From Candidatus Pacearchaeota archaeon (GTDB taxonomy: Archaea; Nanobdellota; Nanobdellia; Pacearchaeales; GW2011-AR1): a stretch of 64,000 bases of DNA. The translations under genes were made by a program, and so were the position numbers. The notes beneath the pieces are model-generated. The model had not been told where the DNA came from. It was given only the letters and a program-made list of their open reading frames with translations, and searched no databases. The stretch lies in contig SICV01000001.1 in the NCBI GenBank assembly GCA_009694725.1, positions 65,219 through 129,218 on the forward strand, written 5' to 3'. Positions 1-64,000 of the stretch are shown here, piece by piece (the stretch's first letter is position 1; each line of letters begins with the position of its first letter).

Positions 1-2
1 CG

Positions 3-164
3 TTACCCCGGAATCTCAAAGAATGTGGCTGGTTGTTACAACTCTATCCTGCGCGGTTATATCTCTACCTCAAAGCATTCAAAGAGTTACGGAAGAAGAA
101 ACAGTATGCTGACGGATGGCGTGGGGATGCAACGACTGAAAGTACGAAGACGTTGGATGCCTAG
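3..164 (+). CDS. 3' end of an unidentified CDS entering from the left edge (partial)
   Basis: Frame 3 is open from the edge to TAG at 162-164 (...LKECGWLLQLYPARLYLYLKAFKELRKKKQYADGWRGD...). No motif recognised. Frame 1 is also open here, so the frame choice is uncertain. Confidence 0.25.
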   Translation, partial: LPRNLKECGWLLQLYPARLYLYLKAFKELRKKKQYADGWRGDATTESTKTLDA

Positions 165-562
165 TGTTTATTTATTTCTGCTTCTAGCTCTTGCATTGAT
201 CTGACAATAGGCATACTCGCAATAAGAATAGACGAGAGGTATTCGAATCCGTCTTCCGGGCTTTCATCGGTCTTGAGGCCGAGGATAGGGATGCCTTTGG
301 CATAGGCGTAGCCCAGCTCCCAGGCGGTACCTGCGCCAACATGGAAGCCATCCAGGACAGCAATGACCAATTGGACGTCCTTGAATCCGTGTGTGATGTC
401 TCCTTCAAAGATACGTTGCGCGTCTTGTGCCGATTGTGCGATGCCGACATCTCGATGGGGGAGGAATGTGGTGTGGCCAAGCTTGACACAGAGTGAGTCG
501 ACATTTTGAAGGAGATTTTTCTCATGCTCCGTGTGTAACTTGCCTGCAAGGTAGATCTTCAT
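161..562 (-). CDS. nucleoside 2-deoxyribosyltransferase family protein
   Basis: 133 aa. MKIYLAGKL N-terminus, GTAWELGYAYAKGIPI motif and overall size are typical of the family. Confidence 0.65.
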   Translation of the reverse strand: MKIYLAGKLHTEHEKNLLQNVDSLCVKLGHTTFLPHRDVGIAQSAQDAQRIFEGDITHGFKDVQLVIAVLDGFHVGAGTAWELGYAYAKGIPILGLKTDESPEDGFEYLSSILIASMPIVRSMQELEAEINKH

Positions 563-603
563 AGGTTTGTAGCATTGGGGAACATTATAAGGATTATGCC
601 TGT

Positions 604-849
604 TTATTGCTCATCTTTGTGATAGATTTCTAAGAAAGTTATCGTATCGATATTTATTTCATAGGTATATGCAAGACGAAAAGAGCCGACATATACCTCA
701 CGTGTGTCTTTACGTTCATAATGCATTGGTTTTCCCAATGTTGGATTCTGTGCAATTTTAGTGATTACTTTATCTATTTGTATTTTTACAGTATTATCTA
801 ATTTAGTAAGTCTACTCTCAAAATGTTGAGTAGCCTTGATATTAACCAT
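604..849 (-). CDS. RelE/ParE-superfamily type II toxin
   Basis: 81 aa. C-terminal ...FRLAYTYEINIDTITFLEIYHKDEQ resembles RelE/YoeB-type toxins. 8-nt overlap with the upstream antitoxin gene. Confidence 0.6.
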   Translation of the reverse strand: MVNIKATQHFESRLTKLDNTVKIQIDKVITKIAQNPTLGKPMHYERKDTREVYVGSFRLAYTYEINIDTITFLEIYHKDEQ

Positions 850-1114
850 TGAGTAATCTTTTACGAAACTCTTCTAATGATGCATAGGTTCGTACTCTTC
901 CTGCATCAACATCTTGATAGGCTTTTCTGATTCCTTGAGAAAATGCTTTATCTTGTGCAAACTGTTTATCCATGGCACTTGCTTTCTTAATGATCACTTG
1001 CTCGTTATCCTTTACGAAGACAAGAGTATCTCCCTCTACAATGTCCCAGTTCAAGGAATTAGGGATTACTACCTGTCTTTTTGCACTTACTCGTGCTGTT
1101 GCTATTTCTACCAT
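842..1114 (-). CDS. AbrB/SpoVT (MazE-like) antitoxin
   Basis: 90 aa. N-terminal swapped-hairpin signature (ARVSAKRQVVIPNSL...GDTLVFV). Overlaps the toxin start. Confidence 0.6.
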   Translation of the reverse strand: MVEIATARVSAKRQVVIPNSLNWDIVEGDTLVFVKDNEQVIIKKASAMDKQFAQDKAFSQGIRKAYQDVDAGRVRTYASLEEFRKRLLNG

Positions 1115-1162
1115 GGTAAGACGTTTACTACCGGAGTATAAATATGTTTCGCCTCCACCTGC

Positions 1163-1176
1163 ATAATCCTTTTAAG
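1163..1176 (+). promoter_or_regulatory. BRE/TATA element ATAATCCTTTTAAG
   Basis: One of four near-identical copies of RTAATCCTTWWAAG in the window. It ends 21 nt before ATG 1197. Confidence 0.5.
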
Positions 1177-1196
1177 TGAATTATCTTCACGATACT

Positions 1197-2192
1197 ATGG
1201 AACATATTGCAATTATCAAATTAGGTGCTGATGGGGATGTTATTCGTACATTACCTTTACTCAAAGGTATTAAACAGAAGTATCCAGCGAGTCACATTAC
1301 ATGGATTACAAAGGGCGATGTTGCAACACTTCTTGAAACTGTGAAAGAAATAGATTCCGTTGTGCGCGTCCCCTATCATGGTCGAGATGTATTTGATGTT
1401 ATCTATAATTTTGATATTGAACAAGAAGCCCTTGATCTTGTTGAACGTATCGATGCTTCTGAAAAATATGGATTCTATGCTGTTGACGGATTTCCAACTG
1501 CATACACCACAGGAGGGGAATATTACTTGAATACACTTTTTGATGATGACCTTAAAAGAAATAATACAAAAACATATCAAGAGATGATGTTTGAAGTTGC
1601 TGAGTTCCCGTACCATCACGAGTATCTAGGGTTAACGCTTTCTCAGGAAGATAAAATGTATGCTCAAGCATTTCTGAAGGAGCACGCTTTGCATTCTTCG
1701 AAACTAATTGGGATCCATATGGGTGCCTCAAGCAGATGGCCAAGCAAAGTCTGGCATTCAGAGAATGTTCAGGCATTTATACGTTTAGCATTTCATCAAG
1801 GATACCAGATTCTTTTGTTTGGAGGGCCCAATGAACAAGAAAAACTCCAACCCTTTGTGGCACATCTTGCACAGGGAGGCATTACCGTTGCTTCAAATAA
1901 CCCTTTAAACACAAAACGAGAATTTGCAGCCCTTGTTTCGCTTTGTTCAACCATAATTACTGGAGATAGTCTTGCCCTCCATATTGCTTTAGCTTTAAAA
2001 AAACGAACGATTGGTCTCTTTTTTGTGACAAGTCCTGCTGAAGTTGAAGATTATGGATTACTTAGTAAATTAATTGCTCCTCGGTTATCTGAGTTTTTTC
2101 CTGAAAAGAGCGATCAATATGATGAAGCATTAACAAAGAGTATCTCTTCCGAGCTTGTTTTTGAGAAAATCACCCTGCCAGGAAAACAATAA
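1197..2192 (+). CDS. glycosyltransferase family 9 (heptosyltransferase-like)
   Basis: IAIIKLGADGDVIRTLPLL and C-terminal GGPNE...TGDSLALHIA motifs typify GT9. The ORF track starts at GTG 1176, but promoter spacing favours ATG 1197. Confidence 0.75.
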   Translation: MEHIAIIKLGADGDVIRTLPLLKGIKQKYPASHITWITKGDVATLLETVKEIDSVVRVPYHGRDVFDVIYNFDIEQEALDLVERIDASEKYGFYAVDGFPTAYTTGGEYYLNTLFDDDLKRNNTKTYQEMMFEVAEFPYHHEYLGLTLSQEDKMYAQAFLKEHALHSSKLIGIHMGASSRWPSKVWHSENVQAFIRLAFHQGYQILLFGGPNEQEKLQPFVAHLAQGGITVASNNPLNTKREFAALVSLCSTIITGDSLALHIALALKKRTIGLFFVTSPAEVEDYGLLSKLIAPRLSEFFPEKSDQYDEALTKSISSELVFEKITLPGKQ

Positions 2193-2216
2193 AAAGCCCT
2201 GTAATGCTTACTGTTT

Positions 2217-3743
2217 ATGGATACAAAGGAAACTGAACAACGTAAACAAGCCCTGGGTGCGTGGTTACGCAACCCCCTCCATCTGTTATTGATCGGAATT
2301 ATCCTTTTAGCGTTTGGTGTTCGAGTCTATTATTTTGCTTACACGGATGGCCAGACATTATGGTGGGATGAAGCTGAATATATGGCTACGGCTAAACATT
2401 GGGTATATGATGTTCCTTATGACGTCAATGAACAACGCCCCCCTTTATTCCAACTGCTTGCCGCTCTTCTTCTGGGGGCTGGTTTTTCTGAACGAATTAT
2501 TCTCTTTTTATTAGTTGTTCTTCCTTCTACAGCCCTCATTTTTGTTTCGTATTCGCTTGGTAAAACCCTGGTCAATACTCGAACCGGGGTTTTTATCGCA
2601 TTCGGTATGACCCTTACCTGGTCATATCTTTTTTGGAGCACTCGATTCCAGCCTGACTTTTTCTCTCTCTTCTTCCAACTGTTAGGGATTCTTTTCTTTT
2701 GGAAAACAGTTGTAACGAAAAGCGTTCATTCGGGGCTTTTAACAGGTCTATTTATTGCTCTCGCGTTTTATTTTAAAATTTCAACTCTCGTTGTCCCCTT
2801 GGCATTTTTTGCTTTTTTGCTGATTACCGAACAAAAAAAACTCTTCACTACAAAGGCGTATTGGATGATTGGGCTTGGATTTATGGTCGCACTTATTCCT
2901 TTCTTTCTCTGGCAATATATCTTATTTGGAAACCCGATTGCTTTTGCCCCGAGTTATGCAGACCCAACGCAACGCGCCGAGAGAGACTGGGGATGGCAAG
3001 CGCTTACCTATCTCTATTCATTTACTCATCCGGATGCTTCCTTTGTAAAGGGGCCCTTTGCCTTGCTCGCCCTCGGCGGAGTAGTACTCTTCCTTGTCCC
3101 TTTCCTCTTGACATTTGACACGTATCTCCTGAACTCTACTCGTCCCCCTCGGCCTGAATTGTTAGCGCTCCTCCTCATTATATGTACTGAACTTTTCTAT
3201 ATCTTCTGGACACAAGGAACTATTGAAGATCGGTGGATCTTGATCATCGCCCCCTTCACCTTATTTTTTAGTGCCCGAGGGGCATTCTACCTTTATGACA
3301 AAGTAACAAAACGAAGTGCTTTGTTCGCCATCATATTACTTATCGTTCTGTGTGGATTTTATGCTCAGACGCAACTTACCCATATGCATACACTCACTAC
3401 TCTCAAAAAAGACTCGTATGCGCCCGTTAAGGAAATTTCTCTCTACCTTAAAGAAATTCTAGCCCCTACTGAAAGCTGGGCAACGGTCTCGTATACGCAA
3501 GGAACGGCCTACTCTGAGCGAAAAGTGATTACCTATGGGCCCATTAAAAATAGTACTGCCATGGATGCATTGATTCAGCAAGAACACCCTCTGTACCTCA
3601 TGGATTCAGCATTTGAACCTCGACCAACCTGGCTTGATGCATGGATTGCTGAACAAGGAACACAGCTTTCTGTAGCCCGAGTCATTTTTGCAGATCAAGC
3701 CCAAAAACAACCTCTCCTTATTCTGTATAAAATTGAATACTAG
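2217..3743 (+). CDS. GT-C fold membrane glycosyltransferase (ArnT/PMT, GT39/GT83-like)
   Basis: 508 aa, polytopic. First-loop acidic motif WWDEAEY after TM1. C-terminal soluble domain. Confidence 0.6.
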   Translation: MDTKETEQRKQALGAWLRNPLHLLLIGIILLAFGVRVYYFAYTDGQTLWWDEAEYMATAKHWVYDVPYDVNEQRPPLFQLLAALLLGAGFSERIILFLLVVLPSTALIFVSYSLGKTLVNTRTGVFIAFGMTLTWSYLFWSTRFQPDFFSLFFQLLGILFFWKTVVTKSVHSGLLTGLFIALAFYFKISTLVVPLAFFAFLLITEQKKLFTTKAYWMIGLGFMVALIPFFLWQYILFGNPIAFAPSYADPTQRAERDWGWQALTYLYSFTHPDASFVKGPFALLALGGVVLFLVPFLLTFDTYLLNSTRPPRPELLALLLIICTELFYIFWTQGTIEDRWILIIAPFTLFFSARGAFYLYDKVTKRSALFAIILLIVLCGFYAQTQLTHMHTLTTLKKDSYAPVKEISLYLKEILAPTESWATVSYTQGTAYSERKVITYGPIKNSTAMDALIQQEHPLYLMDSAFEPRPTWLDAWIAEQGTQLSVARVIFADQAQKQPLLILYKIEY

Positions 3744-3789
3744 ATCTCCTTTTACGAACCTATAAAAACCATTTACCTATCTCAGTAGT

Positions 3790-5643
3790 ATGTGTGGCAT
3801 TACTGGTTTTTCATGGTCTGATACAAAACTTCTCACTCAGATGACTCATTCCCTTGCTCATCGGGGCCCCAATGACCGAGGTTTTTTTGTTTCTCCCGGT
3901 ATCTCGTTAGGACATCGACGATTAAGCATCATCGATACTTCATCATCTGGCCATCAACCCTTGTTTAATGAAGATCGCACGATCGTGGTTGTTTTTAACG
4001 GGGAGATTTGGAATCATGCCGAATTACGAAAAAAACTCACCAATCATACTTTTGTGAGTAACTCTGATACTGAAGTATTAGTACATGGTTATGAAGAATG
4101 GGGGGTGGGGCTCTTTGAACAATTAGAGGGAATGTTTGCCTTTGCGTTATGGGATGTGAACAAAAAGGAATTGTTACTTGTGCGAGATGCACGAGGAAAA
4201 AAGCCATTATATTATACCCGCACTCCGAAAGGGATCGTCTTTGCTTCTGAGCTCAAAGCTTTTCTTCACTGCCCCCTTATTGATTTTAAGATAGATCATC
4301 AATCGCTTGTTGATTACACGGGGCTACGATTTGTACCTGGGGTGAAAACTATCCTCTCCTCAGTCTTTCGGCTTGCCCCTGGTTCCTATATACGTTATTC
4401 GAAGAATAAGATTACTTCTCATTCTTTTGTACCCCTCCTTTCTTTTCGGCCAGGAAAAAATAATTCGCCCTCTCAAGCTTTAACGCTCATTCAAGCGGCG
4501 GTAGAAAAACGCCTTATGTCTGACGTTCCACTCGGCGTTTTTCTTTCAGGTGGACTTGATTCAAGTACGTTAGTTGCTTCTGTTGCTAACGCAGGTTTTA
4601 AAGTAAAAACTTTTTCAGTAGGTTTTGGAGATACAACCGATGAAACGGCTTATGCGCGCCTGATTGCTCAACGGTATAAAACAGAACACCATGAAATTAA
4701 ATTGACCAAAGACATATTACACTACCTTCCTGAAGTGGTGTGGTATGGGGACGATCTTCTTGCAGATCCTGCTTGTCTCCCGACCTATCTTTTATGTAAA
4801 GAAGTGAGTAAAAAAGTAAAAGTTGTTCTTTCGGGAGAGGGGGGAGATGAAGTTTTTGGAGGATATCATACGTTTACCTATGCTCCTGCTCTTACAAGCT
4901 ATTTTTATCTCCCATATCCTCTTCGTTCAAGAGTTATTGCCCCTCTTTGTTCTGCATTATCTCCCCTTACGACGTACCCTTTGAAGCAAATGTTGAATCT
5001 CGCTAGTGAATTAAGCAAAGAGACCACTTTAGCTCGTGCATATGAACGTCTTTTTTATTTTCCATTCACTCAAGAAGAAAAAAAGGCGTTGTTTATACGG
5101 CCTCCATCTTCCCTTGCAACTCCACTCGTAACTGCGGTACGCCGAGAACATTCATTACGTCAAGGGGCGCTTGCCTATTATTTTACTGAATGGCTTCCGA
5201 ATGATTTACTGATGAAAGCGGACAAAATGGGCATGGCCCATGGGCTTGAAATTCGTACTCCCTTCCTCGACTCAGGGCTTATTAATTATTTTTTACGAAC
5301 TCCTTTTTCAGCTCGCCATAATCGCGCTTTATTTAGAAAGGCTGTCCGCCCCCTTCTTCCACGAACAATTATGCAAAAACCCAAACAAGGATTTACGCTC
5401 CCCATCAGTACTTGGTTTACAGATCCTGCTCTTGTTGCTTCACTTTCTCATTATTTTGAACAGTTAAAAAAGAGGAAATTATTTTCAGACAAGGTTATTG
5501 ATACGCTTCTTGCTCATCCCACTGCACACCGTGCAGATCATCAGCTGTGGATACTCCTTGTTTTTGAACTGTGGGCAGAACTGTACCTTGATAAAAAACC
5601 CTTGCGGGAGGTTATACGACTATGGGACAAAAACCTCGGATAA
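3790..5643 (+). CDS. asnB: asparagine synthase (glutamine-hydrolysing) family amidotransferase
   Basis: N-terminal MCGI catalytic Cys2. SGGLDSS PP-loop. 617 aa. Confidence 0.85.
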   Translation: MCGITGFSWSDTKLLTQMTHSLAHRGPNDRGFFVSPGISLGHRRLSIIDTSSSGHQPLFNEDRTIVVVFNGEIWNHAELRKKLTNHTFVSNSDTEVLVHGYEEWGVGLFEQLEGMFAFALWDVNKKELLLVRDARGKKPLYYTRTPKGIVFASELKAFLHCPLIDFKIDHQSLVDYTGLRFVPGVKTILSSVFRLAPGSYIRYSKNKITSHSFVPLLSFRPGKNNSPSQALTLIQAAVEKRLMSDVPLGVFLSGGLDSSTLVASVANAGFKVKTFSVGFGDTTDETAYARLIAQRYKTEHHEIKLTKDILHYLPEVVWYGDDLLADPACLPTYLLCKEVSKKVKVVLSGEGGDEVFGGYHTFTYAPALTSYFYLPYPLRSRVIAPLCSALSPLTTYPLKQMLNLASELSKETTLARAYERLFYFPFTQEEKKALFIRPPSSLATPLVTAVRREHSLRQGALAYYFTEWLPNDLLMKADKMGMAHGLEIRTPFLDSGLINYFLRTPFSARHNRALFRKAVRPLLPRTIMQKPKQGFTLPISTWFTDPALVASLSHYFEQLKKRKLFSDKVIDTLLAHPTAHRADHQLWILLVFELWAELYLDKKPLREVIRLWDKNLG

Positions 5644-6632
5644 GCTTTATTTTAGGCATTTTGAATGCAGAACGAACACTCGCTGAATGTCTTGACAGTA
5701 TCTTACAACAAAAAACAAAAATCCCTTATGAGATTATAGTTGTTGATGGGGGCTCAACAGATACCACTCTCTCAATTATACGGAAGTATCAAAAAAAAGT
5801 CCCCTCTATCCGGCTATATCATAATCCTGCCCGACTTTCTGAAGGGAAGGGAATGAGTAAAGATATGGGCGTGCAGAAAGCGAAGGGGGAGATTGTTATT
5901 TTTATCGATCATGATAATATTCTCCTTGAGTCAACGTGGCTCACCAGTCTTCTTGCCCCTTTTACAGATCAGACAATTATGGCCTCTCAATCATTGCTCG
6001 CATCCCACAAAGAAGATTCGCTCTTCCTTACCTATGTAAATGAAATAGGGGTTGAAGATCCCTTTGCAATTCCCTATTCGCTCGTTGCACAAGTTCAACT
6101 TAACCCCTCACGCTTTAGACGGGAGAACGCATGGTATACCTATGTGGTTTCTGCTTATTTTCCCCTCTTCGGTGGAGCAAACGGTTGTGCATTTAGGAAA
6201 GAAGTATTTGATCGTATCGGTGGATATACTCGCGACGTGGATATATTTGCTTCGATGGGTGAACAAGCCATGCGTGTAGCCATTGTTCCTCAAGCCCATG
6301 TCCATCATAAAACCTCTGCGTCTTTTCTATCTTATCTTTATAAAAAAGGAGTTTACTTTAATCGATTTATTTCGCAAGACTATACACACAAAAAATTTAA
6401 TTGGATTCCTGATTCATTAAGGGGTAAAGTGTGGTTTGCGAGTTATGTTTTTCTTAATCTTACTTTTCTTTGGCCGATAAGTTGGAGTTTCTTTCGATTT
6501 ATACGTAATCCTCGATTGTTCTGGTTACTTCATCCAGGATATCTCTTTATCATCACCTTAGAATATTGTTTCCTGAGTCTCCTGAAATTCCCAAATCTTC
6601 TTCGTTATTCACTTTTTTCGCGCAGAAAGTAA
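5622..6632 (+). CDS. glycosyltransferase family 2 with C-terminal membrane segment
   Basis: ISFILGILNAERTL...VVDGGSTD...IDHDN motifs (GT-A, DxD). Hydrophobic C-terminus. Confidence 0.75.
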   Translation: MGQKPRISFILGILNAERTLAECLDSILQQKTKIPYEIIVVDGGSTDTTLSIIRKYQKKVPSIRLYHNPARLSEGKGMSKDMGVQKAKGEIVIFIDHDNILLESTWLTSLLAPFTDQTIMASQSLLASHKEDSLFLTYVNEIGVEDPFAIPYSLVAQVQLNPSRFRRENAWYTYVVSAYFPLFGGANGCAFRKEVFDRIGGYTRDVDIFASMGEQAMRVAIVPQAHVHHKTSASFLSYLYKKGVYFNRFISQDYTHKKFNWIPDSLRGKVWFASYVFLNLTFLWPISWSFFRFIRNPRLFWLLHPGYLFIITLEYCFLSLLKFPNLLRYSLFSRRK

Positions 6633-7274
6633 GATATCGAGGCCAGAATCATTCAATTGGTGGTATGTTTTATTAGGACTTTTTATAAATGTCTGAAAGG
6701 GTCTTTGTCTTCTCAAAATGAATTTGTTGACCAGATGGATATAGAGATTACCTAGAAGATAGATGTTCTCTACAAGATTAAAATGTTCTATCTTGAAACC
6801 TGCTTCCTCTACTCTCTTTTTTATCATGCTGTTTGAATAATGGCGTTCATGTTCCGCATATTTTACAGGATTTATGTAGTGAAGCAGGTGATCATTTGGA
6901 ACTCCAATAATTACCTTTCCCCCTTTCTTGAGAGATTTAGCTATCCATCGCAAGGCTGCACGATCGTCTTTCAAATGTTCGAGGACTTCTACAATCACGA
7001 TAGTATCAAAATATTCCTGCTTTAAAGGGGGTTGAGAGGTAATATCGTACTTGAGTAAGGTTGTTTTTTTAAGAAATTTTTGTGCACCTTTTAATTTTTT
7101 TTCATCAAAGTCAAGGGTTATACATTCTGCAACTTTTTCTTCAATTTTCATTTCAACTTCAGGAATATTGGATATGCCAATATTCAGAATTTTTTCATTT
7201 TTCTGAGGGGCAATGAGATTAACCAAATAATTAATCCGGTCACTTGCAAAGGGCGCATTACTTTCTTTGTTCAT
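6609..7274 (-). CDS. class I SAM-dependent methyltransferase
   Basis: KILNIG motif I-like segment plus DTIVIVEVLEHLKD...LKKGGKVII, typical of the Methyltransf_11/23 families. Confidence 0.7.
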   Translation of the reverse strand: MNKESNAPFASDRINYLVNLIAPQKNEKILNIGISNIPEVEMKIEEKVAECITLDFDEKKLKGAQKFLKKTTLLKYDITSQPPLKQEYFDTIVIVEVLEHLKDDRAALRWIAKSLKKGGKVIIGVPNDHLLHYINPVKYAEHERHYSNSMIKKRVEEAGFKIEHFNLVENIYLLGNLYIHLVNKFILRRQRPFQTFIKSPNKTYHQLNDSGLDILLSARKK

Positions 7275-7743
7275 TTTCTATTTCCTTGAATATTTTTTTA
7301 AAAAAGGATTGTAATTTAACTAAATTATCCTTTTTGATAATTGGTACTGTCTTATACTCTTTAAGAAGTTGAGGAGTTATGTCTTGAATGTTTAGAATAA
7401 CTTTAATCCCCGTTCTTAGGTGTAATGCCTCTGCAAACTCAACTTGATGATCATTAATATGCTCACCGAATTTCTTTTGACGGGGGACTGTAATAATTGG
7501 TTTTTTGTTTGATAATACGAACTCTAAAAGAGACGTCGCGGAATGACTTATTACTAACCGAGCATCCCTAAAATAAGGTTCGAGCGATTCTGCAAAAACA
7601 AAATGTTCTACATTCTTGGGAACATACTTTGTAAACCCTGTCTGAATGATAATTTTTTCTTTTATGTGGGGGGCAATTTCATCGATTCTTTTAATAAGTC
7701 GATCAAATTGTCCTGGGTGCGTACCGATCGTTACAAAAATCAT
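7258..7743 (-). CDS. Alg13-like glycosyltransferase subunit (GT28 C-terminal domain)
   Basis: MIFVTIGTHPGQFDRL...ISHSATSLLEF...DHQVEFAEAL matches the Alg13/PssE/EpsF pattern. ATGA overlap with the Alg14-like gene. Confidence 0.75.
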   Translation of the reverse strand: MIFVTIGTHPGQFDRLIKRIDEIAPHIKEKIIIQTGFTKYVPKNVEHFVFAESLEPYFRDARLVISHSATSLLEFVLSNKKPIITVPRQKKFGEHINDHQVEFAEALHLRTGIKVILNIQDITPQLLKEYKTVPIIKKDNLVKLQSFFKKIFKEIENEQRK

Positions 7744-8213
7744 AGTACGCTTCCCCTGAATTCTGCTTTTTTACCATACTTTTCTTTCATAGTTTCGTGT
7801 TGTACTAAAAATGTATCTGCAAACCAATAACAAAATCGTGCTGACCAATTAGGCGTTTTAACACGAATGAAGGTGTCTATAAAAATAACATATATTCCCA
7901 ATGATCTGGCAGCAAGTACTGCCGGAATGGAAAGATGGGCGCCGTTTGTTACAATGCTTTGTATATGCTCTTTTTTTAAAATAGCCCGTAATTGAAAAAA
8001 CCGCAGACTATATGCGACAGGGTTAACCCCTAACGAATCTTTGGGGAAAAAATAGGTACGGTATTTCTTTTGAAAATACTTCTCGAGATACCCGCTTTTA
8101 TCAGGAGATTCAGTAATAAAGATAGCACTATGCTCTTTCAATACAGAGGGTGTAAATATAATGCCTGCTTGTCCTGCATGGCCCCCTTGGGAAGAAATGA
8201 GCGCGATTCTCAT
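7740..8213 (-). CDS. Alg14-like glycosyltransferase membrane-associated subunit
   Basis: SSQGGHAGQ and TNGAHLSIP...FIDTFIRVKTPNWSARF...ADTFLVQHE match Alg14/PssD. Start set at MRIALISS (8213) rather than the ORF-track 8258. Confidence 0.75.
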   Translation of the reverse strand: MRIALISSQGGHAGQAGIIFTPSVLKEHSAIFITESPDKSGYLEKYFQKKYRTYFFPKDSLGVNPVAYSLRFFQLRAILKKEHIQSIVTNGAHLSIPAVLAARSLGIYVIFIDTFIRVKTPNWSARFCYWFADTFLVQHETMKEKYGKKAEFRGSVL

Positions 8214-8247
8214 AGACTCTCCTTTCCCCGATACATTATAAATATAG

Positions 8248-9024
8248 TTATTGCACAATTTTCCATATAAACAACACCTGTTTTTTCAAAGGAGTAAGTA
8301 AGCAATGAAGAGGGGATTTCTTTAATCGTAATTGAATTACCGCAAAGAACATCTGAATGGATGTCCTCACCAGTTTTACTTTGCTTCCCTCGATGTCTAT
8401 CCATGTTGTTGGCACCTCTTTAATGGTAAACCCTGCTTGATGACATTCATAGAGAAGCTCGATGTCAAAAGCCCACTGCGTTACTTTTACCGAAGAGATT
8501 ATATGTGCTATCGCTCGTTTACTAAATACTTTCGCTCCACATTGTGTGTCTGATTCTGGAAGGTGGAGAAGTAATCTTGTAAATGTATTGAATAGTTTCC
8601 CTACAACTGCCCTTCTAAACGTTAAAGTGGGTGTGCACCGAGATCCTGGAAGATAACGGCTTGCGATTACGCCTTCTGCTTTTCCTCTTTTATGTATTAA
8701 ATCATCAAAAGCCAGAGGACTTGTTGCTAAATCTGCATCAACAAACCCTATAAGATCATACTTTTCTTTATAGGCGCATTTGAATCCTTCAATAACTGCA
8801 TATCCCTTTCCGCCTTTGATTAGATTGAGATAGTCTATTTTGTGAGGATATTTTTTCTTATAGCTCTGAACAATTTCTAACGTTTTATCACGCGTATTAT
8901 TGATTATCACCCATATTTTTGTTTTTACTCCTTTTCTTGTATTGTAATAGGTAATAAAAGCATCGAGCGTTTTTCCAATTCTTCTTTCTTCATTATATGC
9001 GGGGATAACAATTGCGAGTTTCAT
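8248..9024 (-). CDS. GT2 polyprenyl-phosphate hexosyltransferase (Dpm1/Alg5-like)
   Basis: KLAIVIPAYNEERRIGKTL, GFVDADLATSP and QCGAKVF motifs. Start set at MKLAIV (9024), adjacent to the flippase stop. Confidence 0.75.
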   Translation of the reverse strand: MKLAIVIPAYNEERRIGKTLDAFITYYNTRKGVKTKIWVIINNTRDKTLEIVQSYKKKYPHKIDYLNLIKGGKGYAVIEGFKCAYKEKYDLIGFVDADLATSPLAFDDLIHKRGKAEGVIASRYLPGSRCTPTLTFRRAVVGKLFNTFTRLLLHLPESDTQCGAKVFSKRAIAHIISSVKVTQWAFDIELLYECHQAGFTIKEVPTTWIDIEGSKVKLVRTSIQMFFAVIQLRLKKSPLHCLLTPLKKQVLFIWKIVQ

Positions 9025-10253
9025 TTTGCTAATTGTTGTCCACTCCAAACATATATCCCCAAAGCGCATGAAGCAATAATTAACCTTGTAGTAAATGATT
9101 CTATAGAGTGCGCAGTACTTAACAACACCACTTCACTCACCAATCCAATTCCAATGGCGCATATTACAAATTTTATCTTTTTTTGATTAAAAGATATGTC
9201 TTCTTTGATATTTGCAAGAAGATGGAGAAAGTATAGATTGAGAAATGTAAGAATACTCATGGCTATCCCTGTTTTAAAGAGTAGTTTTGCGGCCAAAGGT
9301 AAATCTTTACCGGAGAATAATATAATTAATTGCTCTGAAAAGAAAAAGTAGATACTGAGTAATGTGATAACAAGAAAACTTGAGAAAAGCCCTGCTTTAA
9401 TGAGTAATTTTTTTCTTTTTACTTGACTAGACATTACTGCCAATGGAAGATACGCTCTTCCAATAGGCATTGCACCCCAGAGTATTATCTTCCCCAATAA
9501 AGCTGCGAGAGCATAATTTCCAGCTATTTCTTCTGAGAATATAAGTCTGGCAATGAGTAAATCAATGGAATAAAACCCCACGACTCCCAACATAAGCACA
9601 AGAGTAATGACTCCCTTTTTGAAAGGCGCTTGTAAATGGGCCTCTTTTCTGGAAATATTTTTTAAACGTAGTTGTTTGGATGAAAGGGGAATAATTACGA
9701 GTGCTCCAATAATAACTCCCCAAATTGCACCATATAATGCCCATCCAAACCATACGAGAGATATGGCAACGCTTACTTTAACGAACGATTCTACGATAAG
9801 GCCCAAGCCCAATTCTTTAAATTTTTGAGTGCCCTGTAATCCTCCGCGCAATATTGCTGTAACAAAGGATAAAGGAATGAGGGTTCCAATGAGGAGAAGA
9901 TGTAATGAAGAAAGTTTTAGATAAGGGGCAATGAAAAATATGAGAATTGAATACAGTGTCCAGACCGCAAAGGTATATTTTAAAGCTCCTTGTGAAAACC
10001 GAATAATCGTGTCTTTTATTTTTCCCTTATCTTCTGTTTTTGAAATGAATGTTGTAACGGTTGTTTGTAATGTATCAGAAAAAAGAGAAACAAAATAAAC
10101 AACAGTAAATAAAGTTGCTAAAGCCCCATACTCTATTGGAGAAAGTAAGCGAGCCATGCTAAATTGATATATAAAATTACAAACATTGAAGAGATTATAG
10201 GCTATAAGCAAAGTAAGACTTCCCGAAAGTAACGTGAAAGATCCTTTTTTCAT
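9021..10253 (-). CDS. MOP-superfamily oligosaccharide flippase (Wzx/Rft1-like)
   Basis: 410 aa with about 12 predicted TM helices. Sits between the GlcNAc-1-P transferase and GT2 genes. Confidence 0.6.
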   Translation of the reverse strand: MKKGSFTLLSGSLTLLIAYNLFNVCNFIYQFSMARLLSPIEYGALATLFTVVYFVSLFSDTLQTTVTTFISKTEDKGKIKDTIIRFSQGALKYTFAVWTLYSILIFFIAPYLKLSSLHLLLIGTLIPLSFVTAILRGGLQGTQKFKELGLGLIVESFVKVSVAISLVWFGWALYGAIWGVIIGALVIIPLSSKQLRLKNISRKEAHLQAPFKKGVITLVLMLGVVGFYSIDLLIARLIFSEEIAGNYALAALLGKIILWGAMPIGRAYLPLAVMSSQVKRKKLLIKAGLFSSFLVITLLSIYFFFSEQLIILFSGKDLPLAAKLLFKTGIAMSILTFLNLYFLHLLANIKEDISFNQKKIKFVICAIGIGLVSEVVLLSTAHSIESFTTRLIIASCALGIYVWSGQQLAK

Positions 10254-10259
10254 CTCGGA

Positions 10260-11264
10260 TTATAATGCTCCTCGCAGATAGATGAAAGTTTCAATGATAA
10301 TAAGAAGTTGAAACGCCCAAATAAGAAGAGTCACTCGTTGTTCAGTTGCTTGTAAGCCCATTTTTTGTAAAAAGGTTATGCCGAGGTGTGTTAAGCCATA
10401 GATCTTATCATATCTTTGCTTTAGTGAACCGTCTTTTTGAGGTAATCCGAAAGAGGATTTTTTAAAGCTCCCTCGGCTTTTGAGTATAACTTCAAGAATA
10501 ATGGGAATAAAAAATAAAAGTGCAATTTTTTCAAAGTTACCAAGGATACACATTCCTGCAATGAGTCCACCAACCGGATAGGTCAGTACATCTCCTGGAA
10601 AGACTTTTGCGGGGAATCGATTGTAATATAGAAATACAAGTAATGAAGCAACCATACAGAGACCGATAATAGCAAGCCAGGAGCTTCCGGTGAGATAGGC
10701 AACTACGCTTACTGCACCAATGAGCAGTACGCCTTGTCCTGCTTCGAGTCCATTAAACCCTGCAAGAAAATTAAACGTGGTCCCTGCACCAACAAAAGCA
10801 AGAGGTATTAAGAAAAGTGGATACATAATTCCTGCATCTAAGGTTCCTATAAACGGTACTGAAATAATACTTTTACCTGCATTGATAGCCATAAGAGGTA
10901 AAGCCGCCCCTAGTGCAAGGAGAAGACGTGAACGTATTGAGAGGCCTCCTCGTTGCCAGCCCAATAAATCGTCAATTAACCCAATACCGCCCATAATAAT
11001 ACACGAAACAAGTAATGCAAATACTTCGACGGTGTGAACGTTACTTTTTGTAATAAAGGTATGATATGCGATAAAGGTAAGAACCCCACCTATGAATCCA
11101 ACCAGTACTGCAATCCCTCCTGATCCAGGTATTTTTTGCTTTCCCTGTTTGTTCATATCATCCCAGATCAATCCAATTTGCTTTGCTTTACGCATCCAAA
11201 TGGGAAGCGTATAGAGGGTAATTATAAAACTGATCCCTATAAAAATAAAATTGATATAATCCAT
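10260..11264 (-). CDS. aglH: UDP-GlcNAc:dolichyl-phosphate GlcNAc-1-phosphotransferase (MraY/WecA/Alg7 family)
   Basis: Polytopic, 334 aa. GLIDDLLG, NFLAGFNGLEAGQG and FPGDVLTYPVG motifs of the polyprenyl-phosphate HexNAc-1-P transferase family. Confidence 0.8.
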   Translation of the reverse strand: MDYINFIFIGISFIITLYTLPIWMRKAKQIGLIWDDMNKQGKQKIPGSGGIAVLVGFIGGVLTFIAYHTFITKSNVHTVEVFALLVSCIIMGGIGLIDDLLGWQRGGLSIRSRLLLALGAALPLMAINAGKSIISVPFIGTLDAGIMYPLFLIPLAFVGAGTTFNFLAGFNGLEAGQGVLLIGAVSVVAYLTGSSWLAIIGLCMVASLLVFLYYNRFPAKVFPGDVLTYPVGGLIAGMCILGNFEKIALLFFIPIILEVILKSRGSFKKSSFGLPQKDGSLKQRYDKIYGLTHLGITFLQKMGLQATEQRVTLLIWAFQLLIIIETFIYLRGAL

Positions 11265-14005
11265 TACGCTTTATTCAACCTCTTATCTGGGAAAGCAGTT
11301 TCGAGATACGTTGCATTTGATTGTTGATTCTGAGAATACGTAACTTCCCATATTCTAATCGGGCCTGCAAAGGCGCCCCCTCGTACGCCCCCATATAATT
11401 CATCATGCAAGAAGGGACCTGCAATAAGTCCTGCGTTTTGTGATTTAATCGATGCGATAACGGCATCTTCTTGTTCATGGACTAAGGTAAATCCTGTAAT
11501 CGTTTGATTGAAAAGGTATAACTGGGCGATGTTTGAATGGATCACTTTTGGTGAAAGATAGAGTGCTGCTCCGTCATTTTGTATCTGGGGTTGACCTTCA
11601 ATAGATGTTAATCGTGGATATACGAATACCCCTGCATTGATACCTTGCTTGAAATCAAATAATTGATTATTATGATAGGCGTATCGTAAGGGTATAGAAA
11701 ACTGTTTCCCTTTATGTATAAAGAGTGCAGTTGGTTGGGTGACTCCCGAGCTATTTTTATTGAACCCAATAATAATTCCTCCAATCCCTGCTGAGCCTTC
11801 AGGAAAAAATGTCTCTGTTCCATTGATTGCATAGGTAATATCTTGGTCGAGAGAAAAGCCCCCTTGATAGAGAAAGAGAGAAGCATTTTTTGTCTCGCCT
11901 GCGGCCTGTTGTTTTATCAGTGAAGGAATATAACTTCGACGATCATAGGTTGTTCCTGATCCAATGGAAGAGAAAGCCCCGTATTTTCCAATGTCTGTTG
12001 AATCAATGAGTAGATGTGTTACCTCATGCGTTTTGAAATATTGGAAGAGTTGCTCTGAACTATTTCCGGTTAATGCTAATCTCCCCATCAAATGATTCCA
12101 ATACCCATAGAGGTTTCCGCCATCGAGAACTGTTGCGCGTTTCCCAATTGATTGTACCCAATAGCCATAATCCCACCAATGTGCAAATACGGCATCTTCG
12201 GCGGTATTTTCGCGTACCCAGGCCATTGCTTGTTGCCATTGTTGGGTATATGCGCTTGGACCAAACCCTTTTGCAGTGCAATAGGACTCTTTAAAGAAAC
12301 TTGATGCAGATCCCGTACAAAAATTGTCACTGAAGAACGTACTTGAACCTGCAAGGAAACTTGTATGAAGCAAGAGGAGTGCAATCCCCACGGCACACCA
12401 GGCAAGATAGTTTGGGGTATGTTTTGATTCTTTTGATTTAACATAACATGTGACTGCAGCATAGGATGCAAGAATTGCGGCTGCTGGAACCAAGACCATA
12501 ATAGTACGTACGCTTCCGCGCGCTGAAACAACGCTAAAGAAGAATAATGAAAGGAGTACGATGTATCCAAAATCAAAGTTTCCTCGTTCCCCCTTCACAT
12601 AATAATATCCAAATACGGCTAGTAATGCAATAAGCCCTGATGCATAAAAGAGAAGACTTATCCAGTTCGTGCCATTAAATACGCTTGAGGGGTCATATCT
12701 ACTAAAAATGATCGCAATCAAGAAATAGGCAAATACCCCTGTCTTGACAATTCTTGTTTTCTGAGCATACGCATTGAATAAAGAGTAGAGTAAGATGAGT
12801 GAACCCACTATAAATGTAAAGAAAAAGGTCTTACTGAAACTTCTAATCCATTCAGTAAAGAAGGGTTGACGATTTTCTGCAACCGTGACTCCGAAACGAT
12901 CAACAATTGGGGAAACAAGGGCATTTTTAACGCTCAGGATTTGTTGTACTATATGATCAAACCCGAGTACGCCAATTCCCACCACTAACCCGAGTACTCC
13001 TGCAATACAGATATACAGGACTTGGGAAGGAACTTTGTCTTCATAGGGCACTTTTATTTTTAGTCTATCCTTCAGAACATATTCTACTCCGATCATGGCA
13101 AGTACACCGTATGCTAACCCGGTTACCGGAGATATCACGAGGCCGATAAGTGAATAACGATTGGTTGTTAGTAAAATAAGTGCTGTTGCTATCAAGAGCC
13201 AGAGTGCATAGACTACTTTGTTCGTATGATTTATGTGATTATATAAGAACATAATTGCGCACGCAATAGCAAGCGTCACGAAGATATAGACAAACCCTCC
13301 CCAGGCATTTGCCATTGCAACTGTGCCCAGAATTGCGAGTGCGAGCATGCCTCCTCTTTTTTTCCAGTGCAATGCATTCCACGCACCTATAAATCCCCAG
13401 AATGCGATAAACATGAACAAAAATCCGATCGACTCTTTTTCAGGAATTCCCGCAATGGTTCTTGGAAGTAATGCTGAGATAATGGTGAGGAGGACTGATG
13501 CAGAGAGGGCAAGAAGTGAGGCATATTTAGTTCCCAATTTGAGGGTGAACATTTCTTGCGTCATAAAAAAGAAAGCTGCGACTGTGAGTGAAAACATCAC
13601 TGCAGGAAAGAGAACTGCGGAATGCGTTACGGAATCGGTTAGCCCTAGAAACGCCAGTATATTGTGAAACCAGGCAATCATATAGGGGAGGAGTAAGAGC
13701 TCACCAGAGGTATCAAATCCAAGAGGTACATATCGCATTGCATCATGGGCCATGATTGTTCCGTTCTGTACAATATACTCTGCCCAGCGAAGGAAGAGAT
13801 ACGGGTCAAGGTCGGGACCTAATGCCCAGCCCCCTGTTGACACATCACGCAAGAGGGGAAGGTTTCTTGTACGAATCCAAAAGGCAAAATACATGAGAAG
13901 TGCGAGGGCACCGTAGGCCCAGAGCGTGCTCTTGCTTTTCACTGAAGAAAGCAGTGCGCGTAGTCGCTCTTGTGCTACTCGTGATTCGTCATCCTGACTG
14001 GACAT
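11264..14005 (-). CDS. aglB: archaeal oligosaccharyltransferase AglB (STT3 homologue)
   Basis: 913 aa. N-terminal 13-TM-like region with a GPDLDPY acidic loop. Canonical WWDYG motif (HWWDYGYW). Large C-terminal soluble domain. Confidence 0.9.
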   Translation of the reverse strand: MSSQDDESRVAQERLRALLSSVKSKSTLWAYGALALLMYFAFWIRTRNLPLLRDVSTGGWALGPDLDPYLFLRWAEYIVQNGTIMAHDAMRYVPLGFDTSGELLLLPYMIAWFHNILAFLGLTDSVTHSAVLFPAVMFSLTVAAFFFMTQEMFTLKLGTKYASLLALSASVLLTIISALLPRTIAGIPEKESIGFLFMFIAFWGFIGAWNALHWKKRGGMLALAILGTVAMANAWGGFVYIFVTLAIACAIMFLYNHINHTNKVVYALWLLIATALILLTTNRYSLIGLVISPVTGLAYGVLAMIGVEYVLKDRLKIKVPYEDKVPSQVLYICIAGVLGLVVGIGVLGFDHIVQQILSVKNALVSPIVDRFGVTVAENRQPFFTEWIRSFSKTFFFTFIVGSLILLYSLFNAYAQKTRIVKTGVFAYFLIAIIFSRYDPSSVFNGTNWISLLFYASGLIALLAVFGYYYVKGERGNFDFGYIVLLSLFFFSVVSARGSVRTIMVLVPAAAILASYAAVTCYVKSKESKHTPNYLAWCAVGIALLLLHTSFLAGSSTFFSDNFCTGSASSFFKESYCTAKGFGPSAYTQQWQQAMAWVRENTAEDAVFAHWWDYGYWVQSIGKRATVLDGGNLYGYWNHLMGRLALTGNSSEQLFQYFKTHEVTHLLIDSTDIGKYGAFSSIGSGTTYDRRSYIPSLIKQQAAGETKNASLFLYQGGFSLDQDITYAINGTETFFPEGSAGIGGIIIGFNKNSSGVTQPTALFIHKGKQFSIPLRYAYHNNQLFDFKQGINAGVFVYPRLTSIEGQPQIQNDGAALYLSPKVIHSNIAQLYLFNQTITGFTLVHEQEDAVIASIKSQNAGLIAGPFLHDELYGGVRGGAFAGPIRIWEVTYSQNQQSNATYLETAFPDKRLNKA

Positions 14006-14058
14006 GGGAAAGATAGGCGAAAAGAGCTATTTAAACATTCAGGAATAGTTCCCTTCAC

Positions 14059-14916
14059 TTAGAATAAAAGGGGCGTGAGATAGACTTCCATCAATGCTGC
14101 AATAAAGAGAACGATCACTGCGGCAATAATGAGATTAAATGAGTCATGCAACACTTCCCAGAAACGTTCTTGTCCCGCTTCATGTTTAATGATTGCAATA
14201 GAAACCATCCCTCCTGCAAGCGCAACAATAAAGTAGGCCCCGATTTCTGGAATGCCGTGAATCATATATCTCATTAATCCGAACGGTAAATCAACAAGGG
14301 TAAATTTTGTGAAAATCCCTATGGCTGCTGCAATAACTGATGCATTCCAGGCAAGGATGAAGATTACTCCTGCCCCAAAGATGAGGGAGAAGACGAGTGT
14401 AAAAATGAGTACTGAAATATTATTCTTGAAAATTTGCATAAGTCTAGCGGAAGAAGTCACTCCTCCCGTCGCCACTACCGAATCCTGGATACCATACTGC
14501 TCAACACAATTTTCAATGTTGCTTGGACGATTAATCAGGCAATAGGTTTCAATTTGTGCTTTAAAATTTTGAGGAGAATCTAAGACGATATACCAAAATG
14601 CAAAAGCAACGACGAATCCTAAAAATAAATAGAGAAATGCTTTGATTGCCTTTTCGTGTTCACGTAACAAATTGACTGTCCCGCGTATATAGGGGATTTT
14701 ACTTTCTTCGTATTTAATGGTGTAATACATGAACGGCATGGAGAACATCACGGTGAACGTGACTATAAGCAACCCGGCGTATCGGGAAAGAACTAAATCG
14801 CGTGAGAATACTGCTTCGGTGAGCAACACCGCAAGACTTGCATAGAACGCTCCGACAAAAAAGAGTTCCCAAGGGTATCTCTCCGCTTTTTTTGGATTCA
14901 CCAACATTTCAAACAT
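14059..14916 (-). CDS. SpoIIM-like (DUF95) integral membrane protein
   Basis: 285 aa. FKNNISVLIFTLVFSLIFGAG...AWNASV pattern as in stage II sporulation protein M family members common in archaea. Confidence 0.5.
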   Translation of the reverse strand: MFEMLVNPKKAERYPWELFFVGAFYASLAVLLTEAVFSRDLVLSRYAGLLIVTFTVMFSMPFMYYTIKYEESKIPYIRGTVNLLREHEKAIKAFLYLFLGFVVAFAFWYIVLDSPQNFKAQIETYCLINRPSNIENCVEQYGIQDSVVATGGVTSSARLMQIFKNNISVLIFTLVFSLIFGAGVIFILAWNASVIAAAIGIFTKFTLVDLPFGLMRYMIHGIPEIGAYFIVALAGGMVSIAIIKHEAGQERFWEVLHDSFNLIIAAVIVLFIAALMEVYLTPLLF

Positions 14917-14940
14917 ACTCGTTTGGAGGAAGAGTCGCTT

Positions 14941-15303
14941 TTATAGGTTATGCTCAAGTAGTTTTTGTGCTTGTTGTTCTACATCTGCTTGGTAATGAAG
15001 CAATTGAGTTTTTGCTATTCGTAACTGACTTGTTTGCTCGTTCAACGTTTTAGTAACTTCTCCGATTGTTTTCTTAAGCACTATCCCTGCGCCTACTTCC
15101 ACAAAGCACGAGAGGGCAGGGGCAAGCTGGGCCTCGAGAAATACTCCCTTTCCAAGAGGTGCCAAAATTGTAGAACCGGGAATAGCCTCAGGCAATGCGT
15201 GCGTAAAACTTTCTAATTCAATAAGTTGTTGGGTTATTGCTTGTAATTGTGCCTGATTTTGTTCTAACTGATGCACAAGAGTACGTAGGCGATTATTATC
15301 CAT
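14941..15303 (-). CDS. pfdA: prefoldin alpha-class subunit
   Basis: Coiled-coil, central double beta-hairpin (ILAPLGKGVFLEA...VEVGAGIVLKK), then coiled-coil. Confidence 0.6.
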   Translation of the reverse strand: MDNNRLRTLVHQLEQNQAQLQAITQQLIELESFTHALPEAIPGSTILAPLGKGVFLEAQLAPALSCFVEVGAGIVLKKTIGEVTKTLNEQTSQLRIAKTQLLHYQADVEQQAQKLLEHNL

Positions 15304-15327
15304 AGTGAGAAAGGTTTTTGAGGGTTT

Positions 15328-15876
15328 TTAACGCTGTTGGATTTCCCATACTTCTAATTGTTCCATAAAGAGTTTTTGCTGTGCGATGACTCGCTTCCTG
15401 AACTTTTGTTTCTTAAGCAAGAGGCTGATTTTTGTACGTGGAGTAAGTGAGGAGAGGAGGAGAAGCATTAGGCCCCCTTTAGTAAGGTGCTTGGGTGCTT
15501 GGGCAAGAAATTTCAGAATCCATTCATCGCCTCTTGTTCCTCCCGTTGTTGCACGAGCACTGGCTTTGTCTTCTTGTGCATCTGCAGGAAGATAAGGCGG
15601 GTTACACATAATTAAATCAAATTTCTGATGTACTTTAGTAAAGAGATTGGAATACTGTGTAGAGATTCCTTTCTTTTGTACTTCGGCTAAAGCTTTTCGG
15701 TTTATGTCGACTGCAAGAACTGAAGAAGCTCCTGCTTCCTTTGCCGTGAGGGCTTGAATGCCCGACCCTGTTCCCATATCCATCACTTTTTTGCCGGAGG
15801 CATATTTTTTGACCTGTGCAGCAAGTAACCATGAATCTTCAGCCGGTTGATAGATAGAGGCATGAGAAACCATCAC
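15328..15876 (-). CDS. HemK-related N5-glutamine/putative protein methyltransferase (archaeal Mtq2-like)
   Basis: DMGTGSGI SAM motif and the NPPY catalytic motif (IMCNPPYLP). Confidence 0.7.
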   Translation of the reverse strand: MMVSHASIYQPAEDSWLLAAQVKKYASGKKVMDMGTGSGIQALTAKEAGASSVLAVDINRKALAEVQKKGISTQYSNLFTKVHQKFDLIMCNPPYLPADAQEDKASARATTGGTRGDEWILKFLAQAPKHLTKGGLMLLLLSSLTPRTKISLLLKKQKFRKRVIAQQKLFMEQLEVWEIQQR

Positions 15877-16259
15877 ACAGTTGGCTTAAGCCATTCAAGA
15901 AGTTTGTCACTAAATGCAATAACGCCGATTAATGCAGCAATAAGAATAACAATAACTATTGCTAACCCAATTAAGACATATCTCCAGGTTTTACTTTTCT
16001 GTTCTGGAAGAGTAGAGGGGGAAACTATTCCTGAAGCAACAGAGTTTTGTTGAATGGGGGAAAAAGATTTCGAAAGAATAGGCTGGGGGGTAGCGAGAGG
16101 GATAGTCGTAATTTGAGCAGAGACGCCACCCAATGCTTGTACTGCTTCTTGCACTTCTTTAGGATTGTATCCTGCGTTAATGAAACTCTGTGCTGCCTTG
16201 TCAAGTGAAATACCTCTTTCAAGGGCATTTTTTATGCCTCCGATTATTTCTTCATTCAT
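15873..16259 (-). CDS. small tail-anchored membrane protein with N-terminal helical domain
   Basis: 128 aa. C-terminal TM (YVLIGLAIVIVILIAALIGVIAF). 4-nt overlaps with both neighbours. Confidence 0.4.
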   Translation of the reverse strand: MNEEIIGGIKNALERGISLDKAAQSFINAGYNPKEVQEAVQALGGVSAQITTIPLATPQPILSKSFSPIQQNSVASGIVSPSTLPEQKSKTWRYVLIGLAIVIVILIAALIGVIAFSDKLLEWLKPTV

Positions 16260-17587
16260 ATTGTTAGTACGCTCCCATTATCCATTAAGTGTACGGTCTT
16301 ATTTACTTTATAGCCCAATTCTTCCGCGAGGTTAGCCCCTGCTTGGCGTTTCTGAAGTTCACCATGAGATGGAATGACGTGTTCAGGTTTAACGAGCGTG
16401 ATTAAATCGCGTAAATCTTCTCTCCCGCCATGTCCTGAGACATGGACATTATCAAAAATACGTACTTGATGTTTACGTAGCCGTTTTTCTAGTTGGTCGC
16501 GATTCATTTCGTTGACATCGGTTGGAATTGTTTTTGAAGAGAAGATAATATGTACATCACTTGAGAGATCAAAGGGTAATTCTTGTCGGGCAATACGATC
16601 AAGAATAGACCCTGGCTCTCCTTGATGGCCTGTGCAGACAATAACATATTCAGATTTTGCCTTGTTTATTTTTTTAAGCATTTTGATCATTTGTTTTTTG
16701 TAGGTAACTAGTTGGATACTTCCTTTGAATGGAGCCTTGCCAATATTTGAGGCAGCTTGAACATATTTACTAAGACTTCTTCCGAAAAAAACGACTTTGC
16801 GATTTAACCGTTGACTTAATTCAACAATCGATTTCAAACGAGCGATGTGCGAGGAGAAGGTGGTGATAATAATGCCTGCTTTGCTATTATCAGTAGTACA
16901 TAAAACGTCTTCTAATAATCCGCGGGCAATTTTCTCTGAAGGGGTTTTTCGATCATCAGGGGCATATAAACAATCAACGATCAATGCTTTCACTCCCTTT
17001 TGTGCAAGTTGTTTTAAACGTGCATAATTTGGCTTCTCACCAAAAACGGGCGCGTTATCTAATTTGTAATCATTGGCATAGAGAATAATGCCCTCAGGCG
17101 TATGAAGTGCAATAATCGAAGATTGGATTGTTGAGTGAGTCATGTTAATAAATTCTAACTGATACGTGTTATTTGTTTTGACTGTATATGAACCATCAAC
17201 CGGAACGGTAATAATCTTATTAGGGATTGTTTGTTCTGAGTCCTGCATTAATACTTTTAATACGGACATGGTATACGGGGAGCCAATAACTGGAGCTTTA
17301 TAGCGAGGTGCTACATACGGTACACCCCCAACATGATCTAAATGGGCATGTGAAACCATCAGTGCTCGTACCTTATCTCGCAGGTTAATCGTTTCCAAAT
17401 ACACATCATCCGGCAATGCCCCTAAATTTCTCATACCTCGTTCAGTTGGCACGCGCTCTTTTTCTGAAATGCCTACAATCGCAGGTAAATGTAATCCTGC
17501 ATCAAACAAAAAAACATCATTGCCCACTTCAACGGCAGTCATATTCTTCCCCACCTCATCATAGCCCCCTATTGCGTGAATTCGCAT
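16256..17587 (-). CDS. rnj: archaeal RNase J (metallo-beta-lactamase/beta-CASP ribonuclease)
   Basis: MRIHAIGGYDEVGKN N-terminus, HAHLDHVGG (HxHxDH) motif, about 440 aa as in archaeal RNase J. Confidence 0.85.
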   Translation of the reverse strand: MRIHAIGGYDEVGKNMTAVEVGNDVFLFDAGLHLPAIVGISEKERVPTERGMRNLGALPDDVYLETINLRDKVRALMVSHAHLDHVGGVPYVAPRYKAPVIGSPYTMSVLKVLMQDSEQTIPNKIITVPVDGSYTVKTNNTYQLEFINMTHSTIQSSIIALHTPEGIILYANDYKLDNAPVFGEKPNYARLKQLAQKGVKALIVDCLYAPDDRKTPSEKIARGLLEDVLCTTDNSKAGIIITTFSSHIARLKSIVELSQRLNRKVVFFGRSLSKYVQAASNIGKAPFKGSIQLVTYKKQMIKMLKKINKAKSEYVIVCTGHQGEPGSILDRIARQELPFDLSSDVHIIFSSKTIPTDVNEMNRDQLEKRLRKHQVRIFDNVHVSGHGGREDLRDLITLVKPEHVIPSHGELQKRQAGANLAEELGYKVNKTVHLMDNGSVLTI

Positions 17588-17671
17588 ATCTGAAGCACTG
17601 AAAGTTTGTTTATATACCTTGCTCGCTCTCCCCGTCGTAAGCTATAAATAGCGGAATGAATAGAATCACGC

Positions 17672-18523
17672 ATGGATAGACACCACGGCATCTTATATGG
17701 GGCAGTGGTTATTCTTCTGGTATTGCACATTGCTTCCTTTCTGTCCATTAGTGCACAAATTACTCAAACTAATGCTGCCCTTACTCGTGAGACTTCTTCT
17801 CTGAATGAAAGTTTTATTTCGCTCCTGAGAGATTCTTTGCAAGAAGAACGAACTACCACTCAGCAAACATTTAGTGCTTTGCGTGATGTCATTGGAGAAC
17901 AGCAAGCATTCCAAGATACGTTACAAGAAGATCTAGAATTATTAAAATCGTCAACGGGGGATTTTTCTGAAGTTATTAGCGAAGTGATAAAAGGGGTGGT
18001 AAGTATCGGCACAGATACTTCTATGGGTACAGGATTTGTCTTAACGGATAGTGGTTATATTGTTACTAATCAGCACGTTATTGCCGGTGCAAAACGTATT
18101 GAAGTGCTTACCCATGATCGAAAAGTTATTGTTGCAACACTTATCGGTGCAGACGTCACCCGCGATGTTGCTCTCTTGAAAGTTAACGCCGTATTTGAAT
18201 CCTTAGAACTTGCAGATGATTTGCCAGTTGTGGGCAATAAAGTAATTGCTATCGGTAACCCTTTAGGGTTAGCATTTACGGTGACTGAAGGAATTGTATC
18301 CGCTTTGAATCGAAAGGGCCCAAATGGGCAGCAAGAATATATTCAAACGGATGTTTCCTTGAACCCTGGGAATTCAGGAGGCCCCTTAATTAATGTACAA
18401 GGAGAAGTGGTGGGGATGAATAATTTCAAAGTGGGGAATGCTGAGAGTTTAGGGTTTGCATTAGAGGGGGATGTGGTAAAGCGTGTTGTCAATACATTGG
18501 CAAATGCAACCATTCTTTCCTAA
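17672..18523 (+). CDS. membrane-anchored trypsin-like serine protease (HtrA/DegP S1C family, no PDZ seen)
   Basis: N-terminal TM. GTGFV...TNQHV (His), DVALLKV (Asp) and GNSGGPL (Ser) catalytic motifs. Confidence 0.8.
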   Translation: MDRHHGILYGAVVILLVLHIASFLSISAQITQTNAALTRETSSLNESFISLLRDSLQEERTTTQQTFSALRDVIGEQQAFQDTLQEDLELLKSSTGDFSEVISEVIKGVVSIGTDTSMGTGFVLTDSGYIVTNQHVIAGAKRIEVLTHDRKVIVATLIGADVTRDVALLKVNAVFESLELADDLPVVGNKVIAIGNPLGLAFTVTEGIVSALNRKGPNGQQEYIQTDVSLNPGNSGGPLINVQGEVVGMNNFKVGNAESLGFALEGDVVKRVVNTLANATILS

Positions 18524-18801
18524 TGGCCTTAGGAAAAAAGGCCTCGCATCGTTTGCATCATCAGTATCTTTTATTTGCTTCTTCAGATGTTCATCATGTT
18601 GAACAGGGATTACTGGAAGGGATAGGTTTGTTGGGATGGATGCGAGCCCAACCTGTCTTTGAAAAAATTAAACAACAGGTAGTAGTTGCCTGTCATCCTC
18701 GGATGATGAAAGACATTCGAGCGGCAGCACTCCTTTGTTCTCCTCCTTTAGCCATTCTTTCTGTTTCTGGGACTCTTGCAGGCTTAGGGAGAAACCAATG
18801 A
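18523..18801 (+). CDS. small His-rich hypothetical protein
   Basis: 92 aa. Its start overlaps the protease stop (TAATG) and its stop overlaps the next start (ATGA). No motif recognised. Confidence 0.35.
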   Translation: MALGKKASHRLHHQYLLFASSDVHHVEQGLLEGIGLLGWMRAQPVFEKIKQQVVVACHPRMMKDIRAAALLCSPPLAILSVSGTLAGLGRNQ

Positions 18802-19271
18802 AAGGACAATTAGAACTGTCATTTGGCATGATTTTTTCATTACTGATTATTATTGCGACTGTCGGTACTGCCGGATACTTTATTACGAAATTTGTAGAAA
18901 CGGGAAAATGTACCACGTTACAATTGGCGTATGCGGAGTTACAAGAAGGAGTAGATTCTGTCTGGGGCGCTGCTGTTGGAAATAAAGAAATCTCATTGCA
19001 GGTGCCTTCAGGGATTACGTCTCTTTGTATTGGTGATATGAGTTCAGGCACGAATGCGACCTTGCGCGAGTTAATTGATGTGTATATCGTCGAAGGTATC
19101 GGCGTGTATGCGTTACCCCCTACAAACGCGTGCGATGGTGAACTTGCTGCGCGCAAATTAACCCATCTTGCTTCTACTCCGCTCTTATGTAAGCCCGTTG
19201 TGCGAGGAAAAGTAACGTTCCGGGTTAGTAAAGAAAGTGTCAGTGAACGGATGGTTCGTATCGATGCGTAG
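18798..19271 (+). CDS. class III (prepilin-like) signal peptide protein 1
   Basis: N-terminus MKGQLELSFGMIFSLLIIIATVGTAGYF is a short basic leader, G|Q, then a hydrophobic helix. The ORF-track start at 18735 was trimmed to the coupled ATG. Confidence 0.55.
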   Translation: MKGQLELSFGMIFSLLIIIATVGTAGYFITKFVETGKCTTLQLAYAELQEGVDSVWGAAVGNKEISLQVPSGITSLCIGDMSSGTNATLRELIDVYIVEGIGVYALPPTNACDGELAARKLTHLASTPLLCKPVVRGKVTFRVSKESVSERMVRIDA

Positions 19272-20190
19272 AGGATTTGAATTTAGTTTTTCCTGGTTGT
19301 TTTCTTTGATTGTGGGGGCGCTTATTTTGATTCTTGCGATTTATGGGGTGAGCACGTTTGTGGGACAAGAACGTACCATCAGCGATAGTGAGACGGCGCA
19401 AGCATTGTCTGGATTGTTGAGTCCATTACAAACAAGTGTTGAAACATCCTTCCGCCCAAATCCGATTATATTTCCCCAGGCAACTGAAATTACCTTAGGA
19501 TGTACGCGTGATGCAAGTAGTGTGCAAACGCGGGCGTTGTCGAGTATCGGACGAAACAGTGTGCCTGGATACGCCCAAGAAACTGCTGGCGTTGCAGTAT
19601 TTGGCAATACGACGCTGACCGGGACAACCGTGCATAGTTTAGTGGTCCCCTTTCTCTTTCCCTATAAAATAAGTGACCTCGTCATTGTCTGGACGCAACC
19701 TCTCTGCTTGGTTAGTGCGCCTGAAGCTGTTCTTGACACCTTTGGTTCTGATAATCATAGTGTGCAGGCAGTACAACAGGTACGTGGATGTCGTAAAGGG
19801 ACGCGCATTATTTGTTTTGATCAAACACAGGGATGTGATGTTGCAGTTGATTCGTATCTCCGACGAGTAACCACAGGGGGAAAATCATTGTATTATGAAG
19901 GTGCTTTGTTGTATGGTGCGTTGGTTGCCTCCCCGCAGGTCTATGAATGTCAGATTGGTGTACTCATGCACCGCGGGGCTGCTTTGGCAGACCTGTATGC
20001 GGGGGCAAGTGCACTTATTGGGGCGCATGGAGAAGGATGTAGCACGGCCGTTGGTACTTCAGTAGTTCAGTATGGGCGTTCACTTCGCTCGACTAATAGT
20101 TCAAAACAATTGGCAGGTCTTGCTGAACAAGCAGAAATACTTGGAACAGACGAACGATCGAGTATCTGTTCACTCTGGAGAAATGCATGA
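19264..20190 (+). CDS. class III signal peptide-like protein 2
   Basis: N-terminus MRRGFEFSFSWLFSLIVGALILILAIYG. 8-nt overlap with the upstream gene. Cys-containing ectodomain. Confidence 0.5.
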   Translation: MRRGFEFSFSWLFSLIVGALILILAIYGVSTFVGQERTISDSETAQALSGLLSPLQTSVETSFRPNPIIFPQATEITLGCTRDASSVQTRALSSIGRNSVPGYAQETAGVAVFGNTTLTGTTVHSLVVPFLFPYKISDLVIVWTQPLCLVSAPEAVLDTFGSDNHSVQAVQQVRGCRKGTRIICFDQTQGCDVAVDSYLRRVTTGGKSLYYEGALLYGALVASPQVYECQIGVLMHRGAALADLYAGASALIGAHGEGCSTAVGTSVVQYGRSLRSTNSSKQLAGLAEQAEILGTDERSSICSLWRNA

Positions 20191-20660
20191 AGGGACAACT
20201 TAAAATTCAAGAAATGGCGTTCGTGATTGTAGCGCTTGTCTTACTTTTTGCTCTTATCGCCGTTTTCTTTACTTCCTGGCGTTTGCATTCGGTCAAAGGA
20301 GAGGTGGAAGCACTACAGGAATATGCGGGAGGGAAACTGGTGAGTCAACTCGTCAACACTCCTGAACTCCAAGGATCTTGCCAAGGATGTGTTTCCTGGG
20401 ATCATGCCTGGGTACTTGCAGAGGGAAATTATTCACTCGCTGATCGATGGAACCTCGATTATTTAGAAGTGCAGATTCTCGGGGTCAATCGTACCTGCAC
20501 TGCACAACAGTACCCTGAGTGCGGGAGCATTACGCTTATTCGAGGTGACGCCTATGGCACAGCACAGCGGGCATTCAGTGCTATGTGTTATTGGGATCCT
20601 TCGATCAATCAGGAACGATGCCAGTTGGGTATGGTATTGGCATCAGGAGGGAAAGCATGA
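20187..20660 (+). CDS. class III (prepilin-like) signal peptide protein 3
   Basis: N-terminus MKGQLKIQEMAFVIVALVLLFALIAVFF. ATGA overlap upstream. Confidence 0.55.
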   Translation: MKGQLKIQEMAFVIVALVLLFALIAVFFTSWRLHSVKGEVEALQEYAGGKLVSQLVNTPELQGSCQGCVSWDHAWVLAEGNYSLADRWNLDYLEVQILGVNRTCTAQQYPECGSITLIRGDAYGTAQRAFSAMCYWDPSINQERCQLGMVLASGGKA

Positions 20661-21127
20661 AACGAGGGCAAGAAGAGATTGTTGGATTCGCTGTACTCTT
20701 GGTGGTATTAGCTATCGTGGGCGTTATCTTATTGGGCATGTATCTTCGATCTCCTGTTCCTGAATCAAGTACCTTTCCTGAAGGGGGAAGTTTCTTGGAT
20801 GCGTTGCCCCAGGTGACGAGTTCCTGTGCGCTTACTGGAGATCGATTGATTTCAGTGCATGAATTACTGGTACAGTGCATTATGCAACCAGGAAAACAAT
20901 GTGCGTCTGAAGAATTAATATGTACGGTAATGAATAACACACTCCATTCATTAGTTACCCAGGCGTTTCCGATCGGAAGCAGGATTGAGGGCTATCGTTT
21001 CACGGTGAGTGAACCTGATACTCCTCCGGTCGTTACACTTTCTGCAGGAAATTGTACGTCCTATCAGGGAGATCAACGCTTTTTGCCCGGTACTGGTTAT
21101 TCATTGGCACTTTTTGTGTGTACTTAA
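20657..21127 (+). CDS. class III (prepilin-like) signal peptide protein 4
   Basis: N-terminus MKRGQEEIVGFAVLLVVLAIVGVILLG. ATGA overlap upstream. The ORF-track start at 20585 was trimmed. Confidence 0.55.
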   Translation: MKRGQEEIVGFAVLLVVLAIVGVILLGMYLRSPVPESSTFPEGGSFLDALPQVTSSCALTGDRLISVHELLVQCIMQPGKQCASEELICTVMNNTLHSLVTQAFPIGSRIEGYRFTVSEPDTPPVVTLSAGNCTSYQGDQRFLPGTGYSLALFVCT

Positions 21128-21483
21128 AAATGTAGGGTGAGATGTAATGCGTCGAGAATGAGCAGAGGTTTTGCACAAATACGTTTTCCTCTTTTTTCAG
21201 GCACGAGGGTAATAATTCCAAATTTAACGAGTAGTTTACAATCGGTGAGCACCGCTTTATAGGGGCGATTTGCTCGGTGTGCGAGATCATAGATGGAATG
21301 AGGGCTGTTAATTTTAATGAGATGAATGAGGCGTGCACGTTCTGAACTTAATACTGCACGAATATCTGCAAGTTGTGCAAGATCTACTTCTTTATGTTCT
21401 CCTGCAAGACGTTTAAAGAAGGTATTGAATGCACCACTTCGTTCTGCAAGATGAATTACTTTTGTTTTTTCTCTCTTCCCCAT
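21124..21483 (-). CDS. winged-helix DNA-binding protein (ArsR/MarR-like, putative regulator)
   Basis: 119 aa. ...RARLIHLIKINSPHSIYDLAHRANRPYKAVLTDCKLLVKFGII resembles an HTH plus wing. Convergent with the pilin-like operon, with a 4-nt overlap. Confidence 0.5.
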   Translation of the reverse strand: MGKREKTKVIHLAERSGAFNTFFKRLAGEHKEVDLAQLADIRAVLSSERARLIHLIKINSPHSIYDLAHRANRPYKAVLTDCKLLVKFGIITLVPEKRGKRICAKPLLILDALHLTLHF

Positions 21484-21621
21484 GCTTTCTCCGAGGAAAC
21501 CCCGGTATATAAGTCTTTTTACACTATATATGTCTTTAAATATACCTTATTGTCTCTTTCCTCAGACTTATGAGGGACAGTGACGAAGAGAGCTTGTTGT
21601 CACTTCTTTACTCAACATAAG

Positions 21622-21844
21622 CTTTATATACCCTTAAATGGGTAGGGTATTCACTACTTCGCACTAGATTCACTTGCGGGCAAAGCTTTTTAAAGGATTT
21701 TGGATTCAACACTTTACTCTACTCATGCTGAGTAGTGGAGGTATGTTCCCTACGCATATCTCACGGTGGGCTCTTGAAGCCTTCTCGTTTGGGAGATCCT
21801 TCGGGATTACCACACTAAACAGTTGAAAGGGGGATTATATAAAT
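21622..21844 (+). promoter_or_regulatory. S-layer gene upstream region: TATA-like boxes, structured leader, Shine-Dalgarno
   Basis: CTTTATATACC at 21622-21632 and GCTTTTTAAAGG at 21685-21696. Hairpins at 21719-21735 (7-bp stem) and 21795-21808 (UUCG loop). AGGGGGA at 21828-21834, about 10 nt before ATG 21845. Confidence 0.4.
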
Positions 21845-24481
21845 ATGAAAATAAATTTTAGAAAAATTGCATCTGTTCTCGCAAGTACTGCGATGTTAAG
21901 CTCAACGCTTGCACTCGCAGCTGCTGCAAACTACCCAGCTCCTTTCGTTCAAAACGGAAATGCTGGTGTAGCGGTTGTATACGGTAGCCTTCCTGGCGCT
22001 GAATTCGACCTTGCTTCGGTTACTACAATTACCGGCAATTTGCAAGCTAAACTAAGCGCACAGAGCAGTTCTTCTGGAAGTTCTACAACTACTTCAACAA
22101 GTGGTGAAACATTCCCATTATTCACAAGTTCTACGAAAATCTATCTAAACAATAGCGCTAACGTAGTGCGATCAACGCTTACTGAATCTGAACTAGCTAC
22201 TATCTTAGAAGATGGTTCATTCTCCGGTAATGTTGATGCTGATTTTATCCAAACAATTACTATGGGTGCAAACCCTCGTGTTGTGTACGATAAATTACCA
22301 ACAAGTGATGACGATCCAAGTTTCGGTATCCAATTAGGTACGAATGCTAATACGCAACCTATCTATAACGCTACTGTTACCTTTGATCGTGCAGTGAACT
22401 TTACTAATAGTGATTCTGAAGGAGAAGAGCTTACTCTTTTCGGTCAGAAATTTACTGTTGGTTCTGCAACTGATGATGACGAATTAGTGTTGTACAAGTC
22501 CTCTGAAACAGCTACTTTAACTTTAGGTGGGTCTGCTCCTTCTCCGTCTACTTCGGTAACGGTTGATGGCGCAACATACACTATTGATCTCATATCCGCT
22601 TCGGATACAGATGCAACGGTTAAAGTAACGAATGCAGCAGGCGTTTCTGATACTAAGAAAATTAATGAAGCTTCTTCTAAGACCGTCAATGGTTTGGAAG
22701 TTGCTATTAATATTGCAGATGAATCTGATGCTACGAATACTGCTTTTGCAGAAATTACTGTTGGCGCAGAAAAAATCATTTTGCAAAGTGGATCAGAAGT
22801 AAAAATTGGCTCTGATGAAGATGCTGTCGAAGGCACCTCTGTAACATTTACAGGTAGTGTTGACGATATCACCAAAATCACCTTAGCTGTCGCTGCAAGC
22901 GACTCTGATGAAGATGCTATTGTTGCCGGCGGTTCATTCGTGGACCCTGTCTTCGGTACATTTAAAGTCAATTTTGCAGGAATGACTATTCTTGCCAACT
23001 CAAGTGATCGAGAAAAGATTCTTATCAAAGCCTCAGGCAATGATAAGATGACTGTTAATCTTGCTACCCATAAAGATGATGCTGCAAAGACTATTACGTT
23101 CATTAACAACGAGACCGCTATGGTTCTTGGTGATAGTGATCGTGATATTTTCGTACTCCCTGAAATGGCGCCAGTTAACAAATCTCAATACACTCTCCTT
23201 GGAAACGAGGATGATGGCTACTTAGTTGAAGTTACTGCGGTCACAAACGCTACAAGCGGTTATGATAACGATAAAGTTGAAGTTAGAGATGTCTTTACAG
23301 GAGATACATACGAAGCTACATTAACAGCTGAAGGTTCTGGTACTATTACTGTCGGTGGCCGTTCTTATTCGGTTACCTACACTGGTGCGAGCGACCTCAC
23401 TGAACGTGCTCGTTTTGTTCAATTTAATGACCCTGACACCTCCTCTGGAGTTGTTAATGTCTTAAATACCCTTGAAACATCTAAAGGTGCTAAAGTTGGA
23501 TTCTACACTCCGATTACCCTTAACTTGTCGAATGTGAATAACGTTCTTCAAGATAATGGGGCTTCTGCCTCTACTCTTAAGTTCCCGAATGGTGATGGAT
23601 ATACATCGATTACTGTTTCGAAGAACTCTACGGATGGAGCAGGATGGATTGTTAACTCTGCTTTGTTAAATACCTCTTCTAACGCAACATCTGTTGTTAT
23701 ATCTGCTGGAGCATTAGCTTGGAATATCTCTACCACTTCGGTTCAGAATCAGACATCTGTGAAATTAAACACTCCAGATTCTAATACAGCTATTAGTCTT
23801 CCGGCGTTATTCCTCTTTGAGGAAGAAGATGACCTCAACAATGAAGAATCAATTGTTGTTCGATTTAGTGGTTATGTCTCCAGTTCTACCCCAATTCAAA
23901 TTGCGGGTGTTGATCTTGGATGGCAAGAACTCTTTGTCGATAGACAATCTGAATCTAATGATGATATCTATACAAGTATGGACTTTTTCGGTTCTCTTGT
24001 TACTGAAGACCGTGCTGATTCCGATCAGTACGTTGTCACTATCAGTTACCCTGATGAACAAGTAAATGCTCTCTTGTATGCAGGTGAACTTAGTTCTTCT
24101 GTTGCATCCACGGGCTCCGGCTCTGGTCTCAAAGAATTAGGATCGGTTCATGTAAAGGACACTGAAGTTGCTTCAGTATCTTCGAAGAACCTCATCGTTG
24201 TTGGTGGTAGCTGTGTCAATACACTTGCCAAAGAACTTCTTGGAGGAGCTGCTTGCGGTTCCGACTTCGAACAGAAGACGGGCGTTGGCGCTGGATCATT
24301 CTTGATCCAAAGCTTTTCGAGAACTGGTGGTAAAGTTGCTACATTAGTTGCGGGTTATTCTGCAGCTGATACTGAAGCTGGAGCTAAAGTGTTGACTACT
24401 CAAACTGTTGATACAACAGTCGGTAAGAAATACAAAGGCACTGGTAACACAGTAGCAATGGTTGATACAACCTCTGCTTAA
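21845..24481 (+). CDS. S-layer (major surface glyco)protein candidate
   Basis: Sec signal peptide (...TLALAAAANYPAPFV). 878 aa, rich in Thr/Ser/Asp/Asn with many N-x-S/T sequons. Only two Cys, near the C-terminus (VVGGSCVNTLAKELLGGAACG). Strong SD and terminator. Confidence 0.6.
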   Translation: MKINFRKIASVLASTAMLSSTLALAAAANYPAPFVQNGNAGVAVVYGSLPGAEFDLASVTTITGNLQAKLSAQSSSSGSSTTTSTSGETFPLFTSSTKIYLNNSANVVRSTLTESELATILEDGSFSGNVDADFIQTITMGANPRVVYDKLPTSDDDPSFGIQLGTNANTQPIYNATVTFDRAVNFTNSDSEGEELTLFGQKFTVGSATDDDELVLYKSSETATLTLGGSAPSPSTSVTVDGATYTIDLISASDTDATVKVTNAAGVSDTKKINEASSKTVNGLEVAINIADESDATNTAFAEITVGAEKIILQSGSEVKIGSDEDAVEGTSVTFTGSVDDITKITLAVAASDSDEDAIVAGGSFVDPVFGTFKVNFAGMTILANSSDREKILIKASGNDKMTVNLATHKDDAAKTITFINNETAMVLGDSDRDIFVLPEMAPVNKSQYTLLGNEDDGYLVEVTAVTNATSGYDNDKVEVRDVFTGDTYEATLTAEGSGTITVGGRSYSVTYTGASDLTERARFVQFNDPDTSSGVVNVLNTLETSKGAKVGFYTPITLNLSNVNNVLQDNGASASTLKFPNGDGYTSITVSKNSTDGAGWIVNSALLNTSSNATSVVISAGALAWNISTTSVQNQTSVKLNTPDSNTAISLPALFLFEEEDDLNNEESIVVRFSGYVSSSTPIQIAGVDLGWQELFVDRQSESNDDIYTSMDFFGSLVTEDRADSDQYVVTISYPDEQVNALLYAGELSSSVASTGSGSGLKELGSVHVKDTEVASVSSKNLIVVGGSCVNTLAKELLGGAACGSDFEQKTGVGAGSFLIQSFSRTGGKVATLVAGYSAADTEAGAKVLTTQTVDTTVGKKYKGTGNTVAMVDTTSA

Positions 24482-24486
24482 GTTTT

Positions 24487-24536
24487 GAACTGATTTTTTC
24501 AGTTCGTTTTTTTTTCTTTTTTTCTTTTTTTTTCTT
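24487..24536 (+). terminator. hairpin plus long oligo-T terminator after the S-layer gene
   Basis: GAACTG (24487-24492) pairs with CAGTTC (24500-24505), followed by about 30 nt that are almost all T. Confidence 0.6.
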
Positions 24537-24743
24537 CTCCTTCGGGGACACGTGTGCGATTTTTGAGCTTTGTATACCTGAATGACGGAAGTATCAAATG
24601 TACTTTTTGAATAGTGGGGGATGAACTCTCGTGGATATGTATTGATAGACAATAAGAGGGTGCCCACTATCTGAGGGATAGAGACGATGAGAAGTCTACC
24701 TGTATGAAAGGAGCATCTCTTATGCTACCGATCTACTGCAAGC

Positions 24744-24757
24744 GTAATCCTTAAAAG
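24744..24757 (+). promoter_or_regulatory. BRE/TATA element GTAATCCTTAAAAG
   Basis: Ends 22 nt before ATG 24779 and is followed by TTACGCTTG. Confidence 0.5.
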
Positions 24758-24778
24758 TGATGGTTACGCTTGGAAGAG

Positions 24779-25333
24779 ATGCGTTCATTAACTTCTGCTT
24801 CTGATACAACCTCGAAGCGTTCATCTCAGCTTTTCTTATATTTTGCCGTGGGAATTATGATTGTAAGTAGCGTGGGATATGCCTTCTTATCAAGCCCGAG
24901 TAGCGATACGCTTCCTCCCGATACTTCTAATGCCCCTACGGGCATCCAAGACCTCGGAAATGGTGTCTGGTCTGCGAATGTCTATGGTGCTTCGTTTCAG
25001 TTTTTGACGAGTCCTGATGATGTGGGAAATGTTACGTTGATGACTAACATTACTCTTGCAGAATTAGTTGCTCTTCCGATCGAATATAATATTGCAAGTC
25101 CCAGCTTAGGAGAGGCAGTAGGGATGACCGTGGGACAATTAGTTGCTTCTCAGCCTGTATGCATTGGCAACTGTGTGGAAGATGTGCCTGAGCGTGATTG
25201 TACAACGCCAGTTATTTCTTGGAATCAAACTGCTCTGGTGGAGAGAGTCTACCAGCAGAAACAATGCATTATAATTGAAGGAAGTCGCACTGCTTTTGAT
25301 GCCTGGGTTTATCGTTTAACGAGTCTAGCATAA
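24779..25333 (+). CDS. signal-anchored hypothetical envelope protein
   Basis: N-terminal TM (LFLYFAVGIMIVSSVGYAFL). The ORF track starts at TTG 24770, but the ATG is favoured by promoter spacing. Confidence 0.4.
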   Translation: MRSLTSASDTTSKRSSQLFLYFAVGIMIVSSVGYAFLSSPSSDTLPPDTSNAPTGIQDLGNGVWSANVYGASFQFLTSPDDVGNVTLMTNITLAELVALPIEYNIASPSLGEAVGMTVGQLVASQPVCIGNCVEDVPERDCTTPVISWNQTALVERVYQQKQCIIIEGSRTAFDAWVYRLTSLA

Positions 25334-25343
25334 TCCTTAAAAG
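25330..25343 (+). promoter_or_regulatory. BRE/TATA element ATAATCCTTAAAAG
   Basis: Near-identical copy of the 24744 element. Ends 22 nt before ATG 25365 and is followed by TTACGCTTG. Confidence 0.5.
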
Positions 25344-25364
25344 GCACTTTACGCTTGTGTGAAA

Positions 25365-26057
25365 ATGGTTCGGAAGCAGAAAAACACGTCTGATGATCTC
25401 CAACGATTAAGACAAGAAGTCACACAATTTGCAGGAAAGATCCCCCTTTGGGTCTGGTGGTTGTTAGTTCTCGTGTTTGGAGCCTTTGTCTTTCAATACA
25501 CGCTTGTTGCGATGACGACCTACACGTATAAGGGATTAACGTTTACGATTGAACAAGAGGGCGATTTACGCCTTCACCATCATGCGTATTTTATTGATCC
25601 CACTACGCGTTATAATTTATATTTACGTGAAGATCCTCGTGAGAATGAAGTACCAGTTACCGGACGCATCATCTATGACTCTCGCCGGGTCTATTTGAGT
25701 GTCAATACGAGTGAATTGAATACGTGTTCAGATAGTGCCGTTGGGGTGGGGACCCTGACCTCATTCCTTGGATTAAATGGGTTGAAAGTGAAATCTGCTT
25801 CTCCTGATCCTCTGAAGGCTGCCGAATTTAATGTGACCCATGCAGACTGTACCACGAATCAGGAAGAAGAAGTTACTCTTTTACAAGCCATGGTTATTAT
25901 TCTCCAAGCTGGAGAAGAATCATCAGTGGAAAGGATACAAGACCGGTGTTTTGTGCTGACTGTCCAGAACTGTAGTGTTATCCCGGTTATTGAGAAGTTC
26001 ATGGTTGAATCTGTTGCACAACGACGTGCATTGGGTGCAACTTCACTCAGACCATAA
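25365..26057 (+). CDS. signal-anchored hypothetical envelope protein
   Basis: N-terminal TM (IPLWVWWLLVLVFGAFVFQY). The ORF track starts at GTG 25359. Confidence 0.4.
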   Translation: MVRKQKNTSDDLQRLRQEVTQFAGKIPLWVWWLLVLVFGAFVFQYTLVAMTTYTYKGLTFTIEQEGDLRLHHHAYFIDPTTRYNLYLREDPRENEVPVTGRIIYDSRRVYLSVNTSELNTCSDSAVGVGTLTSFLGLNGLKVKSASPDPLKAAEFNVTHADCTTNQEEEVTLLQAMVIILQAGEESSVERIQDRCFVLTVQNCSVIPVIEKFMVESVAQRRALGATSLRP

Positions 26058-26132
26058 AAGTATTTTGAATTAGTTAATAAGTATTTACGTTAAAGGTATC
26101 GAATGTCTGTGTTGTGTTACTCATACTGTCGA

Positions 26133-26744
26133 TTATCGTTTATGTTTGTAATAGTAGCAGAGCCCCACAATAAGGCAGATTCCGACAACTCCGAGAGTAA
26201 TTTGATTCAAATACTGATGCAAAAGAGTATAGTTTTCTCCGACAATAATCCCCAGGGTGATGAGAATGAATGACCAGACTCCTGCCCCGAATGCTGTCCA
26301 GAGTGTGAAGAGTATAAGGGGCATCTTGCCAAACCCTGCCGGAAGGGAAATGAGTTGCCGAATGACGGGGATAAGGCGTCCAATAAATGTGGTGATGGTG
26401 CCGTGTTGTGCAAAATACCTTTCTGCTTTTATAATTGAACTCTTCGAGAGAAGGAAAAATGAACCATATTTTGCTACTAATGTATTCACTGTTTTTCTCC
26501 CCAATGTAAGCGCAATATAATAATTCACATATGCCCCTATGAGGCTTCCGAAGGTACTTGCAAGGAGTACGAGCCAAAATGAAAGTTCTCCCCGTTGAAT
26601 AAGGATGCCTGCGGGAATAAGGATTACCTCACTCGGAAAGGGGATGAATGAGCTTTCTACTGCCATTAGTACCGTTATCCCCGTATAACCAGAGGTACCA
26701 ATTGTTTGGACGAGCCAATCGGCGAATGTCTGAAGTACGCTCAT
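26133..26744 (-). CDS. DedA family (VTT domain) membrane protein
   Basis: SSFIPFPSEVILIPAG and FIGRLIPVIRQLISLPAG motifs typical of DedA. Confidence 0.8.
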   Translation of the reverse strand: MSVLQTFADWLVQTIGTSGYTGITVLMAVESSFIPFPSEVILIPAGILIQRGELSFWLVLLASTFGSLIGAYVNYYIALTLGRKTVNTLVAKYGSFFLLSKSSIIKAERYFAQHGTITTFIGRLIPVIRQLISLPAGFGKMPLILFTLWTAFGAGVWSFILITLGIIVGENYTLLHQYLNQITLGVVGICLIVGLCYYYKHKR

Positions 26745-27277
26745 TGCTTACTCTGCATTGCTTTGATAAGGTTTTGTATATCCGTGAGAATGGGAATTTC
26801 TTTTATATCATAATAGGTTGCAGTCCCGAACCAACAGGCAATGACAATTAATGTGCTTCCGGCATACCAAAAGAGGGCATGTGTTGCATCAAATAATGAT
26901 TGATTACTTGTCGCGAGATAGGTTGCGAGAAGAATGCGAAGGAGATTGACGAGAAAGAAGATGCCGAAACTTGTTGCAATCAGTTTTCCTCGTTCTTTCC
27001 AGGAAATAGGAATGGTGCAGGCACAGATAAGGAGAAGATAATATGCTGCTCCTGCGATACAGGCAGGGACGAGCGCGATATATTCTCCTTTAAACACCAA
27101 GCTTGTTTCTGCAAGAAGCGTTGTGTGACTGACGAGCGATAAGGCAAGGTATGTACCGAACACGGTGAGGGGGGTCAGAAACCAATAGAGGGGGGCAAGG
27201 GCGTAGATACCGATTACCAAGATAAGCCCGTATCGTAGGAGATAGTCGTATTCTTCGCGCATACGTATCTTACTCAA
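26741..27277 (-). CDS. small exosortase/archaeosortase-family transpeptidase
   Basis: 178 aa, polytopic. Candidate Cys-Arg-His signature residues in the expected order: LVPACIAGAAY, LVNLLRILL, DATHALFWYAGS. ATGA overlap with dedA. Confidence 0.6.
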   Translation of the reverse strand: MSKIRMREEYDYLLRYGLILVIGIYALAPLYWFLTPLTVFGTYLALSLVSHTTLLAETSLVFKGEYIALVPACIAGAAYYLLLICACTIPISWKERGKLIATSFGIFFLVNLLRILLATYLATSNQSLFDATHALFWYAGSTLIVIACWFGTATYYDIKEIPILTDIQNLIKAMQSKQ

Positions 27278-27311
27278 ATGAGATTTAAGAATGTAGCGTT
27301 AGAGGGATTAC

Positions 27312-29219
27312 TTATCTGCGAGAGACAATGACTGCAACTACGATAATCAAGATAACGAGGACTACGTTTACTGCAATCAACACCCAGGTCCAAGAGCTTC
27401 CATCAAAGAGGGAGTCGCTTGCAACTTGCACCACAACTTGACGAGATTGGATTTTCCCATCTTCAGTTCGAGCATTAATTGTAAAGCTTTGTTCGCCTGC
27501 TGCGTCATCTTGTGGCATCAAGGTAATTGTAATGTCCTTTGATTGGCCTGCTGGAATTTGTACGATGTTTTCTGAAATATCTTTCAAACTTGCCCAGCTT
27601 TCAAAGCCAGTTGCCGTTACTGCAAATAATGCTGTTTTATCCCCATTGTTTCTCAAGGTGGTTGTAACTTTCAATTCTTCACCAGTTACCGCATCTGAAG
27701 CAAGGTCTGCATTGATAGAGACTGCATTCGTGGTACCTGGAGCTGCTGAACAACCGAATACTTTCAATTGTGTTTCAACATCATCATCAAGTGATTGACG
27801 ATAGACACCATTTCGATAGTCATATTCTGCTGATAAGTCAAGCGTGTAGGTGTTATCTGCAACTTGAGGTACGGTAAATGAGAAGGATACCATTTTACTG
27901 TCTCCTTGGTCAAGACCTTGTGTGATTTCTACAATTTCATTTACGCCAAGAACACGATTTACCAAGTTGATTAAAACGCGATCTTCGTCATCTTCGCCGA
28001 TATTGATTGCATCTGCGGTAATAGTAACTGAATCACCACAGGTTACTTGTGTTGGAGAGACAGTAATATCATCAAATGCAATGAATTTGCCTTCATCATC
28101 TTCTGACTTTACTTGAATTGTTTCTTGAATACTTTCAGCAACGCTATCAGTACAGAGAGACGATTGACTAACATCATCGCTAAATGCTTTCAAAATAAGT
28201 GTGTATGAACCTTCATCAATATCTGCAGGGACTTTAAAGGTAAATTCAATCTTCGTATCATCGCCATCATCAAGATCCCCTACATCAAATTCTTCTTCGC
28301 CTTCTGAAGTGAAGTCGAGTTCATCAGCAACATTGTTACCATTTGAATCAAATAAACCGAGTTCAACAATAAGATCTTCAAGATCTGAGCTACCGGTGTT
28401 TTCAATTTCTACTTCAACAGACACTTCATCAATAACATGCCATTCATCATCTTCATCGCCAGAACTGGTAAGTTCAACGTCACGAAGGGTAAGATTTGTT
28501 GTTACTTTACCTGCTGGGCAGAATCCGCCGGTTCGTGTAAAGGTAACTGATTGATTACCTGTAGCGTGAACAGCTGTAACTACTGCAGACGATGTGCCAA
28601 TACGGAACGTTTGGCCCGCAGTAGGGGAAACAGTAACTGTTGTGGTAGAACCAACCGTAACGGTTGGATTGCTATTTGAAAATGAGACGTTTAAAGCACC
28701 TGAAGCTTTTACTAATGAGAAGGTTAATGCTTGATTACCTGTGTTTGTCAATGTTAGAGAACCATTTTGAGAAGGAGTAACTTCTGCTGTTTTTGTGAGG
28801 GTGTACGCCGTGGATGTATTAAGAGTAACTGTAAAAGTATTAGATAGAGTGTCTGCGCCAGTACCTGTAGTATCATCTGCATTGAATCTACCTGAAATAG
28901 TTCCTGTTTGAAATGCCGGAAAATTGATTGTTGCAGTGATTGTTGCGGTTGTTCCATTACCAAGAGTTACTGGATTTTGAGAGAAAGAAACAGAACTTAC
29001 GGTACCTGAAACGGGAACATAAGTCAAATTTGCTACTCCTGAATTTGCACCTGCAGCGTTTGTTACATTAAATATTACCGTAAATGAACCTGCATTGTGT
29101 GCTACAGAGGTAGCACTTTGAGAGACGATAGCTGGATCAGGGTTAAAAATCATCGCAGAAGCAACGCTTACTAAGAACAAAGATGCAAACAAAGCGACAA
29201 ATAGTTTTGTGAAGTTCAT
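27312..29219 (-). CDS. large secreted surface protein with C-terminal TM plus basic tail (probable archaeosortase substrate)
   Basis: Sec signal (LFLVSVASAMIF). The Thr/Ser/Asn-rich half has many sequons. The acidic half has Ig/CARDB-like repeats. C-terminus is ...SLFDGSSWTWVLIAVNVVLVILIIVVAVIVSRR. Confidence 0.6.
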   Translation of the reverse strand: MNFTKLFVALFASLFLVSVASAMIFNPDPAIVSQSATSVAHNAGSFTVIFNVTNAAGANSGVANLTYVPVSGTVSSVSFSQNPVTLGNGTTATITATINFPAFQTGTISGRFNADDTTGTGADTLSNTFTVTLNTSTAYTLTKTAEVTPSQNGSLTLTNTGNQALTFSLVKASGALNVSFSNSNPTVTVGSTTTVTVSPTAGQTFRIGTSSAVVTAVHATGNQSVTFTRTGGFCPAGKVTTNLTLRDVELTSSGDEDDEWHVIDEVSVEVEIENTGSSDLEDLIVELGLFDSNGNNVADELDFTSEGEEEFDVGDLDDGDDTKIEFTFKVPADIDEGSYTLILKAFSDDVSQSSLCTDSVAESIQETIQVKSEDDEGKFIAFDDITVSPTQVTCGDSVTITADAINIGEDDEDRVLINLVNRVLGVNEIVEITQGLDQGDSKMVSFSFTVPQVADNTYTLDLSAEYDYRNGVYRQSLDDDVETQLKVFGCSAAPGTTNAVSINADLASDAVTGEELKVTTTLRNNGDKTALFAVTATGFESWASLKDISENIVQIPAGQSKDITITLMPQDDAAGEQSFTINARTEDGKIQSRQVVVQVASDSLFDGSSWTWVLIAVNVVLVILIIVVAVIVSRR

Positions 29220-29391
29220 TTTGTGTTGTAATTCTGGAGTTACAACCCCTATTTAAATCTTTGGATTAAAGCGAACGCGATTGGAATAGAGGGGGAATGC
29301 TCAGTTATACTCGAAGGCAAGGAGAACTATGGGGCAAAGAACAGAAAATAGAGAATAGAAAGGGAAAAGAGTTCAATACGTGGGATATATC

Positions 29392-29778
29392 TTATTCGTT
29401 GATATAATCTGGTTTCTTGACTACTGCGCTTTGAGGAGTACGTTGAATTTCAGCGAATTTAGGAGTTACAATGATCGTACTGTCCCCAAATGCTGCAATT
29501 TGCCCTTCAATCGCATCAACTGTTTTCTTGATCTTTGCTATTGCTCGTTTGAGTTCAATAATGTCCTTTGTTTTCAGAGGTTTCATATCAATAACGGCAA
29601 TAGTGTATCCTTCACGGATAGAATTAAGGATATCATTAATATCATCATATTGTCTGAGAATAAAGGGCTTGACAATGACCTTTACGTCCTTTTCTTGTTG
29701 CGCATTCACATCAATTTCAACGTATTCGTCGCCACTTGAGCTTGAACCAAACATCTTTTTGAGTGTATTCATCACCAT
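29392..29778 (-). CDS. sepF: cell division protein SepF (DUF552)
   Basis: ...VIVKPFILRQYDDINDILNSIREGYTIAVIDMKPL...AIAKIKKTVDAIEGQIAAFGDSTIIVTP is the SepF fold signature. Start set at MVMNTLKK, 21 nt after CTTTATATACC. Confidence 0.8.
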   Translation of the reverse strand: MVMNTLKKMFGSSSSGDEYVEIDVNAQQEKDVKVIVKPFILRQYDDINDILNSIREGYTIAVIDMKPLKTKDIIELKRAIAKIKKTVDAIEGQIAAFGDSTIIVTPKFAEIQRTPQSAVVKKPDYINE

Positions 29779-29853
29779 AGTGTCTTTGGTGTGGATGCGG
29801 TATATAAAGATTGCTGTAATCTGACGCACGTAATTGAATGTATTATGTTTACG

Positions 29854-30195
29854 TTATGTTTTTTTCTTCTGTTTCTCGACGGCAGATTGAACGTGTGTGC
29901 GTGTTTGTTCTTCTTGTTTCACGAGTGCTTCTTCATGTTGTTCAAGGGTTTTGAGTTTACTTGAGAAATTTTTTTCTTTTTCACTAAGTTCTTTGAGTGC
30001 TTGGGCTTTGTCTGTTTTGACCATAATGCCTGCTACAATTTTATAGACCTCTCCGGACGTTGCGGTAACTTCCCTTGTTGCGTTCAGTACTTCTGCGTGT
30101 TCAACTTGCAATGATTGTTTTTGCATACTCAGCTGTTGTAATTGTTGTTCGAGAAATTGTAATTCTTGAATTTGTTCTTGGAGCGCTTGATCCAT
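29854..30195 (-). CDS. pfdB: prefoldin beta subunit
   Basis: 113 aa. Coiled-coil, single hairpin (VYKIVAGIMVKTD), then coiled-coil. Confidence 0.75.
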   Translation of the reverse strand: MDQALQEQIQELQFLEQQLQQLSMQKQSLQVEHAEVLNATREVTATSGEVYKIVAGIMVKTDKAQALKELSEKEKNFSSKLKTLEQHEEALVKQEEQTRTHVQSAVEKQKKKT

Positions 30196-30197
30196 TG

Positions 30198-30335
30198 TTA
30201 AAGTGCTTTTAACTTTACAATTTGGGCACGAGGTTTGTAGAAAATCTTTGATCCGCAGTGTGGACAGACAAAACGCTTTTCAAGTATTTTGCTTGTAATT
30301 GCCTTTTCGCATCCGAAACATTTGTATTGTGCCAT
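30198..30335 (-). CDS. rpoP: DNA-directed RNA polymerase subunit P (Rpo12)
   Basis: 45-aa ORF below the ORF-track cutoff: MAQYKCFGCEKAITSKILEKRFVCPHCGSKIFYKPRAQIVKLKAL. CxxC...CxxC zinc ribbon. Sits in the conserved rpl37ae-rpoP-pfdB position. Confidence 0.7.
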   Translation of the reverse strand: MAQYKCFGCEKAITSKILEKRFVCPHCGSKIFYKPRAQIVKLKAL

Positions 30336-30373
30336 GAGTATGAGGGGGATTTGGGGATTTTTAAAAGCTCTGG

Positions 30374-30601
30374 TTATTGCTTTTTGGTGAGTGAATAAGC
30401 TGGACCTGCGAAGATTTTACCCGTATGCGAACATTGCCAAATACCTGCGGCGAGACGCTTTGCTTTCCCACGTGGGTGAAAAGGGGAAGGTTGATCTTTC
30501 CGTTGCAACGATTCAATTTCATTGTATATCTTCTTAACATGTGTTCCATATCCTGCACCAAACTTACCAAATGCCTTGGACTTTTTTGTTTTACTTGTCA
30601 T
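30374..30601 (-). CDS. rpl37ae: ribosomal protein eL43 (L37Ae), cysteine-depleted form
   Basis: FGAGYGTHVKK...AAGIWQCSHTGKIFAGPAY aligns to eL43. Three of the four zinc-ribbon Cys positions are replaced. Confidence 0.75.
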   Translation of the reverse strand: MTSKTKKSKAFGKFGAGYGTHVKKIYNEIESLQRKDQPSPFHPRGKAKRLAAGIWQCSHTGKIFAGPAYSLTKKQ

Positions 30602-30715
30602 ATCTTCTGGTTTATTTCGGGGTTTTTAAATGATATGGTCTGTGGAATAGCACGTGATACCGTAGAATATCTCATTAACAGAGCATATAAAAAGGTATTC
30701 GAGAAACTGTAGGGC

Positions 30716-31021
30716 ATGGAGCATCGCCCACTCTATGTGATTGTCCATGAAGCGTGTGTGCCTCGTGCAAGCCCGCAAGCTCGTGAACTGGCTCGCATTA
30801 AGCGAGAAGAACGATGGATTTCTGCTCCGTTTGATCTCTCAGTTGCTTCTGTGGAACAAGAGGAACGAGGATTTGTGCGCGTGTGTGGGGCGTATGGACT
30901 TGCCTGTGTATTAGCTCACTTTGAAGCGGTGCAGGCAGCTCGAGGGTCCGCACGAGCGACTTTTCTTCATTTCCCCGGTATTATCTCAGCAACTGCCGCA
31001 TTTGACTATCAATATCCTTAA
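30716..31021 (+). CDS. hypothetical protein
   Basis: 101-aa ORF preceded by CATATAAAAAG ending 22 nt before the ATG. No motif recognised. Confidence 0.35.
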   Translation: MEHRPLYVIVHEACVPRASPQARELARIKREERWISAPFDLSVASVEQEERGFVRVCGAYGLACVLAHFEAVQAARGSARATFLHFPGIISATAAFDYQYP

Positions 31022-31283
31022 TTTCTATCGAGTGCAAGTAAGCGTTCAATTTCCCAATAGATAAAAGTAGACTCCCTTTTTTCATTGCAGGTAAATCTGT
31101 GTCCGTGCGGTAAAGGGGGGTGTGATCTAGACTTACAGACTCTGTTCGTACCACTTCCAATTCATACTGCACACAGTGTTCGTCTGAATTATTTGCAAGT
31201 ACTTGTGCATGGATACGTGCTTCATCTTCTAGATAGATAATTTCATCACCGGGGCGATAGGCATCTTTCTCTCGCATTATCAT
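30981..31283 (-). CDS. hypothetical protein
   Basis: 100-aa ORF with a TATA-like box about 25 nt upstream. No motif recognised. Confidence 0.35.
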   Translation of the reverse strand: MIMREKDAYRPGDEIIYLEDEARIHAQVLANNSDEHCVQYELEVVRTESVSLDHTPLYRTDTDLPAMKKGSLLLSIGKLNAYLHSIEIKDIDSQMRQLLR

Positions 31284-31327
31284 GAGCAGAAAGGCAAAAG
31301 ACGAGTATAAAAAACTACTGAAAAAAT

Positions 31328-31399
31328 GGGGATGCCCGGATTTGAACCGGGGTCGCGAAGTCCCAAACCTCGAATGTTACCAGGCTGCACCACATCCCC
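31328..31399 (-). tRNA. tRNA-Pro (anticodon UGG)
   Basis: Reverse complement folds as a cloverleaf: acceptor GGGGATG/CATCCCC, anticodon stem CGAGG/CTTCG with loop TTTGGGA, T-arm CCCGG-TTCAAAT-CCGGG, discriminator A. No encoded CCA. Confidence 0.85.
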
Positions 31400-31473
31400 T
31401 GCGATTGGTTGACTTTCTAACGCTTTTTAATTGTTGGTATTTCTTTGTTCATACGACAGATATGCTTTAGGGG

Positions 31474-32091
31474 TTATCCTTTTTTAGTGAGAGATACGAG
31501 AAAAAGCAAGGAACATAACCAGAACAAGCTGTGTAATGACCCGCTGAGCACATCTGAAAACCAATGAGAGTGACTATACATTCGAGCAGCCCCCACGATG
31601 AATGGAATGAGCGCACTACAGAGCAAGAGGATACGTTTTAGGGGGTGTTTGAGATGCGTATAGAATACATACCAGACTAACCCGAAGAAAAAGAATGCTG
31701 TCGCGGTGTGGCCGCTGGGAAATGCAAAAGTTGTTTCTGAAGTGAGTATCTCTGCAGGGCGCGGAATTGCGGTTTGTGCTTTCAGAAAACTAAATGAAAG
31801 TGTATTGATGAGCAGAAAAAAACCACTGAGTAGGGCAGTCCTGCGTTTATTTCGATAGATAAGAAATCCAATGAGGCATACTGCTGCAAGATAGATATGT
31901 TGCATATTGGTTGCATACCCTATCCAGACGGCATATGATACGAGTAAGGGGTCTTGGATAGAAAGGAGGCGAGTATCGATACTCTGGTCGAGCGTTTTGA
32001 GGAAACTGCCTTGTGTTATATTTATTAATACTATCGTAAAAAAGAAAAGAGCTATGCCTGCTCCGAAAGCATAGGAATACTTTTTGTGCAT
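31474..32091 (-). CDS. PAP2-family polyprenyl/lipid-phosphate phosphatase
   Basis: The three PAP2 motifs are present: KAQTAIPRP (Kx6RP), PSGH and ARMYSHSHWFSD (SRx5Hx3D-like). Confidence 0.75.
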   Translation of the reverse strand: MHKKYSYAFGAGIALFFFTIVLINITQGSFLKTLDQSIDTRLLSIQDPLLVSYAVWIGYATNMQHIYLAAVCLIGFLIYRNKRRTALLSGFFLLINTLSFSFLKAQTAIPRPAEILTSETTFAFPSGHTATAFFFFGLVWYVFYTHLKHPLKRILLLCSALIPFIVGAARMYSHSHWFSDVLSGSLHSLFWLCSLLFLVSLTKKG

Positions 32092-32138
32092 AGAGCGTGT
32101 AAGAAAAAAGAGTATTTGAAGATGCCTACTTATGCTCC

Positions 32139-32861
32139 TTATTTCTTCTTAGCTGCAGGTTTTTCTTCCTTCTTTGCGGTAGCTGCTGCGGCTGGAACTG
32201 CGCCCGGTGCTGCAGGTGTTCCAGCGGCTGCTGCGGCTGGAGCTGCGGCGGCTGCTGCAACTTTAGCTGCTTCTTCAACTGCCTTTGCTTCTTCAGCTGC
32301 CTTTGCTTTCTTATCTTGCATCGATTTACGTTGCACGAAGAATGCGGCTAATTCTTTCTTCTTAGCATCTGGTGTTTCAGTACGTTCTTGCTGTATTTCT
32401 TTGTCATAGATGCCCGCATCAATATCTTTCTCAACTTGTTTTGCTTCTTTACTATCAATCATGATACCTAGAGAAACACATGTTCCAACGACTAATTTGA
32501 TTGAAGAACGAAGCGTTTTTGCAAGTAACGAGGCATGCTTTCCTTTAGCGACACTCACGATTTGTTCAAATGAGATATTTGCTACTTTTACTTCGAGTGG
32601 AGAGCCTGATCCCTTTGTGAGTCCGCTTTCTTTCTTGAGCATTTCGGCAACAGAAGGAGAAGAGACTGTAATAGTGAAGGTTTTACTCTTTGCATCAACA
32701 TCAATTTCAACAGGGACATTCATTCCTTTGAAACCTGACGTCGCAGCATTAACCTCTGCCATTACTTTGCCCATATTGATGCCTAATGGTCCGAGTGCTT
32801 GTGCAACTGCTGGTCCGGGCTTCATTGCCCCTCCTTCAATGATTAATTTAATTTTCGGCAT
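32139..32861 (-). CDS. rpl11: ribosomal protein uL11 with about 80-aa Ala/Lys/Pro-rich C-terminal extension
   Basis: MPKIKLIIEGGAMKPGPAVAQALGPLGINMGK... is canonical uL11. The normal end lies near ...DAGIYDKEI. The ORF then continues through AAAAAAPAAAAAGTPAAPGAVPAAAATAKKEEKPAAKKK. Confidence 0.85.
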   Translation of the reverse strand: MPKIKLIIEGGAMKPGPAVAQALGPLGINMGKVMAEVNAATSGFKGMNVPVEIDVDAKSKTFTITVSSPSVAEMLKKESGLTKGSGSPLEVKVANISFEQIVSVAKGKHASLLAKTLRSSIKLVVGTCVSLGIMIDSKEAKQVEKDIDAGIYDKEIQQERTETPDAKKKELAAFFVQRKSMQDKKAKAAEEAKAVEEAAKVAAAAAAPAAAAAGTPAAPGAVPAAAATAKKEEKPAAKKK

Positions 32862-33339
32862 TTGTTTCTCCTGATTCTTGGTTTTCCTCACGCCTTATAA
32901 CCTTTACGTTATCTATTTTTACCGTAACCGGGATAGGAACGGATGCTCCCAGAAGTGTGACTACCACTTCGCCCTTCTGTTTATCAAGGCGAGTTACTTT
33001 TGCCTTTTCTTTCTTGAATGGTTCTGCAATCATTTCAACGAAGTCTCCAACCTTAATATTGACGTCCTCGACTTTTGGTTCAATCATTGTTTTGATTTCT
33101 TCATAGGTGATTGTTTTTCCGATTATCCCTTTTACATAGGGTTGATTGTAAGCTGCTTCTTCTGCAGTATCACGATCGGGCGTTTCGAGAATAAGATAGC
33201 CCCGTAATCCATGGGGACGAACAATTGACAATACATTAATATTTTTCTTTGTAGCACGATCGAGAATCATTTCTAATGCTCTATCTTCTTTGTTTGTGGT
33301 GACTTTTAAAATGAAAATCATGGTTTGTTGTGTATCCAC
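32848..33339 (-). CDS. spt5: transcription elongation factor Spt5 (archaeal NusG)
   Basis: NGN domain (IFILKVTTNKEDRA...) followed by a KOW motif (GDFVEMIAEPFKKEKAKVTRLD). Confidence 0.85.
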   Translation of the reverse strand: MDTQQTMIFILKVTTNKEDRALEMILDRATKKNINVLSIVRPHGLRGYLILETPDRDTAEEAAYNQPYVKGIIGKTITYEEIKTMIEPKVEDVNIKVGDFVEMIAEPFKKEKAKVTRLDKQKGEVVVTLLGASVPIPVTVKIDNVKVIRREENQESGETNAEN

Positions 33340-33442
33340 TACCTAGAGAATCTAAGAAGTAGATAAAAGAGAATCTGAAAATGGGTATATAAATATTTTC
33401 ATTGGCGTTCCCCTTTATCCATGTAACGTGCCAGTTGCATTT

Positions 33443-33898
33443 TTATACTTTTTCCAAGGCACTCAAATACTCTTTGATGCGCTCAAGACATTGCGGAATG
33501 AGGAACTTTTCTATTTTTGACTCAAATAATTCTCGTAAGGGGGCAAATTCTGAAAGACGATATTTATTTTCTTGTTTATCTATCAGGAGAATATCGCGTA
33601 ATCGTTTCAGTTGGCGACGGATATTACTTTCCGCAAGTCCCTTGAGTTCATACCCATGCTCTTTCCGAGAGTGTTCTACTAAATCACGAATTTCGAATGA
33701 AGTACACCATTTGCGTTCTTTACGCGCTTTTTCTAAGACCAATACTATGTCCACGATGCTATCACGTCCATCTCCTGGTTGTAATAACCCGAGGGAAAGA
33801 CAGACTTTTTTGACCAGTTCTCGATGATTGTTCAAAGAAGAGGGTTTTTCGTATCTGCGTAAGGTAACTTCTGCTAAGGGGGCCTCTTTCATACTCAT
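33443..33898 (-). CDS. putative winged-helix transcriptional regulator
   Basis: LAEVTLRRYEKP...LGLLQPGDGRDSIVDIVLVL...RRQLKRLRDILLI resembles archaeal wHTH regulators. Start trimmed to MSMKE (33898) on promoter spacing. Confidence 0.4.
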   Translation of the reverse strand: MSMKEAPLAEVTLRRYEKPSSLNNHRELVKKVCLSLGLLQPGDGRDSIVDIVLVLEKARKERKWCTSFEIRDLVEHSRKEHGYELKGLAESNIRRQLKRLRDILLIDKQENKYRLSEFAPLRELFESKIEKFLIPQCLERIKEYLSALEKV

Positions 33899-33918
33899 AG
33901 CTTCACGAGTATAGGAAT

Positions 33919-33929
33919 CATTATAAATC
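33919..33929. promoter_or_regulatory. shared bidirectional TATA box (CATTATAAATC)
   Basis: Lies 21-23 nt from both divergent start codons (33898 on the minus strand, 33949 on the plus strand). Confidence 0.45.
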
Positions 33930-33948
33930 TGCCCGTTGCCCTGCACCT

Positions 33949-34305
33949 ATGGAATTCGTTGCGTGCGTTGGTACTGATGAACATAATTGGGGACAAATAA
34001 CTGCCTTATTGAATCGCCTGGAGTATGAGACAGCAGTCTTGGTTGTTGATGCGATGGCTTCAGGCTATCCGACTAATGATAAGTGTACGATTGTCAAAGT
34101 TGATATGGGTCAGCCCCTTTTACTTTTGCAGAAGGAAATTCAAGACAAGTTAAAGAAAACGATCGAGGGAGAATTTGAAGTTGCCCTCTCGTTAGCCTCG
34201 GGCACAGGTAAAGAGCATATGGCTGTACTTTCTGCCTTGCTTAATTTACCTGTAGGAGTTAAGTTGGTTGTGTATACAAAAGAAGGAATACAATTCTTGA
34301 GTTAA
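33949..34305 (+). CDS. hypothetical protein
   Basis: 118-aa ORF in a leaderless promoter context. No confident motif. Confidence 0.4.
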   Translation: MEFVACVGTDEHNWGQITALLNRLEYETAVLVVDAMASGYPTNDKCTIVKVDMGQPLLLLQKEIQDKLKKTIEGEFEVALSLASGTGKEHMAVLSALLNLPVGVKLVVYTKEGIQFLS

Positions 34306-34335
34306 GTTTAAAAGAAAACCCTTTGGGCTACTAGG

Positions 34336-34863
34336 ATGACTATTGTTTCTTCTTATGCACAAAGCGCCCTTACCTTCGGTCTTCAAATTGGTTCAGGTTA
34401 TCATGGGGAGGTGTTTCGCCTTATCCCTGGTTCAAAGGTTATCAAATTATATCGATCCGAAGGGGAATTTTTAGCCCCTACAAGCAAAGAAGGTTTAGCC
34501 CTACGAAATGCTGAGCAAGAACATACGATTGCCAGCGATTTATTTGGAAATGGGATCTCTGCTCCTAAGTCTTTCGGTATCTATTCCATACGACTCTGGC
34601 GAATAAATCATCCTTGGGAATTAGTTCATCCGCTTCATTTAACGGGTTGGTTACGAGCATATATTCCTGGAAAGACTATTGGTAACCTCTCCGGGGAACA
34701 ACGTCAACGTGCTGAAGAACGTAAATGGGTCGAATTGCAAAAAGCTCAAGATTTCGGTTATAATCCTCCCTCCGATGCCTGGAGTTCAAAAAATGTAATT
34801 TTACAACCGAATGGACGAATTGTTTTAATTGATTTTTTATATTGGAAAAAAAAGGTTAACTAA
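34336..34863 (+). CDS. small atypical protein-kinase-fold protein (Bud32/RIO-like, tentative)
   Basis: Gly-rich loop IGSGYHGEVF followed by VIKLYR, and a C-terminal SDAWSSKNVIL...IVLIDF resembling catalytic and DFG segments. The catalytic His is replaced. Confidence 0.35.
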   Translation: MTIVSSYAQSALTFGLQIGSGYHGEVFRLIPGSKVIKLYRSEGEFLAPTSKEGLALRNAEQEHTIASDLFGNGISAPKSFGIYSIRLWRINHPWELVHPLHLTGWLRAYIPGKTIGNLSGEQRQRAEERKWVELQKAQDFGYNPPSDAWSSKNVILQPNGRIVLIDFLYWKKKVN

Positions 34864-36229
34864 TAATTACCCAGACCCACTTCAGCATCATGACAATGAC
34901 AACCCCATAGAGGATATAGGTACAGAGGGCAAATGAGGCGTGGGCTAGTTTCTTGCTGTTGGTGAGTCCTAGAACGGTCAGGTAGAGGAACCTACCCCCA
35001 TCTAACATCCCTGCAGGGAACATATTGAATAAGGCAACAAGCATATTGATGATCACAATCCACCACAGGAGATCGTAGATGAATTGTGCGCCGGGAAGCG
35101 ATGAGGTGTAGTATATCGACGGGTTCTTGACGAGGGTTATGAAATTGTACCAACGACCGATGAGTCCCTTGCTTTGATAGGGCATGCTTGCGATACCGAG
35201 ATAGGCTTTTCCATTCCGTTCTTGAAAGGTAACTGTTTTTGTTTCTTCGATTCCCTCGGTGGTGAGGGTGGTAACGGTACTTGTTTCATTTGGCTGGGCA
35301 TTTGTTAATGCAGTGCTCAGTGCTTGATAGGATGTCATGGGCTGATTGTCGATAGCAATAATAGTTCGAGCGAGTTGTGCGCGGAACGCGGGAGCGTCAT
35401 CATATGCATAGACTAATACCCCTTGCTCAAGATATGCTGAACCGGATGCATTTACAAATTTTGTGGTGTTTCCAAGGGTAAGTGCCAGATATCCTGGAAT
35501 AGATGCATTTGCAACACTCGTAATGTCTGAGGTGTTAATGATTGAGAAAGCGTATTGATCAAAAATAAAGCCTGAGGACTGGAATGCAAGTGCAAAGAAG
35601 ACGATAAGTATAATTCCGAAGAGAACAGACATCACGACATTTGCAAACGTCCCTGCAGCAAGAATTGCTAATTGGGCCTTAACGGGGGCCTTATTCATTT
35701 GTTTGTCATCTTGTTCGACAAATGCGCCTAAGAAGGGGCCGAGGAATGCAACGCCGGTTGTTTTTATGCGGACGTTATTGAGCCGAGCAATAATACCGTG
35801 TGCTGCTTCATGTGCGATTGCCACAATGGCGATGGCCACAATAAAATAAAAGAAATAGAAGGGAGGGAACACAGAATCAAGGTTGAAAAGTTGGGGGAAA
35901 TACGGGATGAGTGGGAATACTGCGGGGACTTTTGCTAAGGGCGCATCTGAAGACTGAGTAATATAGATAAGGAGCGTTTTAATGAGTAAAGAAAACATGC
36001 TGATCATTAAAAAATACCCTGAAGTTATGATGACATATTGGAGCGGGAGAAGGAATGAACGATACTTTTTTGCAATTTGATCAATAACTTTGATACCGAA
36101 GGAGGTTTTGTATAAGTACATCCACCCTTCCTTATGCATATTTTTCTTATGTTTGCGTGCAAAGTAAAATGCTGCCCAGGTACAGAGCGCTAAGAGAATA
36201 AGATCAAGAATAATAAAGCTACCCATCAC
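34856..36229 (-). CDS. site-2 protease family (M50) membrane metalloprotease
   Basis: HEAAHGIIA (HExxH) in a TM segment, and NMFPAGMLDGGRF (NxxPxxxLDG). Confidence 0.8.
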   Translation of the reverse strand: MMGSFIILDLILLALCTWAAFYFARKHKKNMHKEGWMYLYKTSFGIKVIDQIAKKYRSFLLPLQYVIITSGYFLMISMFSLLIKTLLIYITQSSDAPLAKVPAVFPLIPYFPQLFNLDSVFPPFYFFYFIVAIAIVAIAHEAAHGIIARLNNVRIKTTGVAFLGPFLGAFVEQDDKQMNKAPVKAQLAILAAGTFANVVMSVLFGIILIVFFALAFQSSGFIFDQYAFSIINTSDITSVANASIPGYLALTLGNTTKFVNASGSAYLEQGVLVYAYDDAPAFRAQLARTIIAIDNQPMTSYQALSTALTNAQPNETSTVTTLTTEGIEETKTVTFQERNGKAYLGIASMPYQSKGLIGRWYNFITLVKNPSIYYTSSLPGAQFIYDLLWWIVIINMLVALFNMFPAGMLDGGRFLYLTVLGLTNSKKLAHASFALCTYILYGVVIVMMLKWVWVIIS

Positions 36230-36390
36230 TTACGGCGAACTGGTCTAAAGGTGTGTCCTTTACAGCCAGGGCATCTCACTTTTTTTGCAATGACACGTGT
36301 TGGTTGCGTCCGTATTCTGCGATTACAATCGCGGCATACAAATACATTATTGAACATGCGTGCTTGAGCGATTGGAATTTTTGCAGCCAT
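36226..36390 (-). CDS. rpl40e: ribosomal protein eL40
   Basis: MAAKIPIAQARMFNNVFVCRDCNRRIRTQPTRVIAKKVRCPGCKGHTFRPVRRK. CxxC...CxxC. The ORF-track start at 36435 was trimmed. 1-nt overlap with the aIF5A stop. Confidence 0.8.
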   Translation of the reverse strand: MAAKIPIAQARMFNNVFVCRDCNRRIRTQPTRVIAKKVRCPGCKGHTFRPVRRK

Positions 36391-36782
36391 TAGAAGACCC
36401 TCATGACTACTTTTTCTTGACTTTCGACATCCCAATATTCAACTTGTGCTTCAGCAACTAATTTATCTTTTAGTTCTTCATCATATGCAAGTTCAAGTGT
36501 TTCAAAACTTTCAAGATCCATAATAGATACCTTTGCACCATCTAAAGATAAGACTTGTGCACGTTTCTTTAAAATTAAGGGTACATCAAATCGCGTATCT
36601 CCGGGAACAGCGATAATTTTCTTTTTACCTGAAAAAATTTCACGGCATTCAAGACGACATTTACTTGCCCCATGTTTACCCGTTTTACTAATATCATTAC
36701 TGGTGACTGTAACAGCATGTCCTTCAAAGAGGAACGTTGTTCCTGGACTACATGAATGCGCGTTGATTAACTTTAATACCAT
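36390..36782 (-). CDS. aif5A: translation initiation factor 5A
   Basis: Hypusination loop SKTGKHGASK. 130 aa. Confidence 0.85.
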   Translation of the reverse strand: MVLKLINAHSCSPGTTFLFEGHAVTVTSNDISKTGKHGASKCRLECREIFSGKKKIIAVPGDTRFDVPLILKKRAQVLSLDGAKVSIMDLESFETLELAYDEELKDKLVAEAQVEYWDVESQEKVVMRVF

Positions 36783-36910
36783 AGCTATCCGAGGGAAAAA
36801 GTCATTTATAAAGCTTATTGGAGAAGCTTGTCACCCCTTTTTTTAAGTGATAGGGAGGATTCAGACTTAAATAGGGTGAACGCATAAGAAGTACGCTTGG
36901 ATAGCTTATC

Positions 36911-37738
36911 ATGAACAACTTATTTCCGTATTCTGCTTTTGGATCAGGATTACTTTTGGGAGGAATACTTTCACTCTCGGGCGCTGAGCCCGTTCAGCCC
37001 TCGTTTCCTACACGTACTGCGCCTACCAATGCTCCTGCAGTGATTCGCCCCCTCCCTCTTACGTTATCTCCCTTGCCCTATTTTCAGCAACCTTTTACTT
37101 CCATGTTTCAACAACGATTGAGTGAACGTGCGATTGACCCTCTCTCCCCTATAACGTTACAATCTGCAACCATAAATCCTGCAGCATATGAATCATTCAA
37201 TCAGTTAGGAAAATCAATTGTTGAAGGCGCTGCACGGCAAACCGTGCGCGATTGGATGGTTGGAAGAGTATTGCCGACCCTTTCGCTCTATGATAAACCC
37301 CTTACCGAAGTGGGCAATGGATTTATTTTAGGAAGTATTCAAGGAATGCAACGAAGGGATCTTGAGCCGTTGACCAGTGTCTATCGATTAGAACAAGATA
37401 CTATCTTTCGTCCGCAAGAACTCAATCCCTTAGCTTATACGTGGGGTATTGATCCTTTTCGATTAGATCCGAAGATACATGCCACTCTTGCAACTCGTGA
37501 CGCTACCCGGGTCTTTCGTTTGAACACAAGTCATAAAGCTGGTGAACTTAGTTTTGATGTGCATGATACTCTCGCATTCGTACGTTTAGGTGTACGAAGT
37601 GAGTATACTGATTTCAATAATAGCAGTTCTGCATTTATTTCAGTTACTCCGCGTTATCGACTGCCACTTAATCTAAGCTTCGGGAGTAACATGAAAGGTG
37701 ACGTGACTGCTTCAGCCGGATTACATTTTAGATTCTAA
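36911..37738 (+). CDS. secreted hypothetical protein with amphipathic beta-strand-like C-terminus ending in Phe
   Basis: Signal-like N-terminus (GLLLGGILSLSGAEP). C-terminus is ...LNLSFGSNMKGDVTASAGLHFRF. Confidence 0.4.
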   Translation: MNNLFPYSAFGSGLLLGGILSLSGAEPVQPSFPTRTAPTNAPAVIRPLPLTLSPLPYFQQPFTSMFQQRLSERAIDPLSPITLQSATINPAAYESFNQLGKSIVEGAARQTVRDWMVGRVLPTLSLYDKPLTEVGNGFILGSIQGMQRRDLEPLTSVYRLEQDTIFRPQELNPLAYTWGIDPFRLDPKIHATLATRDATRVFRLNTSHKAGELSFDVHDTLAFVRLGVRSEYTDFNNSSSAFISVTPRYRLPLNLSFGSNMKGDVTASAGLHFRF

Positions 37739-37762
37739 CGGTATATTTATAAAACGGTTTCC

Positions 37763-38422
37763 ATGAGAAAAAGTATGGCTCTTGCTTTGGGTTCCTGTGT
37801 ACAACTCTCATATACCGGGTATATTAATAATGTGGTATTTGATAGTACTGTTCCTGCACAGGTTACCCGATTGAATCCGCACGCAACTACCCAACCGGCA
37901 GTCGTTATTGTGGGTGAAGGAATGATTGTCAAAGGATTAGATGACTCATTACTAGGAAAGAACGTTGGTCAATCCTATTCTCTTACGCTCCAACCAAACG
38001 AAGCATTTGGAGAACGTAAAACAAATTTGGTAAAAACTATTCCCTTAAAACTGTTCACTGCTAAAGGCGTGACTCCTCGCCCTGGACAGACGCTTAAACT
38101 AGATGAGATGTTAGTTCGCATCATTACTGTTTCAGGTGCGCGTGTGGTCACCGATTTCAATAACCCCCTTGCGGGAAAAACAGTACGGTATGATGTAACG
38201 ATTGATTCTCTTGTTACTGATGAACATCAAAGAGCTCGTGCGGTGTTCCAAGCGGTGTGTAAATTTATCCCTGCATTTACGGTACGTGATGTAGTAACCG
38301 TAGAAATGCCTGCTGCCCTTGAACAGTATATGCTGAGTTTTGGAGAGAATTTCAAAAAATTAATGGGTAAACCTCTTGCATTCAAAGCAGTTGCAGGTAA
38401 AGAAGCTCAAACAGCACAATAA
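37763..38422 (+). CDS. FKBP-type peptidyl-prolyl isomerase (SlyD-like, with insert-in-flap domain)
   Basis: YTGYINNVVFDST, GLDDSLLGKNVG and DFNNPLAGKTVRYDVTI motifs. The start may be M at 37775. Confidence 0.8.
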   Translation: MRKSMALALGSCVQLSYTGYINNVVFDSTVPAQVTRLNPHATTQPAVVIVGEGMIVKGLDDSLLGKNVGQSYSLTLQPNEAFGERKTNLVKTIPLKLFTAKGVTPRPGQTLKLDEMLVRIITVSGARVVTDFNNPLAGKTVRYDVTIDSLVTDEHQRARAVFQAVCKFIPAFTVRDVVTVEMPAALEQYMLSFGENFKKLMGKPLAFKAVAGKEAQTAQ

Positions 38423-38432
38423 TCCTTATAAG
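38419..38432 (+). promoter_or_regulatory. BRE/TATA element ATAATCCTTATAAG (ftsZ promoter)
   Basis: Fourth copy of the RTAATCCTTWWAAG element. Ends 22 nt before ATG 38454. Confidence 0.5.
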
Positions 38433-38453
38433 CGCCCAGACCCGATTTTAGTT

Positions 38454-39545
38454 ATGGCTGAGGTTTTTTCTGAAGATATGCATCCTACAAGTGATATTGA
38501 TAAAGAACTTGCTGCATTGTTACAACGCCAAGGTGCCCGTATTAAGGTTATTGGATGTGGAGGGGGAGGGGGGAACTCGGTGAGTAGAATGAAAGAAGCA
38601 GGGATTAAAGGGTGTGAAATTATTGCGATTAACACAGATGCACAAGATTTGTTATATGCGAATGTGGACCATAAAATTTTGATTGGACGTGAGAGCACGC
38701 ATGGATTGGGAGCAGGAAGTAATCCTAAATTAGGAGAACAGGCTGCTCGGGAAAGTGAGCAAGAAATTAAGAAACGTCTTGCAGATACAGACATGGTGTT
38801 CGTCACCTGTGGTTTAGGAGGGGGGACCGGTACTGGAAGTGCTCCTGTTGCTGCAGATATTGCGAAGAAACATGGAGCATTAGTGATTGGAATTGTGACA
38901 TTACCGTTTACAGTTGAAGGACAGAGGCGTATTGAAAATGCGCAATGGGGTTTAGAGCGCATGATATCTGTATGCGATACATTGATTGTTATTCCGAATG
39001 ATAAGTTATTAGAAATTGCTCCTGAGTTACCGATTCATACCGCATTTAAAGTTGCAGATGAAATTTTAACGAATTCAGTAAAGGGCATTACTGAACTTGT
39101 CACGAAAGCAGGATTGGTGAATCTTGATTTTGCCGATGTGAAAGCCGTGATGTCTAATGGGGGCGTTTCGTTAATTGGTATTGGAGAAGCAGATACAAAA
39201 GATCGTGCGCGTGATGCAGTGTATAAAGCAATTAATAATCCGTTGTTGGATGTAGATATTACCAATGCTTCTGGTGCTCTCGTCAATATTGTGGGCGGGC
39301 CTGATATGTCTCTTGATGAATATAAACAAGTGATGGAGATTATTGGGGAAAAAGTTGCCCCTGATGCAAAAATTATTTCTGGAGCACAAATTTCTCCCGA
39401 TATGGATAAATCGATTCGCGTTCTCTTGATTGTTACCGGTGTTAAATCGTCACAAATTATTGGCATATCTACCGAATTAACCACAAAACAACAAGATGAA
39501 TTGACTAGAGATTTGGGCATTGACTTTGTTGAAGAGAAGAAATAG
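38454..39545 (+). CDS. ftsZ: cell division GTPase FtsZ
   Basis: IKVIGCGGGGGN, NTDAQ and the GLGGGTGTGSAPV tubulin signature. The ORF-track start at 38376 overlaps the FKBP gene and was trimmed to MAEVF. Confidence 0.9.
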   Translation: MAEVFSEDMHPTSDIDKELAALLQRQGARIKVIGCGGGGGNSVSRMKEAGIKGCEIIAINTDAQDLLYANVDHKILIGRESTHGLGAGSNPKLGEQAARESEQEIKKRLADTDMVFVTCGLGGGTGTGSAPVAADIAKKHGALVIGIVTLPFTVEGQRRIENAQWGLERMISVCDTLIVIPNDKLLEIAPELPIHTAFKVADEILTNSVKGITELVTKAGLVNLDFADVKAVMSNGGVSLIGIGEADTKDRARDAVYKAINNPLLDVDITNASGALVNIVGGPDMSLDEYKQVMEIIGEKVAPDAKIISGAQISPDMDKSIRVLLIVTGVKSSQIIGISTELTTKQQDELTRDLGIDFVEEKK

Positions 39546-39588
39546 TGCTTACCACATTCTTTAAATAAGCCCTCGGAATACTCTTTGT

Positions 39589-39786
39589 ATGGAAAACGTT
39601 ATTCCTCAAGCAACGTGGAAGACAAAAGTGCACTCGTTTATTGTGCAATCGGTACGTGTGTGGCATGTCTTAAAGAAACCAAGTTCTGATGAGTTTAAGA
39701 TGGTAGCAAAAGTATCAGGTATCGGTATTCTTGCCCTGGGAGCTTTGGGTTTTATCATTTCCGACATTATCAAACTGGTAACATAA
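39589..39786 (+). CDS. secE: protein translocase subunit SecE (Sec61-gamma)
   Basis: 65 aa. VRVWHVLKKPSSDEF followed by a single C-terminal TM. Conserved position after ftsZ and before ribosomal genes. Confidence 0.75.
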   Translation: MENVIPQATWKTKVHSFIVQSVRVWHVLKKPSSDEFKMVAKVSGIGILALGALGFIISDIIKLVT

Positions 39787-39892
39787 GCTTTAAATAGCGC
39801 TGTCTGGATGAGAAATCAACTACATACGATACGCTTCGGTTTCTGAAGTGCGCTCGTTCAGGTAGGAGATCAGCCGAAAGGCACATCGAACC

Positions 39893-40510
39893 ATGGAATT
39901 ACCAGAAGCACTCCAAATACTCAGAAAGCAAGATAAACGTGGCTTTAGCCAGAGTATCGATTTGATTATTACTCTCAAAGGTATTGACCCGAAGAAAGAA
40001 ACCTATTCCACTATTATTACGATGCCTCATGCATTCAAGAAGAAGAACGTATTTGGTTTCTTTACGAAGAAAAGCGAGTTATGTGAAGGCATTACTGCCC
40101 TTGATTTTGCTAAATACAAAGATGCTAAACTTGCTAAGAAATTAGTAAAAAAATATGATATTTTTGTTGCACATGCAAAGCTGATGCCGCAAGTTGCCGC
40201 AGTGTTTGGGAGAGTTCTTGGACCAACCGGTAAAATGCCTTCTCCTCAATTAGGCGTCTTAATGAGTGAAGATGATGCGCAATTAAAAGCATTATTAGGA
40301 AAAATTGACAATGCACTTAAAATTAGAGTAAAGGAATTATCGGTAAAGGCCAGCATTGGTAACGAATCTATGAAAGATATTGAACTTGCAGAAAATATTA
40401 CCTCCTTATATCAAGGCCTTATTGCTGTTTTACCTGTTAAGAAGGATAATGTCCGACGTGTATTGATTAAAACCACCATGGGTCCCCCTGTTGAAGTGAG
40501 GATGGCCTAA
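39893..40510 (+). CDS. rpl1: ribosomal protein uL1
   Basis: FSQSIDLIITLKGIDPKK...GRVLGPTGKMPSP are canonical uL1 motifs. Confidence 0.9.
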   Translation: MELPEALQILRKQDKRGFSQSIDLIITLKGIDPKKETYSTIITMPHAFKKKNVFGFFTKKSELCEGITALDFAKYKDAKLAKKLVKKYDIFVAHAKLMPQVAAVFGRVLGPTGKMPSPQLGVLMSEDDAQLKALLGKIDNALKIRVKELSVKASIGNESMKDIELAENITSLYQGLIAVLPVKKDNVRRVLIKTTMGPPVEVRMA

Positions 40511-41307
40511 TGGCGCAGGTACAACGAACCAAGGATATTCCTGAATATAAACTCAAACTTGTTACTGAACTTGCAAAAGAAATTAAGCAATCTAAAACAG
40601 TTTTAATTGCAAGTACGAGTAAATTACCAAGTTCTCAATTTCATGCAATCAAGAAGAAACTTCGTGCGCACGCACTTATTCGAGTTGCTCGTAAGTCTGC
40701 TGTTGTTCGGGCAATTCAAGCAGTATCTAAGGCAGGGTTACAACCCCTTATCGATCATGTTCAATCCGATGTTGCACTTTTTTTCTCTCAAGAAGATGCG
40801 TTTACCCTTTCTGGTTTATTGAGCGATAATAAAAGCCCGACTAAAGCAAAAGCAGGCGATATTGCCCCTATGGACATTCAAGTTGAACCTGGTCCAACAG
40901 ATATGGTTCCGGGTCCGGCCATCTCTGAACTTTCGGGTGTTGGATTGAAAGTAGCTGTTGAAGGCGGTAAATTAGCTATCAAACAACCGCACGTGATTGT
41001 TAGAGCTGGCCAAATCATCAAAGATAATGTTGCGAGTGTTATGGGTAAATTGAATATCTTGCCGATGAGTGTTGGCTTTGAACCGCTTGCTGCATACGAT
41101 AGTGTTGCAGACAAAGTGTATGTAGGCATTAAAATTGATAAAAAAGCATTCTTGGAAGCATTCCGTTCTGATATAGGGAAGAGTCGAGGTTTTGCACTAG
41201 GTTTGAATTATATTTCCTCAGACACTATCATCGCATTAGTGCATAAGGCCGCACGCCATGAGAAAGCTCTTGCCTTAAAATTATCAAGTACAAAGGAGGG
41301 CGCATAA
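40510..41307 (+). CDS. rpl10: ribosomal stalk protein P0 (uL10), short form lacking a C-terminal hinge and tail
   Basis: IPEYKLKLVTELAKEIKQSKTVLIAS... is typical P0. Only 265 aa, ending ...ALKLSSTKEGA with no Ala-rich hinge or GLxxLFG-type end. Confidence 0.85.
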   Translation: MAQVQRTKDIPEYKLKLVTELAKEIKQSKTVLIASTSKLPSSQFHAIKKKLRAHALIRVARKSAVVRAIQAVSKAGLQPLIDHVQSDVALFFSQEDAFTLSGLLSDNKSPTKAKAGDIAPMDIQVEPGPTDMVPGPAISELSGVGLKVAVEGGKLAIKQPHVIVRAGQIIKDNVASVMGKLNILPMSVGFEPLAAYDSVADKVYVGIKIDKKAFLEAFRSDIGKSRGFALGLNYISSDTIIALVHKAARHEKALALKLSSTKEGA

Positions 41308-41585
41308 TGGAATATATCTACGCAGCTTTACTTTTACATAAGCTTGGCCAATCAGTTACTGAAGATAACGTTACAAAAGTTATCAAAGCAGCTGGCGCTT
41401 CAGTTGATGAAGCAAAAGTCAAGACAATGCTCGCGAGCCTACAAGGAATTGACATTGCAACAGAACTTGCTAACGCAAGTACTGCCGTTGCAGCAGCTCC
41501 TGCAGCAGCTCCAAAAGCAGAAGAGAAGAAAGCAGAAGAGAAGCCGGTTGAATCTGCAGCTGGTCTTGCATCTTTATTCGGATAA
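41307..41585 (+). CDS. rpl12: ribosomal stalk protein P1 (archaeal L12)
   Basis: MEYIYAALLLHKLGQ..., an Ala/Pro hinge, EEKKAEEK, and terminal AAGLASLFG. Confidence 0.85.
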   Translation: MEYIYAALLLHKLGQSVTEDNVTKVIKAAGASVDEAKVKTMLASLQGIDIATELANASTAVAAAPAAAPKAEEKKAEEKPVESAAGLASLFG

Positions 41586-41769
41586 TCCCTGTTGGGCCCT
41601 CTGAATTGTATGTAAGCACTCCAGCAGTAGCTGGTTTCTCCTCGTGGTAGCTTTGAGCACGTTATTTTTTATTTTTGCTTGAAGATACCTTTTATTTTAT
41701 GAAAGAATTTCCCCTTCTCTTTTTGATAAGCACTTATATTTAAATAAGAAGAAACGTGAGTTGTGGTAA

Positions 41770-41851
41770 GCCGACATGGGACAATGGCACTCCGCTTGTC
41801 TTGAGAACAAGTTTCCTTCGGGATTTCCCGGTTCGATTCCGGGTGTCGGCG
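41770..41851 (+). tRNA. tRNA-Ser (anticodon UGA), class II with long variable arm
   Basis: Acceptor GCCGACA/TGTCGGC, anticodon stem CTTGT/ACAAG with loop CTTGAGA, variable arm TCC-TTCG-GGA, T-arm CCCGG-TTCGATT-CCGGG, discriminator G. Followed by an oligo-T tract. Confidence 0.85.
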
Positions 41852-41876
41852 TTTTTATTTTTTTAAAAGTGAGTTG

Positions 41877-42149
41877 TTACAAACCAAACCACTTTTTCCA
41901 GAAGGGTTTGTCGGCTACTGGCAATTCAGCAACTGGCTCTGAGTCATAGGTAATCGAGGGAGCAGTTTTAAGAACGGGGGCTTCACGAGCGAGGTCATCT
42001 TCGGTCTTCTTGAGTGCCTTTTCTACTTCCATACGGGAATGTCCTTGATTCACTAAGGCCCATTTCAATGATTCTTTGGTGTATCCCTTCTTGAGATTTT
42101 TACGAATGTATTCTGAGAGGTCTCCGAGATAATCCCCTTTCTTTTTCAT
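41877..42149 (-). CDS. small hypothetical protein with N-terminal helical domain
   Basis: 90 aa. YIRKNLKKGYTKESLKWALVNQGHSRMEVEKAL is related to the N-terminus of the 15873-16259 product. Confidence 0.4.
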   Translation of the reverse strand: MKKKGDYLGDLSEYIRKNLKKGYTKESLKWALVNQGHSRMEVEKALKKTEDDLAREAPVLKTAPSITYDSEPVAELPVADKPFWKKWFGL

Positions 42150-42179
42150 AGTAGTGTGTCTTCTTTCTCCCTTAAAAAG

Positions 42180-43235
42180 TTATTGCTGTTTCCCCGGCGT
42201 GTGATCTTTGTCAGCAATGAGGTCATAAAACGTTCTATCTTTATAGGTTTTGAGGAATGTCAGGAAGTAAGCGACAATTAAGGGGCCTAGTAAGAGCCCG
42301 ACGATACCTAAGAAAAAGAATCCGCCAATCATTGCTACCAAAATAATTGCTGGAGAGATATTTGTTTTACGTGAAATGAGATATGTTCTGAGGAAATTGT
42401 CTACAAAAGACACGATAATTACGTTATAGAGAATATACCATATGCCCTTCGTTGATTCTCCTGAGGCTAACATAAATATACCAATAGGGACCCAGAGGAC
42501 AAAGGGGCCGATAATAGGGAGGATGGAGAGAAATATTGCTAAGACGGTTAAGGCAAGGGCATTTTTGACCCCAAAAATGAGAAATCCTAATCCTGCAAGT
42601 CCCCCTTGGACTAACCCTACAATTATTTGACCATACACTACAGAGTCAGTAATATCTTTGAATTGTTGCACTAGAATCTTTTCATGCGAATGCGAGAATG
42701 GGGATAATGCTGAAATAAATTCGCGTAATTTATCTCCATCGCGTAACGCGAAGAAAAATACAAAAAAGATAATAAAAAGATGAAGGGAAATGGTTGGTAT
42801 CTCTAAAAATAGTTTATTCATTGATGCAAGTAACGTCGTTACTATTTCTGCTACAAAGTTATTGACACTAATTGATAGTTGAGAAATAAATTGCTCAGAA
42901 GCTGTTGGAAAGAGTGCATTGATCATGCTTGAAAGATTTGCTTTTTGGAAAAATGTGTAGACATCAAACACTTGCTGAAGCATAACCGGCATTACAAACC
43001 AGAGTGGAAAAGCAACAAGACCGATAATAAGTGCAGAAACTATAAATGCATTTATTGTTGGATTGTGAATCCATCTCTTTGCCCAACAAAAGGTAGGGGT
43101 AAAGACGTACGCAAGAATTAATCCACCCACAATACTTACCAATACTGGTTTTACTAAGAAAAAAACAAGAATTGCAAGAATAGCAAGTGCAATTCCAACT
43201 GCAATTTTCTTTACATCTTTATCATCAATCTGCAT
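42180..43235 (-). CDS. AI-2E family (PerM/UPF0118) transporter
   Basis: 351 aa, polytopic. Topology and the C-terminal GxxGxxxGP-rich segments are typical of the family. Confidence 0.7.
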   Translation of the reverse strand: MQIDDKDVKKIAVGIALAILAILVFFLVKPVLVSIVGGLILAYVFTPTFCWAKRWIHNPTINAFIVSALIIGLVAFPLWFVMPVMLQQVFDVYTFFQKANLSSMINALFPTASEQFISQLSISVNNFVAEIVTTLLASMNKLFLEIPTISLHLFIIFFVFFFALRDGDKLREFISALSPFSHSHEKILVQQFKDITDSVVYGQIIVGLVQGGLAGLGFLIFGVKNALALTVLAIFLSILPIIGPFVLWVPIGIFMLASGESTKGIWYILYNVIIVSFVDNFLRTYLISRKTNISPAIILVAMIGGFFFLGIVGLLLGPLIVAYFLTFLKTYKDRTFYDLIADKDHTPGKQQ

Positions 43236-43315
43236 TTATTCTCAAGCGGTCAGAGTTATATAAAGTATTCGTTAGAAAGGGAATGTTTTATAAACGATTT
43301 TTGTAATGACTCGCT

Positions 43316-44020
43316 ATGACGTTTGTATTAGAATCAATTGCACGCAACGTAAAGGATGCAACTGTGCATGATGCATTCATCAAATATAGCAAAGGTACTT
43401 TTCGTCAGCGCTATTTGGTTCAATCTAAAAAAGGAAAAGAGGGTTGGACACTAAAAACGAGCGCCGATTATGTGAATAGCATTGTGCACGCAGGGCTTGA
43501 GCGGGCGTCGGGCAGTATTCGAGTCACCGGGGCAATTATTGCCACGTTTAAAGTTGCCGAACATGCAACCTTTCCCACTCAAGGTTTGAAACAATTTATG
43601 GGTATTAAACAAACCTTGGTTGATGATGATATTCCTGTTGCTCAACTACTTGACCTCATGCAAAAACAGCCTCGCGCATTTTATGCACTTTCGTTTTCAT
43701 TCCCAGGAGGAAGTATCAAGACTAAAGCAAAGGCCCCTAAGAGCGCAAAGCCTTCAACAAAGGAAACAACCGAAGTTAAACCTGATTTTTGTGTTTTGAA
43801 AACACTTGATGAATCCTTTGTCAATCATATTTTATTGGATGTACCTGCTGCAAAGTCAGTAACGTTGTCACATAGTGTCGTTATTACTGATATTGAACTT
43901 CCACAGAATATAGCTGATCCTGTGCAATTACGTGAACAATCAATTCGTGTTGGCTCTATGGTGCGGACGTGCGTTGCCGACGATGTAACGACAAAAAAAG
44001 AGTATCCGTTTCGAGCTTAA
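43316..44020 (+). CDS. hypothetical protein
   Basis: 234-aa ORF with a leaderless promoter (TTTTATAAA ends 22 nt before the ATG). No motif recognised. Confidence 0.4.
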   Translation: MTFVLESIARNVKDATVHDAFIKYSKGTFRQRYLVQSKKGKEGWTLKTSADYVNSIVHAGLERASGSIRVTGAIIATFKVAEHATFPTQGLKQFMGIKQTLVDDDIPVAQLLDLMQKQPRAFYALSFSFPGGSIKTKAKAPKSAKPSTKETTEVKPDFCVLKTLDESFVNHILLDVPAAKSVTLSHSVVITDIELPQNIADPVQLREQSIRVGSMVRTCVADDVTTKKEYPFRA

Positions 44021-44559
44021 TACTCAATTCCTTTCCGGGCAAGTTTCCCTTGATCATAGGGATGTTTTATTTTTTTGATTTCGGTGACAAGATCTGCGTG
44101 CTCAAATAGCCGGGGATAAGCAACATGTGAACCGGTGAGGATGAGTTCTTGATTGGATGGTTTCTCTATGATGAGCGTGAGAATGTCTGCTTCGGTGCAG
44201 AGCCCTAGTTGAATGGCGTAGAGGAATTCATCCGCAATAATGATATCGTAGGTGCCAAATGATGCGCGAATATGCGTGAGTGCTTCCTGAAATGAGGCCA
44301 GTGCGTCATTATTCGGCTTACCGATTATCCATTCACCGGATCCGAATCGGTTATATGAGAAGCCTGGGAACTGTGAGAGTGCCTTGAGTTCTCCCGGATG
44401 TTCTATTTCAGGGTCTCCTGCCCCGTTTTTCATGCATTGGACAAGATGCACGGTGTAGCCATTTCCGACTGCACGTAATGCCGTGCCTAACGCTGCAGTT
44501 GTTTTTCCTTTTCCATCACCCCAAAAGATGCTCACGTGACCAAGATGTGACTTATCCAT
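44017..44559 (-). CDS. cobA: cob(I)yrinic acid a,c-diamide / cob(I)alamin adenosyltransferase (CobA/CobO/BtuR type)
   Basis: GDGKGKTTAALGTALRAVGNGYTVHLVQCMK P-loop region and DEFLYAI are typical of CobA. Confidence 0.8.
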   Translation of the reverse strand: MDKSHLGHVSIFWGDGKGKTTAALGTALRAVGNGYTVHLVQCMKNGAGDPEIEHPGELKALSQFPGFSYNRFGSGEWIIGKPNNDALASFQEALTHIRASFGTYDIIIADEFLYAIQLGLCTEADILTLIIEKPSNQELILTGSHVAYPRLFEHADLVTEIKKIKHPYDQGKLARKGIEY

Positions 44560-44633
44560 GCTCTTTCTTTCTTCGTGAGATTAAGTATATTTATATAGTT
44601 GTTCTTCATAGGTATCTTATACTGAGTACCCTT

Positions 44634-44831
44634 ATGAATACCTCTATGAATCCCCATAATAAGAAAATATTAGATTTGATACATAGCGAAGAAATAGTCA
44701 CCACTTCTGAAATTGCTGGTAACTTGGACATTTCTTGGAATACTGCAGATAGTTATCTTAAGGATCTTGCTCTCGATAATAAATTACGTCGAATCAAAAA
44801 AGAAGGAGTTACCTTATGGCTCAAAAAATGA
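44634..44831 (+). CDS. small winged-helix DNA-binding protein, first gene of the giant-protein cassette
   Basis: About 65 aa: ...KKILDLIHSEEIVTTSEIAGNLDISWNTADSYLKDLALDNKLRRIKKEGVTLW (HTH plus wing). Its 3' end overlaps the next gene by 16 nt. The start could be 44646. Confidence 0.5.
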   Translation: MNTSMNPHNKKILDLIHSEEIVTTSEIAGNLDISWNTADSYLKDLALDNKLRRIKKEGVTLWLKK

Positions 44832-45574
44832 GAGGACAAGTTATTATTTGGGTGTTTGTAGCATTGGGAGTAACTGCTTTTTTTGTGTTGTTATTCAGTA
44901 TTAAAACAACCCCTCAACAACAAGTCGTTACTGTTGATGATCCGGTAAGTTATATGCAGACCTGTGTGCGTACAGCGATTGTTAATGCACTTGAGGCCCG
45001 TCTCCCTCGAGGAGGCATTGTGGATAGTGGTATTTCAGTTATGTACAATAACATTTCTCGTACCTATTTATGTTATACTCGGGGATTATTTGAACCGTGT
45101 AGTATGCACCATCCTCTTCCCCTTGAAACGCTGACGTTACAACTGACAGAAGAAACTCGCCCGCTTGTAGAAACCTGCTTTGGTGATTTGCAAGAAACGC
45201 TTGAATTGACGGGAAAAGAAACTTTGATGCAATCCTTGACCTATTCTGTATCGTTTGCTCCTGACTCATTATTTGTTACTATTATTCGTCCCTTCTCGAT
45301 ACAAGATCGGGGCATATCTCGAGACTATGAAGACTTTAGTTTTACTATGAAAACTCCAACGTATCAACTCATGGATGTCGCTCGAGAAATTGCAAGTCAA
45401 GAAGCCCAATTTTGTTATTTTGAATACGCGGGTTATATGATTTTGTATCCGACATTTGAAATTGAGAAAAAAACCATCTTTGATGGTATCAAATTGTACA
45501 CGGTACGTGATGTGCCGTCGAATCAAGCACTTACTTTTGCAACACGTGGATGCGTGTTGCCGGCGGGACTCTAA
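44816..45574 (+). CDS. prepilin-like (class III signal) accessory protein A, paralogue of 49619-50392
   Basis: N-terminus MAQKMRGQVIIWVFVALGVTAFFVLLF. Alignable with paralogue B (for example KLYTVRDVPSNQALTFATRGCVLPAG vs RVYRVKNVITQESFQFASRSLVFPPG). Confidence 0.5.
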   Translation: MAQKMRGQVIIWVFVALGVTAFFVLLFSIKTTPQQQVVTVDDPVSYMQTCVRTAIVNALEARLPRGGIVDSGISVMYNNISRTYLCYTRGLFEPCSMHHPLPLETLTLQLTEETRPLVETCFGDLQETLELTGKETLMQSLTYSVSFAPDSLFVTIIRPFSIQDRGISRDYEDFSFTMKTPTYQLMDVAREIASQEAQFCYFEYAGYMILYPTFEIEKKTIFDGIKLYTVRDVPSNQALTFATRGCVLPAGL

Positions 45575-48500
45575 TGAATAGACGACAACCGATCGCATTC
45601 GGGGAACTATTCTTACTGATTAGTATGAGTTTTGCGTTTGCCTGGATTATGCATGAATCCCTTCCTTCGGATACTTCTTCAGTACTTCCTTCTTCTTCAG
45701 CTTCTGTTTCTCAGGTTGGGATGCTTCTTGCACTTCTTGGAAATATGCTGTTTGGAGATACCACGGTAAGCGCTGTTGTTCCCGGTGTGTGGACCTGTCC
45801 GCTTATGAAAGATGGGAGCGTGTGTCAAGAATTGAATAGTGATACGTGCGCGACGTATTGTACCACGTCCTGTATTCCTGCCCGCAAGCAAGATGTACAA
45901 CAATGTAAGCTGGGCACGTGCTTTTCCCCAAACACCGGAGGATGTAGTGCCGGAACTCCTCGAGATACCTGTACGGTTGTAGGTGGGCAATGGTTTGATG
46001 CTCCTCGAGAAAATGTATTGCAATGCCGCTTAGGGTGCTGTCTCACGGGACAACAAGCCTCCTTTACGACGGAACAAGCCTGTCTCCGGCAAGCACAAAC
46101 GTTAGGAACTGAAAAACTATTTCGACCTGAAGTATCCACTGAACTTTCCTGTCTTGCACTTGCCGGGAGCGCAGTCGAGGGCGCCTGTTTATTGGGTACT
46201 GATGATGACGGAAAACGTATCTGTTTATTTGGGACGCGTGAATCCTGTCAGACGCGACAGGGCACCTTCCAGGAAGGATGGTTATGTTCTGCTCCTTCCC
46301 TAAATACGAGTTGTCAGGCTCAACAACGTACGGGTTGTTCAGCGGGAAAAGAAGAAGTGTATTGGTACGATAGTTGTGGGAATCGAGAAAATATTTATGC
46401 GTTGCCTAAAGCGACCAGTTTCAACACTGGGCGCGTGCAACCAAAGGGGGCATCGTGTACGCTCACCCAGCAATTGACGAATGCCGGTACGTGTGGAAAT
46501 TGTAATTATTTACAAGGGAGTATGTGTAAACGCGCTCCAGGTGTTGCAAGCTTAGGAGATTTTGCCTGTCAGGATTTGAAGTGCACTGATCGATGGGGAA
46601 ACAAACACGAACCGGGAGAAAGTTGGTGTGCCTATCAAGGCTCGACGGGTGTTGATCAAAATCGGGGGACTGATACTCCTGGCAGTCGACACTTCCGTGA
46701 GACCTGCGTCAATGGAGAAGTCCAGCAAGATGCGTGCCAAGATTATCGTAATGAACTATGTGTCCAAACCACGACCGGTACGGGTGCTCAACGCTATACC
46801 GCTGCTGCCTGTCGTTTGAATCGATGGGCAGAATGTGTAGCGTATAATAATCCTCAAAAACCGGATGAAAAAATAAAGTGTAGTCAGAATCCCGATTGTC
46901 TGGTGAAACAAGTTTCTGTTGGTCAATTCGCCTTTAACCTCTGTACTCCCAAGTATGCGCCGGGATTTGATTTGACTGAAAATGGACGAGGGGAAGGGTC
47001 TGAAGCACTGTGTTCTATGGGAAGTCAGAAATGTACCAAAGTAATGGTAAAGAAACTAGGGGGATGGAAGTGTCAAGCAAATTGTCAGTGTGATAGCGCA
47101 TTATTCACGGAACAGATGAATAACCTCTGTACGAGTATGGGCGATTGCGGAATGAAAGCTAACTATTTGGGAACCACCTCGGATAGTTATCGGGTGACAG
47201 GTGCTCCTGCACTTGGAGCAAGTTACAAAGCAGGCATGCAACGGTATGCTGATGAACGTTTGTTCAAAGACAAACCTGCACTTGCGGGGAGTCTTGCTGA
47301 ATTCTATGCTCTTACCGGCGTGCCTGCAGGCTTAGGCTTCGGTATGGATCCAACTGATCCTACCTCTGGTACACGCGGTGCTTTGAGCATGCCGATTGGT
47401 ATGGCTGGATTGGCTGTAAGTTATATGGCAATTAGTACCGGGGTCGGCTATAGTGTTGGCTCAACTCTTGGTATCTCTACATATGCAAGTGCAAGTGGAT
47501 TGACTGCTGCTGGAGGTGCGCTCATGGGGGCAACGATTGGATTTGCACTGGTGAGTTTCTTGCTTGATTTCACCGGAGTAGGACGAGGATTACCTGCTGA
47601 ACTTACCTATGGCCTCATGGCTGCAGGGGCTGTCGCAGGAGCGGTGATGGGTATGAGTTATGCTGCTGGAACGGGAGTAACCGGATCATTCTCCGCACTT
47701 GGAGCAAGCGGGTTGTCAACTCTTGCAGGAGCTGCTGCTGCTGCCTTTGTGGTTATTGTAGTTGTCATTATCATTATCGTTGTTATGGCTCTCCTAGGTA
47801 TCGGGAAAGTCAAAAAGATTGAATCTACATTTACCTGTAAGCCTTGGCAAGCTCCGACGGGAAGTAGTGCGTGTGGGACCTGCGGGAGCGATGGATTCCC
47901 GTGTAGTGCGTATGCGTGTTCTGCGCTGGGACAAAATTGTCAGCTCATTAATGAAGCAACGGATGAACCAGAATGTGTTGCGATTAGCAGGGATGATGTG
48001 GTTCCACCGGTGATACAACCGTTGACGGGAGTTATTAGTGTGGGACATCAGTATAGTGCAGTGGGACCTTTGGGATTCAAACTGACGGGACCTGAAGAAT
48101 GTTTAGAACCCTTTAGTCAGCTTATTTTTGGACTTGGCTTGAATGAACCGGGGCAGTGTAAGTATAGCACCTCTCCTTCTGATAGTTTTGCGCAAATGAG
48201 TGCCGACTTTGGATTCAGTTCGTTATTCCGACGCAATCATACGATGATTTTGCCGGTACCGAGTATTGAGGCTTTGGGGTATACTGGCTATCAAACTAAC
48301 TTCACGGCAAGTCAAACGTTGTATGTTCGATGCCAGGATAAAAATGGGAATGTGAACAATGCAGGCTATGCAATCAACTTCTGTGTGCGACGAGGATTAG
48401 ATGTTACCCCTGCCGTTGTAGTAGCTAAAACTCCCGCCTGGGACTACGTCGGCTTCTTGGCAACGCAACAGAATGTAACGCTCTATACCAATGAGCCTGC

Positions 48501-49452
48501 AACCTGTCGCCTGAGTGATCGTGCTCAAGCCTATGATGTGATGACGCAGGAATTAACCTGTTTGAATGATCCAGTTGAAGATACTCCTGCCTTATTTGGC
48601 TGGGCATGTAACACAACGGTAAATCTGCTTGCACGGAATGATTCTACCTTTTATACGCTCTGCAAAGATCAGCCTTGGTTGATTGGAAAAAATGTATCTA
48701 TCTATCGGGTGAATAACACGAATTACACCTTTAATGCCGACGCGGTGAATATGACGTTCTTACAAGGGATAAGTACACGATCAGGGACTCCGCTTGCTCT
48801 TGTCCAGACCATTCCTGAAGCGGTGTTGACGAACATCACGGGAAATGGTACCACGAAACGGATTCAGACTCGAAATCTCATGCAGCAAGCCTATCCGTTT
48901 ACCATTCGGAAGAGTGTTGCACCGTTACGTATTGATGAACTCCAACCATATGGAACGCTCGCGTTTGGCGTTATGCCTGCTTCGGTGTCGGTTATTGCAC
49001 GTACGGGTGGCGGGCTTGATGGAACCGCTACCTGCCGGTATCAGTTTGGCGGGCAATGGATTGATTTCCGAGACACCCTTGGGCTCGTGCATCGCCAGAC
49101 TCTTTCGTTGTTTAACGGAACGCATACGTTCCCGATTCGCTGTGAAGATCAAGCTGGAAACATCGCTGGCAGTAGTGTGACGTTTACCATCCGTGCAGAT
49201 ACAACGATGCCCCTCATAACTCGGGCGTATGGCTCGGGTAGCACGTTGACCGTGGTTACGAATGAACCGGCGACCTGTAAAGCGAGCACACGTGGATGTC
49301 AAGATGCCTGGATCAATGGGACTGCTTTGAGTGGGACTGATCGAGCCCATACGTTCTCCTGGGAACGAAAATTTACCTATTATCTCCAGTGTACGGATCA
49401 GTATTTGAATGGGCCGGGAAGCCAGTGTCAAGCAATAGTGAGGCACCAATGA
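45574..49452 (+). CDS. giant Cys-rich membrane/surface protein, fused form (N Cys-rich module, Gly/Ala hydrophobic module, C beta-sandwich repeat module)
   Basis: About 1290 aa. Start chosen at the TAATG junction with the upstream gene (alternative ATG at 45550). Signal-anchor FGELFLLISMSFAFAW. Module content is described in the findings. Confidence 0.7.
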   Translation: MNRRQPIAFGELFLLISMSFAFAWIMHESLPSDTSSVLPSSSASVSQVGMLLALLGNMLFGDTTVSAVVPGVWTCPLMKDGSVCQELNSDTCATYCTTSCIPARKQDVQQCKLGTCFSPNTGGCSAGTPRDTCTVVGGQWFDAPRENVLQCRLGCCLTGQQASFTTEQACLRQAQTLGTEKLFRPEVSTELSCLALAGSAVEGACLLGTDDDGKRICLFGTRESCQTRQGTFQEGWLCSAPSLNTSCQAQQRTGCSAGKEEVYWYDSCGNRENIYALPKATSFNTGRVQPKGASCTLTQQLTNAGTCGNCNYLQGSMCKRAPGVASLGDFACQDLKCTDRWGNKHEPGESWCAYQGSTGVDQNRGTDTPGSRHFRETCVNGEVQQDACQDYRNELCVQTTTGTGAQRYTAAACRLNRWAECVAYNNPQKPDEKIKCSQNPDCLVKQVSVGQFAFNLCTPKYAPGFDLTENGRGEGSEALCSMGSQKCTKVMVKKLGGWKCQANCQCDSALFTEQMNNLCTSMGDCGMKANYLGTTSDSYRVTGAPALGASYKAGMQRYADERLFKDKPALAGSLAEFYALTGVPAGLGFGMDPTDPTSGTRGALSMPIGMAGLAVSYMAISTGVGYSVGSTLGISTYASASGLTAAGGALMGATIGFALVSFLLDFTGVGRGLPAELTYGLMAAGAVAGAVMGMSYAAGTGVTGSFSALGASGLSTLAGAAAAAFVVIVVVIIIIVVMALLGIGKVKKIESTFTCKPWQAPTGSSACGTCGSDGFPCSAYACSALGQNCQLINEATDEPECVAISRDDVVPPVIQPLTGVISVGHQYSAVGPLGFKLTGPEECLEPFSQLIFGLGLNEPGQCKYSTSPSDSFAQMSADFGFSSLFRRNHTMILPVPSIEALGYTGYQTNFTASQTLYVRCQDKNGNVNNAGYAINFCVRRGLDVTPAVVVAKTPAWDYVGFLATQQNVTLYTNEPATCRLSDRAQAYDVMTQELTCLNDPVEDTPALFGWACNTTVNLLARNDSTFYTLCKDQPWLIGKNVSIYRVNNTNYTFNADAVNMTFLQGISTRSGTPLALVQTIPEAVLTNITGNGTTKRIQTRNLMQQAYPFTIRKSVAPLRIDELQPYGTLAFGVMPASVSVIARTGGGLDGTATCRYQFGGQWIDFRDTLGLVHRQTLSLFNGTHTFPIRCEDQAGNIAGSSVTFTIRADTTMPLITRAYGSGSTLTVVTNEPATCKASTRGCQDAWINGTALSGTDRAHTFSWERKFTYYLQCTDQYLNGPGSQCQAIVRHQ

Positions 49453-49618
49453 GTAATCTGAGAAACAATCGCATTGAACGTAGGTATCTCAGGTATTCCT
49501 TTGTATCTTTTCTAGCTGAAGCCCCCTTGTTCAATGTATTTCAAGTGAATAAGCCTATCTACTCTAGGAAAGTACCTGCATGAAAACCATTATAAACATC
49601 CGACGTGATGAGGAGAGT

Positions 49619-50392
49619 ATGGAGAGAGGGATACGTACACGAGGACAAGTTACCTTTTTTGTACTAGTTGCAGTTGTGTTGGTAGGTGTTATTATTGCGC
49701 TCATTGCGATTCCTCGGTTACGCGGACCGAGTGTTGATGCAGTACAAGATCCCTCTGCCTTTTTACGCGCCTGTATCCAACCTACGTTAGAGGCTCGGTT
49801 GGCAACGCTGAGTGAGCAGGGAGGTTATCTCACTCCTGAAGGGTTTATTGAATATAATGGGACTAAAGTAAAATATCTCTGCCATGCAAGCGAAGATTAT
49901 GCAACATGCACTGTGCAACAACCGCTGATTAAAGAACATGTGGAAGAAGAACTAACCAATGCATTACAGGGAACAGCACGACAATGTGTGCAAGATTTGA
50001 AAGATGCGTTCCAGAGTGCTGGCTATAGCGTGGGAGGGAACTTTGAACGGTTCACGTTTTCATTTATCCCGGGAAACATGGTTGCGGTTATTGAAGCTCC
50101 GCTGACGTTAGAGAAACAAGGACGACGAACGTACACGCAATTCCAACTCACGTTCCCGAGTGAATATTATGATGTACTCTATCTGGTCACCAGCATTATT
50201 GAATATGAATCCCAAGTGGGCAATTCTGAAACATCTTTATATGTCCAGTATTACCCCGATATTAGTATGGATAAGATAACCTTGGGAGATGGCACTCGTG
50301 TGTATCGAGTGAAGAATGTAATCACTCAAGAATCCTTCCAATTCGCCTCTCGCAGTTTGGTGTTCCCACCAGGATATGGGTTTGAGCGATGA
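49619..50392 (+). CDS. prepilin-like (class III signal) accessory protein B
   Basis: N-terminus MERGIRTRGQVTFFVLVAVVLVGVIIALIAI (alternative upstream ATG at 49580). Paralogue of 44816-45574. Confidence 0.5.
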   Translation: MERGIRTRGQVTFFVLVAVVLVGVIIALIAIPRLRGPSVDAVQDPSAFLRACIQPTLEARLATLSEQGGYLTPEGFIEYNGTKVKYLCHASEDYATCTVQQPLIKEHVEEELTNALQGTARQCVQDLKDAFQSAGYSVGGNFERFTFSFIPGNMVAVIEAPLTLEKQGRRTYTQFQLTFPSEYYDVLYLVTSIIEYESQVGNSETSLYVQYYPDISMDKITLGDGTRVYRVKNVITQESFQFASRSLVFPPGYGFER

Positions 50393-51858
50393 AGTTCCTG
50401 TTTGCTTTGTTCATAAGCGTCGTTCTTCTTGGACTGGTGGGTGCAGCTGAACAAACCGTGTGTTGTGAAAAAACAACCTCTGGCCTCTATTGTCAGCAAG
50501 TGCAGCCAACACAGTGCGCTTCGGGAAGCAAGCAAGCTCCGACCTCCTGTGAGTCAACGAGTTTCTGTAAACCGGGCGTATGTTATGGTACTGCTGAAGG
50601 GACGTGTATGGAAAATACACCCCAAGTTGCCTGTAACGCACAAAATGCCAGTTGGTCTGCAACGTTCCCTGCCCAATGTACCTTAGGGTGTTGTGTGTTA
50701 GGAGATCAAGCGGCATTTGTCTCCTTGCCTCGGTGTAAACGCCTTGCAGGTTTCTTTGGTATCCCTGTTACGTATAATCGCGGGGTGACCAATGAGGTGC
50801 AATGTGTCTTGAGTGTACAAAATCAAGATAAAGGAGCATGTGTGTATGAACAAGAATTTGAAAAGACCTGTCGATTTACAACACGTGCATTATGTTCTTC
50901 GGGTGCAAATAATACAGGACAAGGTACTTTCTATAAAGACAAGCTCTGCACCGCTCCTGAACTTGCCACGAATTGTGCCAAGACACAGAAAACAGCCTGT
51001 GTCGATGGGAAAGATGAAGTGTATTTTGTGGATAGTTGTGGGAATGCGGCAAATGTATATGATGCGGGCAAAGCACAAGACGTTGAATACTGGACAAACA
51101 TAAAAACTCCTGAACAAAGTTGTAATCCTACTGGTGCAAATGCGGGGAGTCGCACGTGTGGCAATTGTGAATATTTGTTAGGAAGCATCTGTCGGAAAGC
51201 GAGTAAAGCAGATACGCCTGCGATGGGCGAGAATATTTGTACGAATTTGAATTGTGCTACTACCAGTAATGGGAAAGCGTATAAACATGGGGAAAGTTGG
51301 TGTGTGAATACGGATGCGGGTAAAACGGCAGTGAGTAAGAATAGTGTGGGCAGTCGCTTCTACAAGCATCTCTGTATTAACGGAGAAGAAAAAGTAGAAG
51401 GGTGTGCCGATTATCGCCAGGAAGAATGTATCCAAGATGTGATTAAAACAACCGCGGGAGAATTCTCTCAGGCAGCCTGCCGTGTGAACCGGTGGCAAGA
51501 TTGTACGACCCAGACTGATAAGGACGCTTGCCAGAATCGTGATCGACGAGACTGTGCCTGGAAACCAGGTGTTGCAGCTAATCCTGATGCGTGCGTTCCG
51601 TTGAATGCTCCTGGCTTGCAATTCTGGCAAGGAGAACAAACCAAAGAAATTTGCGGGAAAGCATCAGCAACCTGTACAGTCACCTTTGAGAAGGGCGCCT
51701 TTGGGGGAGAAGAATGTAAGCAGAACTGTGAATGCCTCACCGGACAATGGCTCCAACGGAGAAATGAGTTATGTAATGCGCTGGGCGATTGTGGTCCCAA
51801 TATTAATTGGTTTAATCAGAAGGGTTACACTGACGGGTATAAAGTAGTTGGACCGTAA
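50389..51858 (+). CDS. secreted Cys-rich protein, stand-alone paralogue of the N-module of the giant protein
   Basis: Sec signal MKFLFALFISVVLLGLVGAAEQ. Collinear conserved Cys blocks with 45574-49452 (DSCGN, TCGNCxYLxGSxC, GESWC, CRxNRW, LGDCG). ATGA overlap with accessory B. Confidence 0.7.
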   Translation: MKFLFALFISVVLLGLVGAAEQTVCCEKTTSGLYCQQVQPTQCASGSKQAPTSCESTSFCKPGVCYGTAEGTCMENTPQVACNAQNASWSATFPAQCTLGCCVLGDQAAFVSLPRCKRLAGFFGIPVTYNRGVTNEVQCVLSVQNQDKGACVYEQEFEKTCRFTTRALCSSGANNTGQGTFYKDKLCTAPELATNCAKTQKTACVDGKDEVYFVDSCGNAANVYDAGKAQDVEYWTNIKTPEQSCNPTGANAGSRTCGNCEYLLGSICRKASKADTPAMGENICTNLNCATTSNGKAYKHGESWCVNTDAGKTAVSKNSVGSRFYKHLCINGEEKVEGCADYRQEECIQDVIKTTAGEFSQAACRVNRWQDCTTQTDKDACQNRDRRDCAWKPGVAANPDACVPLNAPGLQFWQGEQTKEICGKASATCTVTFEKGAFGGEECKQNCECLTGQWLQRRNELCNALGDCGPNINWFNQKGYTDGYKVVGP

Positions 51859-51912
51859 GTAAGTTATTTGTATCGCCTGTATCTTTTTAATCCCTTAACG
51901 CATCTACCCTCT

Positions 51913-52584
51913 ATGCGTTCTCATTCTCTCGCATTGGTCGGTGCAGGACTTGTAGGACTTGCTTCATTGAGCGAGGGTTCACTTTCTCGCCCTTCATTTC
52001 TTGAACCTCTTTCCCGAGCAATGATGCCTGCTCTTTCTGGCCCGCTCGCCTATTGTGCTGGATGTGATTCAATCCATGGTCCAGAAGGGGAGGGAAGTAC
52101 TCGCTATGAACTTGTTACCGGATTTGCTGACTTGACTTCGGTTCAATCCCTCTTTACTGATATGCAAGATGAAGTAAAGAATCTTGAAACGATTGCGGTA
52201 ACAGGGGTCACGGTACGACAGCGTGAGAGTGATGATAGCGTGAAATTGCATCCAGAAGATCCCGTGTATCCTGGACAGACACCTGGTGACTCCTATAGGG
52301 GTACTTCGTTTATCTTGTTTTATATTGACCTTGCTAACCATCCGTCGACTTTTACGTTACAGATTGCACGTGACGGGACAAACATGTACTCGCAAGACTT
52401 TGATCTTGCGACTTCTCCCGCTCGTAGGGGTTTTCTTCTGTTCAGCCCTCAAGAACTTGCACCTCGCGAGTATCGATTACATGGTCCTGCCAAGTATACG
52501 ATTGAAACAATAGTGGATGACGATGAAGATCCGGGTTCTTCTCGCACTGAGCAAACCATGGAATTCTTTATTGAACATAAATAG
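51913..52584 (+). CDS. secreted hypothetical protein
   Basis: Signal-like MRSHSLALVGAGLVGLASLS. TATA-like box ends 22 nt before the ATG. The ORF track starts at TTG 51868. Confidence 0.4.
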   Translation: MRSHSLALVGAGLVGLASLSEGSLSRPSFLEPLSRAMMPALSGPLAYCAGCDSIHGPEGEGSTRYELVTGFADLTSVQSLFTDMQDEVKNLETIAVTGVTVRQRESDDSVKLHPEDPVYPGQTPGDSYRGTSFILFYIDLANHPSTFTLQIARDGTNMYSQDFDLATSPARRGFLLFSPQELAPREYRLHGPAKYTIETIVDDDEDPGSSRTEQTMEFFIEHK

Positions 52585-52592
52585 GGAGAAGA

Positions 52593-53807
52593 TTATTTTT
52601 CTTCCCCTAATAATTTTAAATTTTCAGCAAGTGTTTCTGGCCTATTGTTTTTTTCGCCTCTCCGAATATTTCTTATCACGAAGTTTTTTAGAAGAGCATA
52701 TCTTAAAAGATAAAGAACGTATTCCTTTTCTTCTTCTTTGATCGGAAATTTAGAATGCACATTATAACCTTGAGTAATCGCCTTAAAACTACTTTTAAGG
52801 TATAGGGGCGGTGCCATATTTCTGCCAAATAATAAGGGGGACTCAAAATCAACAACTCTCCTTGAAAACCTAAGCAACTCTAAATCTATGAATTTTAACC
52901 CTGTAGATGTCAAAATTACATTAGACTGATTTAAATCTCCATGAATGTAAGCTTCATCTAAAAAATCACGCCTTACATCAAAACCTGCACTCATTATTCT
53001 TTTTGTTTCTGGCAGAAAAGAATCGTGGCCGTTAACTGCAAGGTCGATATTAATTGCGATCAAATTGCTTGCACTTGAATGGCTGCATTCAGATAAAAAA
53101 GTATTTTGTAATCCTCTCCTTTCTATCGCGCCACTTAATTCTCGATGCATTCTTGCAATTTTTCCTCCAAGTTCAAAATAATAAGATAAGCTTCTTTCCT
53201 TAATTGGTTCACCTATAACATATTCTTCTAAACCATAAAAACCATCACTTAAACAAACGAATCTTTCTCCTGATGTCGTTTTTTTGCCTGTTGGGAAAAA
53301 AGAAGGCAGTTCTTGAACTACTTCAAATAACGCCTTTGCTCTTGCTGTTTTTGTTCCTAAATTTTTAAGAACAAATTCCCCTTCCTTACTAAGAACATGA
53401 AACAATCCTTCTTTTCTAATGCTCCCTTTAATAGGGGTTAAGTGTATATTAGTTAAACCATAAGATTGAGCCAAAATATCTTCAAGCATCGAGGTGTTTT
53501 TTTTCTCTAAATTTTCTCTTGCAAAAACTTGAGAAGGTGTATGATATATTATTTTTTTGCCTTTTAGTAAACTTATTCCTAATTCTGACATGCTCTGACT
53601 TTCAATAGGAAAAACTTGAGTGGTACCTTTATAAAAAATAGTGAACGAATTAGTCGAGTTAGAAACCGTCGTTTTTTCTTTATCTGAAATAACCACGTTA
53701 TTCATGCATCTTCCTGAAAAAGTAATTTCTCCTGTAACATATCCAAAATTATTGCCTTCTCGATAAAATTTTATTTCTTCTGGGAAAAAAATTGTTGAAT
53801 TGAGCAT
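52593..53807 (-). CDS. protein-kinase-like fold phosphotransferase (APH/choline-kinase family)
   Basis: Catalytic segment YIHGDLNQSNVILT...KFIDLE (HGDxxxxN...IDxE) is typical of aminoglycoside/small-molecule kinases. AT-rich gene. Confidence 0.6.
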   Translation of the reverse strand: MLNSTIFFPEEIKFYREGNNFGYVTGEITFSGRCMNNVVISDKEKTTVSNSTNSFTIFYKGTTQVFPIESQSMSELGISLLKGKKIIYHTPSQVFARENLEKKNTSMLEDILAQSYGLTNIHLTPIKGSIRKEGLFHVLSKEGEFVLKNLGTKTARAKALFEVVQELPSFFPTGKKTTSGERFVCLSDGFYGLEEYVIGEPIKERSLSYYFELGGKIARMHRELSGAIERRGLQNTFLSECSHSSASNLIAINIDLAVNGHDSFLPETKRIMSAGFDVRRDFLDEAYIHGDLNQSNVILTSTGLKFIDLELLRFSRRVVDFESPLLFGRNMAPPLYLKSSFKAITQGYNVHSKFPIKEEEKEYVLYLLRYALLKNFVIRNIRRGEKNNRPETLAENLKLLGEEK

Positions 53808-53906
53808 AAAAATGAGTTTGTCCCCATTATTTAAATATGTCTATTAACATTAATTATTCTTCGTTCTTTCAGCTTATTTTAAATACTATAAAACAATCTC
53901 TAAAGT

Positions 53907-54458
53907 ATGGATATTACTTTTATTCGTCATGCAGAGAAAGAACTAGGTGAAGGAGATTTATCTCTCTCTGAAAATGGGAAGAAACAAGCAAAAAACCTTG
54001 CTAAACGTTTAAAGGGGGAACATTTTGATGAATTTTACTGTAGTGAACTATTGCGTTCACGTGAAACTTCTCAATTAGTTTCAGAAACTATTAATCTTGA
54101 CCCGATAATAGTGCCTTCACTTAATGAATTTGAACCCTCTCTTTTAAAAATAGATCAAGAAATTTGGGGTGAAAAAGAAACTAAACAATATCAAGCACTA
54201 TGTTCTTTTCTTGCTAACTTTAATAAACGAGGAGATGAAAAAAAGCGCGTCCTAATTATTGCACATGGAAATACTAATAGACTTATACTTACAATATTGC
54301 TCGAATTAAACTTAAAAAATATCATTAGATTTAGATTGCTTGAAACAGGAATAAGTGAAGTTTATTGGATGCCGAAATTTAAAAATTGGAGAATGAAATA
54401 TTGGAACGATGTTTCTCATCAACCTAAGGAACTAGTTGAAGGCATCAACAAATATTAA
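53907..54458 (+). CDS. histidine phosphatase family protein (phosphoglycerate mutase-like)
   Basis: ITFIRHAEKE (RHG-type motif), SELLRSRET and IIAHGNTNR (second catalytic His). Confidence 0.75.
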   Translation: MDITFIRHAEKELGEGDLSLSENGKKQAKNLAKRLKGEHFDEFYCSELLRSRETSQLVSETINLDPIIVPSLNEFEPSLLKIDQEIWGEKETKQYQALCSFLANFNKRGDEKKRVLIIAHGNTNRLILTILLELNLKNIIRFRLLETGISEVYWMPKFKNWRMKYWNDVSHQPKELVEGINKY

Positions 54459-55273
54459 GAAATCGCAAGATTATAATAATTGACAAAGGAATTGAAAATT
54501 TTCTTGCTTGAAGTTAAGGTTGTTTCCTTATTTTCTTTAAGTTTAGATACTTTTTTCTGTATATCTTTAACATTTTTTGAGAAGCAAATAAACCCAATAT
54601 ATTTAGAAGCTTCAAAAATTCTTGAAAGAATTTTCCTTTTCCTCGTTTCTGACGATAGCTCATTTCTTATATCTTTCAAGTAATATCGATTATAAGCATT
54701 AAACAATAAATCATAGATTTGAGCAGGGCAATTTTTTAAAAAGATTATTTTATTCTCTTTAAAATCTACCCCCTTAATTGGCAAATGTCTCCAAGGCAAA
54801 GAAATGGAAGTTCGATTAATAATCGCCCTCTGAAAGCATTTATCGAATGGAGCAAATTTATCTATAATTCCTTTTGAGAGATTTTCTTCTCCTTTAATGG
54901 AAACTCCAACAGAATAGGCCTTATTTTTTATTTTTATTTCTTTTTTTATGTTTTGAAAGGTATTACCTTTAATAATTACTAGAAAATCGTAATCTTCATT
55001 ATTTTCTGAATGAAGTCCTGATCCAAAGACTGAGATGCTTTTAATTTTAGTACCTCCTCTTTCCTTTAAGAGTTGCTTTTCAATTATGTTTGCTAAATTG
55101 TTAAAAATTTTCCACCTTTTCTCTAAAATTTTATTCTTCTTGCCATTAATTTGATAATACAAATTTCTCTTAAATAGTCTCTTTCTTTCTACTTTTTTTC
55201 TAAAATTAATTTTATTTTTTTCAAATAGATCTAATGGAAAACCTACATCAAATTGAACAGGTTTAATTTTCAT
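54455..55273 (-). CDS. nucleotidyltransferase-domain protein (Pol-beta superfamily)
   Basis: SVFGSGLHSENNEDYDFLVII matches the GS...DxD minimal nucleotidyltransferase signature. Very AT-rich, Lys/Asn/Ile-rich protein. Confidence 0.55.
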   Translation of the reverse strand: MKIKPVQFDVGFPLDLFEKNKINFRKKVERKRLFKRNLYYQINGKKNKILEKRWKIFNNLANIIEKQLLKERGGTKIKSISVFGSGLHSENNEDYDFLVIIKGNTFQNIKKEIKIKNKAYSVGVSIKGEENLSKGIIDKFAPFDKCFQRAIINRTSISLPWRHLPIKGVDFKENKIIFLKNCPAQIYDLLFNAYNRYYLKDIRNELSSETRKRKILSRIFEASKYIGFICFSKNVKDIQKKVSKLKENKETTLTSSKKIFNSFVNYYNLAIS

Positions 55274-55396
55274 GTAACATAGAGCATAAACCTATTTTTA
55301 TTTATTTCTATTAATCTTAATAAAAATCCTCTTTTTTAACTACTTTCAAGTTACGGCTTACCGAAAGATATAAAAGGACATTCACCATGGAGGATT

Positions 55397-55969
55397 GTGC
55401 ACCAAAGTCTTGAAAAACGGTTGCGAGGTGGTCTTCTAGCTGTTAGTATCGGTGTTGGTTCTTTGTTGGGAAGTGGGTGTGCAACGAATAATCCTGCTCT
55501 CAATGCGTTTATGAATTATGGTGTTGCTCCGATTCTTGCCGCTGATGCGGGACGAAGTCAACAAACAGTGATTGTGAATGCTCCCGGTGCTTCTGCTCAA
55601 GACCCTCAGGACTACCTTCCCAAAGATTATGCTCGGGGACCGTGGGCGCTCTACGCTGCAGGTTATTGTGATGAAAATACGGTACGAAGTGCAAAGGACA
55701 TTCGTAACACCTTCACGGAAGGGGAAACCTTCTATGTATTGGGGAAAGGTCCCGGCACACGTTATCTTCGTCTTGAAGTGAGTGATGAGCAGGGAAAGCA
55801 AGTGGCAGCAAAAGAAATTGATATTCGGTCTGGACCCACCAACATCGCACGGGATGGTGGCTTTCTTCGTATTCTCGGAGGGACAATTCCCCCAGGTGCA
55901 TACACTATTAAAATGTTTGACGGTCGTGGATTAAATTCACAAGGCAGCTTCAAAGTCATCTCTCGCTAA
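55397..55969 (+). CDS. putative lipoprotein / small secreted beta-rich protein
   Basis: GTG start 21 nt after AGATATAAAAGG. Signal with a lipobox-like LLGSGC. Confidence 0.45.
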   Translation: MHQSLEKRLRGGLLAVSIGVGSLLGSGCATNNPALNAFMNYGVAPILAADAGRSQQTVIVNAPGASAQDPQDYLPKDYARGPWALYAAGYCDENTVRSAKDIRNTFTEGETFYVLGKGPGTRYLRLEVSDEQGKQVAAKEIDIRSGPTNIARDGGFLRILGGTIPPGAYTIKMFDGRGLNSQGSFKVISR

Positions 55970-56028
55970 TTTTTTCTCCCGCTTTTCCGTCGCAGAACGT
56001 TTATAAATCTCTGAACGTATGGATCCTC

Positions 56029-58212
56029 ATGTTCAAAAAGAGGGACGCACATATTCTATTAACATCTTTCTTTCAGATGTATCTTATCCTTTCCCTTACC
56101 ATTATTTCTTCTGCATTAGTATCTTCTATTGTTCCCCCGCCAGTTACCAATACTCCTGCAGGGGGATATATGGAATTATTAAGCAGAACAGCAGGAGGAC
56201 AAACATTTGCGAATACTGTTCCGGGACAGGTTTTTAGTGCGGGTAAAGCAATTCCTCCAGGTACGATTTTACAACCGGGCAGTGCAATTCAAGGAGGAAC
56301 ACTTGGGGGGGATAGTGTTGGCTATACTTTAGCTGGAGAACCCGTTGGTCCAAATGTCTATGCTGCTGAAGGCCAAGGAGCAACTGCGGTTTCAACGTCA
56401 ACGACTGCATCTGCCACAGGGGCACTGGTACAAGGATTATTTTGGGGAGTAGCCCTTTACGCAGGTATCAAAATGCTGGGGGGAATGTTGGGATTAGGTA
56501 AAGGTACGACGGATGCATTGGCAAATGCTGCGCTTGTTGGAGGAATTGCAGGGGGGGCTACAAAGGCAGCCATTTTATATTTTAGACCTGAAACCACTGC
56601 AGCTTCACAAGTCAATTTCTTAAGTGGGTCGTTCACGCCAGGACAACTGGGCTTTGGTGCGGGTGTAGTGATTGCAGTCATTATCTTCTTAGTCAAGTAT
56701 AAAGATACTAAGACGAAAGTGGTATCGTATCAATGCCTGCCATGGGAACCTGCGCTCGGAGGGGCGAATTGTGGGGAATGTAATAAGAATTCTTTCCAGC
56801 CGTGTTCTGAGTATCGGTGCAAGTCACTGGGACAGGCATGTGAGTTGGTAAATCCGGGGACGTCTGAGGAGAAATGTATCTGGAAGAGCAAGCAAGATGT
56901 AACGTCTCCGACCATTACTCCCTGGGAAGATGCGTTACGTCCTACTGGATTGCGGTATGTGCCTTTGGAAACGCGTCCGAATGCTCGAGGAACGCGTATT
57001 GTGAGTGCGAATGGAGATTGTCTTGATGCGTTTACACCCTTGGAATTTGGGATTACGACGAATGAACAAGCCCAGTGTAAGATTGATTTTAGAAATGGCA
57101 ATTTGAGCACCATGCAATTCTTCTTTGGGGGCAGTAATTATTTTGTGACCAACCATACGCAACGGATGAAGTTGCCTTCGGGGACTGCGGATGGACTCAC
57201 CTTACAAAACGATGGGACGTTTGATTTGTATGTGAAGTGTCAGGATGCGAATGGGAATACCAATGAGGATGTCTATGTGATTGAATATTGTGTGAAAAAG
57301 GGTCCGGACACTACTCCTCCCGTGATTGTCGATACGTCCATTACCTCGGGTAGTCCCGTACGATTTGGAGCAAATGCAGTACCTCTTGAAGTGTACACGC
57401 AGGAACCTGCGCAGTGTAAGTGGAGTCGGACCAGTAAGCCGTATGATGACATGGAAAATCGCTTTACGTGCGCCTCCTCACCTACCCAATTGAATGGAGA
57501 CTTGAGTTACACGTGTGCGGGGAATATGACTGGTGTGTTGGATCGTGCGGAAAATCAATTCTATCTCCGATGCCAAGATTATGCTAACAATACGATGGCT
57601 CAAAGCTATCCGTTTGTACTGAAGGGAAGTCAACCGTTAACGATTCTCGAAACGAGTCCAAATGGGACATTGTATGGGGCAACGACTACCGTGCCGGTGA
57701 CCTTGGGCGTGAAAACGGATGCGGGAGCTGAAGCAGGGAAGGCCTCCTGTTATTATAGCGCACCGACGACGTTAGGTGAGCCTATTAAGTTCTTCACCAC
57801 CGAGAGCTTTACCCATAGCCAACAAGTAGATGTCACGGCAGGATTCCATCAGTACTCATTACTCTGCGTTGATGCAGGAGGGAATACTGTTAATCAGACG
57901 CTTAACTTCACGATGGTAATTGACCAGCAAGCCCCTCGTGTTACGCGTGTCTATCGTGAAGAAGCATTGAAAGTGGTGACAAATGAAGCAGCTGAGTGTA
58001 CCTATTCATTACAAGGATGTACTTTTGGGATTGATGATGGCCTCAAGATGCAATACATTCGACCTGATGTCCAGAATCAACACTTTGTGGATTGGAAGTC
58101 ATCCCTGACCTATTATGTGAAGTGCGTTGATAAGTATGGGAATCAACCTGATCCCGGGGAATGTTCAGTCGTGGTAAGTCCGAAGCAGTTTGTGAATGCG
58201 ACGAATATCTAG
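56029..58212 (+). CDS. membrane protein, stand-alone paralogue of the hydrophobic and C-modules of the giant protein
   Basis: Own signal-anchor (ILLTSFFQMYLILSLTIISSAL). Gly/Ala-rich hydrophobic region. Then YQCLPWEPALGGANCGECNKNSFQPCSEYRCKSLGQACELVN aligns with FTCKPWQAPTGSSACGTCGSDGFPCSAYACSALGQNCQLIN, followed by four repeat units. Confidence 0.7.
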   Translation: MFKKRDAHILLTSFFQMYLILSLTIISSALVSSIVPPPVTNTPAGGYMELLSRTAGGQTFANTVPGQVFSAGKAIPPGTILQPGSAIQGGTLGGDSVGYTLAGEPVGPNVYAAEGQGATAVSTSTTASATGALVQGLFWGVALYAGIKMLGGMLGLGKGTTDALANAALVGGIAGGATKAAILYFRPETTAASQVNFLSGSFTPGQLGFGAGVVIAVIIFLVKYKDTKTKVVSYQCLPWEPALGGANCGECNKNSFQPCSEYRCKSLGQACELVNPGTSEEKCIWKSKQDVTSPTITPWEDALRPTGLRYVPLETRPNARGTRIVSANGDCLDAFTPLEFGITTNEQAQCKIDFRNGNLSTMQFFFGGSNYFVTNHTQRMKLPSGTADGLTLQNDGTFDLYVKCQDANGNTNEDVYVIEYCVKKGPDTTPPVIVDTSITSGSPVRFGANAVPLEVYTQEPAQCKWSRTSKPYDDMENRFTCASSPTQLNGDLSYTCAGNMTGVLDRAENQFYLRCQDYANNTMAQSYPFVLKGSQPLTILETSPNGTLYGATTTVPVTLGVKTDAGAEAGKASCYYSAPTTLGEPIKFFTTESFTHSQQVDVTAGFHQYSLLCVDAGGNTVNQTLNFTMVIDQQAPRVTRVYREEALKVVTNEAAECTYSLQGCTFGIDDGLKMQYIRPDVQNQHFVDWKSSLTYYVKCVDKYGNQPDPGECSVVVSPKQFVNATNI

Positions 58213-58736
58213 CTGGAAGCGATATTTTTGAGTGCCTTTTTCATTTGAGCATACTCGGTATAATGATGTGTTGTTCCTGGAATGATATCTAAGGTAATTG
58301 TTGAACACTTTTTTTTAATAAGATATGCCTTCAGGCTTTGTGCTGAACCGGACGGATCTTGGTCATGTTGTATCAACGTGGTGTGTATCCCATATCCTTT
58401 CAAAAGAGTATCAAGCGGAAGCTTCTGTTCTTCGACAAACTTTAGCGGAAGACCCACAAATACACAGGCCCGGGGCTTGAGTAATCCTTGGTGAATACCT
58501 TGCAAAGCAACAAGAATGCCGAGTGATTTTGCAAAAATAACATAGTCTTTCTCAATAAGTACTGCATGCGCATTCTGAGCTTCTTTGTTGATATCAGCAA
58601 TACCTTCAGGATTGGTTTCCCAATGGGCATACTGCAGAAGAGTGGTGTATGTAAAGAGCGGAGCGAATCTTTGTGCACATTCAATAATCCATGCTTTGTT
58701 TACCGGACTATTTCCAGGAAGTAAGAGTAATTGCAT
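58209..58736 (-). CDS. small alpha/beta-hydrolase fold protein (YdeN/RBBP9-like)
   Basis: 175 aa. Nucleophile-elbow-like FAKSLG. Candidate Asp (HDQDP) and His (GTTHHY) residues. Confidence 0.45.
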   Translation of the reverse strand: MQLLLLPGNSPVNKAWIIECAQRFAPLFTYTTLLQYAHWETNPEGIADINKEAQNAHAVLIEKDYVIFAKSLGILVALQGIHQGLLKPRACVFVGLPLKFVEEQKLPLDTLLKGYGIHTTLIQHDQDPSGSAQSLKAYLIKKKCSTITLDIIPGTTHHYTEYAQMKKALKNIASS

Positions 58737-58778
58737 TTCAAGTGTTTGTTCTAAGAACTATTAAACTTTTTCTTTTGT

Positions 58779-59207
58779 CTATTCGATATTGCTGGTTTCT
58801 TGTAGAAACGTGGAGGGTTCGAAGAACTGGGAAAACTTCTTTGCATATACCTTGGCATCGGCGAGGTTTACCGCCCAGGCAGTGCCGGTATCTCGAAGTT
58901 GTTCAGGGGTAAGAAAGAGCCAGCCTTCGTAATTGAAGCGGACAGCGATGACCGGGGCAAGACCGATCATGTGGGCAAAGAGAACGAAGTCTTCAATTTG
59001 TGCTTTTGAGATGTAAATAATGCGTTGCTTGCTTGATTTTGCTTCAATGACATATCCTTTTCGTCCTGCTTTTGCTGCTAAGAGGTCACACGGAGAGTTA
59101 TCGTTGACCCCTGAGCCTGCAACGCGTACGGCGCGCCAGTTGTTGTCGGTGAGGATTTGGAGAAGTTCTCGTTCTGCCTTGGAACCTTTTGCTTTATTGG
59201 AAGGCAT
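58779..59207 (-). CDS. hjc: Holliday junction resolvase Hjc
   Basis: KGSKAERELLQIL...WRAVRVAGSG...CDLLAAK...YVIEAKSS matches Hjc catalytic motifs (E...D...ExK). Confidence 0.8.
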   Translation of the reverse strand: MPSNKAKGSKAERELLQILTDNNWRAVRVAGSGVNDNSPCDLLAAKAGRKGYVIEAKSSKQRIIYISKAQIEDFVLFAHMIGLAPVIAVRFNYEGWLFLTPEQLRDTGTAWAVNLADAKVYAKKFSQFFEPSTFLQETSNIE

Positions 59208-59210
59208 TTT

Positions 59211-59462
59211 TCACCACTTATAGGCATTCTTACGATGCCGTATCCCTACTACAAGAATAATAAGTTTATCTTTAGCGAGATCAATAAATAAACGATAATC
59301 TCCCACTCTGAATTTATATCCTTCTTCCCCTACCAATTTAATAAGGAAATCTTGGGGTCGAATGCGAATTCGCTCTAGTGCGGAGACTATCTGTTCATGC
59401 ACCCCTTTGTCTAGTTTATCAATATATTGAAGTGCTTTTTTTGTAAACTCAACAGTATACAT
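59211..59462 (-). CDS. RelE/StbE-family type II toxin
   Basis: 83 aa. ...GYKFRVGDYRLFIDLAKDKLIILVVGIRHRKNAY is a classic RelE/ParE C-terminal pattern. Confidence 0.65.
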   Translation of the reverse strand: MYTVEFTKKALQYIDKLDKGVHEQIVSALERIRIRPQDFLIKLVGEEGYKFRVGDYRLFIDLAKDKLIILVVGIRHRKNAYKW

Positions 59463-59684
59463 TTAGAGTTTATACCTTTTTTTAAATTCCTCAAGAGTGA
59501 TCGTTTCGCCTCTCTTTGCCTGTGCTCTTCCTTCAGCAATATCTTTTTTTGTTTCTTCAGATAATTCTTTAGTGTCTTCAATCATATCCCAAATAATTTC
59601 TTCATAGGTTTCTTTTGAAAATAGTTTTTTTCTATTCAATTCTGCCTGCAAGTTACTGCTTATCTGAATACTTGTCATTTCCAT
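59463..59684 (-). CDS. putative antitoxin
   Basis: 73-aa acidic protein abutting the toxin start (stop at 59463, toxin start at 59462). Confidence 0.45.
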   Translation of the reverse strand: MEMTSIQISSNLQAELNRKKLFSKETYEEIIWDMIEDTKELSEETKKDIAEGRAQAKRGETITLEEFKKRYKL

Positions 59685-59721
59685 AACTAACTATAATTGC
59701 CTATAGTATATAAGCTTTTTG

Positions 59722-59889
59722 TTACAAATCCTTGGCTTGGAGCGTTCTGCGACCGTTGAGTTTTGCACGTGTGGCTGCTTTGTCTAAGAGTTCGAGGACT
59801 TTTGTGTTCAGGGCATCGGCGACTTCAGTTGAGACCTGGAGATCGGGGACTGCCGCTTTGATTTTACTTTTGACGATGAGTTCGACCAT
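59722..59889 (-). CDS. small histone-fold-like DNA-binding protein (DUF1931-like)
   Basis: 55-aa ORF below the ORF-track cutoff: MVELIVKSKIKAAVPDLQVSTEVADALNTKVLELLDKAATRAKLNGRRTLQAKDL. Starts 2 nt after the lysS stop. Confidence 0.5.
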   Translation of the reverse strand: MVELIVKSKIKAAVPDLQVSTEVADALNTKVLELLDKAATRAKLNGRRTLQAKDL

Positions 59890-59891
59890 GG

Positions 59892-62021
59892 TTACTTTTT
59901 CCCTTCTGTATCTAATTTCTTTAAAGCAGCAATAATTGTTTCAAAATGTTCCTTTCTCCCTACTCCGAGTTCTTTTATCCCTATTTCTATATCTTCTCGA
60001 CTAATATTTTTAGCAAATTCTTTTTTCTTTAAAGCTTTCTCAACTGAATCTGCATCCATTTCATCAAACTTACTGGGCCTTACTTTTGACATAGCAGTCA
60101 CTAAACCGGATAATTCATCAACGGCAAACAAACACTTTGCTAATTTAGTATCTCTTTCAATACCTGTAAACGTGGAATAATGTGCGAGAATTGCATGAAT
60201 TATTTCATGCGGATATCCTTCTTTGATAAGGATTTCTGATCCTTTGAGTGTATGTTCTTCAGGATATTTTTCATAATCAAAGTCATGTAAGATTCCTGAA
60301 ATTTCCCATAAGTTTTCATCTTCACCATACTTTTGAGCATATGCTTTCATTGAAGCCCCAACTGCTAAGCAGTGATTAACAAGACTTTCCGAAGAAACAT
60401 GGGCCTTGAGTAATACAATTGCTTCGTTTCGGGTTATTTTTCTCTTTCCTGATTTTGCTTGATTCATTAACTGTGTTGCTTGAGGATTTTTCCCTAAAAT
60501 ATTCCCATTTGGTTTTGGTTCTTTCTTTGTGTCTACAACTTCAGGCTTCATAAACGGAAAGAGGATGACATCACGGATAGAAGGGCTATTGGTCAGGAGC
60601 ATCGTCAGACGATCAATGCCCATCCCGTACCCTGCAGTTGGAGGGAGGCCAAGTTTGAGGGCATCAATGAAGTCGGTGTCCATCGGCATGGCATCTTTCG
60701 AGCCTTCCTTGAGAAGGGCTGCTTGCTCGTGCAAACGGGCTTCTTGATCAAGGGGGTCGTTCAGCTCATCATATGACTTCATAATTTCCGCACCATCGAT
60801 GATCAATTGAACTGAATTGATTTTACTTGGATCTTTTTCGTTGCGTTTTGCTAAGGCAATCATTTCAACTGGGTAGTGGGTGAGAAAGGTTGGCTGTACG
60901 ATGCTTGGACGCACGACGCGCTTGTAGAGTTCGTCGAGTAAGGCACCGTAGTGTGTGCAGGTACGAATATCAACATCACGTAATCCTTTTTCTTGTATTT
61001 CTGCTTTGAGTTTTTCATACGTGTTGACCTGGTTGATATCAATGTCTGCTTCTTTGAGCATCAAATCACGGAACGTAACCCGCTTGAACGGAAGTGTGAG
61101 ATTTATTTTTTTACCTTGATATTCAAGTTCATCTCCAAGCGAGAGTGCTTTCTTCAGACGAGTAAATAACTCTTCTGTAAACTGCATATGGTATTCATAC
61201 GTTTTATAGGCTGCATAGTACTCCAACATCGTAAATTCAGGATTATGCTGACGATCAATACCTTCATTTCTAAAATTCTTACATACTGTAAAGACTCGTT
61301 CGAATCCTCCTACGACTACTCGCTTGAGATAGAGTTCGGGAGAGATGGAAAGATAGAGCGGAATGTCTAACGCATTGAGATGTGTTTTGAACGGTGCTGC
61401 TGATGCCCCCCCATAGATGGATTGCAAAGCAGGTGTTTCAACTTCGAGAAATCCTTCTTCCTGGAGATAGGAACGAAGTGTGGTGAGAATCGTTGCACGT
61501 GTTTCAAACGTTGTTCGTACATCAGGACTCATCACTAAATCAATATAGCGCTTGCGATAGCGTTCTTCTTTATCTTCTAAGCCGTGCCATTTGTCAGGAA
61601 GGGCAGCAAGTGATTTCGTCAGGAGGGTGAGATCATGCACTTCAACGGATAATTCTCCTCGTTTGGTACGAAAAATAGTTCCCTGGACGTTGATAATATC
61701 TCCTGCATCGATATAGGATTTACAAAGGGCACTTACTTTTCCAGGCGTATTGGGTTCTTGGAGGACAATTTGAATCGTTCCTGTTCCGTCTCGTACCGTG
61801 CCGAATGCTATTTTGCCGAGGTCACGGAAGGACATGAGTCTTCCCACAATTGCCACTTTATTGTTCGTTGTGTGTTCGGGAAGTAACGCTTTGTGCTCTT
61901 TTTGGAGCTGGGCAGTCGTATGTGAACGAGTGCTTTCTTGAGGATAAGGATTAATTCCTGCTTTTTTGAGCGCATCAAGCTTCTTGAGCCGTTCTTTGTA
62001 AAATTCATCTTGACGTGACAT
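59892..62021 (-). CDS. lysS: class II lysyl-tRNA synthetase fused to a C-terminal HD-domain hydrolase
   Basis: OB-fold anticodon-binding domain plus class II motifs (FRNEG, GMGIDRL) to about aa 493, then a linker. aa 528-709 carry HD signature residues (NHCLAV ... LHDFDY). Confidence 0.85.
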   Translation of the reverse strand: MSRQDEFYKERLKKLDALKKAGINPYPQESTRSHTTAQLQKEHKALLPEHTTNNKVAIVGRLMSFRDLGKIAFGTVRDGTGTIQIVLQEPNTPGKVSALCKSYIDAGDIINVQGTIFRTKRGELSVEVHDLTLLTKSLAALPDKWHGLEDKEERYRKRYIDLVMSPDVRTTFETRATILTTLRSYLQEEGFLEVETPALQSIYGGASAAPFKTHLNALDIPLYLSISPELYLKRVVVGGFERVFTVCKNFRNEGIDRQHNPEFTMLEYYAAYKTYEYHMQFTEELFTRLKKALSLGDELEYQGKKINLTLPFKRVTFRDLMLKEADIDINQVNTYEKLKAEIQEKGLRDVDIRTCTHYGALLDELYKRVVRPSIVQPTFLTHYPVEMIALAKRNEKDPSKINSVQLIIDGAEIMKSYDELNDPLDQEARLHEQAALLKEGSKDAMPMDTDFIDALKLGLPPTAGYGMGIDRLTMLLTNSPSIRDVILFPFMKPEVVDTKKEPKPNGNILGKNPQATQLMNQAKSGKRKITRNEAIVLLKAHVSSESLVNHCLAVGASMKAYAQKYGEDENLWEISGILHDFDYEKYPEEHTLKGSEILIKEGYPHEIIHAILAHYSTFTGIERDTKLAKCLFAVDELSGLVTAMSKVRPSKFDEMDADSVEKALKKKEFAKNISREDIEIGIKELGVGRKEHFETIIAALKKLDTEGKK

Positions 62022-62055
62022 AGAGGGTGAGGGGAAGAGAGGTTTAAAGGGTTTT

Positions 62056-62331
62056 CTACATCAGCTTGAATTCTTTCATATCTTCTTGCCAACGCTCTGT
62101 TTGTTCTTTGACGTCGTAGATTTTTGCATGCGTAGGTCCCCGTTTACAGACTGCAACCATCGCATCAACGGCCGTGCTCTCTCCTTGAATGAATATTTCC
62201 ATTTTGCCGTCATCTTCACGTTTTCGCATGAATCCTACAATGCTATACTGGGTGGCATGCTTGGTGATAAATTGTTTATAGAAGAGGCTTGATAAAAGCC
62301 CGGAAATATAGAGACGTACTGCTTTTTTCAT
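62056..62331 (-). CDS. acylphosphatase-like domain protein (active-site motifs degenerate)
   Basis: 91 aa with acylphosphatase-like spacing (...GFMRKREDGKMEIFIQGE...VCKRGPTHAKI). The canonical VxGxVQGVxFR and GWVxN motifs are not conserved. Confidence 0.45.
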   Translation of the reverse strand: MKKAVRLYISGLLSSLFYKQFITKHATQYSIVGFMRKREDDGKMEIFIQGESTAVDAMVAVCKRGPTHAKIYDVKEQTERWQEDMKEFKLM

Positions 62332-62371
62332 GATAGGGGAAGGTAATGAGGATTAAAATGGCTTGTGGTGG

Positions 62372-63169
62372 TTAAGATAACGCAGACGGCATGAGTTCTT
62401 GGAGTTCTTTTTCTCGTACGCGTTGTTCTGCTTTCTTGTGGTGATATATCGCTGATTCTTCGATAAGACGAAGGTGTTGGACGTTCTTCCAGTCACCTTT
62501 GTAGAGTTTTGCTGCTTGTTTGTCCATTTCAAGGGCGTTACCGACAAATAGCATCCCTTTATCTGATGCATCAATAATGGTGGCGTCTGGCATTTTTACT
62601 TTTATAATGTCATGAATCGCATATTTAATGGGATGTTCACGCATTTTATTCTTGGTCGTTGAAAACCAACCAGCATAGTGTTTTGCAGGGAATGCTCCTA
62701 ACATATTTGCTAATGCTCCCGAGTATTCCACTTCAGGATGTTCACGTGGTGCAGGAAGAGAAATCACAAATGCTTCCTTGAGGGCAACTGGGTAAGCAAT
62801 GGAAGTGAATTTGAGAAATTCTCCGTTTTGGGTGTGTTCGACTGTTGCGGTATTCAGATCGATGAAACTAATGGGGTACTGTTCAGCGAGGCGATTGTAG
62901 CCGGCTGCTTCAAACATATCGTCTGTTTGTGCCCCATCGCTTCCTTCTGCAATGAATACTTTTGCAGGTCCTTGCTTTTTAGCAAGACAATATTTGAGTA
63001 CTGCTTCGACTAAGCCTGCTTTCGTGACGGTACCATCTGGTTGAACAGAAGGCTTGAGAATAATCGTTTGTTGTTTGGCAAGTTCGACATCGAATTTGAT
63101 AAGATCCAAGACCCGGGGAATTGTTTCTTCATAGGATTTGAATTTGACTGACACACCCTTTGCTACCAT
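62372..63169 (-). CDS. DUF362 domain protein
   Basis: 265 aa. N-terminal ...IILKPSV... and FIAEGSDG segments resemble DUF362. Confidence 0.45.
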   Translation of the reverse strand: MVAKGVSVKFKSYEETIPRVLDLIKFDVELAKQQTIILKPSVQPDGTVTKAGLVEAVLKYCLAKKQGPAKVFIAEGSDGAQTDDMFEAAGYNRLAEQYPISFIDLNTATVEHTQNGEFLKFTSIAYPVALKEAFVISLPAPREHPEVEYSGALANMLGAFPAKHYAGWFSTTKNKMREHPIKYAIHDIIKVKMPDATIIDASDKGMLFVGNALEMDKQAAKLYKGDWKNVQHLRLIEESAIYHHKKAEQRVREKELQELMPSALS

Positions 63170-63211
63170 GTGTACAAAAGTCTTGGTTTTGTATTTAAAG
63201 ATTCGTATACT

Positions 63212-63820
63212 CTATTCGCCGTCTTCTCGACGATCGAGTTCATTATTGACGACGGCGATCGTTTGCGAGGCAAAATACATGCGCTTGCCAATGGAGACTG
63301 GAATACACTTTTGCTTGAGGCGTTTCCATTCTTTCTGAGGTAAACCTTTGTGATCGCCTAAGATGAAGACTGCATCATCCTTGATATCTGCTTTTCGGAT
63401 ATCCTCTCCTTCGTTATCCAACATATATACTTTTTTTCCCTGGTCTAAGAGCGTATCAACAAGTTCTAAAAAACCCATTTTTTCAATCCAATAGCCTGGG
63501 AAGACTTCATATTTTTCTCCTTCGCGGTATTTGTATAACATTTTCTTTAAAATATCTGAAACGTTCTTTTTACTCAAATAGATTTTATCTTCACCGGTTT
63601 TGCCTTCAGTCTTTGGTTTGATTTCAAGGTGGCGAGAAGGAGTGGGGGGACCGGCAAAGATCATGTGTAACGTCGTATCCGTACGAATCTTATGACTTAA
63701 GAAAAACGAAGCGATCACCGAGTGAATCGCAATATCAATTCTCCCGGATGCTTGGAGATCTTCTTTGATGTAGTTACCTGCTGTGGGAGCAGTGCGTGAA
63801 TAATAGATGAATGAGCGCAT
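63212..63820 (-). CDS. trmY: tRNA (pseudouridine54-N1)-methyltransferase TrmY (SPOUT, DUF358)
   Basis: MRSFIYYSRTAPTAG...GRIDIAIHSVIASFFLSHKIR... matches TrmY. About 200 aa. Confidence 0.7.
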   Translation of the reverse strand: MRSFIYYSRTAPTAGNYIKEDLQASGRIDIAIHSVIASFFLSHKIRTDTTLHMIFAGPPTPSRHLEIKPKTEGKTGEDKIYLSKKNVSDILKKMLYKYREGEKYEVFPGYWIEKMGFLELVDTLLDQGKKVYMLDNEGEDIRKADIKDDAVFILGDHKGLPQKEWKRLKQKCIPVSIGKRMYFASQTIAVVNNELDRREDGE

Positions 63821-64000
63821 GGACTTTGGAGGTTTGAGGGGTTAAAAGTGTTTACTCTTGTATCCCTTATAGGTAAAATGCCCTTTTTACTGACCTATTT
63901 CAAAAAAAGAGATAATTCCTAGAAGAATCATCATTAACCCAAAAATAAGTACCTTTACTTTTTTAGTTATACTTCCACTATCTTGTATCTTTTTCATACT

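Follow-up and report, generated by a model that had tools for sequence, protein, structure and literature searches.

The window analysed here, a 64-kb stretch of DNA from a Pacearchaeota (DPANN) genome with a coding density of about 92%, carries six co-directional genes (genes 1 to 6, the last four referred to as g3 to g6) that overlap at every junction (Table 1): TAATG at 18521-18525 for gene 1/gene 2, ATGA at 18798 for gene 2/g3, ATGCGTAG at 19264-19271 for g3/g4, and ATGA at 20187 and 20657 for g4/g5 and g5/g6. Independent gene callers found the same six genes on metagenome contigs. The TATA-like box CTATAAATAG has the archaeal promoter geometry expected of a leaderless transcript and is a putative promoter, and GGAG or AGGAGG is located 6-8 nt upstream of the g3, g5 and g6 starts. 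The region is probably one compact polycistronic, leaderless stretch. The overlapping ORFs with their junctions and N-termini, the TATA-like box and the packed arrangement with a plausible leaderless start, all described in the initial annotation, are borne out by the sequence. By themselves, the overlaps are weak evidence, because 19 of the 50 same-strand neighbour pairs in the whole window overlap and coding is this dense.

Table 1. Features of the window; a slash marks the predicted cut site.
Feature	Position	Strand	Length	Basis or characteristics
TATA-like box CTATAAATAG, putative promoter	17642-17651	+		Read from sequence; 20 nt upstream of ATG 17672
Gene 1, HtrA/DegP-type serine protease, membrane-anchored, without PDZ domain	17672-18523	+	283 aa	Pfam Trypsin_2, E 1.4e-33
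Gene 2, divergent RNase P protein component 2 (Pop5/Rpp14)	18523-18801	+	92 aa	Profile of 41 orthologues against PDB
g3, pilin-like with class III signal peptide	18798-19271	+	157 aa	MKG/QLELSFGMIFS..., 4 Cys
g4, large pilin-like protein	19264-20190	+	308 aa	MRRG/FEFSFSWLF..., 8 Cys
g5, pilin-like with class III signal peptide	20187-20660	+	157 aa	MKG/QLKIQEMAFVIV..., 6 Cys
g6, pilin-like with class III signal peptide	20657-21127	+	156 aa	MKRG/QEEIVGFAVLL..., 6 Cys
wHTH gene, HVO_A0114 family	21124-21483	-	119 aa	PF25212, E 5.6e-14
S-layer-like protein	21845-24481	+	878 aa	Weak PF05124 S_layer_C match, E 0.0028
p187 and p232, small membrane-anchored proteins	24770-26057	+		Conserved in 51-52 loci, downstream of S-layer gene
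Pacearchaeosortase	26741-27277	-		NCBIfam NF033505, 154.6 bits (cut-off 80)
PACE-CTERM putative S-layer protein	27312-29219	-		NCBIfam NF033506, 507.6 bits (cut-off 110)
c252, class III-type	44816-45574	+		..KMRG/QVIIWVF; motif scan
c1300, Cys-rich giant	45550-49452	+		64 Cys
c270, class III-type	49580-50392	+		..RTRG/QVTFFVL; motif scan
c489, Cys-rich giant	50389-51858	+		43 Cys
c727, Cys-rich membrane protein	56029-58212	+		Resembles C-terminal half of c1300

Gene 1 is a housekeeping gene for an extracytoplasmic protease, which is located at this place in only a part of the clade. Its product shares with the HtrA/DegP (Do) proteases the trypsin-like domain, the H-D-S triad (H135/D165/S235, located in the sequence by their motifs), the GNSGGP motif and an N-terminal membrane anchor in the form of a TM helix, but has no PDZ domain, and its score against NCBIfam TIGR02037 stays far under the cut-off (182 vs 416 bits) with a match that spans the protease part only (profile positions 58-229 of 434). 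Gene 2 had been described as a small His-rich protein, which turned out to be a descriptive error: a profile of 41 orthologues matches RNase P component 2 in the PDB over its full length (3wz0_C, E 8.2e-10; further matches are 2av5, 6k0a, 2czv and 10cy 'Pop5') and 37 of the 41 orthologues match Pfam PF01900 (Rpp14/Pop5), which rules out an orphan His-rich protein. Judged by these profiles, gene 2 encodes the RNase P subunit Pop5 and is a housekeeping gene that is likewise found here in only part of the clade. It matches the solved Pyrococcus, Thermococcus and Methanocaldococcus proteins over the full length and keeps the C-terminal VSGT(L/I)K motif, but it is short (92 aa vs about 120) and divergent; the window copy searched singly found no match, the Pfam Rpp14/Pop5 model included.

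The quartet g3-g4-g5-g6 keeps its gene order in about 85 loci (about 80 related species). With the wHTH and S-layer genes included, the order (g3-g4-g5-g6-wHTH-S-layer) is invariant; what varies between loci is the set of genes upstream. Among the 69 species-level loci with enough upstream sequence, g3 is preceded by HtrA-Pop5 in 26, by Pop5 without HtrA in 10 and by a different surface-protein cluster in 21; the 12 'other' loci are mostly insertions into one of these arrangements. HtrA as such was found upstream of g3 in 26-29 of the 69. In the ten Pop5-g3 loci, a gap of only 2-135 nt between RNase J and Pop5 leaves no room for HtrA. Furthermore, the Pop5/g3 junction is usually gapped (median +48 nt, overlapping in 5/44), and the junctions inside g3-g6 are usually tight or overlapping. 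Since the upstream arrangement varies and Pop5 and g3 are normally separated, the protease-led pilin operon, regarded as unusual in the initial annotation, is a lineage-specific juxtaposition in a compact genome, with Pop5 standing between the protease and the pilin-like genes. The 'six-gene operon' consists of two unrelated modules joined together: genes 1-2, of which gene 1 is a lineage-specific neighbour outside the conserved module, and g3-g6, an old and separate four-gene module of fixed order.

On the downstream side, the convergent wHTH gene overlaps the end of g6 by 4 nt, as had been noted before. In 70 loci it comes after g6, the median gap being 1 nt, which makes it an invariant neighbour and a candidate regulator. 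The next gene encodes the S-layer-like protein, an equally invariant downstream neighbour (after the wHTH gene in 72 loci), which has a Sec-type signal, is without a C-terminal anchor, and has orthologues that carry PF05124. In p187 and p232, a TM helix comes after a long N-terminus of variable, charged sequence; as ordinary signal anchors without the [KR][GA]Q motif, they provide an internal contrast to g3-g6. The pacearchaeosortase and PACE-CTERM genes, a pair in which a C-terminal TM helix is seen, are conserved downstream in 45-46 loci.

According to their N-terminal sequences, g3-g6 carry a class III, EppA-like prepilin signature. Across the four proteins in about 80 species-level loci, K/R occupies -3 in 63-89% and -2 in 83-94%, -1 is G/A in 91-99% (G/A/S in 97-99%), and +1 is Q in 85-100%, but F/I in g4. 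For the individual proteins, we found -1 G82/A17, -2 K/R 83% and +1 Q 85% in g3 (80 loci), -1 G54/A43, +1 Q 100%, K+3 94% and Q+5 96% in g5 (81 loci), and -1 G56/A35/S6 with Q+1, E+3 and G+6 each at 100% in g6 (79 loci), whose leader has a length of 4-39 residues. The g4 family, with 1235 representatives at E<=1e-3 that are all about 300-330 aa long, has N-termini of the form [KR][KR][GA][FI]EFSFxW[IL]F; as the g4 N-terminus itself served as the pattern in scanning the genome loci, there is some circularity in the N-terminal statistics drawn from them, and the same motif is present in independent HMM matches. Overall, the leaders are between 3 and 39 residues long, and the conserved mature N-terminus begins at the cut site. 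Since a motif scan of the 64 kb turned up no more than six credible genes beginning with the class III-like pattern, of which four are neighbours, and each signature is kept in 79-85 other loci, the run of four such N-termini is, by these sequence patterns, not due to chance. The signature fits the published requirements (-1 G/A/S, -2 charged) as well as the KGQ[VLI]/RAQI sites of the EppA substrates of M. maripaludis (PMC4371748). At +2/+3, right behind the cut site, g4 and g6 have E and g5 has K (+3), and a charge is unusual there; g3-g6 also lack the Glu at +5 that is typical of EppA substrates.

AlphaFold predicts a helix-plus-beta architecture, with a helix at 9-56 (48 residues) followed by beta strands in g3 (pLDDT 84.3), and a helix at 9-52, a beta domain at 66-210 and a C-terminal helical bundle in g4 (pLDDT 76.6). 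g3 and g4 are related over the N-terminal 80 residues only (hhalign 96.9%) and g5 and g6 over the N-terminal 65 (94%), a confinement to 65-80 residues as in pilin paralogues. The ectodomains all differ, are Cys-rich with 1-3 N-x-S/T sequons each, and three of the four heads are small (about 100 aa). These N-terminal statistics, the g3 model and the shared N-terminal regions support the prepilin-like nature assigned initially, and the four N-termini are as quoted there. Weak hints of a pilin nature come from a match of g3 to the class III model TIGR04205 (E 0.029), from PilE1 as best PDB sequence match (E 0.083) and from the JGI labels 'UPF0333' and 'pseudopilin PulG'. No curated class III or pilin model reached significance for g3-g6: NCBIfam gave only the E of 0.029, and Pfam gave no relevant or significant match, Class_IIIsignal included. 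Foldseek revealed no significant likeness to solved pilins (best pilin 3sok_A, E 2.1, TM 0.26), PDB sequence profile searches with g4, g5 and g6 found nothing relevant, g4 had no match in Pfam, PDB or Foldseek, and no binding-protein fold was matched by the heads.

In agreement with the initial annotation, the window has no assembly ATPase, platform protein or prepilin peptidase, as judged by Pfam searches for T2SSE, T2SSF and A24 peptidase in 49 of the largest ORFs and, for the ATPase only, by tblastn with Pacearchaeota T2SSE ATPases. Peptidase, ATPase and platform genes are likewise missing within +/-10 kb in 84/85 loci, and in one species (L037) an ATPase gene is located 184 nt from g3 and divergently transcribed. 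T2SSE-family ATPases are present on Pacearchaeota contigs. Published cases include archaeal pilin sets whose genes lie apart from that of the ATPase, and T4P contexts with S-layer-like proteins, with adhesins and with multi-Cys components (PMC4858521; bioRxiv 10.64898/2026.04.22.720090).

We favour, with moderate confidence, two unrelated modules in which g3-g6, to judge by the gene context, would form a class III, minor-pilin-like envelope complex at the S-layer. A functional link between all six genes, with the HtrA-like protease maturing, quality-controlling or degrading the four pilin-like proteins, would fit their overlap in this lineage, probably behind one promoter, and the retention of HtrA upstream of the quartet in 26-29/69 loci, and an extracytoplasmic HtrA acting on secreted Cys-rich proteins is plausible. 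Yet a housekeeping RNase P subunit sits between protease and quartet, ten Pop5-g3 loci have no space for HtrA, 21-27 loci have a different cluster upstream, Pop5 and g3 are normally about 48 nt apart, and overlaps are common across the whole window. Weakened in this way by the synteny census, the single protease-led unit proposed initially is not supported, and we consider it very unlikely.

It is also doubtful, though with a stronger claim on attention, that g3-g6 are uncleaved bitopic (type II) proteins of an S-layer anchoring or assembly complex unrelated to type IV filament machinery, with [KR][GA]Q as a topology or interaction signal. The universal adjacency to the S-layer-like gene, pacearchaeosortase and PACE-CTERM protein, an 878-aa S-layer-like protein without its own anchor, the absence of machinery genes nearby and the lack of a curated class III model match or a structural pilin match are in line with such an arrangement. 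However, a -1 position limited to G/A(/S), a variable leader and conservation from +1 onwards are what a peptidase site would be expected to show, Q+1 in 85-100% fits EppA substrates, the genuine signal anchors next door (p187, p232) are without the motif, and the models show a pilin-like helix of 45-50 residues instead of a 20-residue TM segment. Display of binding or receptor proteins without a filament, comparable to the Sulfolobus bindosome (BasABC small pilin-like plus sugar-binding proteins), appears highly improbable, although non-pilin binding proteins with class III signals occur widely among archaea (bioRxiv 10.64898/2026.04.22.720090), such signals are found here on small and larger surface proteins (c252, c270), the g3-g6 ectodomains are mutually different and Cys-rich, and their structure would also be envelope-embedded and not a long filament. 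Against it, none of the 85 loci has an ABC transporter or solute-binding domain in or beside the module, BasEF-like ATPase and platform genes are missing nearby, and the heads are small in three of four cases and have no binding-protein fold match.

For the minor-pilin-like complex, the Epd-type (TFF 'system 1') pilins EpdA-E of Methanococcus maripaludis offer a comparison. Shared features are a leader that is short and basic with G/A at -1, Gln as residue +1, a hydrophobic helix, similar sites (KGQL in g3 and g5 and RGQE in g6 vs KGQV/KGQL/KGQI/RAQI) and several different small pilin-like genes in one operon; this system is reported in some DPANN archaea (bioRxiv 10.64898/2026.04.22.720090). 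In contrast to EpdA-E, g3-g6 lack Glu at +5, are charged (acidic or basic) at +2/+3, have F/I at +1 in g4 and show no Pfam Class_IIIsignal match; the locus is without EppA, ATPase or platform genes, and the ectodomains are without detectable relatives in Pfam, NCBIfam or solved structures. By analogy, the quartet most plausibly works like the bacterial minor-pilin or pseudopilin quartets (GspH-I-J-K of type II secretion; FimU-PilV-W-X with adhesin PilY1 of type IVa pili), which are also four different pilin-like genes of fixed order in one operon with one much larger member (here g4), at a distance from the genes for ATPase, platform and peptidase, and beside putative adhesins of very large size, as are g3-g6 in many lineages. 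This is an analogy only, as similarity in sequence or fold was not detected, the G/F-x-x-x-E motif is missing, and the setting, with an S-layer and without a secretin, is an archaeal one.

In such a mechanism, each g3-g6 precursor would insert into the membrane via its N-terminal hydrophobic helix and be cut after the conserved G/A by a class III signal peptidase encoded elsewhere. The mature proteins, which have conserved residues of polar or acidic type close to the new N-terminus and heads that would be disulfide-bonded and open to glycosylation, could then assemble via the N-terminal helices to give a stoichiometric complex, similar to a minor-pilin set or a short pseudopilus, that would act at the S-layer. 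In other lineages, g3-g6 would be co-operonic with two more class III proteins and with giant Cys-rich membrane proteins that may plausibly serve as adhesins in host contact. These upstream genes (21-27 loci) are homologues of the second cluster of the window (44.8-58.2 kb); in 21-27 species they directly precede g3 in the same orientation, the median distance to g3 being 38.5 nt. The c270 family has G at -1 in 94% and Q at +1 in 100%. c727 has no match among the Pfam and NCBIfam families. In a comparison of the sequences by eye, it is similar to c1300 in the C-terminal half of the latter, and its homologue is the gene directly before g3 in many species.

The proteins encoded by g3, g4, g5 and g6, the pilin-like quartet that forms the last four genes of the six-gene stretch, are new and widely conserved archaeal class III signal-peptide proteins. 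Orthologues came from metagenome contigs, an exhaustive HMM search and one genome per GTDB species (80 loci), and the six-frame ORFs of all loci were searched with iterative HMMs derived from the window proteins. Over 79-85 loci, the residue before the putative cleavage site (-1) is G or A in 99% of g3, 97% of g5 and 91% of g6, none of which were selected on, and in 99% of g4, whose N-terminal percentages from the genome loci are partly circular because the pattern of the genome scan was the g4 N-terminus, taken from a 9-sequence alignment. Pattern-free HMM matches to g4 carry the same N-terminal motif. If S is counted as well, -1 conforms in 97-99% across the quartet (g6 97%), K or R occupies -2 in 83-94% and -3 in 63-89%, and the leader comprises 3-39 residues with medians of 5-11. 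Marked conservation starts right at +1, and hydrophobicity scans place a stretch of about 20 hydrophobic residues directly after the site. From +1 onward, the sequences are QxxxSFGMIFS (g3), FEFSFxW(I/L)F (g4), QxKIQ(Q/E)MAF (g5) and QEE(I/M)VGF (g6). For g4, the exhaustive HMM search returned 1,235 relatives at E<=1e-3, all of about 300-330 aa, which rules out the tiny family suggested by a word-index search (7 clusters); this family of more than 1,200 representatives is called 'hypothetical' wherever it is named.

Archaeal prepilin peptidases recognize G, A or S at -1 together with a charged residue at -2 (PMC4371748), and g3-g6 show -1 G/A/S ahead of a hydrophobic domain, a charged -2 and a short basic leader. 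The EppA substrates EpdA-E of Methanococcus maripaludis have sites of the KGQ or RAQ type with Gln at +1 (PMC4371748). Gln at +1 is shared by g3 (85%), g5 (100%) and g6 (100%), whereas g4 has F (69%) or I (21%), and all four differ from these pilins in lacking Glu at +5, where S (g3), F (g4), Q (g5) and V (g6) are found instead. Acidic residues occur at +2/+3 in g4 and g6 and at +6 in g5. All four proteins fail at +2/+3 of the strict FlaFind-style pattern, and their assignment relies on the published features at -1, -2 and +1 (PMC4371748). At E<=1 no relevant Pfam family matched g3-g6, and NCBIfam returned TIGR04205 alone, for g3 (E 0.029, 14 bits against a cut-off of 65 bits). The prepilin-like nature proposed by the initial annotation is borne out by a -1/-2 signature that stays consistent over 79-85 loci, and the quartet adds four previously unannotated pilin-like families.

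AlphaFold models, calculated with alignments of database hits, point in the same direction. The g3 model, a confident one (pLDDT 84.3, pTM 0.71), has beta strands after an N-terminal helix of 48 residues (9-56), which gives it the 'lollipop' outline of a pilin, and the g4 model (pLDDT 76.6) consists of a helix (residues 9-52), a beta domain and, at the C-terminus, a bundle of helices; the long N-terminal helix with a beta-rich head, as expected of class III proteins, is thus predicted for both. Profile-profile comparison relates the first 80 residues of g3 and g4 (96.9%) and the first 65 residues of g5 and g6 (94%) and detects no relatedness beyond these shared N-termini. Foldseek searches of the g3 and g4 models against the PDB gave nothing at E<=0.001, with FimA as best pilin (3sok_A, E 2.1, TM 0.26). 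Pilin heads are notoriously variable. Among PDB sequences, the g3 profile found only a weak match to PilE1 (E 0.083) confined to the N-terminal helix, and the g4, g5 and g6 profiles found TM-helix noise or nothing. The ectodomains contain even numbers of mostly conserved cysteines (g3 4, g4 8, g5 6, g6 6) as well as N-glycosylation sequons.

Re-reading the sequence placed all six ORFs and their junctions (in order TAATG, ATGA, ATGCGTAG, ATGA and ATGA) exactly where the initial annotation had them, and gene callers predict the same six genes on independent metagenome contigs. Conservation across about 85 loci rules out chance ORFs or an artefact. The TATA-like box lies at the right distance from the first ATG to be a putative archaeal TATA box of a leaderless mRNA, and GGAG or AGGAGG precedes the ATGs of genes 3, 5 and 6 by 6-8 nt. 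Since 19 of 50 same-strand neighbours in the window overlap and about 92% of it is coding, gene overlaps alone are unremarkable.

Main features of the window around the quartet and its surface-protein neighbours
Feature	Position	Strand	Remark
TATA-like box CTATAAATAG	17642-17651	+	20 nt ahead of first ATG (17672)
Gene 1, predicted HtrA-type protease	17672-18523	+	read from sequence
Gene 2, Pop5	18523-18801	+	read from sequence
g3	18798-19271	+	read from sequence
g4	19264-20190	+	read from sequence
g5	20187-20660	+	read from sequence
g6	20657-21127	+	read from sequence
Convergent wHTH gene	21124-21483	-	119 aa; family PF25212 (HVO_A0114)
Pacearchaeosortase and PACE-CTERM putative S-layer protein	26741-29219	-	NF033505 154.6 bits, NF033506 507.6 bits
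Second surface cluster	44816-51858 and 56029-58212	+	two class III-type proteins interleaved with giant Cys-rich membrane proteins

Gene 1 matches Pfam Trypsin_2 (E 1.4e-33), carries the triad H135/D165/S235 within the motifs TNQHV, DVALLK and GNSGGP, and has a single N-terminal TM helix. A PDZ domain was found with neither Pfam nor NCBIfam, and the protein stops 5 residues past the protease domain. The lack of PDZ therefore keeps it under the NCBIfam family cut-offs, with TIGR02037 aligning over profile positions 58-229 of 434 only and scoring below its threshold; by its sequence, gene 1 encodes a serine protease of the HtrA type without PDZ. The small His-rich orphan that gene 2 had been taken for is instead Pop5: a profile of 41 orthologues searched against the PDB retrieved RNase P protein component 2 over its full length (best 3wz0_C, E 8.2e-10), the top five structure matches are all Pop5, and 37 of the 41 orthologues match PF01900 (Rpp14/Pop5). 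The window copy is the most divergent of the orthologues and gave no match when searched singly. The junction of the HtrA and Pop5 genes has a median of -4 nt, with overlap in 22 of 29 species, and the pair is divergent from RNase J; the coupling of an extracytoplasmic protease gene to one for an RNase P subunit (17672-18801 in the window and 29 related loci) is odd yet conserved.

The stretch sits in a cell-envelope island, and MAGs of Candidatus Pacearchaeota or Nanoarchaeia are the source of near-identical and related proteins. The upstream side holds an N-glycosylation cluster with an AglB-like protein, SpoIIM, prefoldin and RNase J. In the AglB position, a multi-TM protein of 913 aa (11264-14005, - strand) has sub-threshold matches to STT3/PglB core (E 1.5e-4), and its orthologue in the related locus L011 carries PF02516 STT3, so it is probably a divergent oligosaccharyltransferase. 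Downstream of the quartet follow an S-layer-like protein of 878 aa and two small membrane proteins, p187 and p232, and then the pacearchaeosortase and PACE-CTERM pair, which matches its two NCBIfam models above the curated cut-offs and is retained on the downstream side in about 45 loci. The second cluster comprises c252 and c270 with canonical RGQ plus hydrophobic N-termini and the Cys-rich c1300, c489 and c727 (64, 43 and 21 cysteines; all named by their length in aa), and Pfam and NCBIfam gave no family for any of the five. By eye, c489 resembles the N-terminal half of c1300 and c727 the C-terminal half. The cluster lies about 24 kb from the quartet in the window and directly upstream of g3 in 21-27 other species, where its last gene is separated from g3 by a median gap of 38.5 nt.

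Regarding assembly machinery, its absence from the window, already stated in the initial annotation, was confirmed by scanning 49 of the largest ORFs with Pfam, which revealed neither a T2SSE ATPase nor a T2SSF platform or an A24 peptidase, and by tblastn with Pacearchaeota ATPases, which covers the ATPase alone and gave no match. Conserved unlabelled neighbours within the +/-10 kb flanks of the related loci include nothing ATPase-, platform- or peptidase-like except in L037, a motif screen found GxGD[x]K in none of the fetched loci, and the fetched flanks contain no A24 peptidase. L037 (Pacearchaeota RIFCSPLOWO2_01_FULL_32_14) is the only one of 85 loci with a T2SSE ATPase beside g3 (609 aa, E 2.7e-109, 7486-9312, - strand); its gene is inserted between Pop5 and g3, divergent and 184 nt from g3, and its closest relatives are bacterial-type PilB/GspE proteins, e.g. 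of Patescibacteria, with about 45% identity. The combination of ATPase and platform in the same locus, which characterizes type IV filament loci, was not found among the scanned ORFs of the window. Stand-alone T2SSE ATPases of about 610 aa are also encoded on the clearly archaeal Pacearchaeota contigs L094 (10001-11821) and L095 (5101-6954), again with bacterial PilB/GspE (CPR/Patescibacteria and others) as nearest relatives; neither a platform nor a peptidase gene lies next to them. Therefore, secretion ATPases exist in the clade, and these stand-alone enzymes may reflect horizontal acquisition from bacteria. In L094 the ATPase occupies the slot between the IF5A and FKBP genes; the matching slot of the window, between a small ORF (36390-36782, - strand) that is IF5A by position only and the FKBP gene, holds a 275-aa ORF without Pfam family (36911-37738, + strand), where tblastn found no ATPase remnant.

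The initial annotation had combined all six genes into one translationally coupled operon led by the protease. Of this interpretation, the pilin-like nature of genes 3-6 stands, and the protease-pilin system does not. Where at least 1.5 kb of sequence is available upstream of g3 (69 loci), HtrA-Pop5-g3 is found in 26, Pop5-g3 without room for HtrA in 10, second-cluster homologues on the same strand in 21 and other arrangements in 12, of which 9 are one of the listed arrangements broken by inserted genes (counting interrupted loci, about 29 for HtrA-Pop5 and about 27 for the second cluster). Within the quartet the junctions are tight, with medians of +2.5 nt for g3/g4 (33 of 80 overlapping), -10 nt for g4/g5 (57 of 81) and -4 nt for g5/g6 (53 of 79), and Pop5/g3 has a median of +48 nt with overlap in 5 of 44, figures that agree with two separate modules. 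Only some members of the clade therefore have the protease and Pop5 next to the quartet, and a protease-led operon, for which the overlapping chain in the window would speak, is largely excluded. Two likely annotation traps are thereby corrected: a divergent Pop5 missed by single-sequence searches, and a 'protease-pilin operon' that is genome compaction only. The order g3, g4, g5, g6, opposing wHTH gene, S-layer gene, p187, p232 and, further on, opposing pacearchaeosortase and PACE-CTERM genes is essentially invariant, and what stays with the quartet is the wHTH gene and the S-layer gene, joined in other lineages by the Cys-rich surface cluster.

We favour, with moderate confidence, the view that g3-g6 are four prepilin-like proteins which form a helix-assembled complex at the S-layer. 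Their precursors would be cut after G/A by a class III peptidase encoded elsewhere, and the mature proteins would associate via their N-terminal helices into a stoichiometric complex resembling a minor-pilin set or a short pseudopilus, with the S-layer as site of action. The quartet shares the operon logic of bacterial GspHIJK and of FimU-PilVWX with PilY1, namely i) a fixed 1:1:1:1 order in single copy per genome, ii) one larger subunit and iii) giant putative adhesins nearby, but the subunits show no sequence or fold match to these systems (Foldseek and PDB sequence searches). In archaea, pilin sets apart from the ATPase, S-layer-like proteins, adhesins and multi-Cys components are described in type IV pilus contexts (PMC4858521; bioRxiv 10.64898/2026.04.22.720090). 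The main rival, in which g3-g6 stay uncleaved as bitopic membrane proteins for S-layer anchoring, would suit loci devoid of a peptidase gene; we consider it unlikely. The neighbouring p187 and p232, genuine signal-anchor proteins, act as an internal control: their variable and charged N-termini have no conserved cleavage motif, which rules them out as class III proteins.

The ultra-small archaea of the Pacearchaeota are abundant and uncultured, and a life attached to other cells is assumed for them. In this context, the quartet and its neighbours are concrete candidates for the components of a surface or attachment structure in DPANN archaea. That the quartet, c252/c270, c1300/c489/c727, the S-layer-like protein and the pacearchaeosortase system together make up a Pacearchaeota-specific host-attachment organelle, derived from a type IV filament and assembled without a cognate archaeal ATPase/platform locus, is speculative and rather improbable; such an organelle might use the stand-alone bacterial-type (PilB/GspE-like) ATPase carried by these archaea. 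The tie of the quartet to the Pacearchaeota envelope and the giant Cys-rich surface proteins is interesting but unproven.

Besides, the spot between c727 and g3 repeatedly carries inserted genes in the related loci L054, L065, L066 and L081, among them those for a PIN-domain protein (by its cluster) and a 6-TM Schlafen/AlbA_2 protein, which points to a preferred insertion site of defence or mobile genes. Elsewhere in the window, tRNA-Pro (31327-31399) is the sole tRNA found by both ARAGORN and Rfam, and tRNA-Ser(tga) (41770-41851, + strand) was detected by ARAGORN and not reported by Rfam at the gathering threshold. Finally, a class II aminoacyl-tRNA synthetase of the D/K/N type (59892-62021, - strand; 709 aa) combines an anticodon OB fold with a fused C-terminal HD domain.

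Follow-up and report, generated by a model that had tools for sequence, protein, structure and literature searches.

Gene order and conservation of the operon

The window (the whole 64-kb stretch of archaeal DNA that was analysed) carries, at 44634-58212, an operon that is absent from existing annotation, all of its proteins bearing the NCBI label "hypothetical protein". It is a conserved chromosomal operon of Pacearchaeales and Woesearchaeales (DPANN archaea), and the duplicated two-gene unit described in a sequence-only reading of this DNA is its front half. Every ORF of that reading was found where it had been placed, and alignment identified the small proteins (A1 and A2) and the large proteins (B1 and B2) as true paralogues, so that the tandem duplication stands. 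The unit does not end at 51858, as had been proposed, but continues through lipoprotein-like genes to a third large paralogue, B3, all of which had been overlooked. Each of the three B genes has a gene for a small membrane-tethered partner upstream of it (A1, A2 and a lipoprotein-like gene, respectively). All genes of the operon discussed here lie on the plus strand.

The first gene encodes a 65-aa DNA-binding protein (44634-44831) that matched the Pfam model FaeA at 22.8 bits (cutoff 20.7) and HTH_24 at E = 3e-4 (20.6 bits; cutoff 21.9), as is characteristic of winged-helix (wHTH) transcription regulators. The AT-rich, TATA-like block that had been noted before it is present at 44581-44598 (read from the sequence), within a 75-nt divergent intergenic region between a CobA-like gene on the minus strand and the wHTH gene. 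The ATG at 44634 lies 36-53 nt downstream of this block, which by its position is a putative archaeal promoter. The stop codon of the wHTH gene overlaps the start of A1. The claim that a wHTH gene heads the cassette holds here and fails as a general rule: such a gene was present in approximately 30 of 76 loci, where the usual overlap with the A1 ORF was 16 nt, and other loci have an RHH or AbrB-like gene in the same overlapping position. The small head protein would control transcription of the operon. In different lineages, unrelated small regulators stand at the head of the same operon.

A survey of relatives for co-occurrence of A and B, as the sequence-only reading had proposed, found the gene pair to be conserved. 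The order A-B-A-B(-B), with the regulator first and a lipoprotein gene optional before the last B, was recovered at approximately 80 loci; the operon occurs in hundreds of Pacearchaeota and Woesearchaeota genomes, and a B relative is encoded in 331 GTDB species-level genomes, labelled almost entirely as Pacearchaeota, Woesearchaeota or Nanoarchaeota. In most loci the operon is single-copy. Its flanking synteny consists of housekeeping genes (AI-2E transporter, CobA-like, Hjc and AspRS), which argues that the locus is core and not mobile. The TAATG (A1-B1) and ATGA (A2-B2) junctions reported earlier are both present in the sequence; across relatives, an overlap of 4 or 1 nt was counted at 60 of 144 A-to-B junctions and a gap of 0-20 nt at a further 50 (110 of 144 tight overall), which supports tight coupling of each A gene to its B gene.

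Between B2 and B3, a gene at 51868-52584 (238 aa from a TTG; start uncertain) is conserved in the closest relatives only. Its C-terminal motif resembles that of the lipoprotein-like genes in the B2-B3 interval, an assignment that is weak because a lipobox is absent. A second gene, at 55397-55969 (190 aa), directly upstream of B3, encodes a lipoprotein-like protein with an h-region followed by LLGSGC. Across loci, an h-region followed by xxGC was found in 37 of 46 plus-strand ORFs between B2 and B3, 29 of the 46 forming one family (a phmmer cluster); the window copy at 55397-55969 is divergent and falls outside this cluster. A lipobox of the prokaryotic lipoprotein type is predicted from sequence in these ORFs, the window copy included.

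The A proteins and their N-termini

A1 (252 aa; 44816-45574; NCBI MSS74727.1) and A2 (257 aa; 49619-50392; NCBI MSS74729.1) align end to end (25% identity, E = 3e-29), in agreement with the earlier observation that the small proteins are alike along their full length. A1 may start at its second ATG (44828; MRGQ...), as do its closest homologues, and 49580 may be an alternative start for A2. A1 comprises a class III-signal-like N-terminus (MAQKMRG/QVIIW..., the slash marking the site), a disordered linker and an alpha/beta ectodomain. A2 carries the same R-G/Q site, and the A ectodomain has four invariant Cys.

The site was followed through 158 A-family ORFs, which are mutually 23-40% identical and nonetheless keep it: position +1 is Q in 158/158, position -1 is G in 136, A in 20 and S in 2, and position -2 is K or R in 143. 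Leaders are mostly 3-11 aa with start codons as predicted, and an uncharged run of on average approximately 22 residues follows the site. The family thus shows the marks of a class III signal, namely a basic residue at -2 with G or A at -1, and a short leader before approximately 20 hydrophobic residues in an N-terminal helix. Judged from sequence, the A N-termini fit a class III (prepilin) signal, and the suggestion made from two proteins is borne out across the family.

It is unlikely that the A N-termini are ordinary uncleaved signal anchors with no link to prepilin peptidases or type IV filament biology. The A fold, which is not pilin-like (below), agrees with such a role, as does the finding that Pfam searches of the approximately 55 ORFs of the window returned no prepilin (A24-family) peptidase. 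A signal anchor, however, gives no reason for Q at +1 in every ORF, a small residue at -1 in all 158 and mostly K or R at -2, which together form a prepilin-peptidase pattern and not that of a random signal anchor. Elsewhere in the window, at 18.8-21.1 kb, lie four pilin-like ORFs with KG/Q or RG/F sites, which suggests that the organism probably encodes a prepilin-type peptidase; unlike the A proteins, in which no acidic residue occurs near +2 to +6, these four have one at +2 to +6.

In an AF2 model of A (pLDDT 83), a transmembrane helix spans residues 6-29 and a disordered linker at residues 33-38 parts it from the alpha/beta domain. The continuous alpha-1 helix of pilins, packed on a beta-rich head, is absent from this model, and a Foldseek search against PDB returned nothing at E < 0.005, with TM-scores ≤ 0.16 and no pilin match.

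These results bear on the proposal that a pilin stalk carries a giant adhesin, in which A1 and A2 would be minor pilins polymerised by a type IV filament machine and the B adhesins would be presented on the stalk or pilus tip. Modular pilins and pilin-adhesin tip complexes are known from other systems, and in the minor-pilin/adhesin modules of type IV pili (PilY1-type tip adhesins, S. sanguinis PilB) prepilin-type N-termini are likewise linked to large adhesin-like proteins; the invariant class III-like site and the other pilin-like genes in the window also speak for such a role. However, B1 and B3, in contrast to the large proteins of those modules, are embedded in the membrane by segments of their own and so could not travel on a filament. 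The A proteins have a disordered linker between transmembrane helix and globular part, and they lack the pilin fold and the acidic residue. Nor does the operon, in contrast to those modules, include a gene for a filament ATPase or platform protein. Motif searches in the flanks of approximately 80 loci recovered neither a prepilin peptidase nor ArlI/PilB or ArlJ/PilC, Pfam gave no T2SSE or platform match in the window or in the annotations of loci L001 and L003, and a crude scan for Walker A plus RxxPD..GEIR motifs had no positives among 6879 ORFs from 83 loci; at the operon loci, the A proteins are accordingly not encoded with a type IV filament (TFF) ATPase and platform protein. Type IV filament systems of DPANN archaea have been reported (bioRxiv 10.64898/2026.04.22.720090). 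We consider a minor-pilin role for A1 and A2 improbable, and the stalk proposal received no specific support.

Domain architecture of the B proteins

B1 (1292 aa; 45574-49452) was divided into regions by alignment, hydropathy and modelling. A hydrophobic anchor at the N-terminus (residues 7-25) and, at residues 66-68, a conserved "VSA" motif precede a Cys-rich ectodomain shared with B2 (residues 75-545; 45796-47208), a Gly/Ala-rich membrane block (residues ~600-745; 47371-47808) and a Cys-knot plus Ig-like half shared with B3 (residues 749-1292; 47818-49449). Approximately 70 Cys are invariant across 39 B1 orthologues. Cys makes up 8.6% of the B N-domain and approximately 4% of the C-terminal half, against 0.7% of cytoplasmic controls from the window; this and the four invariant Cys of A support an extracytoplasmic character.

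B2 (489 aa; 50389-51858) is a paralogue of B1 that aligns over B1 residues 75-543 (33% identity, E = 7e-69) with its cysteines collinear, which confirmed the collinear Cys blocks noticed earlier in the large proteins. The description of both large partners as very large does not apply to it: B2 consists of a cleavable Sec-type signal peptide (..LVGA/AEQTVCCE) and, after it, the Cys-rich domain alone, and it has no membrane anchor. A truncation of B1 was considered and rejected, as relatives conserve B2 as a short paralogue of approximately 490-530 aa: essentially all loci with sufficient flank have an orthologue of 470-570 aa. These orthologues have Sec signal peptides with AxA sites immediately before VCCE, which supports export of the Cys-rich domain.

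The AF2 model of the B1 Cys-rich domain (pLDDT 88.2) consists of repeated beta-hairpin-plus-helix modules, and Foldseek found no match for it (best E = 0.6 in PDB and 0.1 in BFVD). N-glycosylation sequons are depleted in this domain (observed/expected 0.22). Neither A nor the Cys-rich domain of B matched a family in Pfam, NCBIfam, PHROG or PADLOC, a sequence profile of PDB or, by Foldseek, a structure in PDB or BFVD, in line with the earlier statement that no described family could be recognised.

The membrane block was delimited by hydropathy, using both single sequences and alignment columns. It contains the conserved segment GGALAGAAIGFAVTSLLI..TGIGxGL..TYxLxAAGAxxGA and its last element is a single, very hydrophobic helix, after which comes GIGKxKK. 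In B1 and B3, a K/R cluster stands after this strongest and last hydrophobic helix, which by the positive-inside rule would make the Ig-like half cytoplasmic and so leaves the topology ambiguous.

The C-terminal half of B1 contains an 8-Cys motif (CxPWQxPxGGxxCxxCGxDGxPCSxYACQSLGQTC) and about four predicted Ig-like domains; D-x-T-P-P domain boundaries and C-x-D-x-x-G-N strands, typical of such domains, are seen in this half of both B1 and B3. In B1 its sequon density is 1.36 per 100 aa; the composition-corrected observed/expected ratio of 1.30 is no greater than that of the cytoplasmic controls (13 sequons observed vs 10.1 expected). The third paralogue, B3 (727 aa; 56029-58212; NCBI MSS74736.1; B-family HMM E = 2e-139), combines the membrane block and the Cys-knot plus Ig-like half with a signal peptide or anchor and a Gly-rich region. 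The Cys-rich N-domain is missing from it, and its match to B1 is confined to the membrane block and Ig-like half (BLASTP against B1 residues 732-1289: 29% identity, E = 1e-63); it lies downstream of B2 in at least 34 loci. Big_13 was the sole family match of B1, in its C-terminal half (17.4 bits, below the cutoff of 27), and also matched B3 (19.5 bits, below the same cutoff). Among 35 B3-family members, 31 matched Big_13 weakly (best E = 1.2e-6) and 15 matched DUF4625, all of these matches being below Pfam gathering scores. On these sequence grounds the C-terminal half of B1 and B3 probably has an Ig-like fold. The repeated, weak matches liken it to the bacterial Ig-like adhesins of Big_13/DUF4625; in B1 and B3, unlike those families, the Ig-like domains share one chain with an 8-Cys motif and a Gly/Ala-rich membrane block.

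The conserved small-residue (GxxxG/A-type) segments in the membrane block of two paralogues could be read as an element that oligomerises into a pore or is fusion-active, forming a conduit or membrane-merging device between DPANN cells and their hosts. DPANN lifestyles depend on hosts, which is in keeping with such a device, but the Cys-rich domain is structurally unlike fusexins (fusexin/HAP2), viral fusion glycoproteins and translocators, the only translocator match (AopB, E = 0.59) was not significant, and the locus contains no energy or cargo-handling gene; we regard a pore or fusion device as quite unlikely.

It is very improbable that B1, B2 and B3 constitute an S-layer with the A proteins as anchors. 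The large-plus-small gene pairing and the lineage-wide core character of the locus speak for it, but the B proteins are 4-9% Cys and partly membrane-integral, unlike known S-layer proteins, and gave no S-layer Pfam match; a lattice protein would be expected to be soluble and Cys-poor. The likeness is to SlaA/SlaB of Sulfolobales, core envelope genes in which a large outer protein is co-transcribed with a smaller membrane-anchored partner; the differences are the lack of sequence or fold similarity, the extreme Cys content and the predicted polytopic nature of B1 and B3. A Ser/Thr-rich secreted protein of 878 aa at 21845-24481, with the only S_layer_C match in the window (weak; E = 0.0028), is a better S-layer candidate than the B proteins, and the report of S-layer genes among the top expressed in Woesearchaeota MAGs (PMC11606122) also counts against the B proteins in this role.

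A proposed cell-surface complex and its significance

The operon most likely encodes a cell-surface complex of pilin-style anchored proteins and Cys-rich proteins that match no known fold. We put at about even the chance that this complex is regulated, comprises several subunits, among them partners processed by the class III route, and sits on the outer face of the cell membrane. A class III signal (prepilin-type) peptidase would cut A1 and A2 after G/A, and both would remain anchored via their new N-terminal hydrophobic helix. Each A would be made in step with its own B partner and would bind the Cys-rich, unglycosylated domain of that partner, which would also tether B2, itself without an anchor. 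B1 and B3 would be held in the membrane by the Gly/Ala-rich block and would display their Ig-like domains outward. By analogy, a structural or adhesive role in contact with surfaces or partner cells appears likeliest; a function in cell-cell or host contact, as raised in the sequence-only reading, is speculative. Counting against the proposed complex are the A model, which is unlike a pilin, the missing acidic residue of A, the negative searches for a prepilin peptidase and filament genes in the window and in the flanks of approximately 80 loci, and, for the Ig-like half, the K/R cluster and the sequon ratio.

The substrate-binding proteins of the Sulfolobus "bindosome" resemble A in that a short basic leader with G/A at -1 leads into a hydrophobic helix and then a non-pilin globular domain, and in being encoded next to a functional membrane partner and not next to filament machinery (bioRxiv 10.64898/2026.04.22.720090). 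They differ in that the ectodomain of A has neither a solute-binding fold nor any known match, that class III cleavage of A is predicted, and that the partner of A is a Cys-rich surface protein instead of an ABC transporter. The A proteins would lengthen the list of non-pilin proteins that use a prepilin (class III) signal.

A further-reaching reading, which we hold to be doubtful, is that of a previously unrecognised envelope apparatus that defines the Pacearchaeales/Woesearchaeales lineage and serves as the physical interface with a partner or host cell. Two new folds would go into it, together with subunits processed by the class III route and a membrane block rich in small residues; that the interface would attach cells as a plaque, act as a conduit or be a site where membranes merge is similarly tentative.

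Among archaea not yet cultivated, Pacearchaeota and Woesearchaeota rank with the most widespread, and to our knowledge it is not known how they touch their surroundings or hosts. Hundreds of species have the operon, which is syntenic, entirely unannotated and mostly single-copy per locus, and it contributes two confidently predicted domains without a known structural relative (the A ectodomain and the B Cys-rich domain), which makes it a testable candidate for the cell-surface core of these lineages. Antibodies, proteomics, cryo-ET labelling and heterologous expression could all be directed at its proteins.

Paralogous gene pairs and the N-terminus of the A family

The sequence-only reading described a duplicated pair of genes headed by a small winged helix-turn-helix (wHTH) gene, and all five ORFs were recovered where it had placed them: the wHTH ORF (44634-44831), the small prepilin-like proteins A1 (44816-45574) and A2 (49619-50392), and the Cys-rich surface-type proteins B1 (45574-49452) and B2 (50389-51858). 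Both halves of the duplication were borne out. A1 and A2 can be aligned over their full length (25% identity; E=3e-29), and B2 (489 aa) aligns to residues 75-543 of B1 (1292 aa; 33% identity; E=7e-69) with cysteines that match one for one. A further paralogue, B3 (56029-58212; 727 aa; B-family HMM E=2e-139), aligns to residues 732-1289 of B1 (29% identity; E=1e-63), and B1 therefore consists of a B2-like half followed by a B3-like half. All of the cassette proteins are named “hypothetical protein” at NCBI (MSS74727-MSS74730 and MSS74736; Candidatus Pacearchaeota MAG).

To describe the A N-terminus, we collected 158 A-family ORFs of ≥200 aa. The motif x-[G/A/S]-Q, with no fewer than 18 uncharged residues among the next 20, was present in 158/158, with G (136), A (20) or S (2) at position -1, K or R at -2 in 143/158, and Q at +1 without exception. 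The prepilin-like N-terminus proposed earlier is seen in all of these ORFs, and -1 alternating between G and A after a basic residue at -2 has the look of a prepilin-type (class III) peptidase site. That these N-termini are instead plain, uncleaved signal anchors is unlikely, because such an anchor would not be expected to keep the site across proteins sharing no more than 23-40% identity. A-family clusters (50% identity) numbered 598 at E ≤ 1e-30 and 2366 at E ≤ 1e-10 in an exhaustive HMM search.

The AlphaFold2 (AF2) model of A (pLDDT 83) contains a helix (residues 6-29), a disordered linker (33-38) and an alpha/beta ectodomain with four invariant cysteines. Foldseek against the PDB gave a best E-value of 0.0056 with TM-scores ≤ 0.16, and there was no pilin or archaellin among the listed matches. 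Taken together, the conserved site and these matches suggest that A is a probable class III substrate and, as modeled, not a pilin by fold. The pilin-like character first attributed to A therefore holds for its N-terminus but not for its fold, and a model in which A forms the tip or stalk of a pilus is improbable. The prepilin peptidase and assembly genes to which the sequence-only reading had pointed did not turn up: A24 peptidase, secretion ATPase and platform protein were missing among the ~55 window ORFs scanned and from the precomputed Pfam annotation of two related loci (L001 and L003), and a crude motif scan of all loci compared, which covers loci and not whole genomes, returned neither an A24 peptidase nor a secretion ATPase.

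Four consecutive small pilin-like ORFs (18798-21127; N-termini MKG/QLELSF, RRG/FEFSF, MKG/QLKIQE and KRG/QEEIVG, with “/” marking the site) lie upstream of the gene for a secreted protein of 878 aa that is rich in Ser/Thr and sequons (21845-24481; weak S_layer_C match, E=0.0028), and the region (18798-24481) looks like a pilin-like cluster beside a probable S-layer gene. Given these four further class III-like ORFs, the organism probably uses class III processing. Type IV filament systems are reported in DPANN, as are widespread class III signals on non-pilin binding proteins encoded apart from filament machinery (2026 preprint, bioRxiv 10.64898/2026.04.22.720090); the top transcripts of Woesearchaeota include archaellin-type and S-layer genes (PMC11606122).

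Elsewhere, the window holds a large protein-glycosylation cluster (1176-14005) with an AglB/STT3-like 913-aa protein, GT2, GT4 and GT9 glycosyltransferases, Alg14/Alg13-like proteins, a flippase, a PMT_2 protein and an asparagine synthase. A 635-aa protein with CARDB, HYDIN-like Ig and Wzt_C-like domains and 9 sequons (27312-29219, minus strand) is probably another surface glycoprotein. ARAGORN called a tRNA-Ser(TGA) at 41770-41851, while the Rfam tRNA model at gathering threshold gave only tRNA-Pro (31327-31399).

Distribution, gene order and flanking genes

A word-indexed search for B1 returned more than 356 relatives of ~1250-1350 aa, all unnamed and all from sources labelled Pacearchaeota or Nanoarchaeota, and when GTDB species were scanned, each represented by one genome, 331 of the genomes encoded a B relative. 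Gene order was determined in 80 loci from the GTDB scan, nearly all labelled Pacearchaeota, Woesearchaeota, Nanoarchaeota or Nanoarchaeia, together with three obtained earlier, by calling ORFs and scoring them with A- and B-family HMMs. The order was ABABB in 34 of these 83 loci and ABAB in 28; the others were mostly interrupted by contig ends, and a few carried additional A-B unit copies. L061, L063, L073 and L083 carry an additional A-B unit or one more full-length B (ABABABB, ABBABB), which indicates that the A-B unit has been duplicated repeatedly. One Nanoarchaeota MAG has a GNAT acetyltransferase gene inserted between A1 and B1 (L003:9582-10004). Because the order A-B(~1250 aa)-A-B(~500 aa) is practically universal in the loci, B2 is, by comparison of sequences, a genuine short paralogue. 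Truncation or pseudogene status was rejected, since B2 orthologues, 470-570 aa long and each with a Sec signal peptide of its own, are universal.

B3 (700-990 aa) is the third paralogue in most loci with sufficient flank, and the interval between B2 and B3 holds one to three plus-strand genes in most loci. An N-terminal h-region with a lipobox-like xxGC after it was found in 37 of 46 such ORFs, and 29 of the 46 form one family, of which the window carries a divergent lipoprotein-like copy (55397-55969; LLGSGC). The same interval contains a low-GC (0.34-0.36) insertion of three genes in the window (52593-55273), encoding a 404-aa unknown protein, a histidine phosphatase and a 272-aa unknown protein. 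This block is lineage-specific and missing in nearly all relatives, and since the corresponding position in L001 is occupied by a glycosyltransferase cluster, the interval looks like an insertion hot spot.

The flanks are shared in ~30 loci and comprise an AI-2E transporter, a 234-aa unknown protein (43316-44020 in the window), a CobA-like gene and, downstream, Hjc and AspRS. Judged by this synteny, the cassette is part of the core chromosome rather than of a mobile element; mobile-element, viral or defence origin was ruled out by housekeeping flanks in conserved order and by the lack of any PHROG or PADLOC match for A or B. The CobA/CobO/BtuR-family P-loop gene (44017-44559, minus strand), a corrinoid adenosyltransferase-like gene, is surprising in genomes so reduced. 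The window also encodes a 709-aa class II Asp/Asn-type tRNA synthetase with a C-terminal HD domain (59892-62021, minus strand), of which the L003 homologue has 500 aa.

The gene at the head of the operon proved to be a winged-helix protein in the window, as proposed (65 aa, 44634-44831; FaeA 22.8 bits, cutoff 20.7; HTH_24 E=3e-4; AT-rich block ahead of it at 44581-44598), but among 76 loci the small gene that runs into the A1 start encodes a wHTH in only ~30. A CopG-type RHH (RHH_1 21.9-23.1 bits, cutoff 20.5) replaces it in at least 19 of the 76, a second RHH-like type in 4 and an AbrB/MazE-like gene in 2 (examples upstream of A1: L001:9115-9258, L005, L011 and L014). The closest relative of the window (B1 77% identity) carries an RHH instead of the wHTH. 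A dedicated small regulator is therefore conserved in the operon and its protein family not, a case of non-orthologous displacement, by lineage, at a constant place in the operon.

Domains and predicted topology of the B proteins

Approximately 70 invariant cysteines are common to 39 B1 orthologues. B2 orthologues begin with a classic Sec signal peptide whose AxA end stands immediately ahead of VCCE, so the Cys-rich domain is predicted to be exported; at the corresponding position, B1 has a “VSA” motif. In the AF2 model of B1 residues 66-560 (pLDDT 88.2), this domain consists of repeated beta-hairpin-plus-helix Cys modules, and Foldseek found no neighbour in the PDB (best E=0.6) or BFVD (best E=0.1). 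Sequence profiles built from the A and B alignments likewise matched nothing significantly in the PDB (HIV gp120, LolC and AopB at E ≥ 0.2). The sequence-only reading recognised no described family or system of this architecture, and A and the B Cys-rich domain had no match in the PHROG, PADLOC and PDB profile and structure searches.

The B1 halves are separated by a Gly/Ala-rich block with two or three conserved segments of moderate hydrophobicity and a single very hydrophobic helix, after which comes GIGKxKK. In B1 and B3 alike, the C-terminal half starts with an 8-Cys motif and continues with approximately four Ig-like domains; B3-family proteins show weak Big_13 (31/35) and DUF4625 (15/35) matches, all under gathering score. 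Hydropathy leaves the number of spans ambiguous, even or odd, and the K/R cluster after the very hydrophobic helix would imply, by the positive-inside rule, a cytoplasmic Ig-like half. Against this, the half contains 4% Cys (0.7% in cytoplasmic controls), is Ig-like in character and has three times the sequon density of those controls (1.36 versus 0.46 per 100 aa), although its composition-corrected (shuffled) ratio of 1.30 is not above theirs. On the Cys content, Ig-like character and raw density, we lean towards a location outside the cell membrane. In the Cys-rich domain, sequons are far rarer than expected (observed/expected 0.22). A pore or fusion device, to which such a membrane block might belong, is very unlikely.

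A candidate surface complex

The best-supported reading of the operon is a regulated, multi-subunit extracytoplasmic complex. [quoted passage not shown] That B forms the S-layer is scarcely credible, the 878-aa protein at 21845-24481 appearing the better candidate. We file the locus as a candidate archaeal surface complex with prepilin-type anchoring.

Several ingredients are of kinds already known: a non-pilin protein with a class III signal, surface domains of Ig-like type, a lipoprotein and a small regulator. For the two main domains no relative could be detected, and an operon of this architecture is undescribed in the searched libraries and literature; publications on cysteine-rich, pilin or surface proteins of DPANN, Pacearchaeota and Woesearchaeota gave no description of the cassette. 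That this amounts to a genuinely new apparatus of the envelope or of host contact is doubtful, if conceivable. Uncharacterized surface proteins are common in DPANN genomes, and this locus is worth attention as one that is conserved, abundant, unannotated and testable.

Follow-up and report, generated by a model that had tools for sequence, protein, structure and literature searches.

The locus studied here encodes two copies of a giant, cysteine-rich protein, the first as a single chain and the second as two separate genes, which raises the question of whether the second copy is a broken gene or a gene fission whose products still act together. The window is the whole stretch of DNA that was analysed, 64,000 nucleotides from a Candidatus Pacearchaeota archaeon (the present genome, G000; its nearest relative is G007). 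Fused copy 1 comprises, in order, a leader, a 43-Cys N-module, a Gly/Ala-rich hydrophobic module and a 21-Cys C-module. Its orthologues of approximately 1170–1400 aa occur in at least 60 relatives. In relatives, pil1 is kept upstream of fused copy 1. The preliminary description had presented copy 2 as a natural fusion/fission pair; the open reading frames, the homology of both halves and the presence of five genes between them all proved real (Table 1). The preferred reading, with a probability of about 0.7, is an old fission of the second paralogue in a two-copy, envelope-protein module, in which the ectodomain would have been removed, the halves would re-associate, and other genes would have been inserted later.

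Table 1. Features of the locus, with positions numbered along the window
Feature	Position	Strand	Description
pil1	44816..45574	+	~250 aa; class III (prepilin-type) signal consisting of RGQ and a hydrophobic helix; partner of fused copy 1
Fused giant protein, copy 1	45550..49452	+	1300 aa; likely start 45574
pil2	49580..50392	+	Class III-signal protein; stop overlaps N-half start (ATGA)
N-half (N2)	50389..51858	+	489 aa; Sec-type signal peptide and 43-Cys N-module; no membrane anchor
s238, small secreted protein	51913..52584	+	Probable start MRSHS...
Low-GC insert, three genes	52593..55273	both	GC 24–35%
Kinase-like gene of low-GC insert	52593..53807	-	Weak CotS/Bud32-like matches
Histidine phosphatase of low-GC insert	53907..54458	+	PF00300, E 6e-25
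Unknown gene of low-GC insert	54455..55273	-	
Lipoprotein-like gene	55397..55969	+	Lipobox-like motif LLGSGC; GTG start
TATA-box-like element of C-half	56001..56008	+	TTTATAAA; C-half ATG at 56029
C-half (C2)	56029..58212	+	727 aa; leader helix, disordered stretch, three helices, Cys-rich linker, four beta-sandwich domains

The N-half aligns to residues 83–551 of fused copy 1 (33% identity, E 7e-69), and its C-terminus, ...GYKVVGP, lies opposite ...SYRVTG, the equivalent position before the hydrophobic module, as had been described. The C-half aligns to residues 740–1297 (29% identity, E 1e-63), and a six-frame search carries its match back to fused residue 607, which is inside the hydrophobic part. 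The two genes match non-overlapping parts of the composite (83–551 and 607–1297), and cysteine counts are identical in the two copies, with 43 per N-module and 21 per C-module. The split had been called exact at a module boundary; the end position of the N-half agrees with this, but fused residues 553–606 have no counterpart in either half and residues 35–126 of the C-half are disordered and of low complexity, so that the halves are not joined exactly at one residue. G018 and G024 have orthologous composites, fused copy-2 proteins of 1368 and 1385 aa respectively, which resemble the two halves more closely than they do copy 1 and fall in the same clade in both module trees; an order-wide sample adds six more fused cases. 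Since fused copy-2 orthologues exist, copy 2 is, on these alignments and trees, a true fusion/fission pair.

Both halves have the marks of functional genes rather than of a pseudogene, as had been proposed. Their reading frames are intact and the dN/dS values between the present genome and G007 (0.038 for the N-half and 0.074 for the C-half) indicate that both are under strong purifying selection. Linker remnants in the gap (51859–56028), which had been named in advance as a sign of recent interruption, were sought by a six-frame and a further search of this interval, and none was found. A contiguous gene recently interrupted here by foreign DNA, with one or both halves now decaying, would explain the low-GC block between the halves and the ORF that continues in the frame of the N-half beyond one TAA. 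That arrangement, however, is not kept in G007, approximately 90 other species are split too and mostly lack the present insert, and the dN/dS values and the gap free of linker remnants also speak against decay; the comparative data on relatives refute this reading, whose probability is negligible. The in-frame ORF, s238, was also considered as a linker remnant and rejected as such, being an independent secreted-protein gene. It is known only from the present genome and from G007, where its homologue is 60% identical and out of frame.

A comparison of fused and split states in relatives, one of the checks originally suggested, shows how widespread the split is. It is found in 79 of the 80 closest species, a fraction that is biased to the split lineage as these loci were picked by similarity to the N-half; C2 lies downstream of N2 in 54 of the 80, at a distance of 1–7367 nt. 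In an order-wide sample, approximately 90 of 97 genomes of family f1 are split and six are fused, and in families f5 and f9 every match is fused; fused orthologues persist in a few genera and in the sister families. Among the best 150 of 1442 cluster representatives, protein lengths are bimodal, with approximately 80 N-only and 67 fused forms. Separate phylogenies of the N- and C-modules, also suggested at the outset, are congruent. In these, the split forms share a clade with fused proteins of G018, G024 and G032 (support 95 and 100), which is surrounded by fused copies, and a single origin of the split is not rejected by the AU test (p 0.245 and 0.273). As split forms are nested inside fused clades, and outgroups and orthologues in the sister families are fused, the direction of change is fission. 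The split of copy 2 is, by these comparisons, an old, fixed gene fission common to the approximately 90 related species sampled. A LysRS species tree for the polarity of fused and split states was dropped: identities are 47–55% within the genus but reach 66% and 63% with other genera or families, which is out of step with taxonomy and suggests transfer.

The leaders indicate what kind of event this was. The hydrophobic N-terminal helix of the C-half (residues 7–34/40) had been described as its own signal-anchor; the helix is present, but it is the family leader across relatives and not a new invention. Among fused proteins, a C2-leader HMM matches at the N-terminus in all 60 copy-1 sequences, with scores of up to 37 bits, and in copy 2, at 15–24 bits, and never at an internal segment; for N2 leaders it gives about zero bits. 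In the present genome, the fused copy 1 leader scores 34.8 bits on an HMM made from C-half leaders, and the C-half leader itself has diverged (6 bits on the full C2-leader model and below zero on an h-region-only model), so that the leader argument rests on the relatives. In these, profile comparison indicates that the C-half leader is the family's own N-terminal leader and that the N-half signal peptide is generic; the N-module, with its cysteine-rich ectodomain, thus appears to have been taken out from its place behind the leader and ahead of the membrane part, rather than detached by a single cut. An internal helix of the fused protein was rejected as the source of the C2 leader, as internal segments score below zero, and leader similarity through ongoing, within-genome gene conversion between copy 1 and C2 is not supported (34% versus 32% identity, permutation p 0.09).

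The same profiles bear on the opposite order of events, in which the clade began with split genes and the fused copy-2 forms (G018, G024 and others) arose secondarily, when neighbouring N2 and C2 joined again. Here, loss of a stop codon could fuse N2 and C2 where they lie 1 nt apart, as in L062 and L123; fused and split copy-2 proteins form an unresolved polytomy, and the G024 junction contains an internal hydrophobic segment that is faintly leader-like. This segment scores only -1.9 bits, however, against 20.5 bits for the N-terminus of the same protein, no fused protein has a positive internal match to the leader HMMs, and the junction holds no relic of a basic n-region. Copy 1 and all sister families are fused, and the N-terminus of fused copy-2 proteins, in contrast to that of N2, bears the family leader, which makes re-fusion very unlikely.

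Fission being preferred, the distance between the halves is a separate matter. It was given as five genes and approximately 4.2 kb, and five ORFs in 4170 nt are indeed present between the N-half stop and the C-half start, but the distance is secondary and one of the five is a companion conserved with the C-half. Relatives have the halves either adjacent (1–76 nt apart) or with only one lipoprotein-like gene between them; the median gap is 1251 nt and the minimum 1 nt. The three-gene insert is flanked by DNA of 45–50% GC and shares with G007 only the phosphatase (79% aa identity); the low-GC insert of G007 is a different, glycosyltransferase-like one. Comparison with these relatives indicates that the separation is secondary and recent, and that the low-GC genes are lineage-specific insertions. 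A search for hallmarks of a mobile element gave no integrase-like ORF, and neither a tRNA nor meaningful repeats were detected at the flanks.

The conserved companion is the lipoprotein-like gene, which is matched by an HMM of a gap-gene cluster (44 members from 38 loci; E 5e-8). Most relatives carry a member of this family directly ahead of the C-half, with the gene ending 6–84 nt before C2 in 30 of the 44 cases, and a genome-wide search found it in five of ten split genomes. In 25 homologues C28 of the lipobox-like motif is invariant and G27 nearly so, and lipid modification is predicted. The GTG start of the gene is preceded by ATATAAAA, which ends 21 nt before it. The C-half had been credited with a TATA box of its own 21 nt before the ATG, and this is borne out by G007, where TTTATATA is found at the same offset; a T-run follows the preceding stop. 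The conserved geometry supports a promoter dedicated to the C-half, and the position of the element predicts a leaderless transcript.

Together, these observations suggest the following history. In the ancestor, a leader helix would have been followed by the 43-Cys ectodomain, then by three membrane helices and finally by an Ig-like rod of four domains. In one family-level lineage the ectodomain was probably removed to become a separate, anchorless, secreted N-half whose Sec signal is an ordinary one; what was left would be the C-half, which kept the family leader and has a disordered loop where the ectodomain had been. The most likely route, we infer, is a tandem duplication, after which the copies underwent complementary deletions. 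Apart from two tandem fused copies in G032, no intermediate of such a duplication was seen directly, and long N2 proteins were rejected as fission intermediates with membrane remnants, as their tails of 17–95 aa are never hydrophobic. The C-half then appears to have its own promoter and, usually, the lipoprotein-like gene just upstream. The secreted head may re-attach non-covalently to extracellular parts of the membrane-embedded C-half, possibly aided by the lipoprotein, and such a complex would rebuild the single chain of the fused paralogue. The space between the halves probably became, later, a landing site for unrelated low-GC genes, which gave the present separation.

The AF2 model of the N-half (pLDDT 82.8) had no Foldseek match in PDB or BFVD, and in its relatives the 17–95 aa tails follow a GDC motif. 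The C-half model (pLDDT 79.4) places the leader at residues 7–34, the disordered stretch at 35–126 and helices at 129–153, 158–185 and 204–223, followed by the linker and the four beta-sandwich domains, each with two or four invariant cysteines. Its top Foldseek matches are tandem Ig/FN3 rods, including GhpA. In searches of Pfam, NCBIfam and PDB sequence profiles, the N-half, C-half, pil, s238 and s190 gave nothing at the curated cut-off or at E<=0.001. The C-half has only sub-threshold, Ig-like matches in known families: PF19077 (Big_13) scores 19.5 bits for it and 17.4 bits for the fused copy, below the gathering cut-off of 27, and has precomputed matches in many relatives.

A complex of the two halves is plausible on indirect evidence, from the congruent trees, co-retention and synteny; the indications from membrane topology are divided. 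Positive-inside charge (+2.9 in the n-region and +1.7 after the last helix) and helix parity may make the C-module cytoplasmic and leave the N-module outside, which, if so, would rule out direct contact. The opposite, a C-module outside, is indicated by its Ig-like fold, its invariant cysteine pairs and a pair of conserved sequons (N375-H-T at 92% and N545-x-T at 94%). The halves could have become functionally independent after fission, with the N-half free and secreted or associated with a pilus through pil2, and the C-half a separate membrane protein. The charge-based topology would suit this, as would the separate promoters, the lack of an anchor on the N-half and the existence of at least eight genomes whose two halves are unlinked or lie on different contigs. 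Of 11 genomes in which C2 is unlinked to N2, however, eight retain it elsewhere, both halves are co-retained wherever assemblies allow, the two module trees are congruent, and fused paralogue and orthologues alike hold the modules in one chain; independence is thus rather unlikely.

Gene fission is a known process and the event itself is unsurprising. Rosetta-stone pairs are a concept of comparative genomics, as is the fission of prokaryotic genes through duplication with complementary degeneration, and the locus resembles them in that two genes match parts of a composite, which is present here as a same-genome paralogue and as orthologues in relatives, and in that split forms are nested within fused clades. 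It differs from a head/tail cut in that the N-terminal leader of the composite stays with the downstream piece, so that an internal ectodomain was removed, and from the usual case in that the split form dominates the lineage and a lipoprotein-like gene usually goes with it. Sulfolobales SlaA and SlaB, an outer canopy and a membrane-anchored stalk, make up a two-protein envelope assembly. As in that system, a soluble, exported head and a membrane-anchored, beta-sandwich-rich protein are encoded here by separate, usually neighbouring genes, although no sequence or fold similarity was detected between the two systems and a single-chain paralogue coexists here. GhpA is a grappling-hook protein with tandem Ig/FN3 rods, and the four modelled domains of the C-module resemble such rods, as well as the bacterial Ig-like domains Big_13 and Y_Y_Y (PF07495). 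Unlike these, the domains here score below the PF19077 cut-off and carry invariant cysteines, and the rod stands behind, rather than ahead of, the membrane helices.

The split marks natural domain boundaries in a large and entirely uncharacterised protein family (1442 cluster representatives), which has no Pfam or NCBIfam model and a head without a solved fold, and which is kept at one locus in hundreds of host-dependent archaea. Full-text literature searches returned no description of the family or of its split. The retained leader implies that the 43-Cys module is an insert between leader and membrane domain, which constrains topology models and expression constructs. A genome that produces the module in a one-chain and a two-chain form is a natural experiment, in which head-base binding is directly testable with soluble pieces. 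A more elaborate, and quite improbable, proposal is a modular device in which a free, disulfide-knotted, 43-Cys head sits on a membrane base through non-covalent contacts and a lipoprotein tether, with the gap as a hot spot for surface-modifying genes (glycosyltransferases, kinase/phosphatase), all together making up a variable apparatus, for host contact or in the envelope, that would be peculiar to DPANN archaea of the Pacearchaeota type.

Finally, each copy has a partner with a prepilin-type signal. For pil2, an alignment of 37 sequences has the consensus KRGQ, in which K20 and G22 are nearly invariant and Q23 is invariant. This basic residue, G and Q are followed by a long, hydrophobic helix, and the genome encodes an A24 prepilin peptidase (PF01478 above cut-off) and two T2SSE ATPases; cleavage of pil2 is predicted. 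The overlapping start and stop indicate that the N-half stayed coupled to pil2. A KRGQ protein translationally coupled to a very large, extracellular-type protein is reminiscent of operons of minor pilins and large adhesins, such as bacterial PilY1, of type IV filaments, and of archaeal proteins with class III signals, as is the presence of the prepilin peptidase and assembly ATPases in the genome. Unlike in PilY1 systems, the large proteins here possess membrane helices themselves and show no detectable resemblance to any pilus protein, PilY1 included, and unlike type IV filament operons the locus has no pilus genes. The pil N-terminal helix, which spans residues 4–33 in pil1, has weak archaeal-flagellin matches (E about 0.6), and pil1 and pil2 are 25% identical to one another (E 4e-29).

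The genome that contains the window is 636 kb and 86% complete, with the window forming part of contig 1. The public genomes most closely related to it are MAGs under the names Candidatus Pacearchaeota, Woesearchaeota or Nanoarchaeota; VGKT01000001.1 (G007) is the nearest. Here, a fused giant protein is followed by two separate genes, the N-half and the C-half, which together form split copy 2 (see table). The N-half matches residues 83–551 of the fused protein (33% identity, E 7e-69) and the C-half residues 740–1297 (29% identity, E 1e-63), a match that a six-frame search extends back to residue 607. Both N-modules contain 43 cysteines and both C-modules 21. The correspondence of the two ORFs to two parts of the fused protein is real and far beyond chance. 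In addition, pil1 and pil2 (each ~260 aa), upstream of the fused giant and the N-half, are paralogues (E 4e-29). The TATA-like element of the C-half, its N-terminal helix and the five intervening ORFs are all as the preliminary description had them. Three genes, one of them starting with GTG, have an A/T-rich, TATA-like octamer whose end lies exactly 21 nt ahead of the start codon, which is compatible with transcripts in this lineage being leaderless.

Features of the locus and of relatives' loci (coordinates in the window unless a locus is named)
Feature	Coordinates	Strand	Position or remark
cobA		-	first in locus order
small wHTH gene			between cobA and pil1
pil1	44816-45574		5' of fused giant
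fused giant (copy 1)	45550-49452	+	between pil1 and pil2
pil2	49580-50392		directly 5' of N-half
N-half	50389-51858	+	followed by five genes
secreted-protein ORF	51856-52584		3' of N-half; probable start 51913
low-GC block	52593-55273		three genes
TATA-like octamer, 21-nt offset	55369-55397		
lipoprotein-like gene	55397-55969		
TATA-like octamer, 21-nt offset	56001-56029		
C-half	56029-58212	+	3' of the five genes
sequon, aa 375-377 of C-half	57151-57159		
sequon, aa 545-547 of C-half	57661-57669		
hjc		-	after C-half, last in locus order
LysRS, class II	59892-62021	-	C-terminal HD-type extension
G007 low-GC block	L024 9600-14800		
TATA-like octamer, 21-nt offset	L024 15192-15221		
G024 fused copies 1 and 2	L029 1706-5689, 6681-10838		
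G009 C-type gene	L033 1834-3363		

The trees of the N- and C-modules are congruent. In both, the copy-2 sequences group in a single clade (support 95 and 100), comprising all split forms, the fused proteins of G018 and G024 and two fused proteins of G032, and this clade is surrounded by fused copy-1 clades. Such nesting among fused proteins makes the split the derived state, and the event a gene fission of an ordinary kind. Monophyly of the split forms was not rejected by the AU test (p 0.245 and 0.273), so that one event suffices and more than one is also possible.

The halves were proposed to be two working genes rather than the product of a recent break, and this is borne out by dN/dS and by the same split across relatives. 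Relative to the G007 orthologues, the N-half has a dN/dS of 0.038 and the C-half one of 0.074; the fused copy has 0.086 and flanking housekeeping genes 0.08–0.11. Among 40 relatives, an order of fused copy, 490–600-aa N-only frame and 700–810-aa C-only frame recurs genus- and family-wide. Among the 80 genomic loci that best match the N-half alignment, a sample biased towards the split lineage, copy 2 is split in 79 and fused in one (G024). A C-half lies downstream on the same strand in 54 of the 80, at 1–7367 nt (median 1251 nt), and eight of the 11 genomes without a nearby C-half have a C-only gene elsewhere. In 151 genomes drawn evenly across the order, the copy-2-type N-module of family f1 sits in a 450–810-aa frame in ~90 genomes and in a 1172–1388-aa frame in six. 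Every match in families f5 and f9 is fused. A profile-free search over 1.84 billion representatives found 1442 relatives, the best 150 of which fall into two length classes; the short members among these end 13–135 residues, mostly 23–86, past a conserved GDCG motif. In G009, the C-type gene is ~210 kb from the N-half and is called at only 509 aa, its start lying past the membrane helices; it is either a truncated variant or has a mis-called start.

The N-terminal signal-anchor of the C-half had been taken as new, and relatives show that this was a misreading. Their C-halves begin with a distinctive helix in common, approximately (Q/E)I(F/L)LLIxMSFAFxFIL, with ...VSA after it. An HMM built on the N-terminal 60 residues of 49 C-halves matches every one of the 60 fused copy-1 proteins at the N-terminus, with scores of up to 37 bits (34.8 bits for the fused giant of the window), and likewise the fused copy-2 proteins at 15–24 bits, with no match to an internal segment in any fused protein scanned. 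With an HMM of the hydrophobic region only, the median score is 16.2 bits at fused N-termini, against -3.7 bits at internal segments and -2.6 bits at the leaders of N-halves. These scores show that the C-half bears the family's own N-terminal leader, and the N-half an ordinary Sec signal peptide. The argument rests on relatives, because this genome's own C-half leader is a divergent one, scoring 6 bits on the full 60-residue HMM and below 0 on the hydrophobic-region model. In the simplest reading, the C-half would be the full protein minus the ectodomain and the N-half the ectodomain alone, and tandem duplication with complementary deletions would be the easiest route to both. G032 has two tandem fused copies from the copy-2 clade. 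Ongoing gene conversion between paralogues as the source of the leader likeness is unsupported (p 0.09). Separately, the leaders of the two fused copies of G024 are nearly identical (LEILLLIVSVFAFSFLV...) and outside them the copies are only ~30% identical, a possible sign of local recombination or conversion in that genome.

The distance of 4.2 kb between the halves had also been given a meaning that it does not have. In some relatives the halves are adjacent (gaps of 1, 1, 15 and 76 nt), and the commonest arrangement has one gene between them. When the gap ORFs were clustered, a single family recurred, with 44 members from 38 loci. It is a 200–290-aa protein with a lipobox-like ...SGC motif, whose gene usually ends 6–84 nt 5' of the C-half. 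Its HMM matches the lipoprotein-like gene of the window (E 5e-8). Genome-wide, this gene was detected in five of 10 split genomes and none of five fused-only genomes, the absences being weak evidence because it evolves fast. The low-GC block has a GC content of 24–35%, compared with 45–50% in its flanks, and of its three genes only a histidine phosphatase is common to G007 (79% aa). At the same position G007 carries a different block, of 27–36% GC with five or six minus-strand genes, at least two glycosyltransferase-like by eye and one a histidine-phosphatase fusion. No repeats, tRNA or integrase mark the window's insert. The gap looks like a place where accessory genes have landed repeatedly. 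Given the differing low-GC inserts and the adjacent or one-gene spacing in relatives, the separation is a secondary, lineage-specific feature. The ORF 3' of the N-half is a separate secreted-protein gene; it follows in the N-half frame after a single TAA, and read-through would add 238 residues, but it is out of frame in G007 and the continuity was treated as coincidence.

Every relative is annotated as a hypothetical protein, and the family represents unusually well-conserved, entirely uncharacterised DPANN surface proteins. The N-half was modelled with confidence (pLDDT 82.8), and the model has no structural match in PDB or BFVD; sequence profiles likewise give none. The C-half model (pLDDT 79.4) has a leader helix, a disordered stretch (35–126), three helices, a Cys-rich linker and four beta-sandwich domains, with Foldseek matches to tandem Ig/FN3 rods, including GhpA. 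The pil proteins share a class III signal with the conserved motif KRGQ, in which K20 and G22 are nearly invariant and Q23 invariant, and genes for a prepilin peptidase and two assembly ATPases lie elsewhere in the genome.

Topology bears on the proposal that the N- and C-modules work as a complex, and two opposed readings exist. Charge bias (n-region +2.9, past the last helix +1.7) and helix parity would make the Ig-like rod cytoplasmic and leave the N-module outside. Conversely, invariant cysteines, the Ig-like fold and two conserved N-x-T/S sequons argue for a rod outside. Among 50 C-halves the first sequon is 92% and the second 94% conserved, the latter with a middle residue that varies, as it should where selection maintains a glycosylation site. 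Sequons are not enriched overall. Were the modules separated by the membrane, docking of the head would be confined to the lipoprotein or to the base's loop or hairpin. A complex of the two halves is a plausible proposal.

The similarity of the class II LysRS to its relatives departs from taxonomy, with 66% and 63% to genomes of another family or genus compared with 47–55% within the genus. Several relatives' LysRS, in frames of ~500 aa, lack the HD-type extension. This off-taxonomy similarity and patchy extension suggest LysRS transfer, or domain gain and loss.
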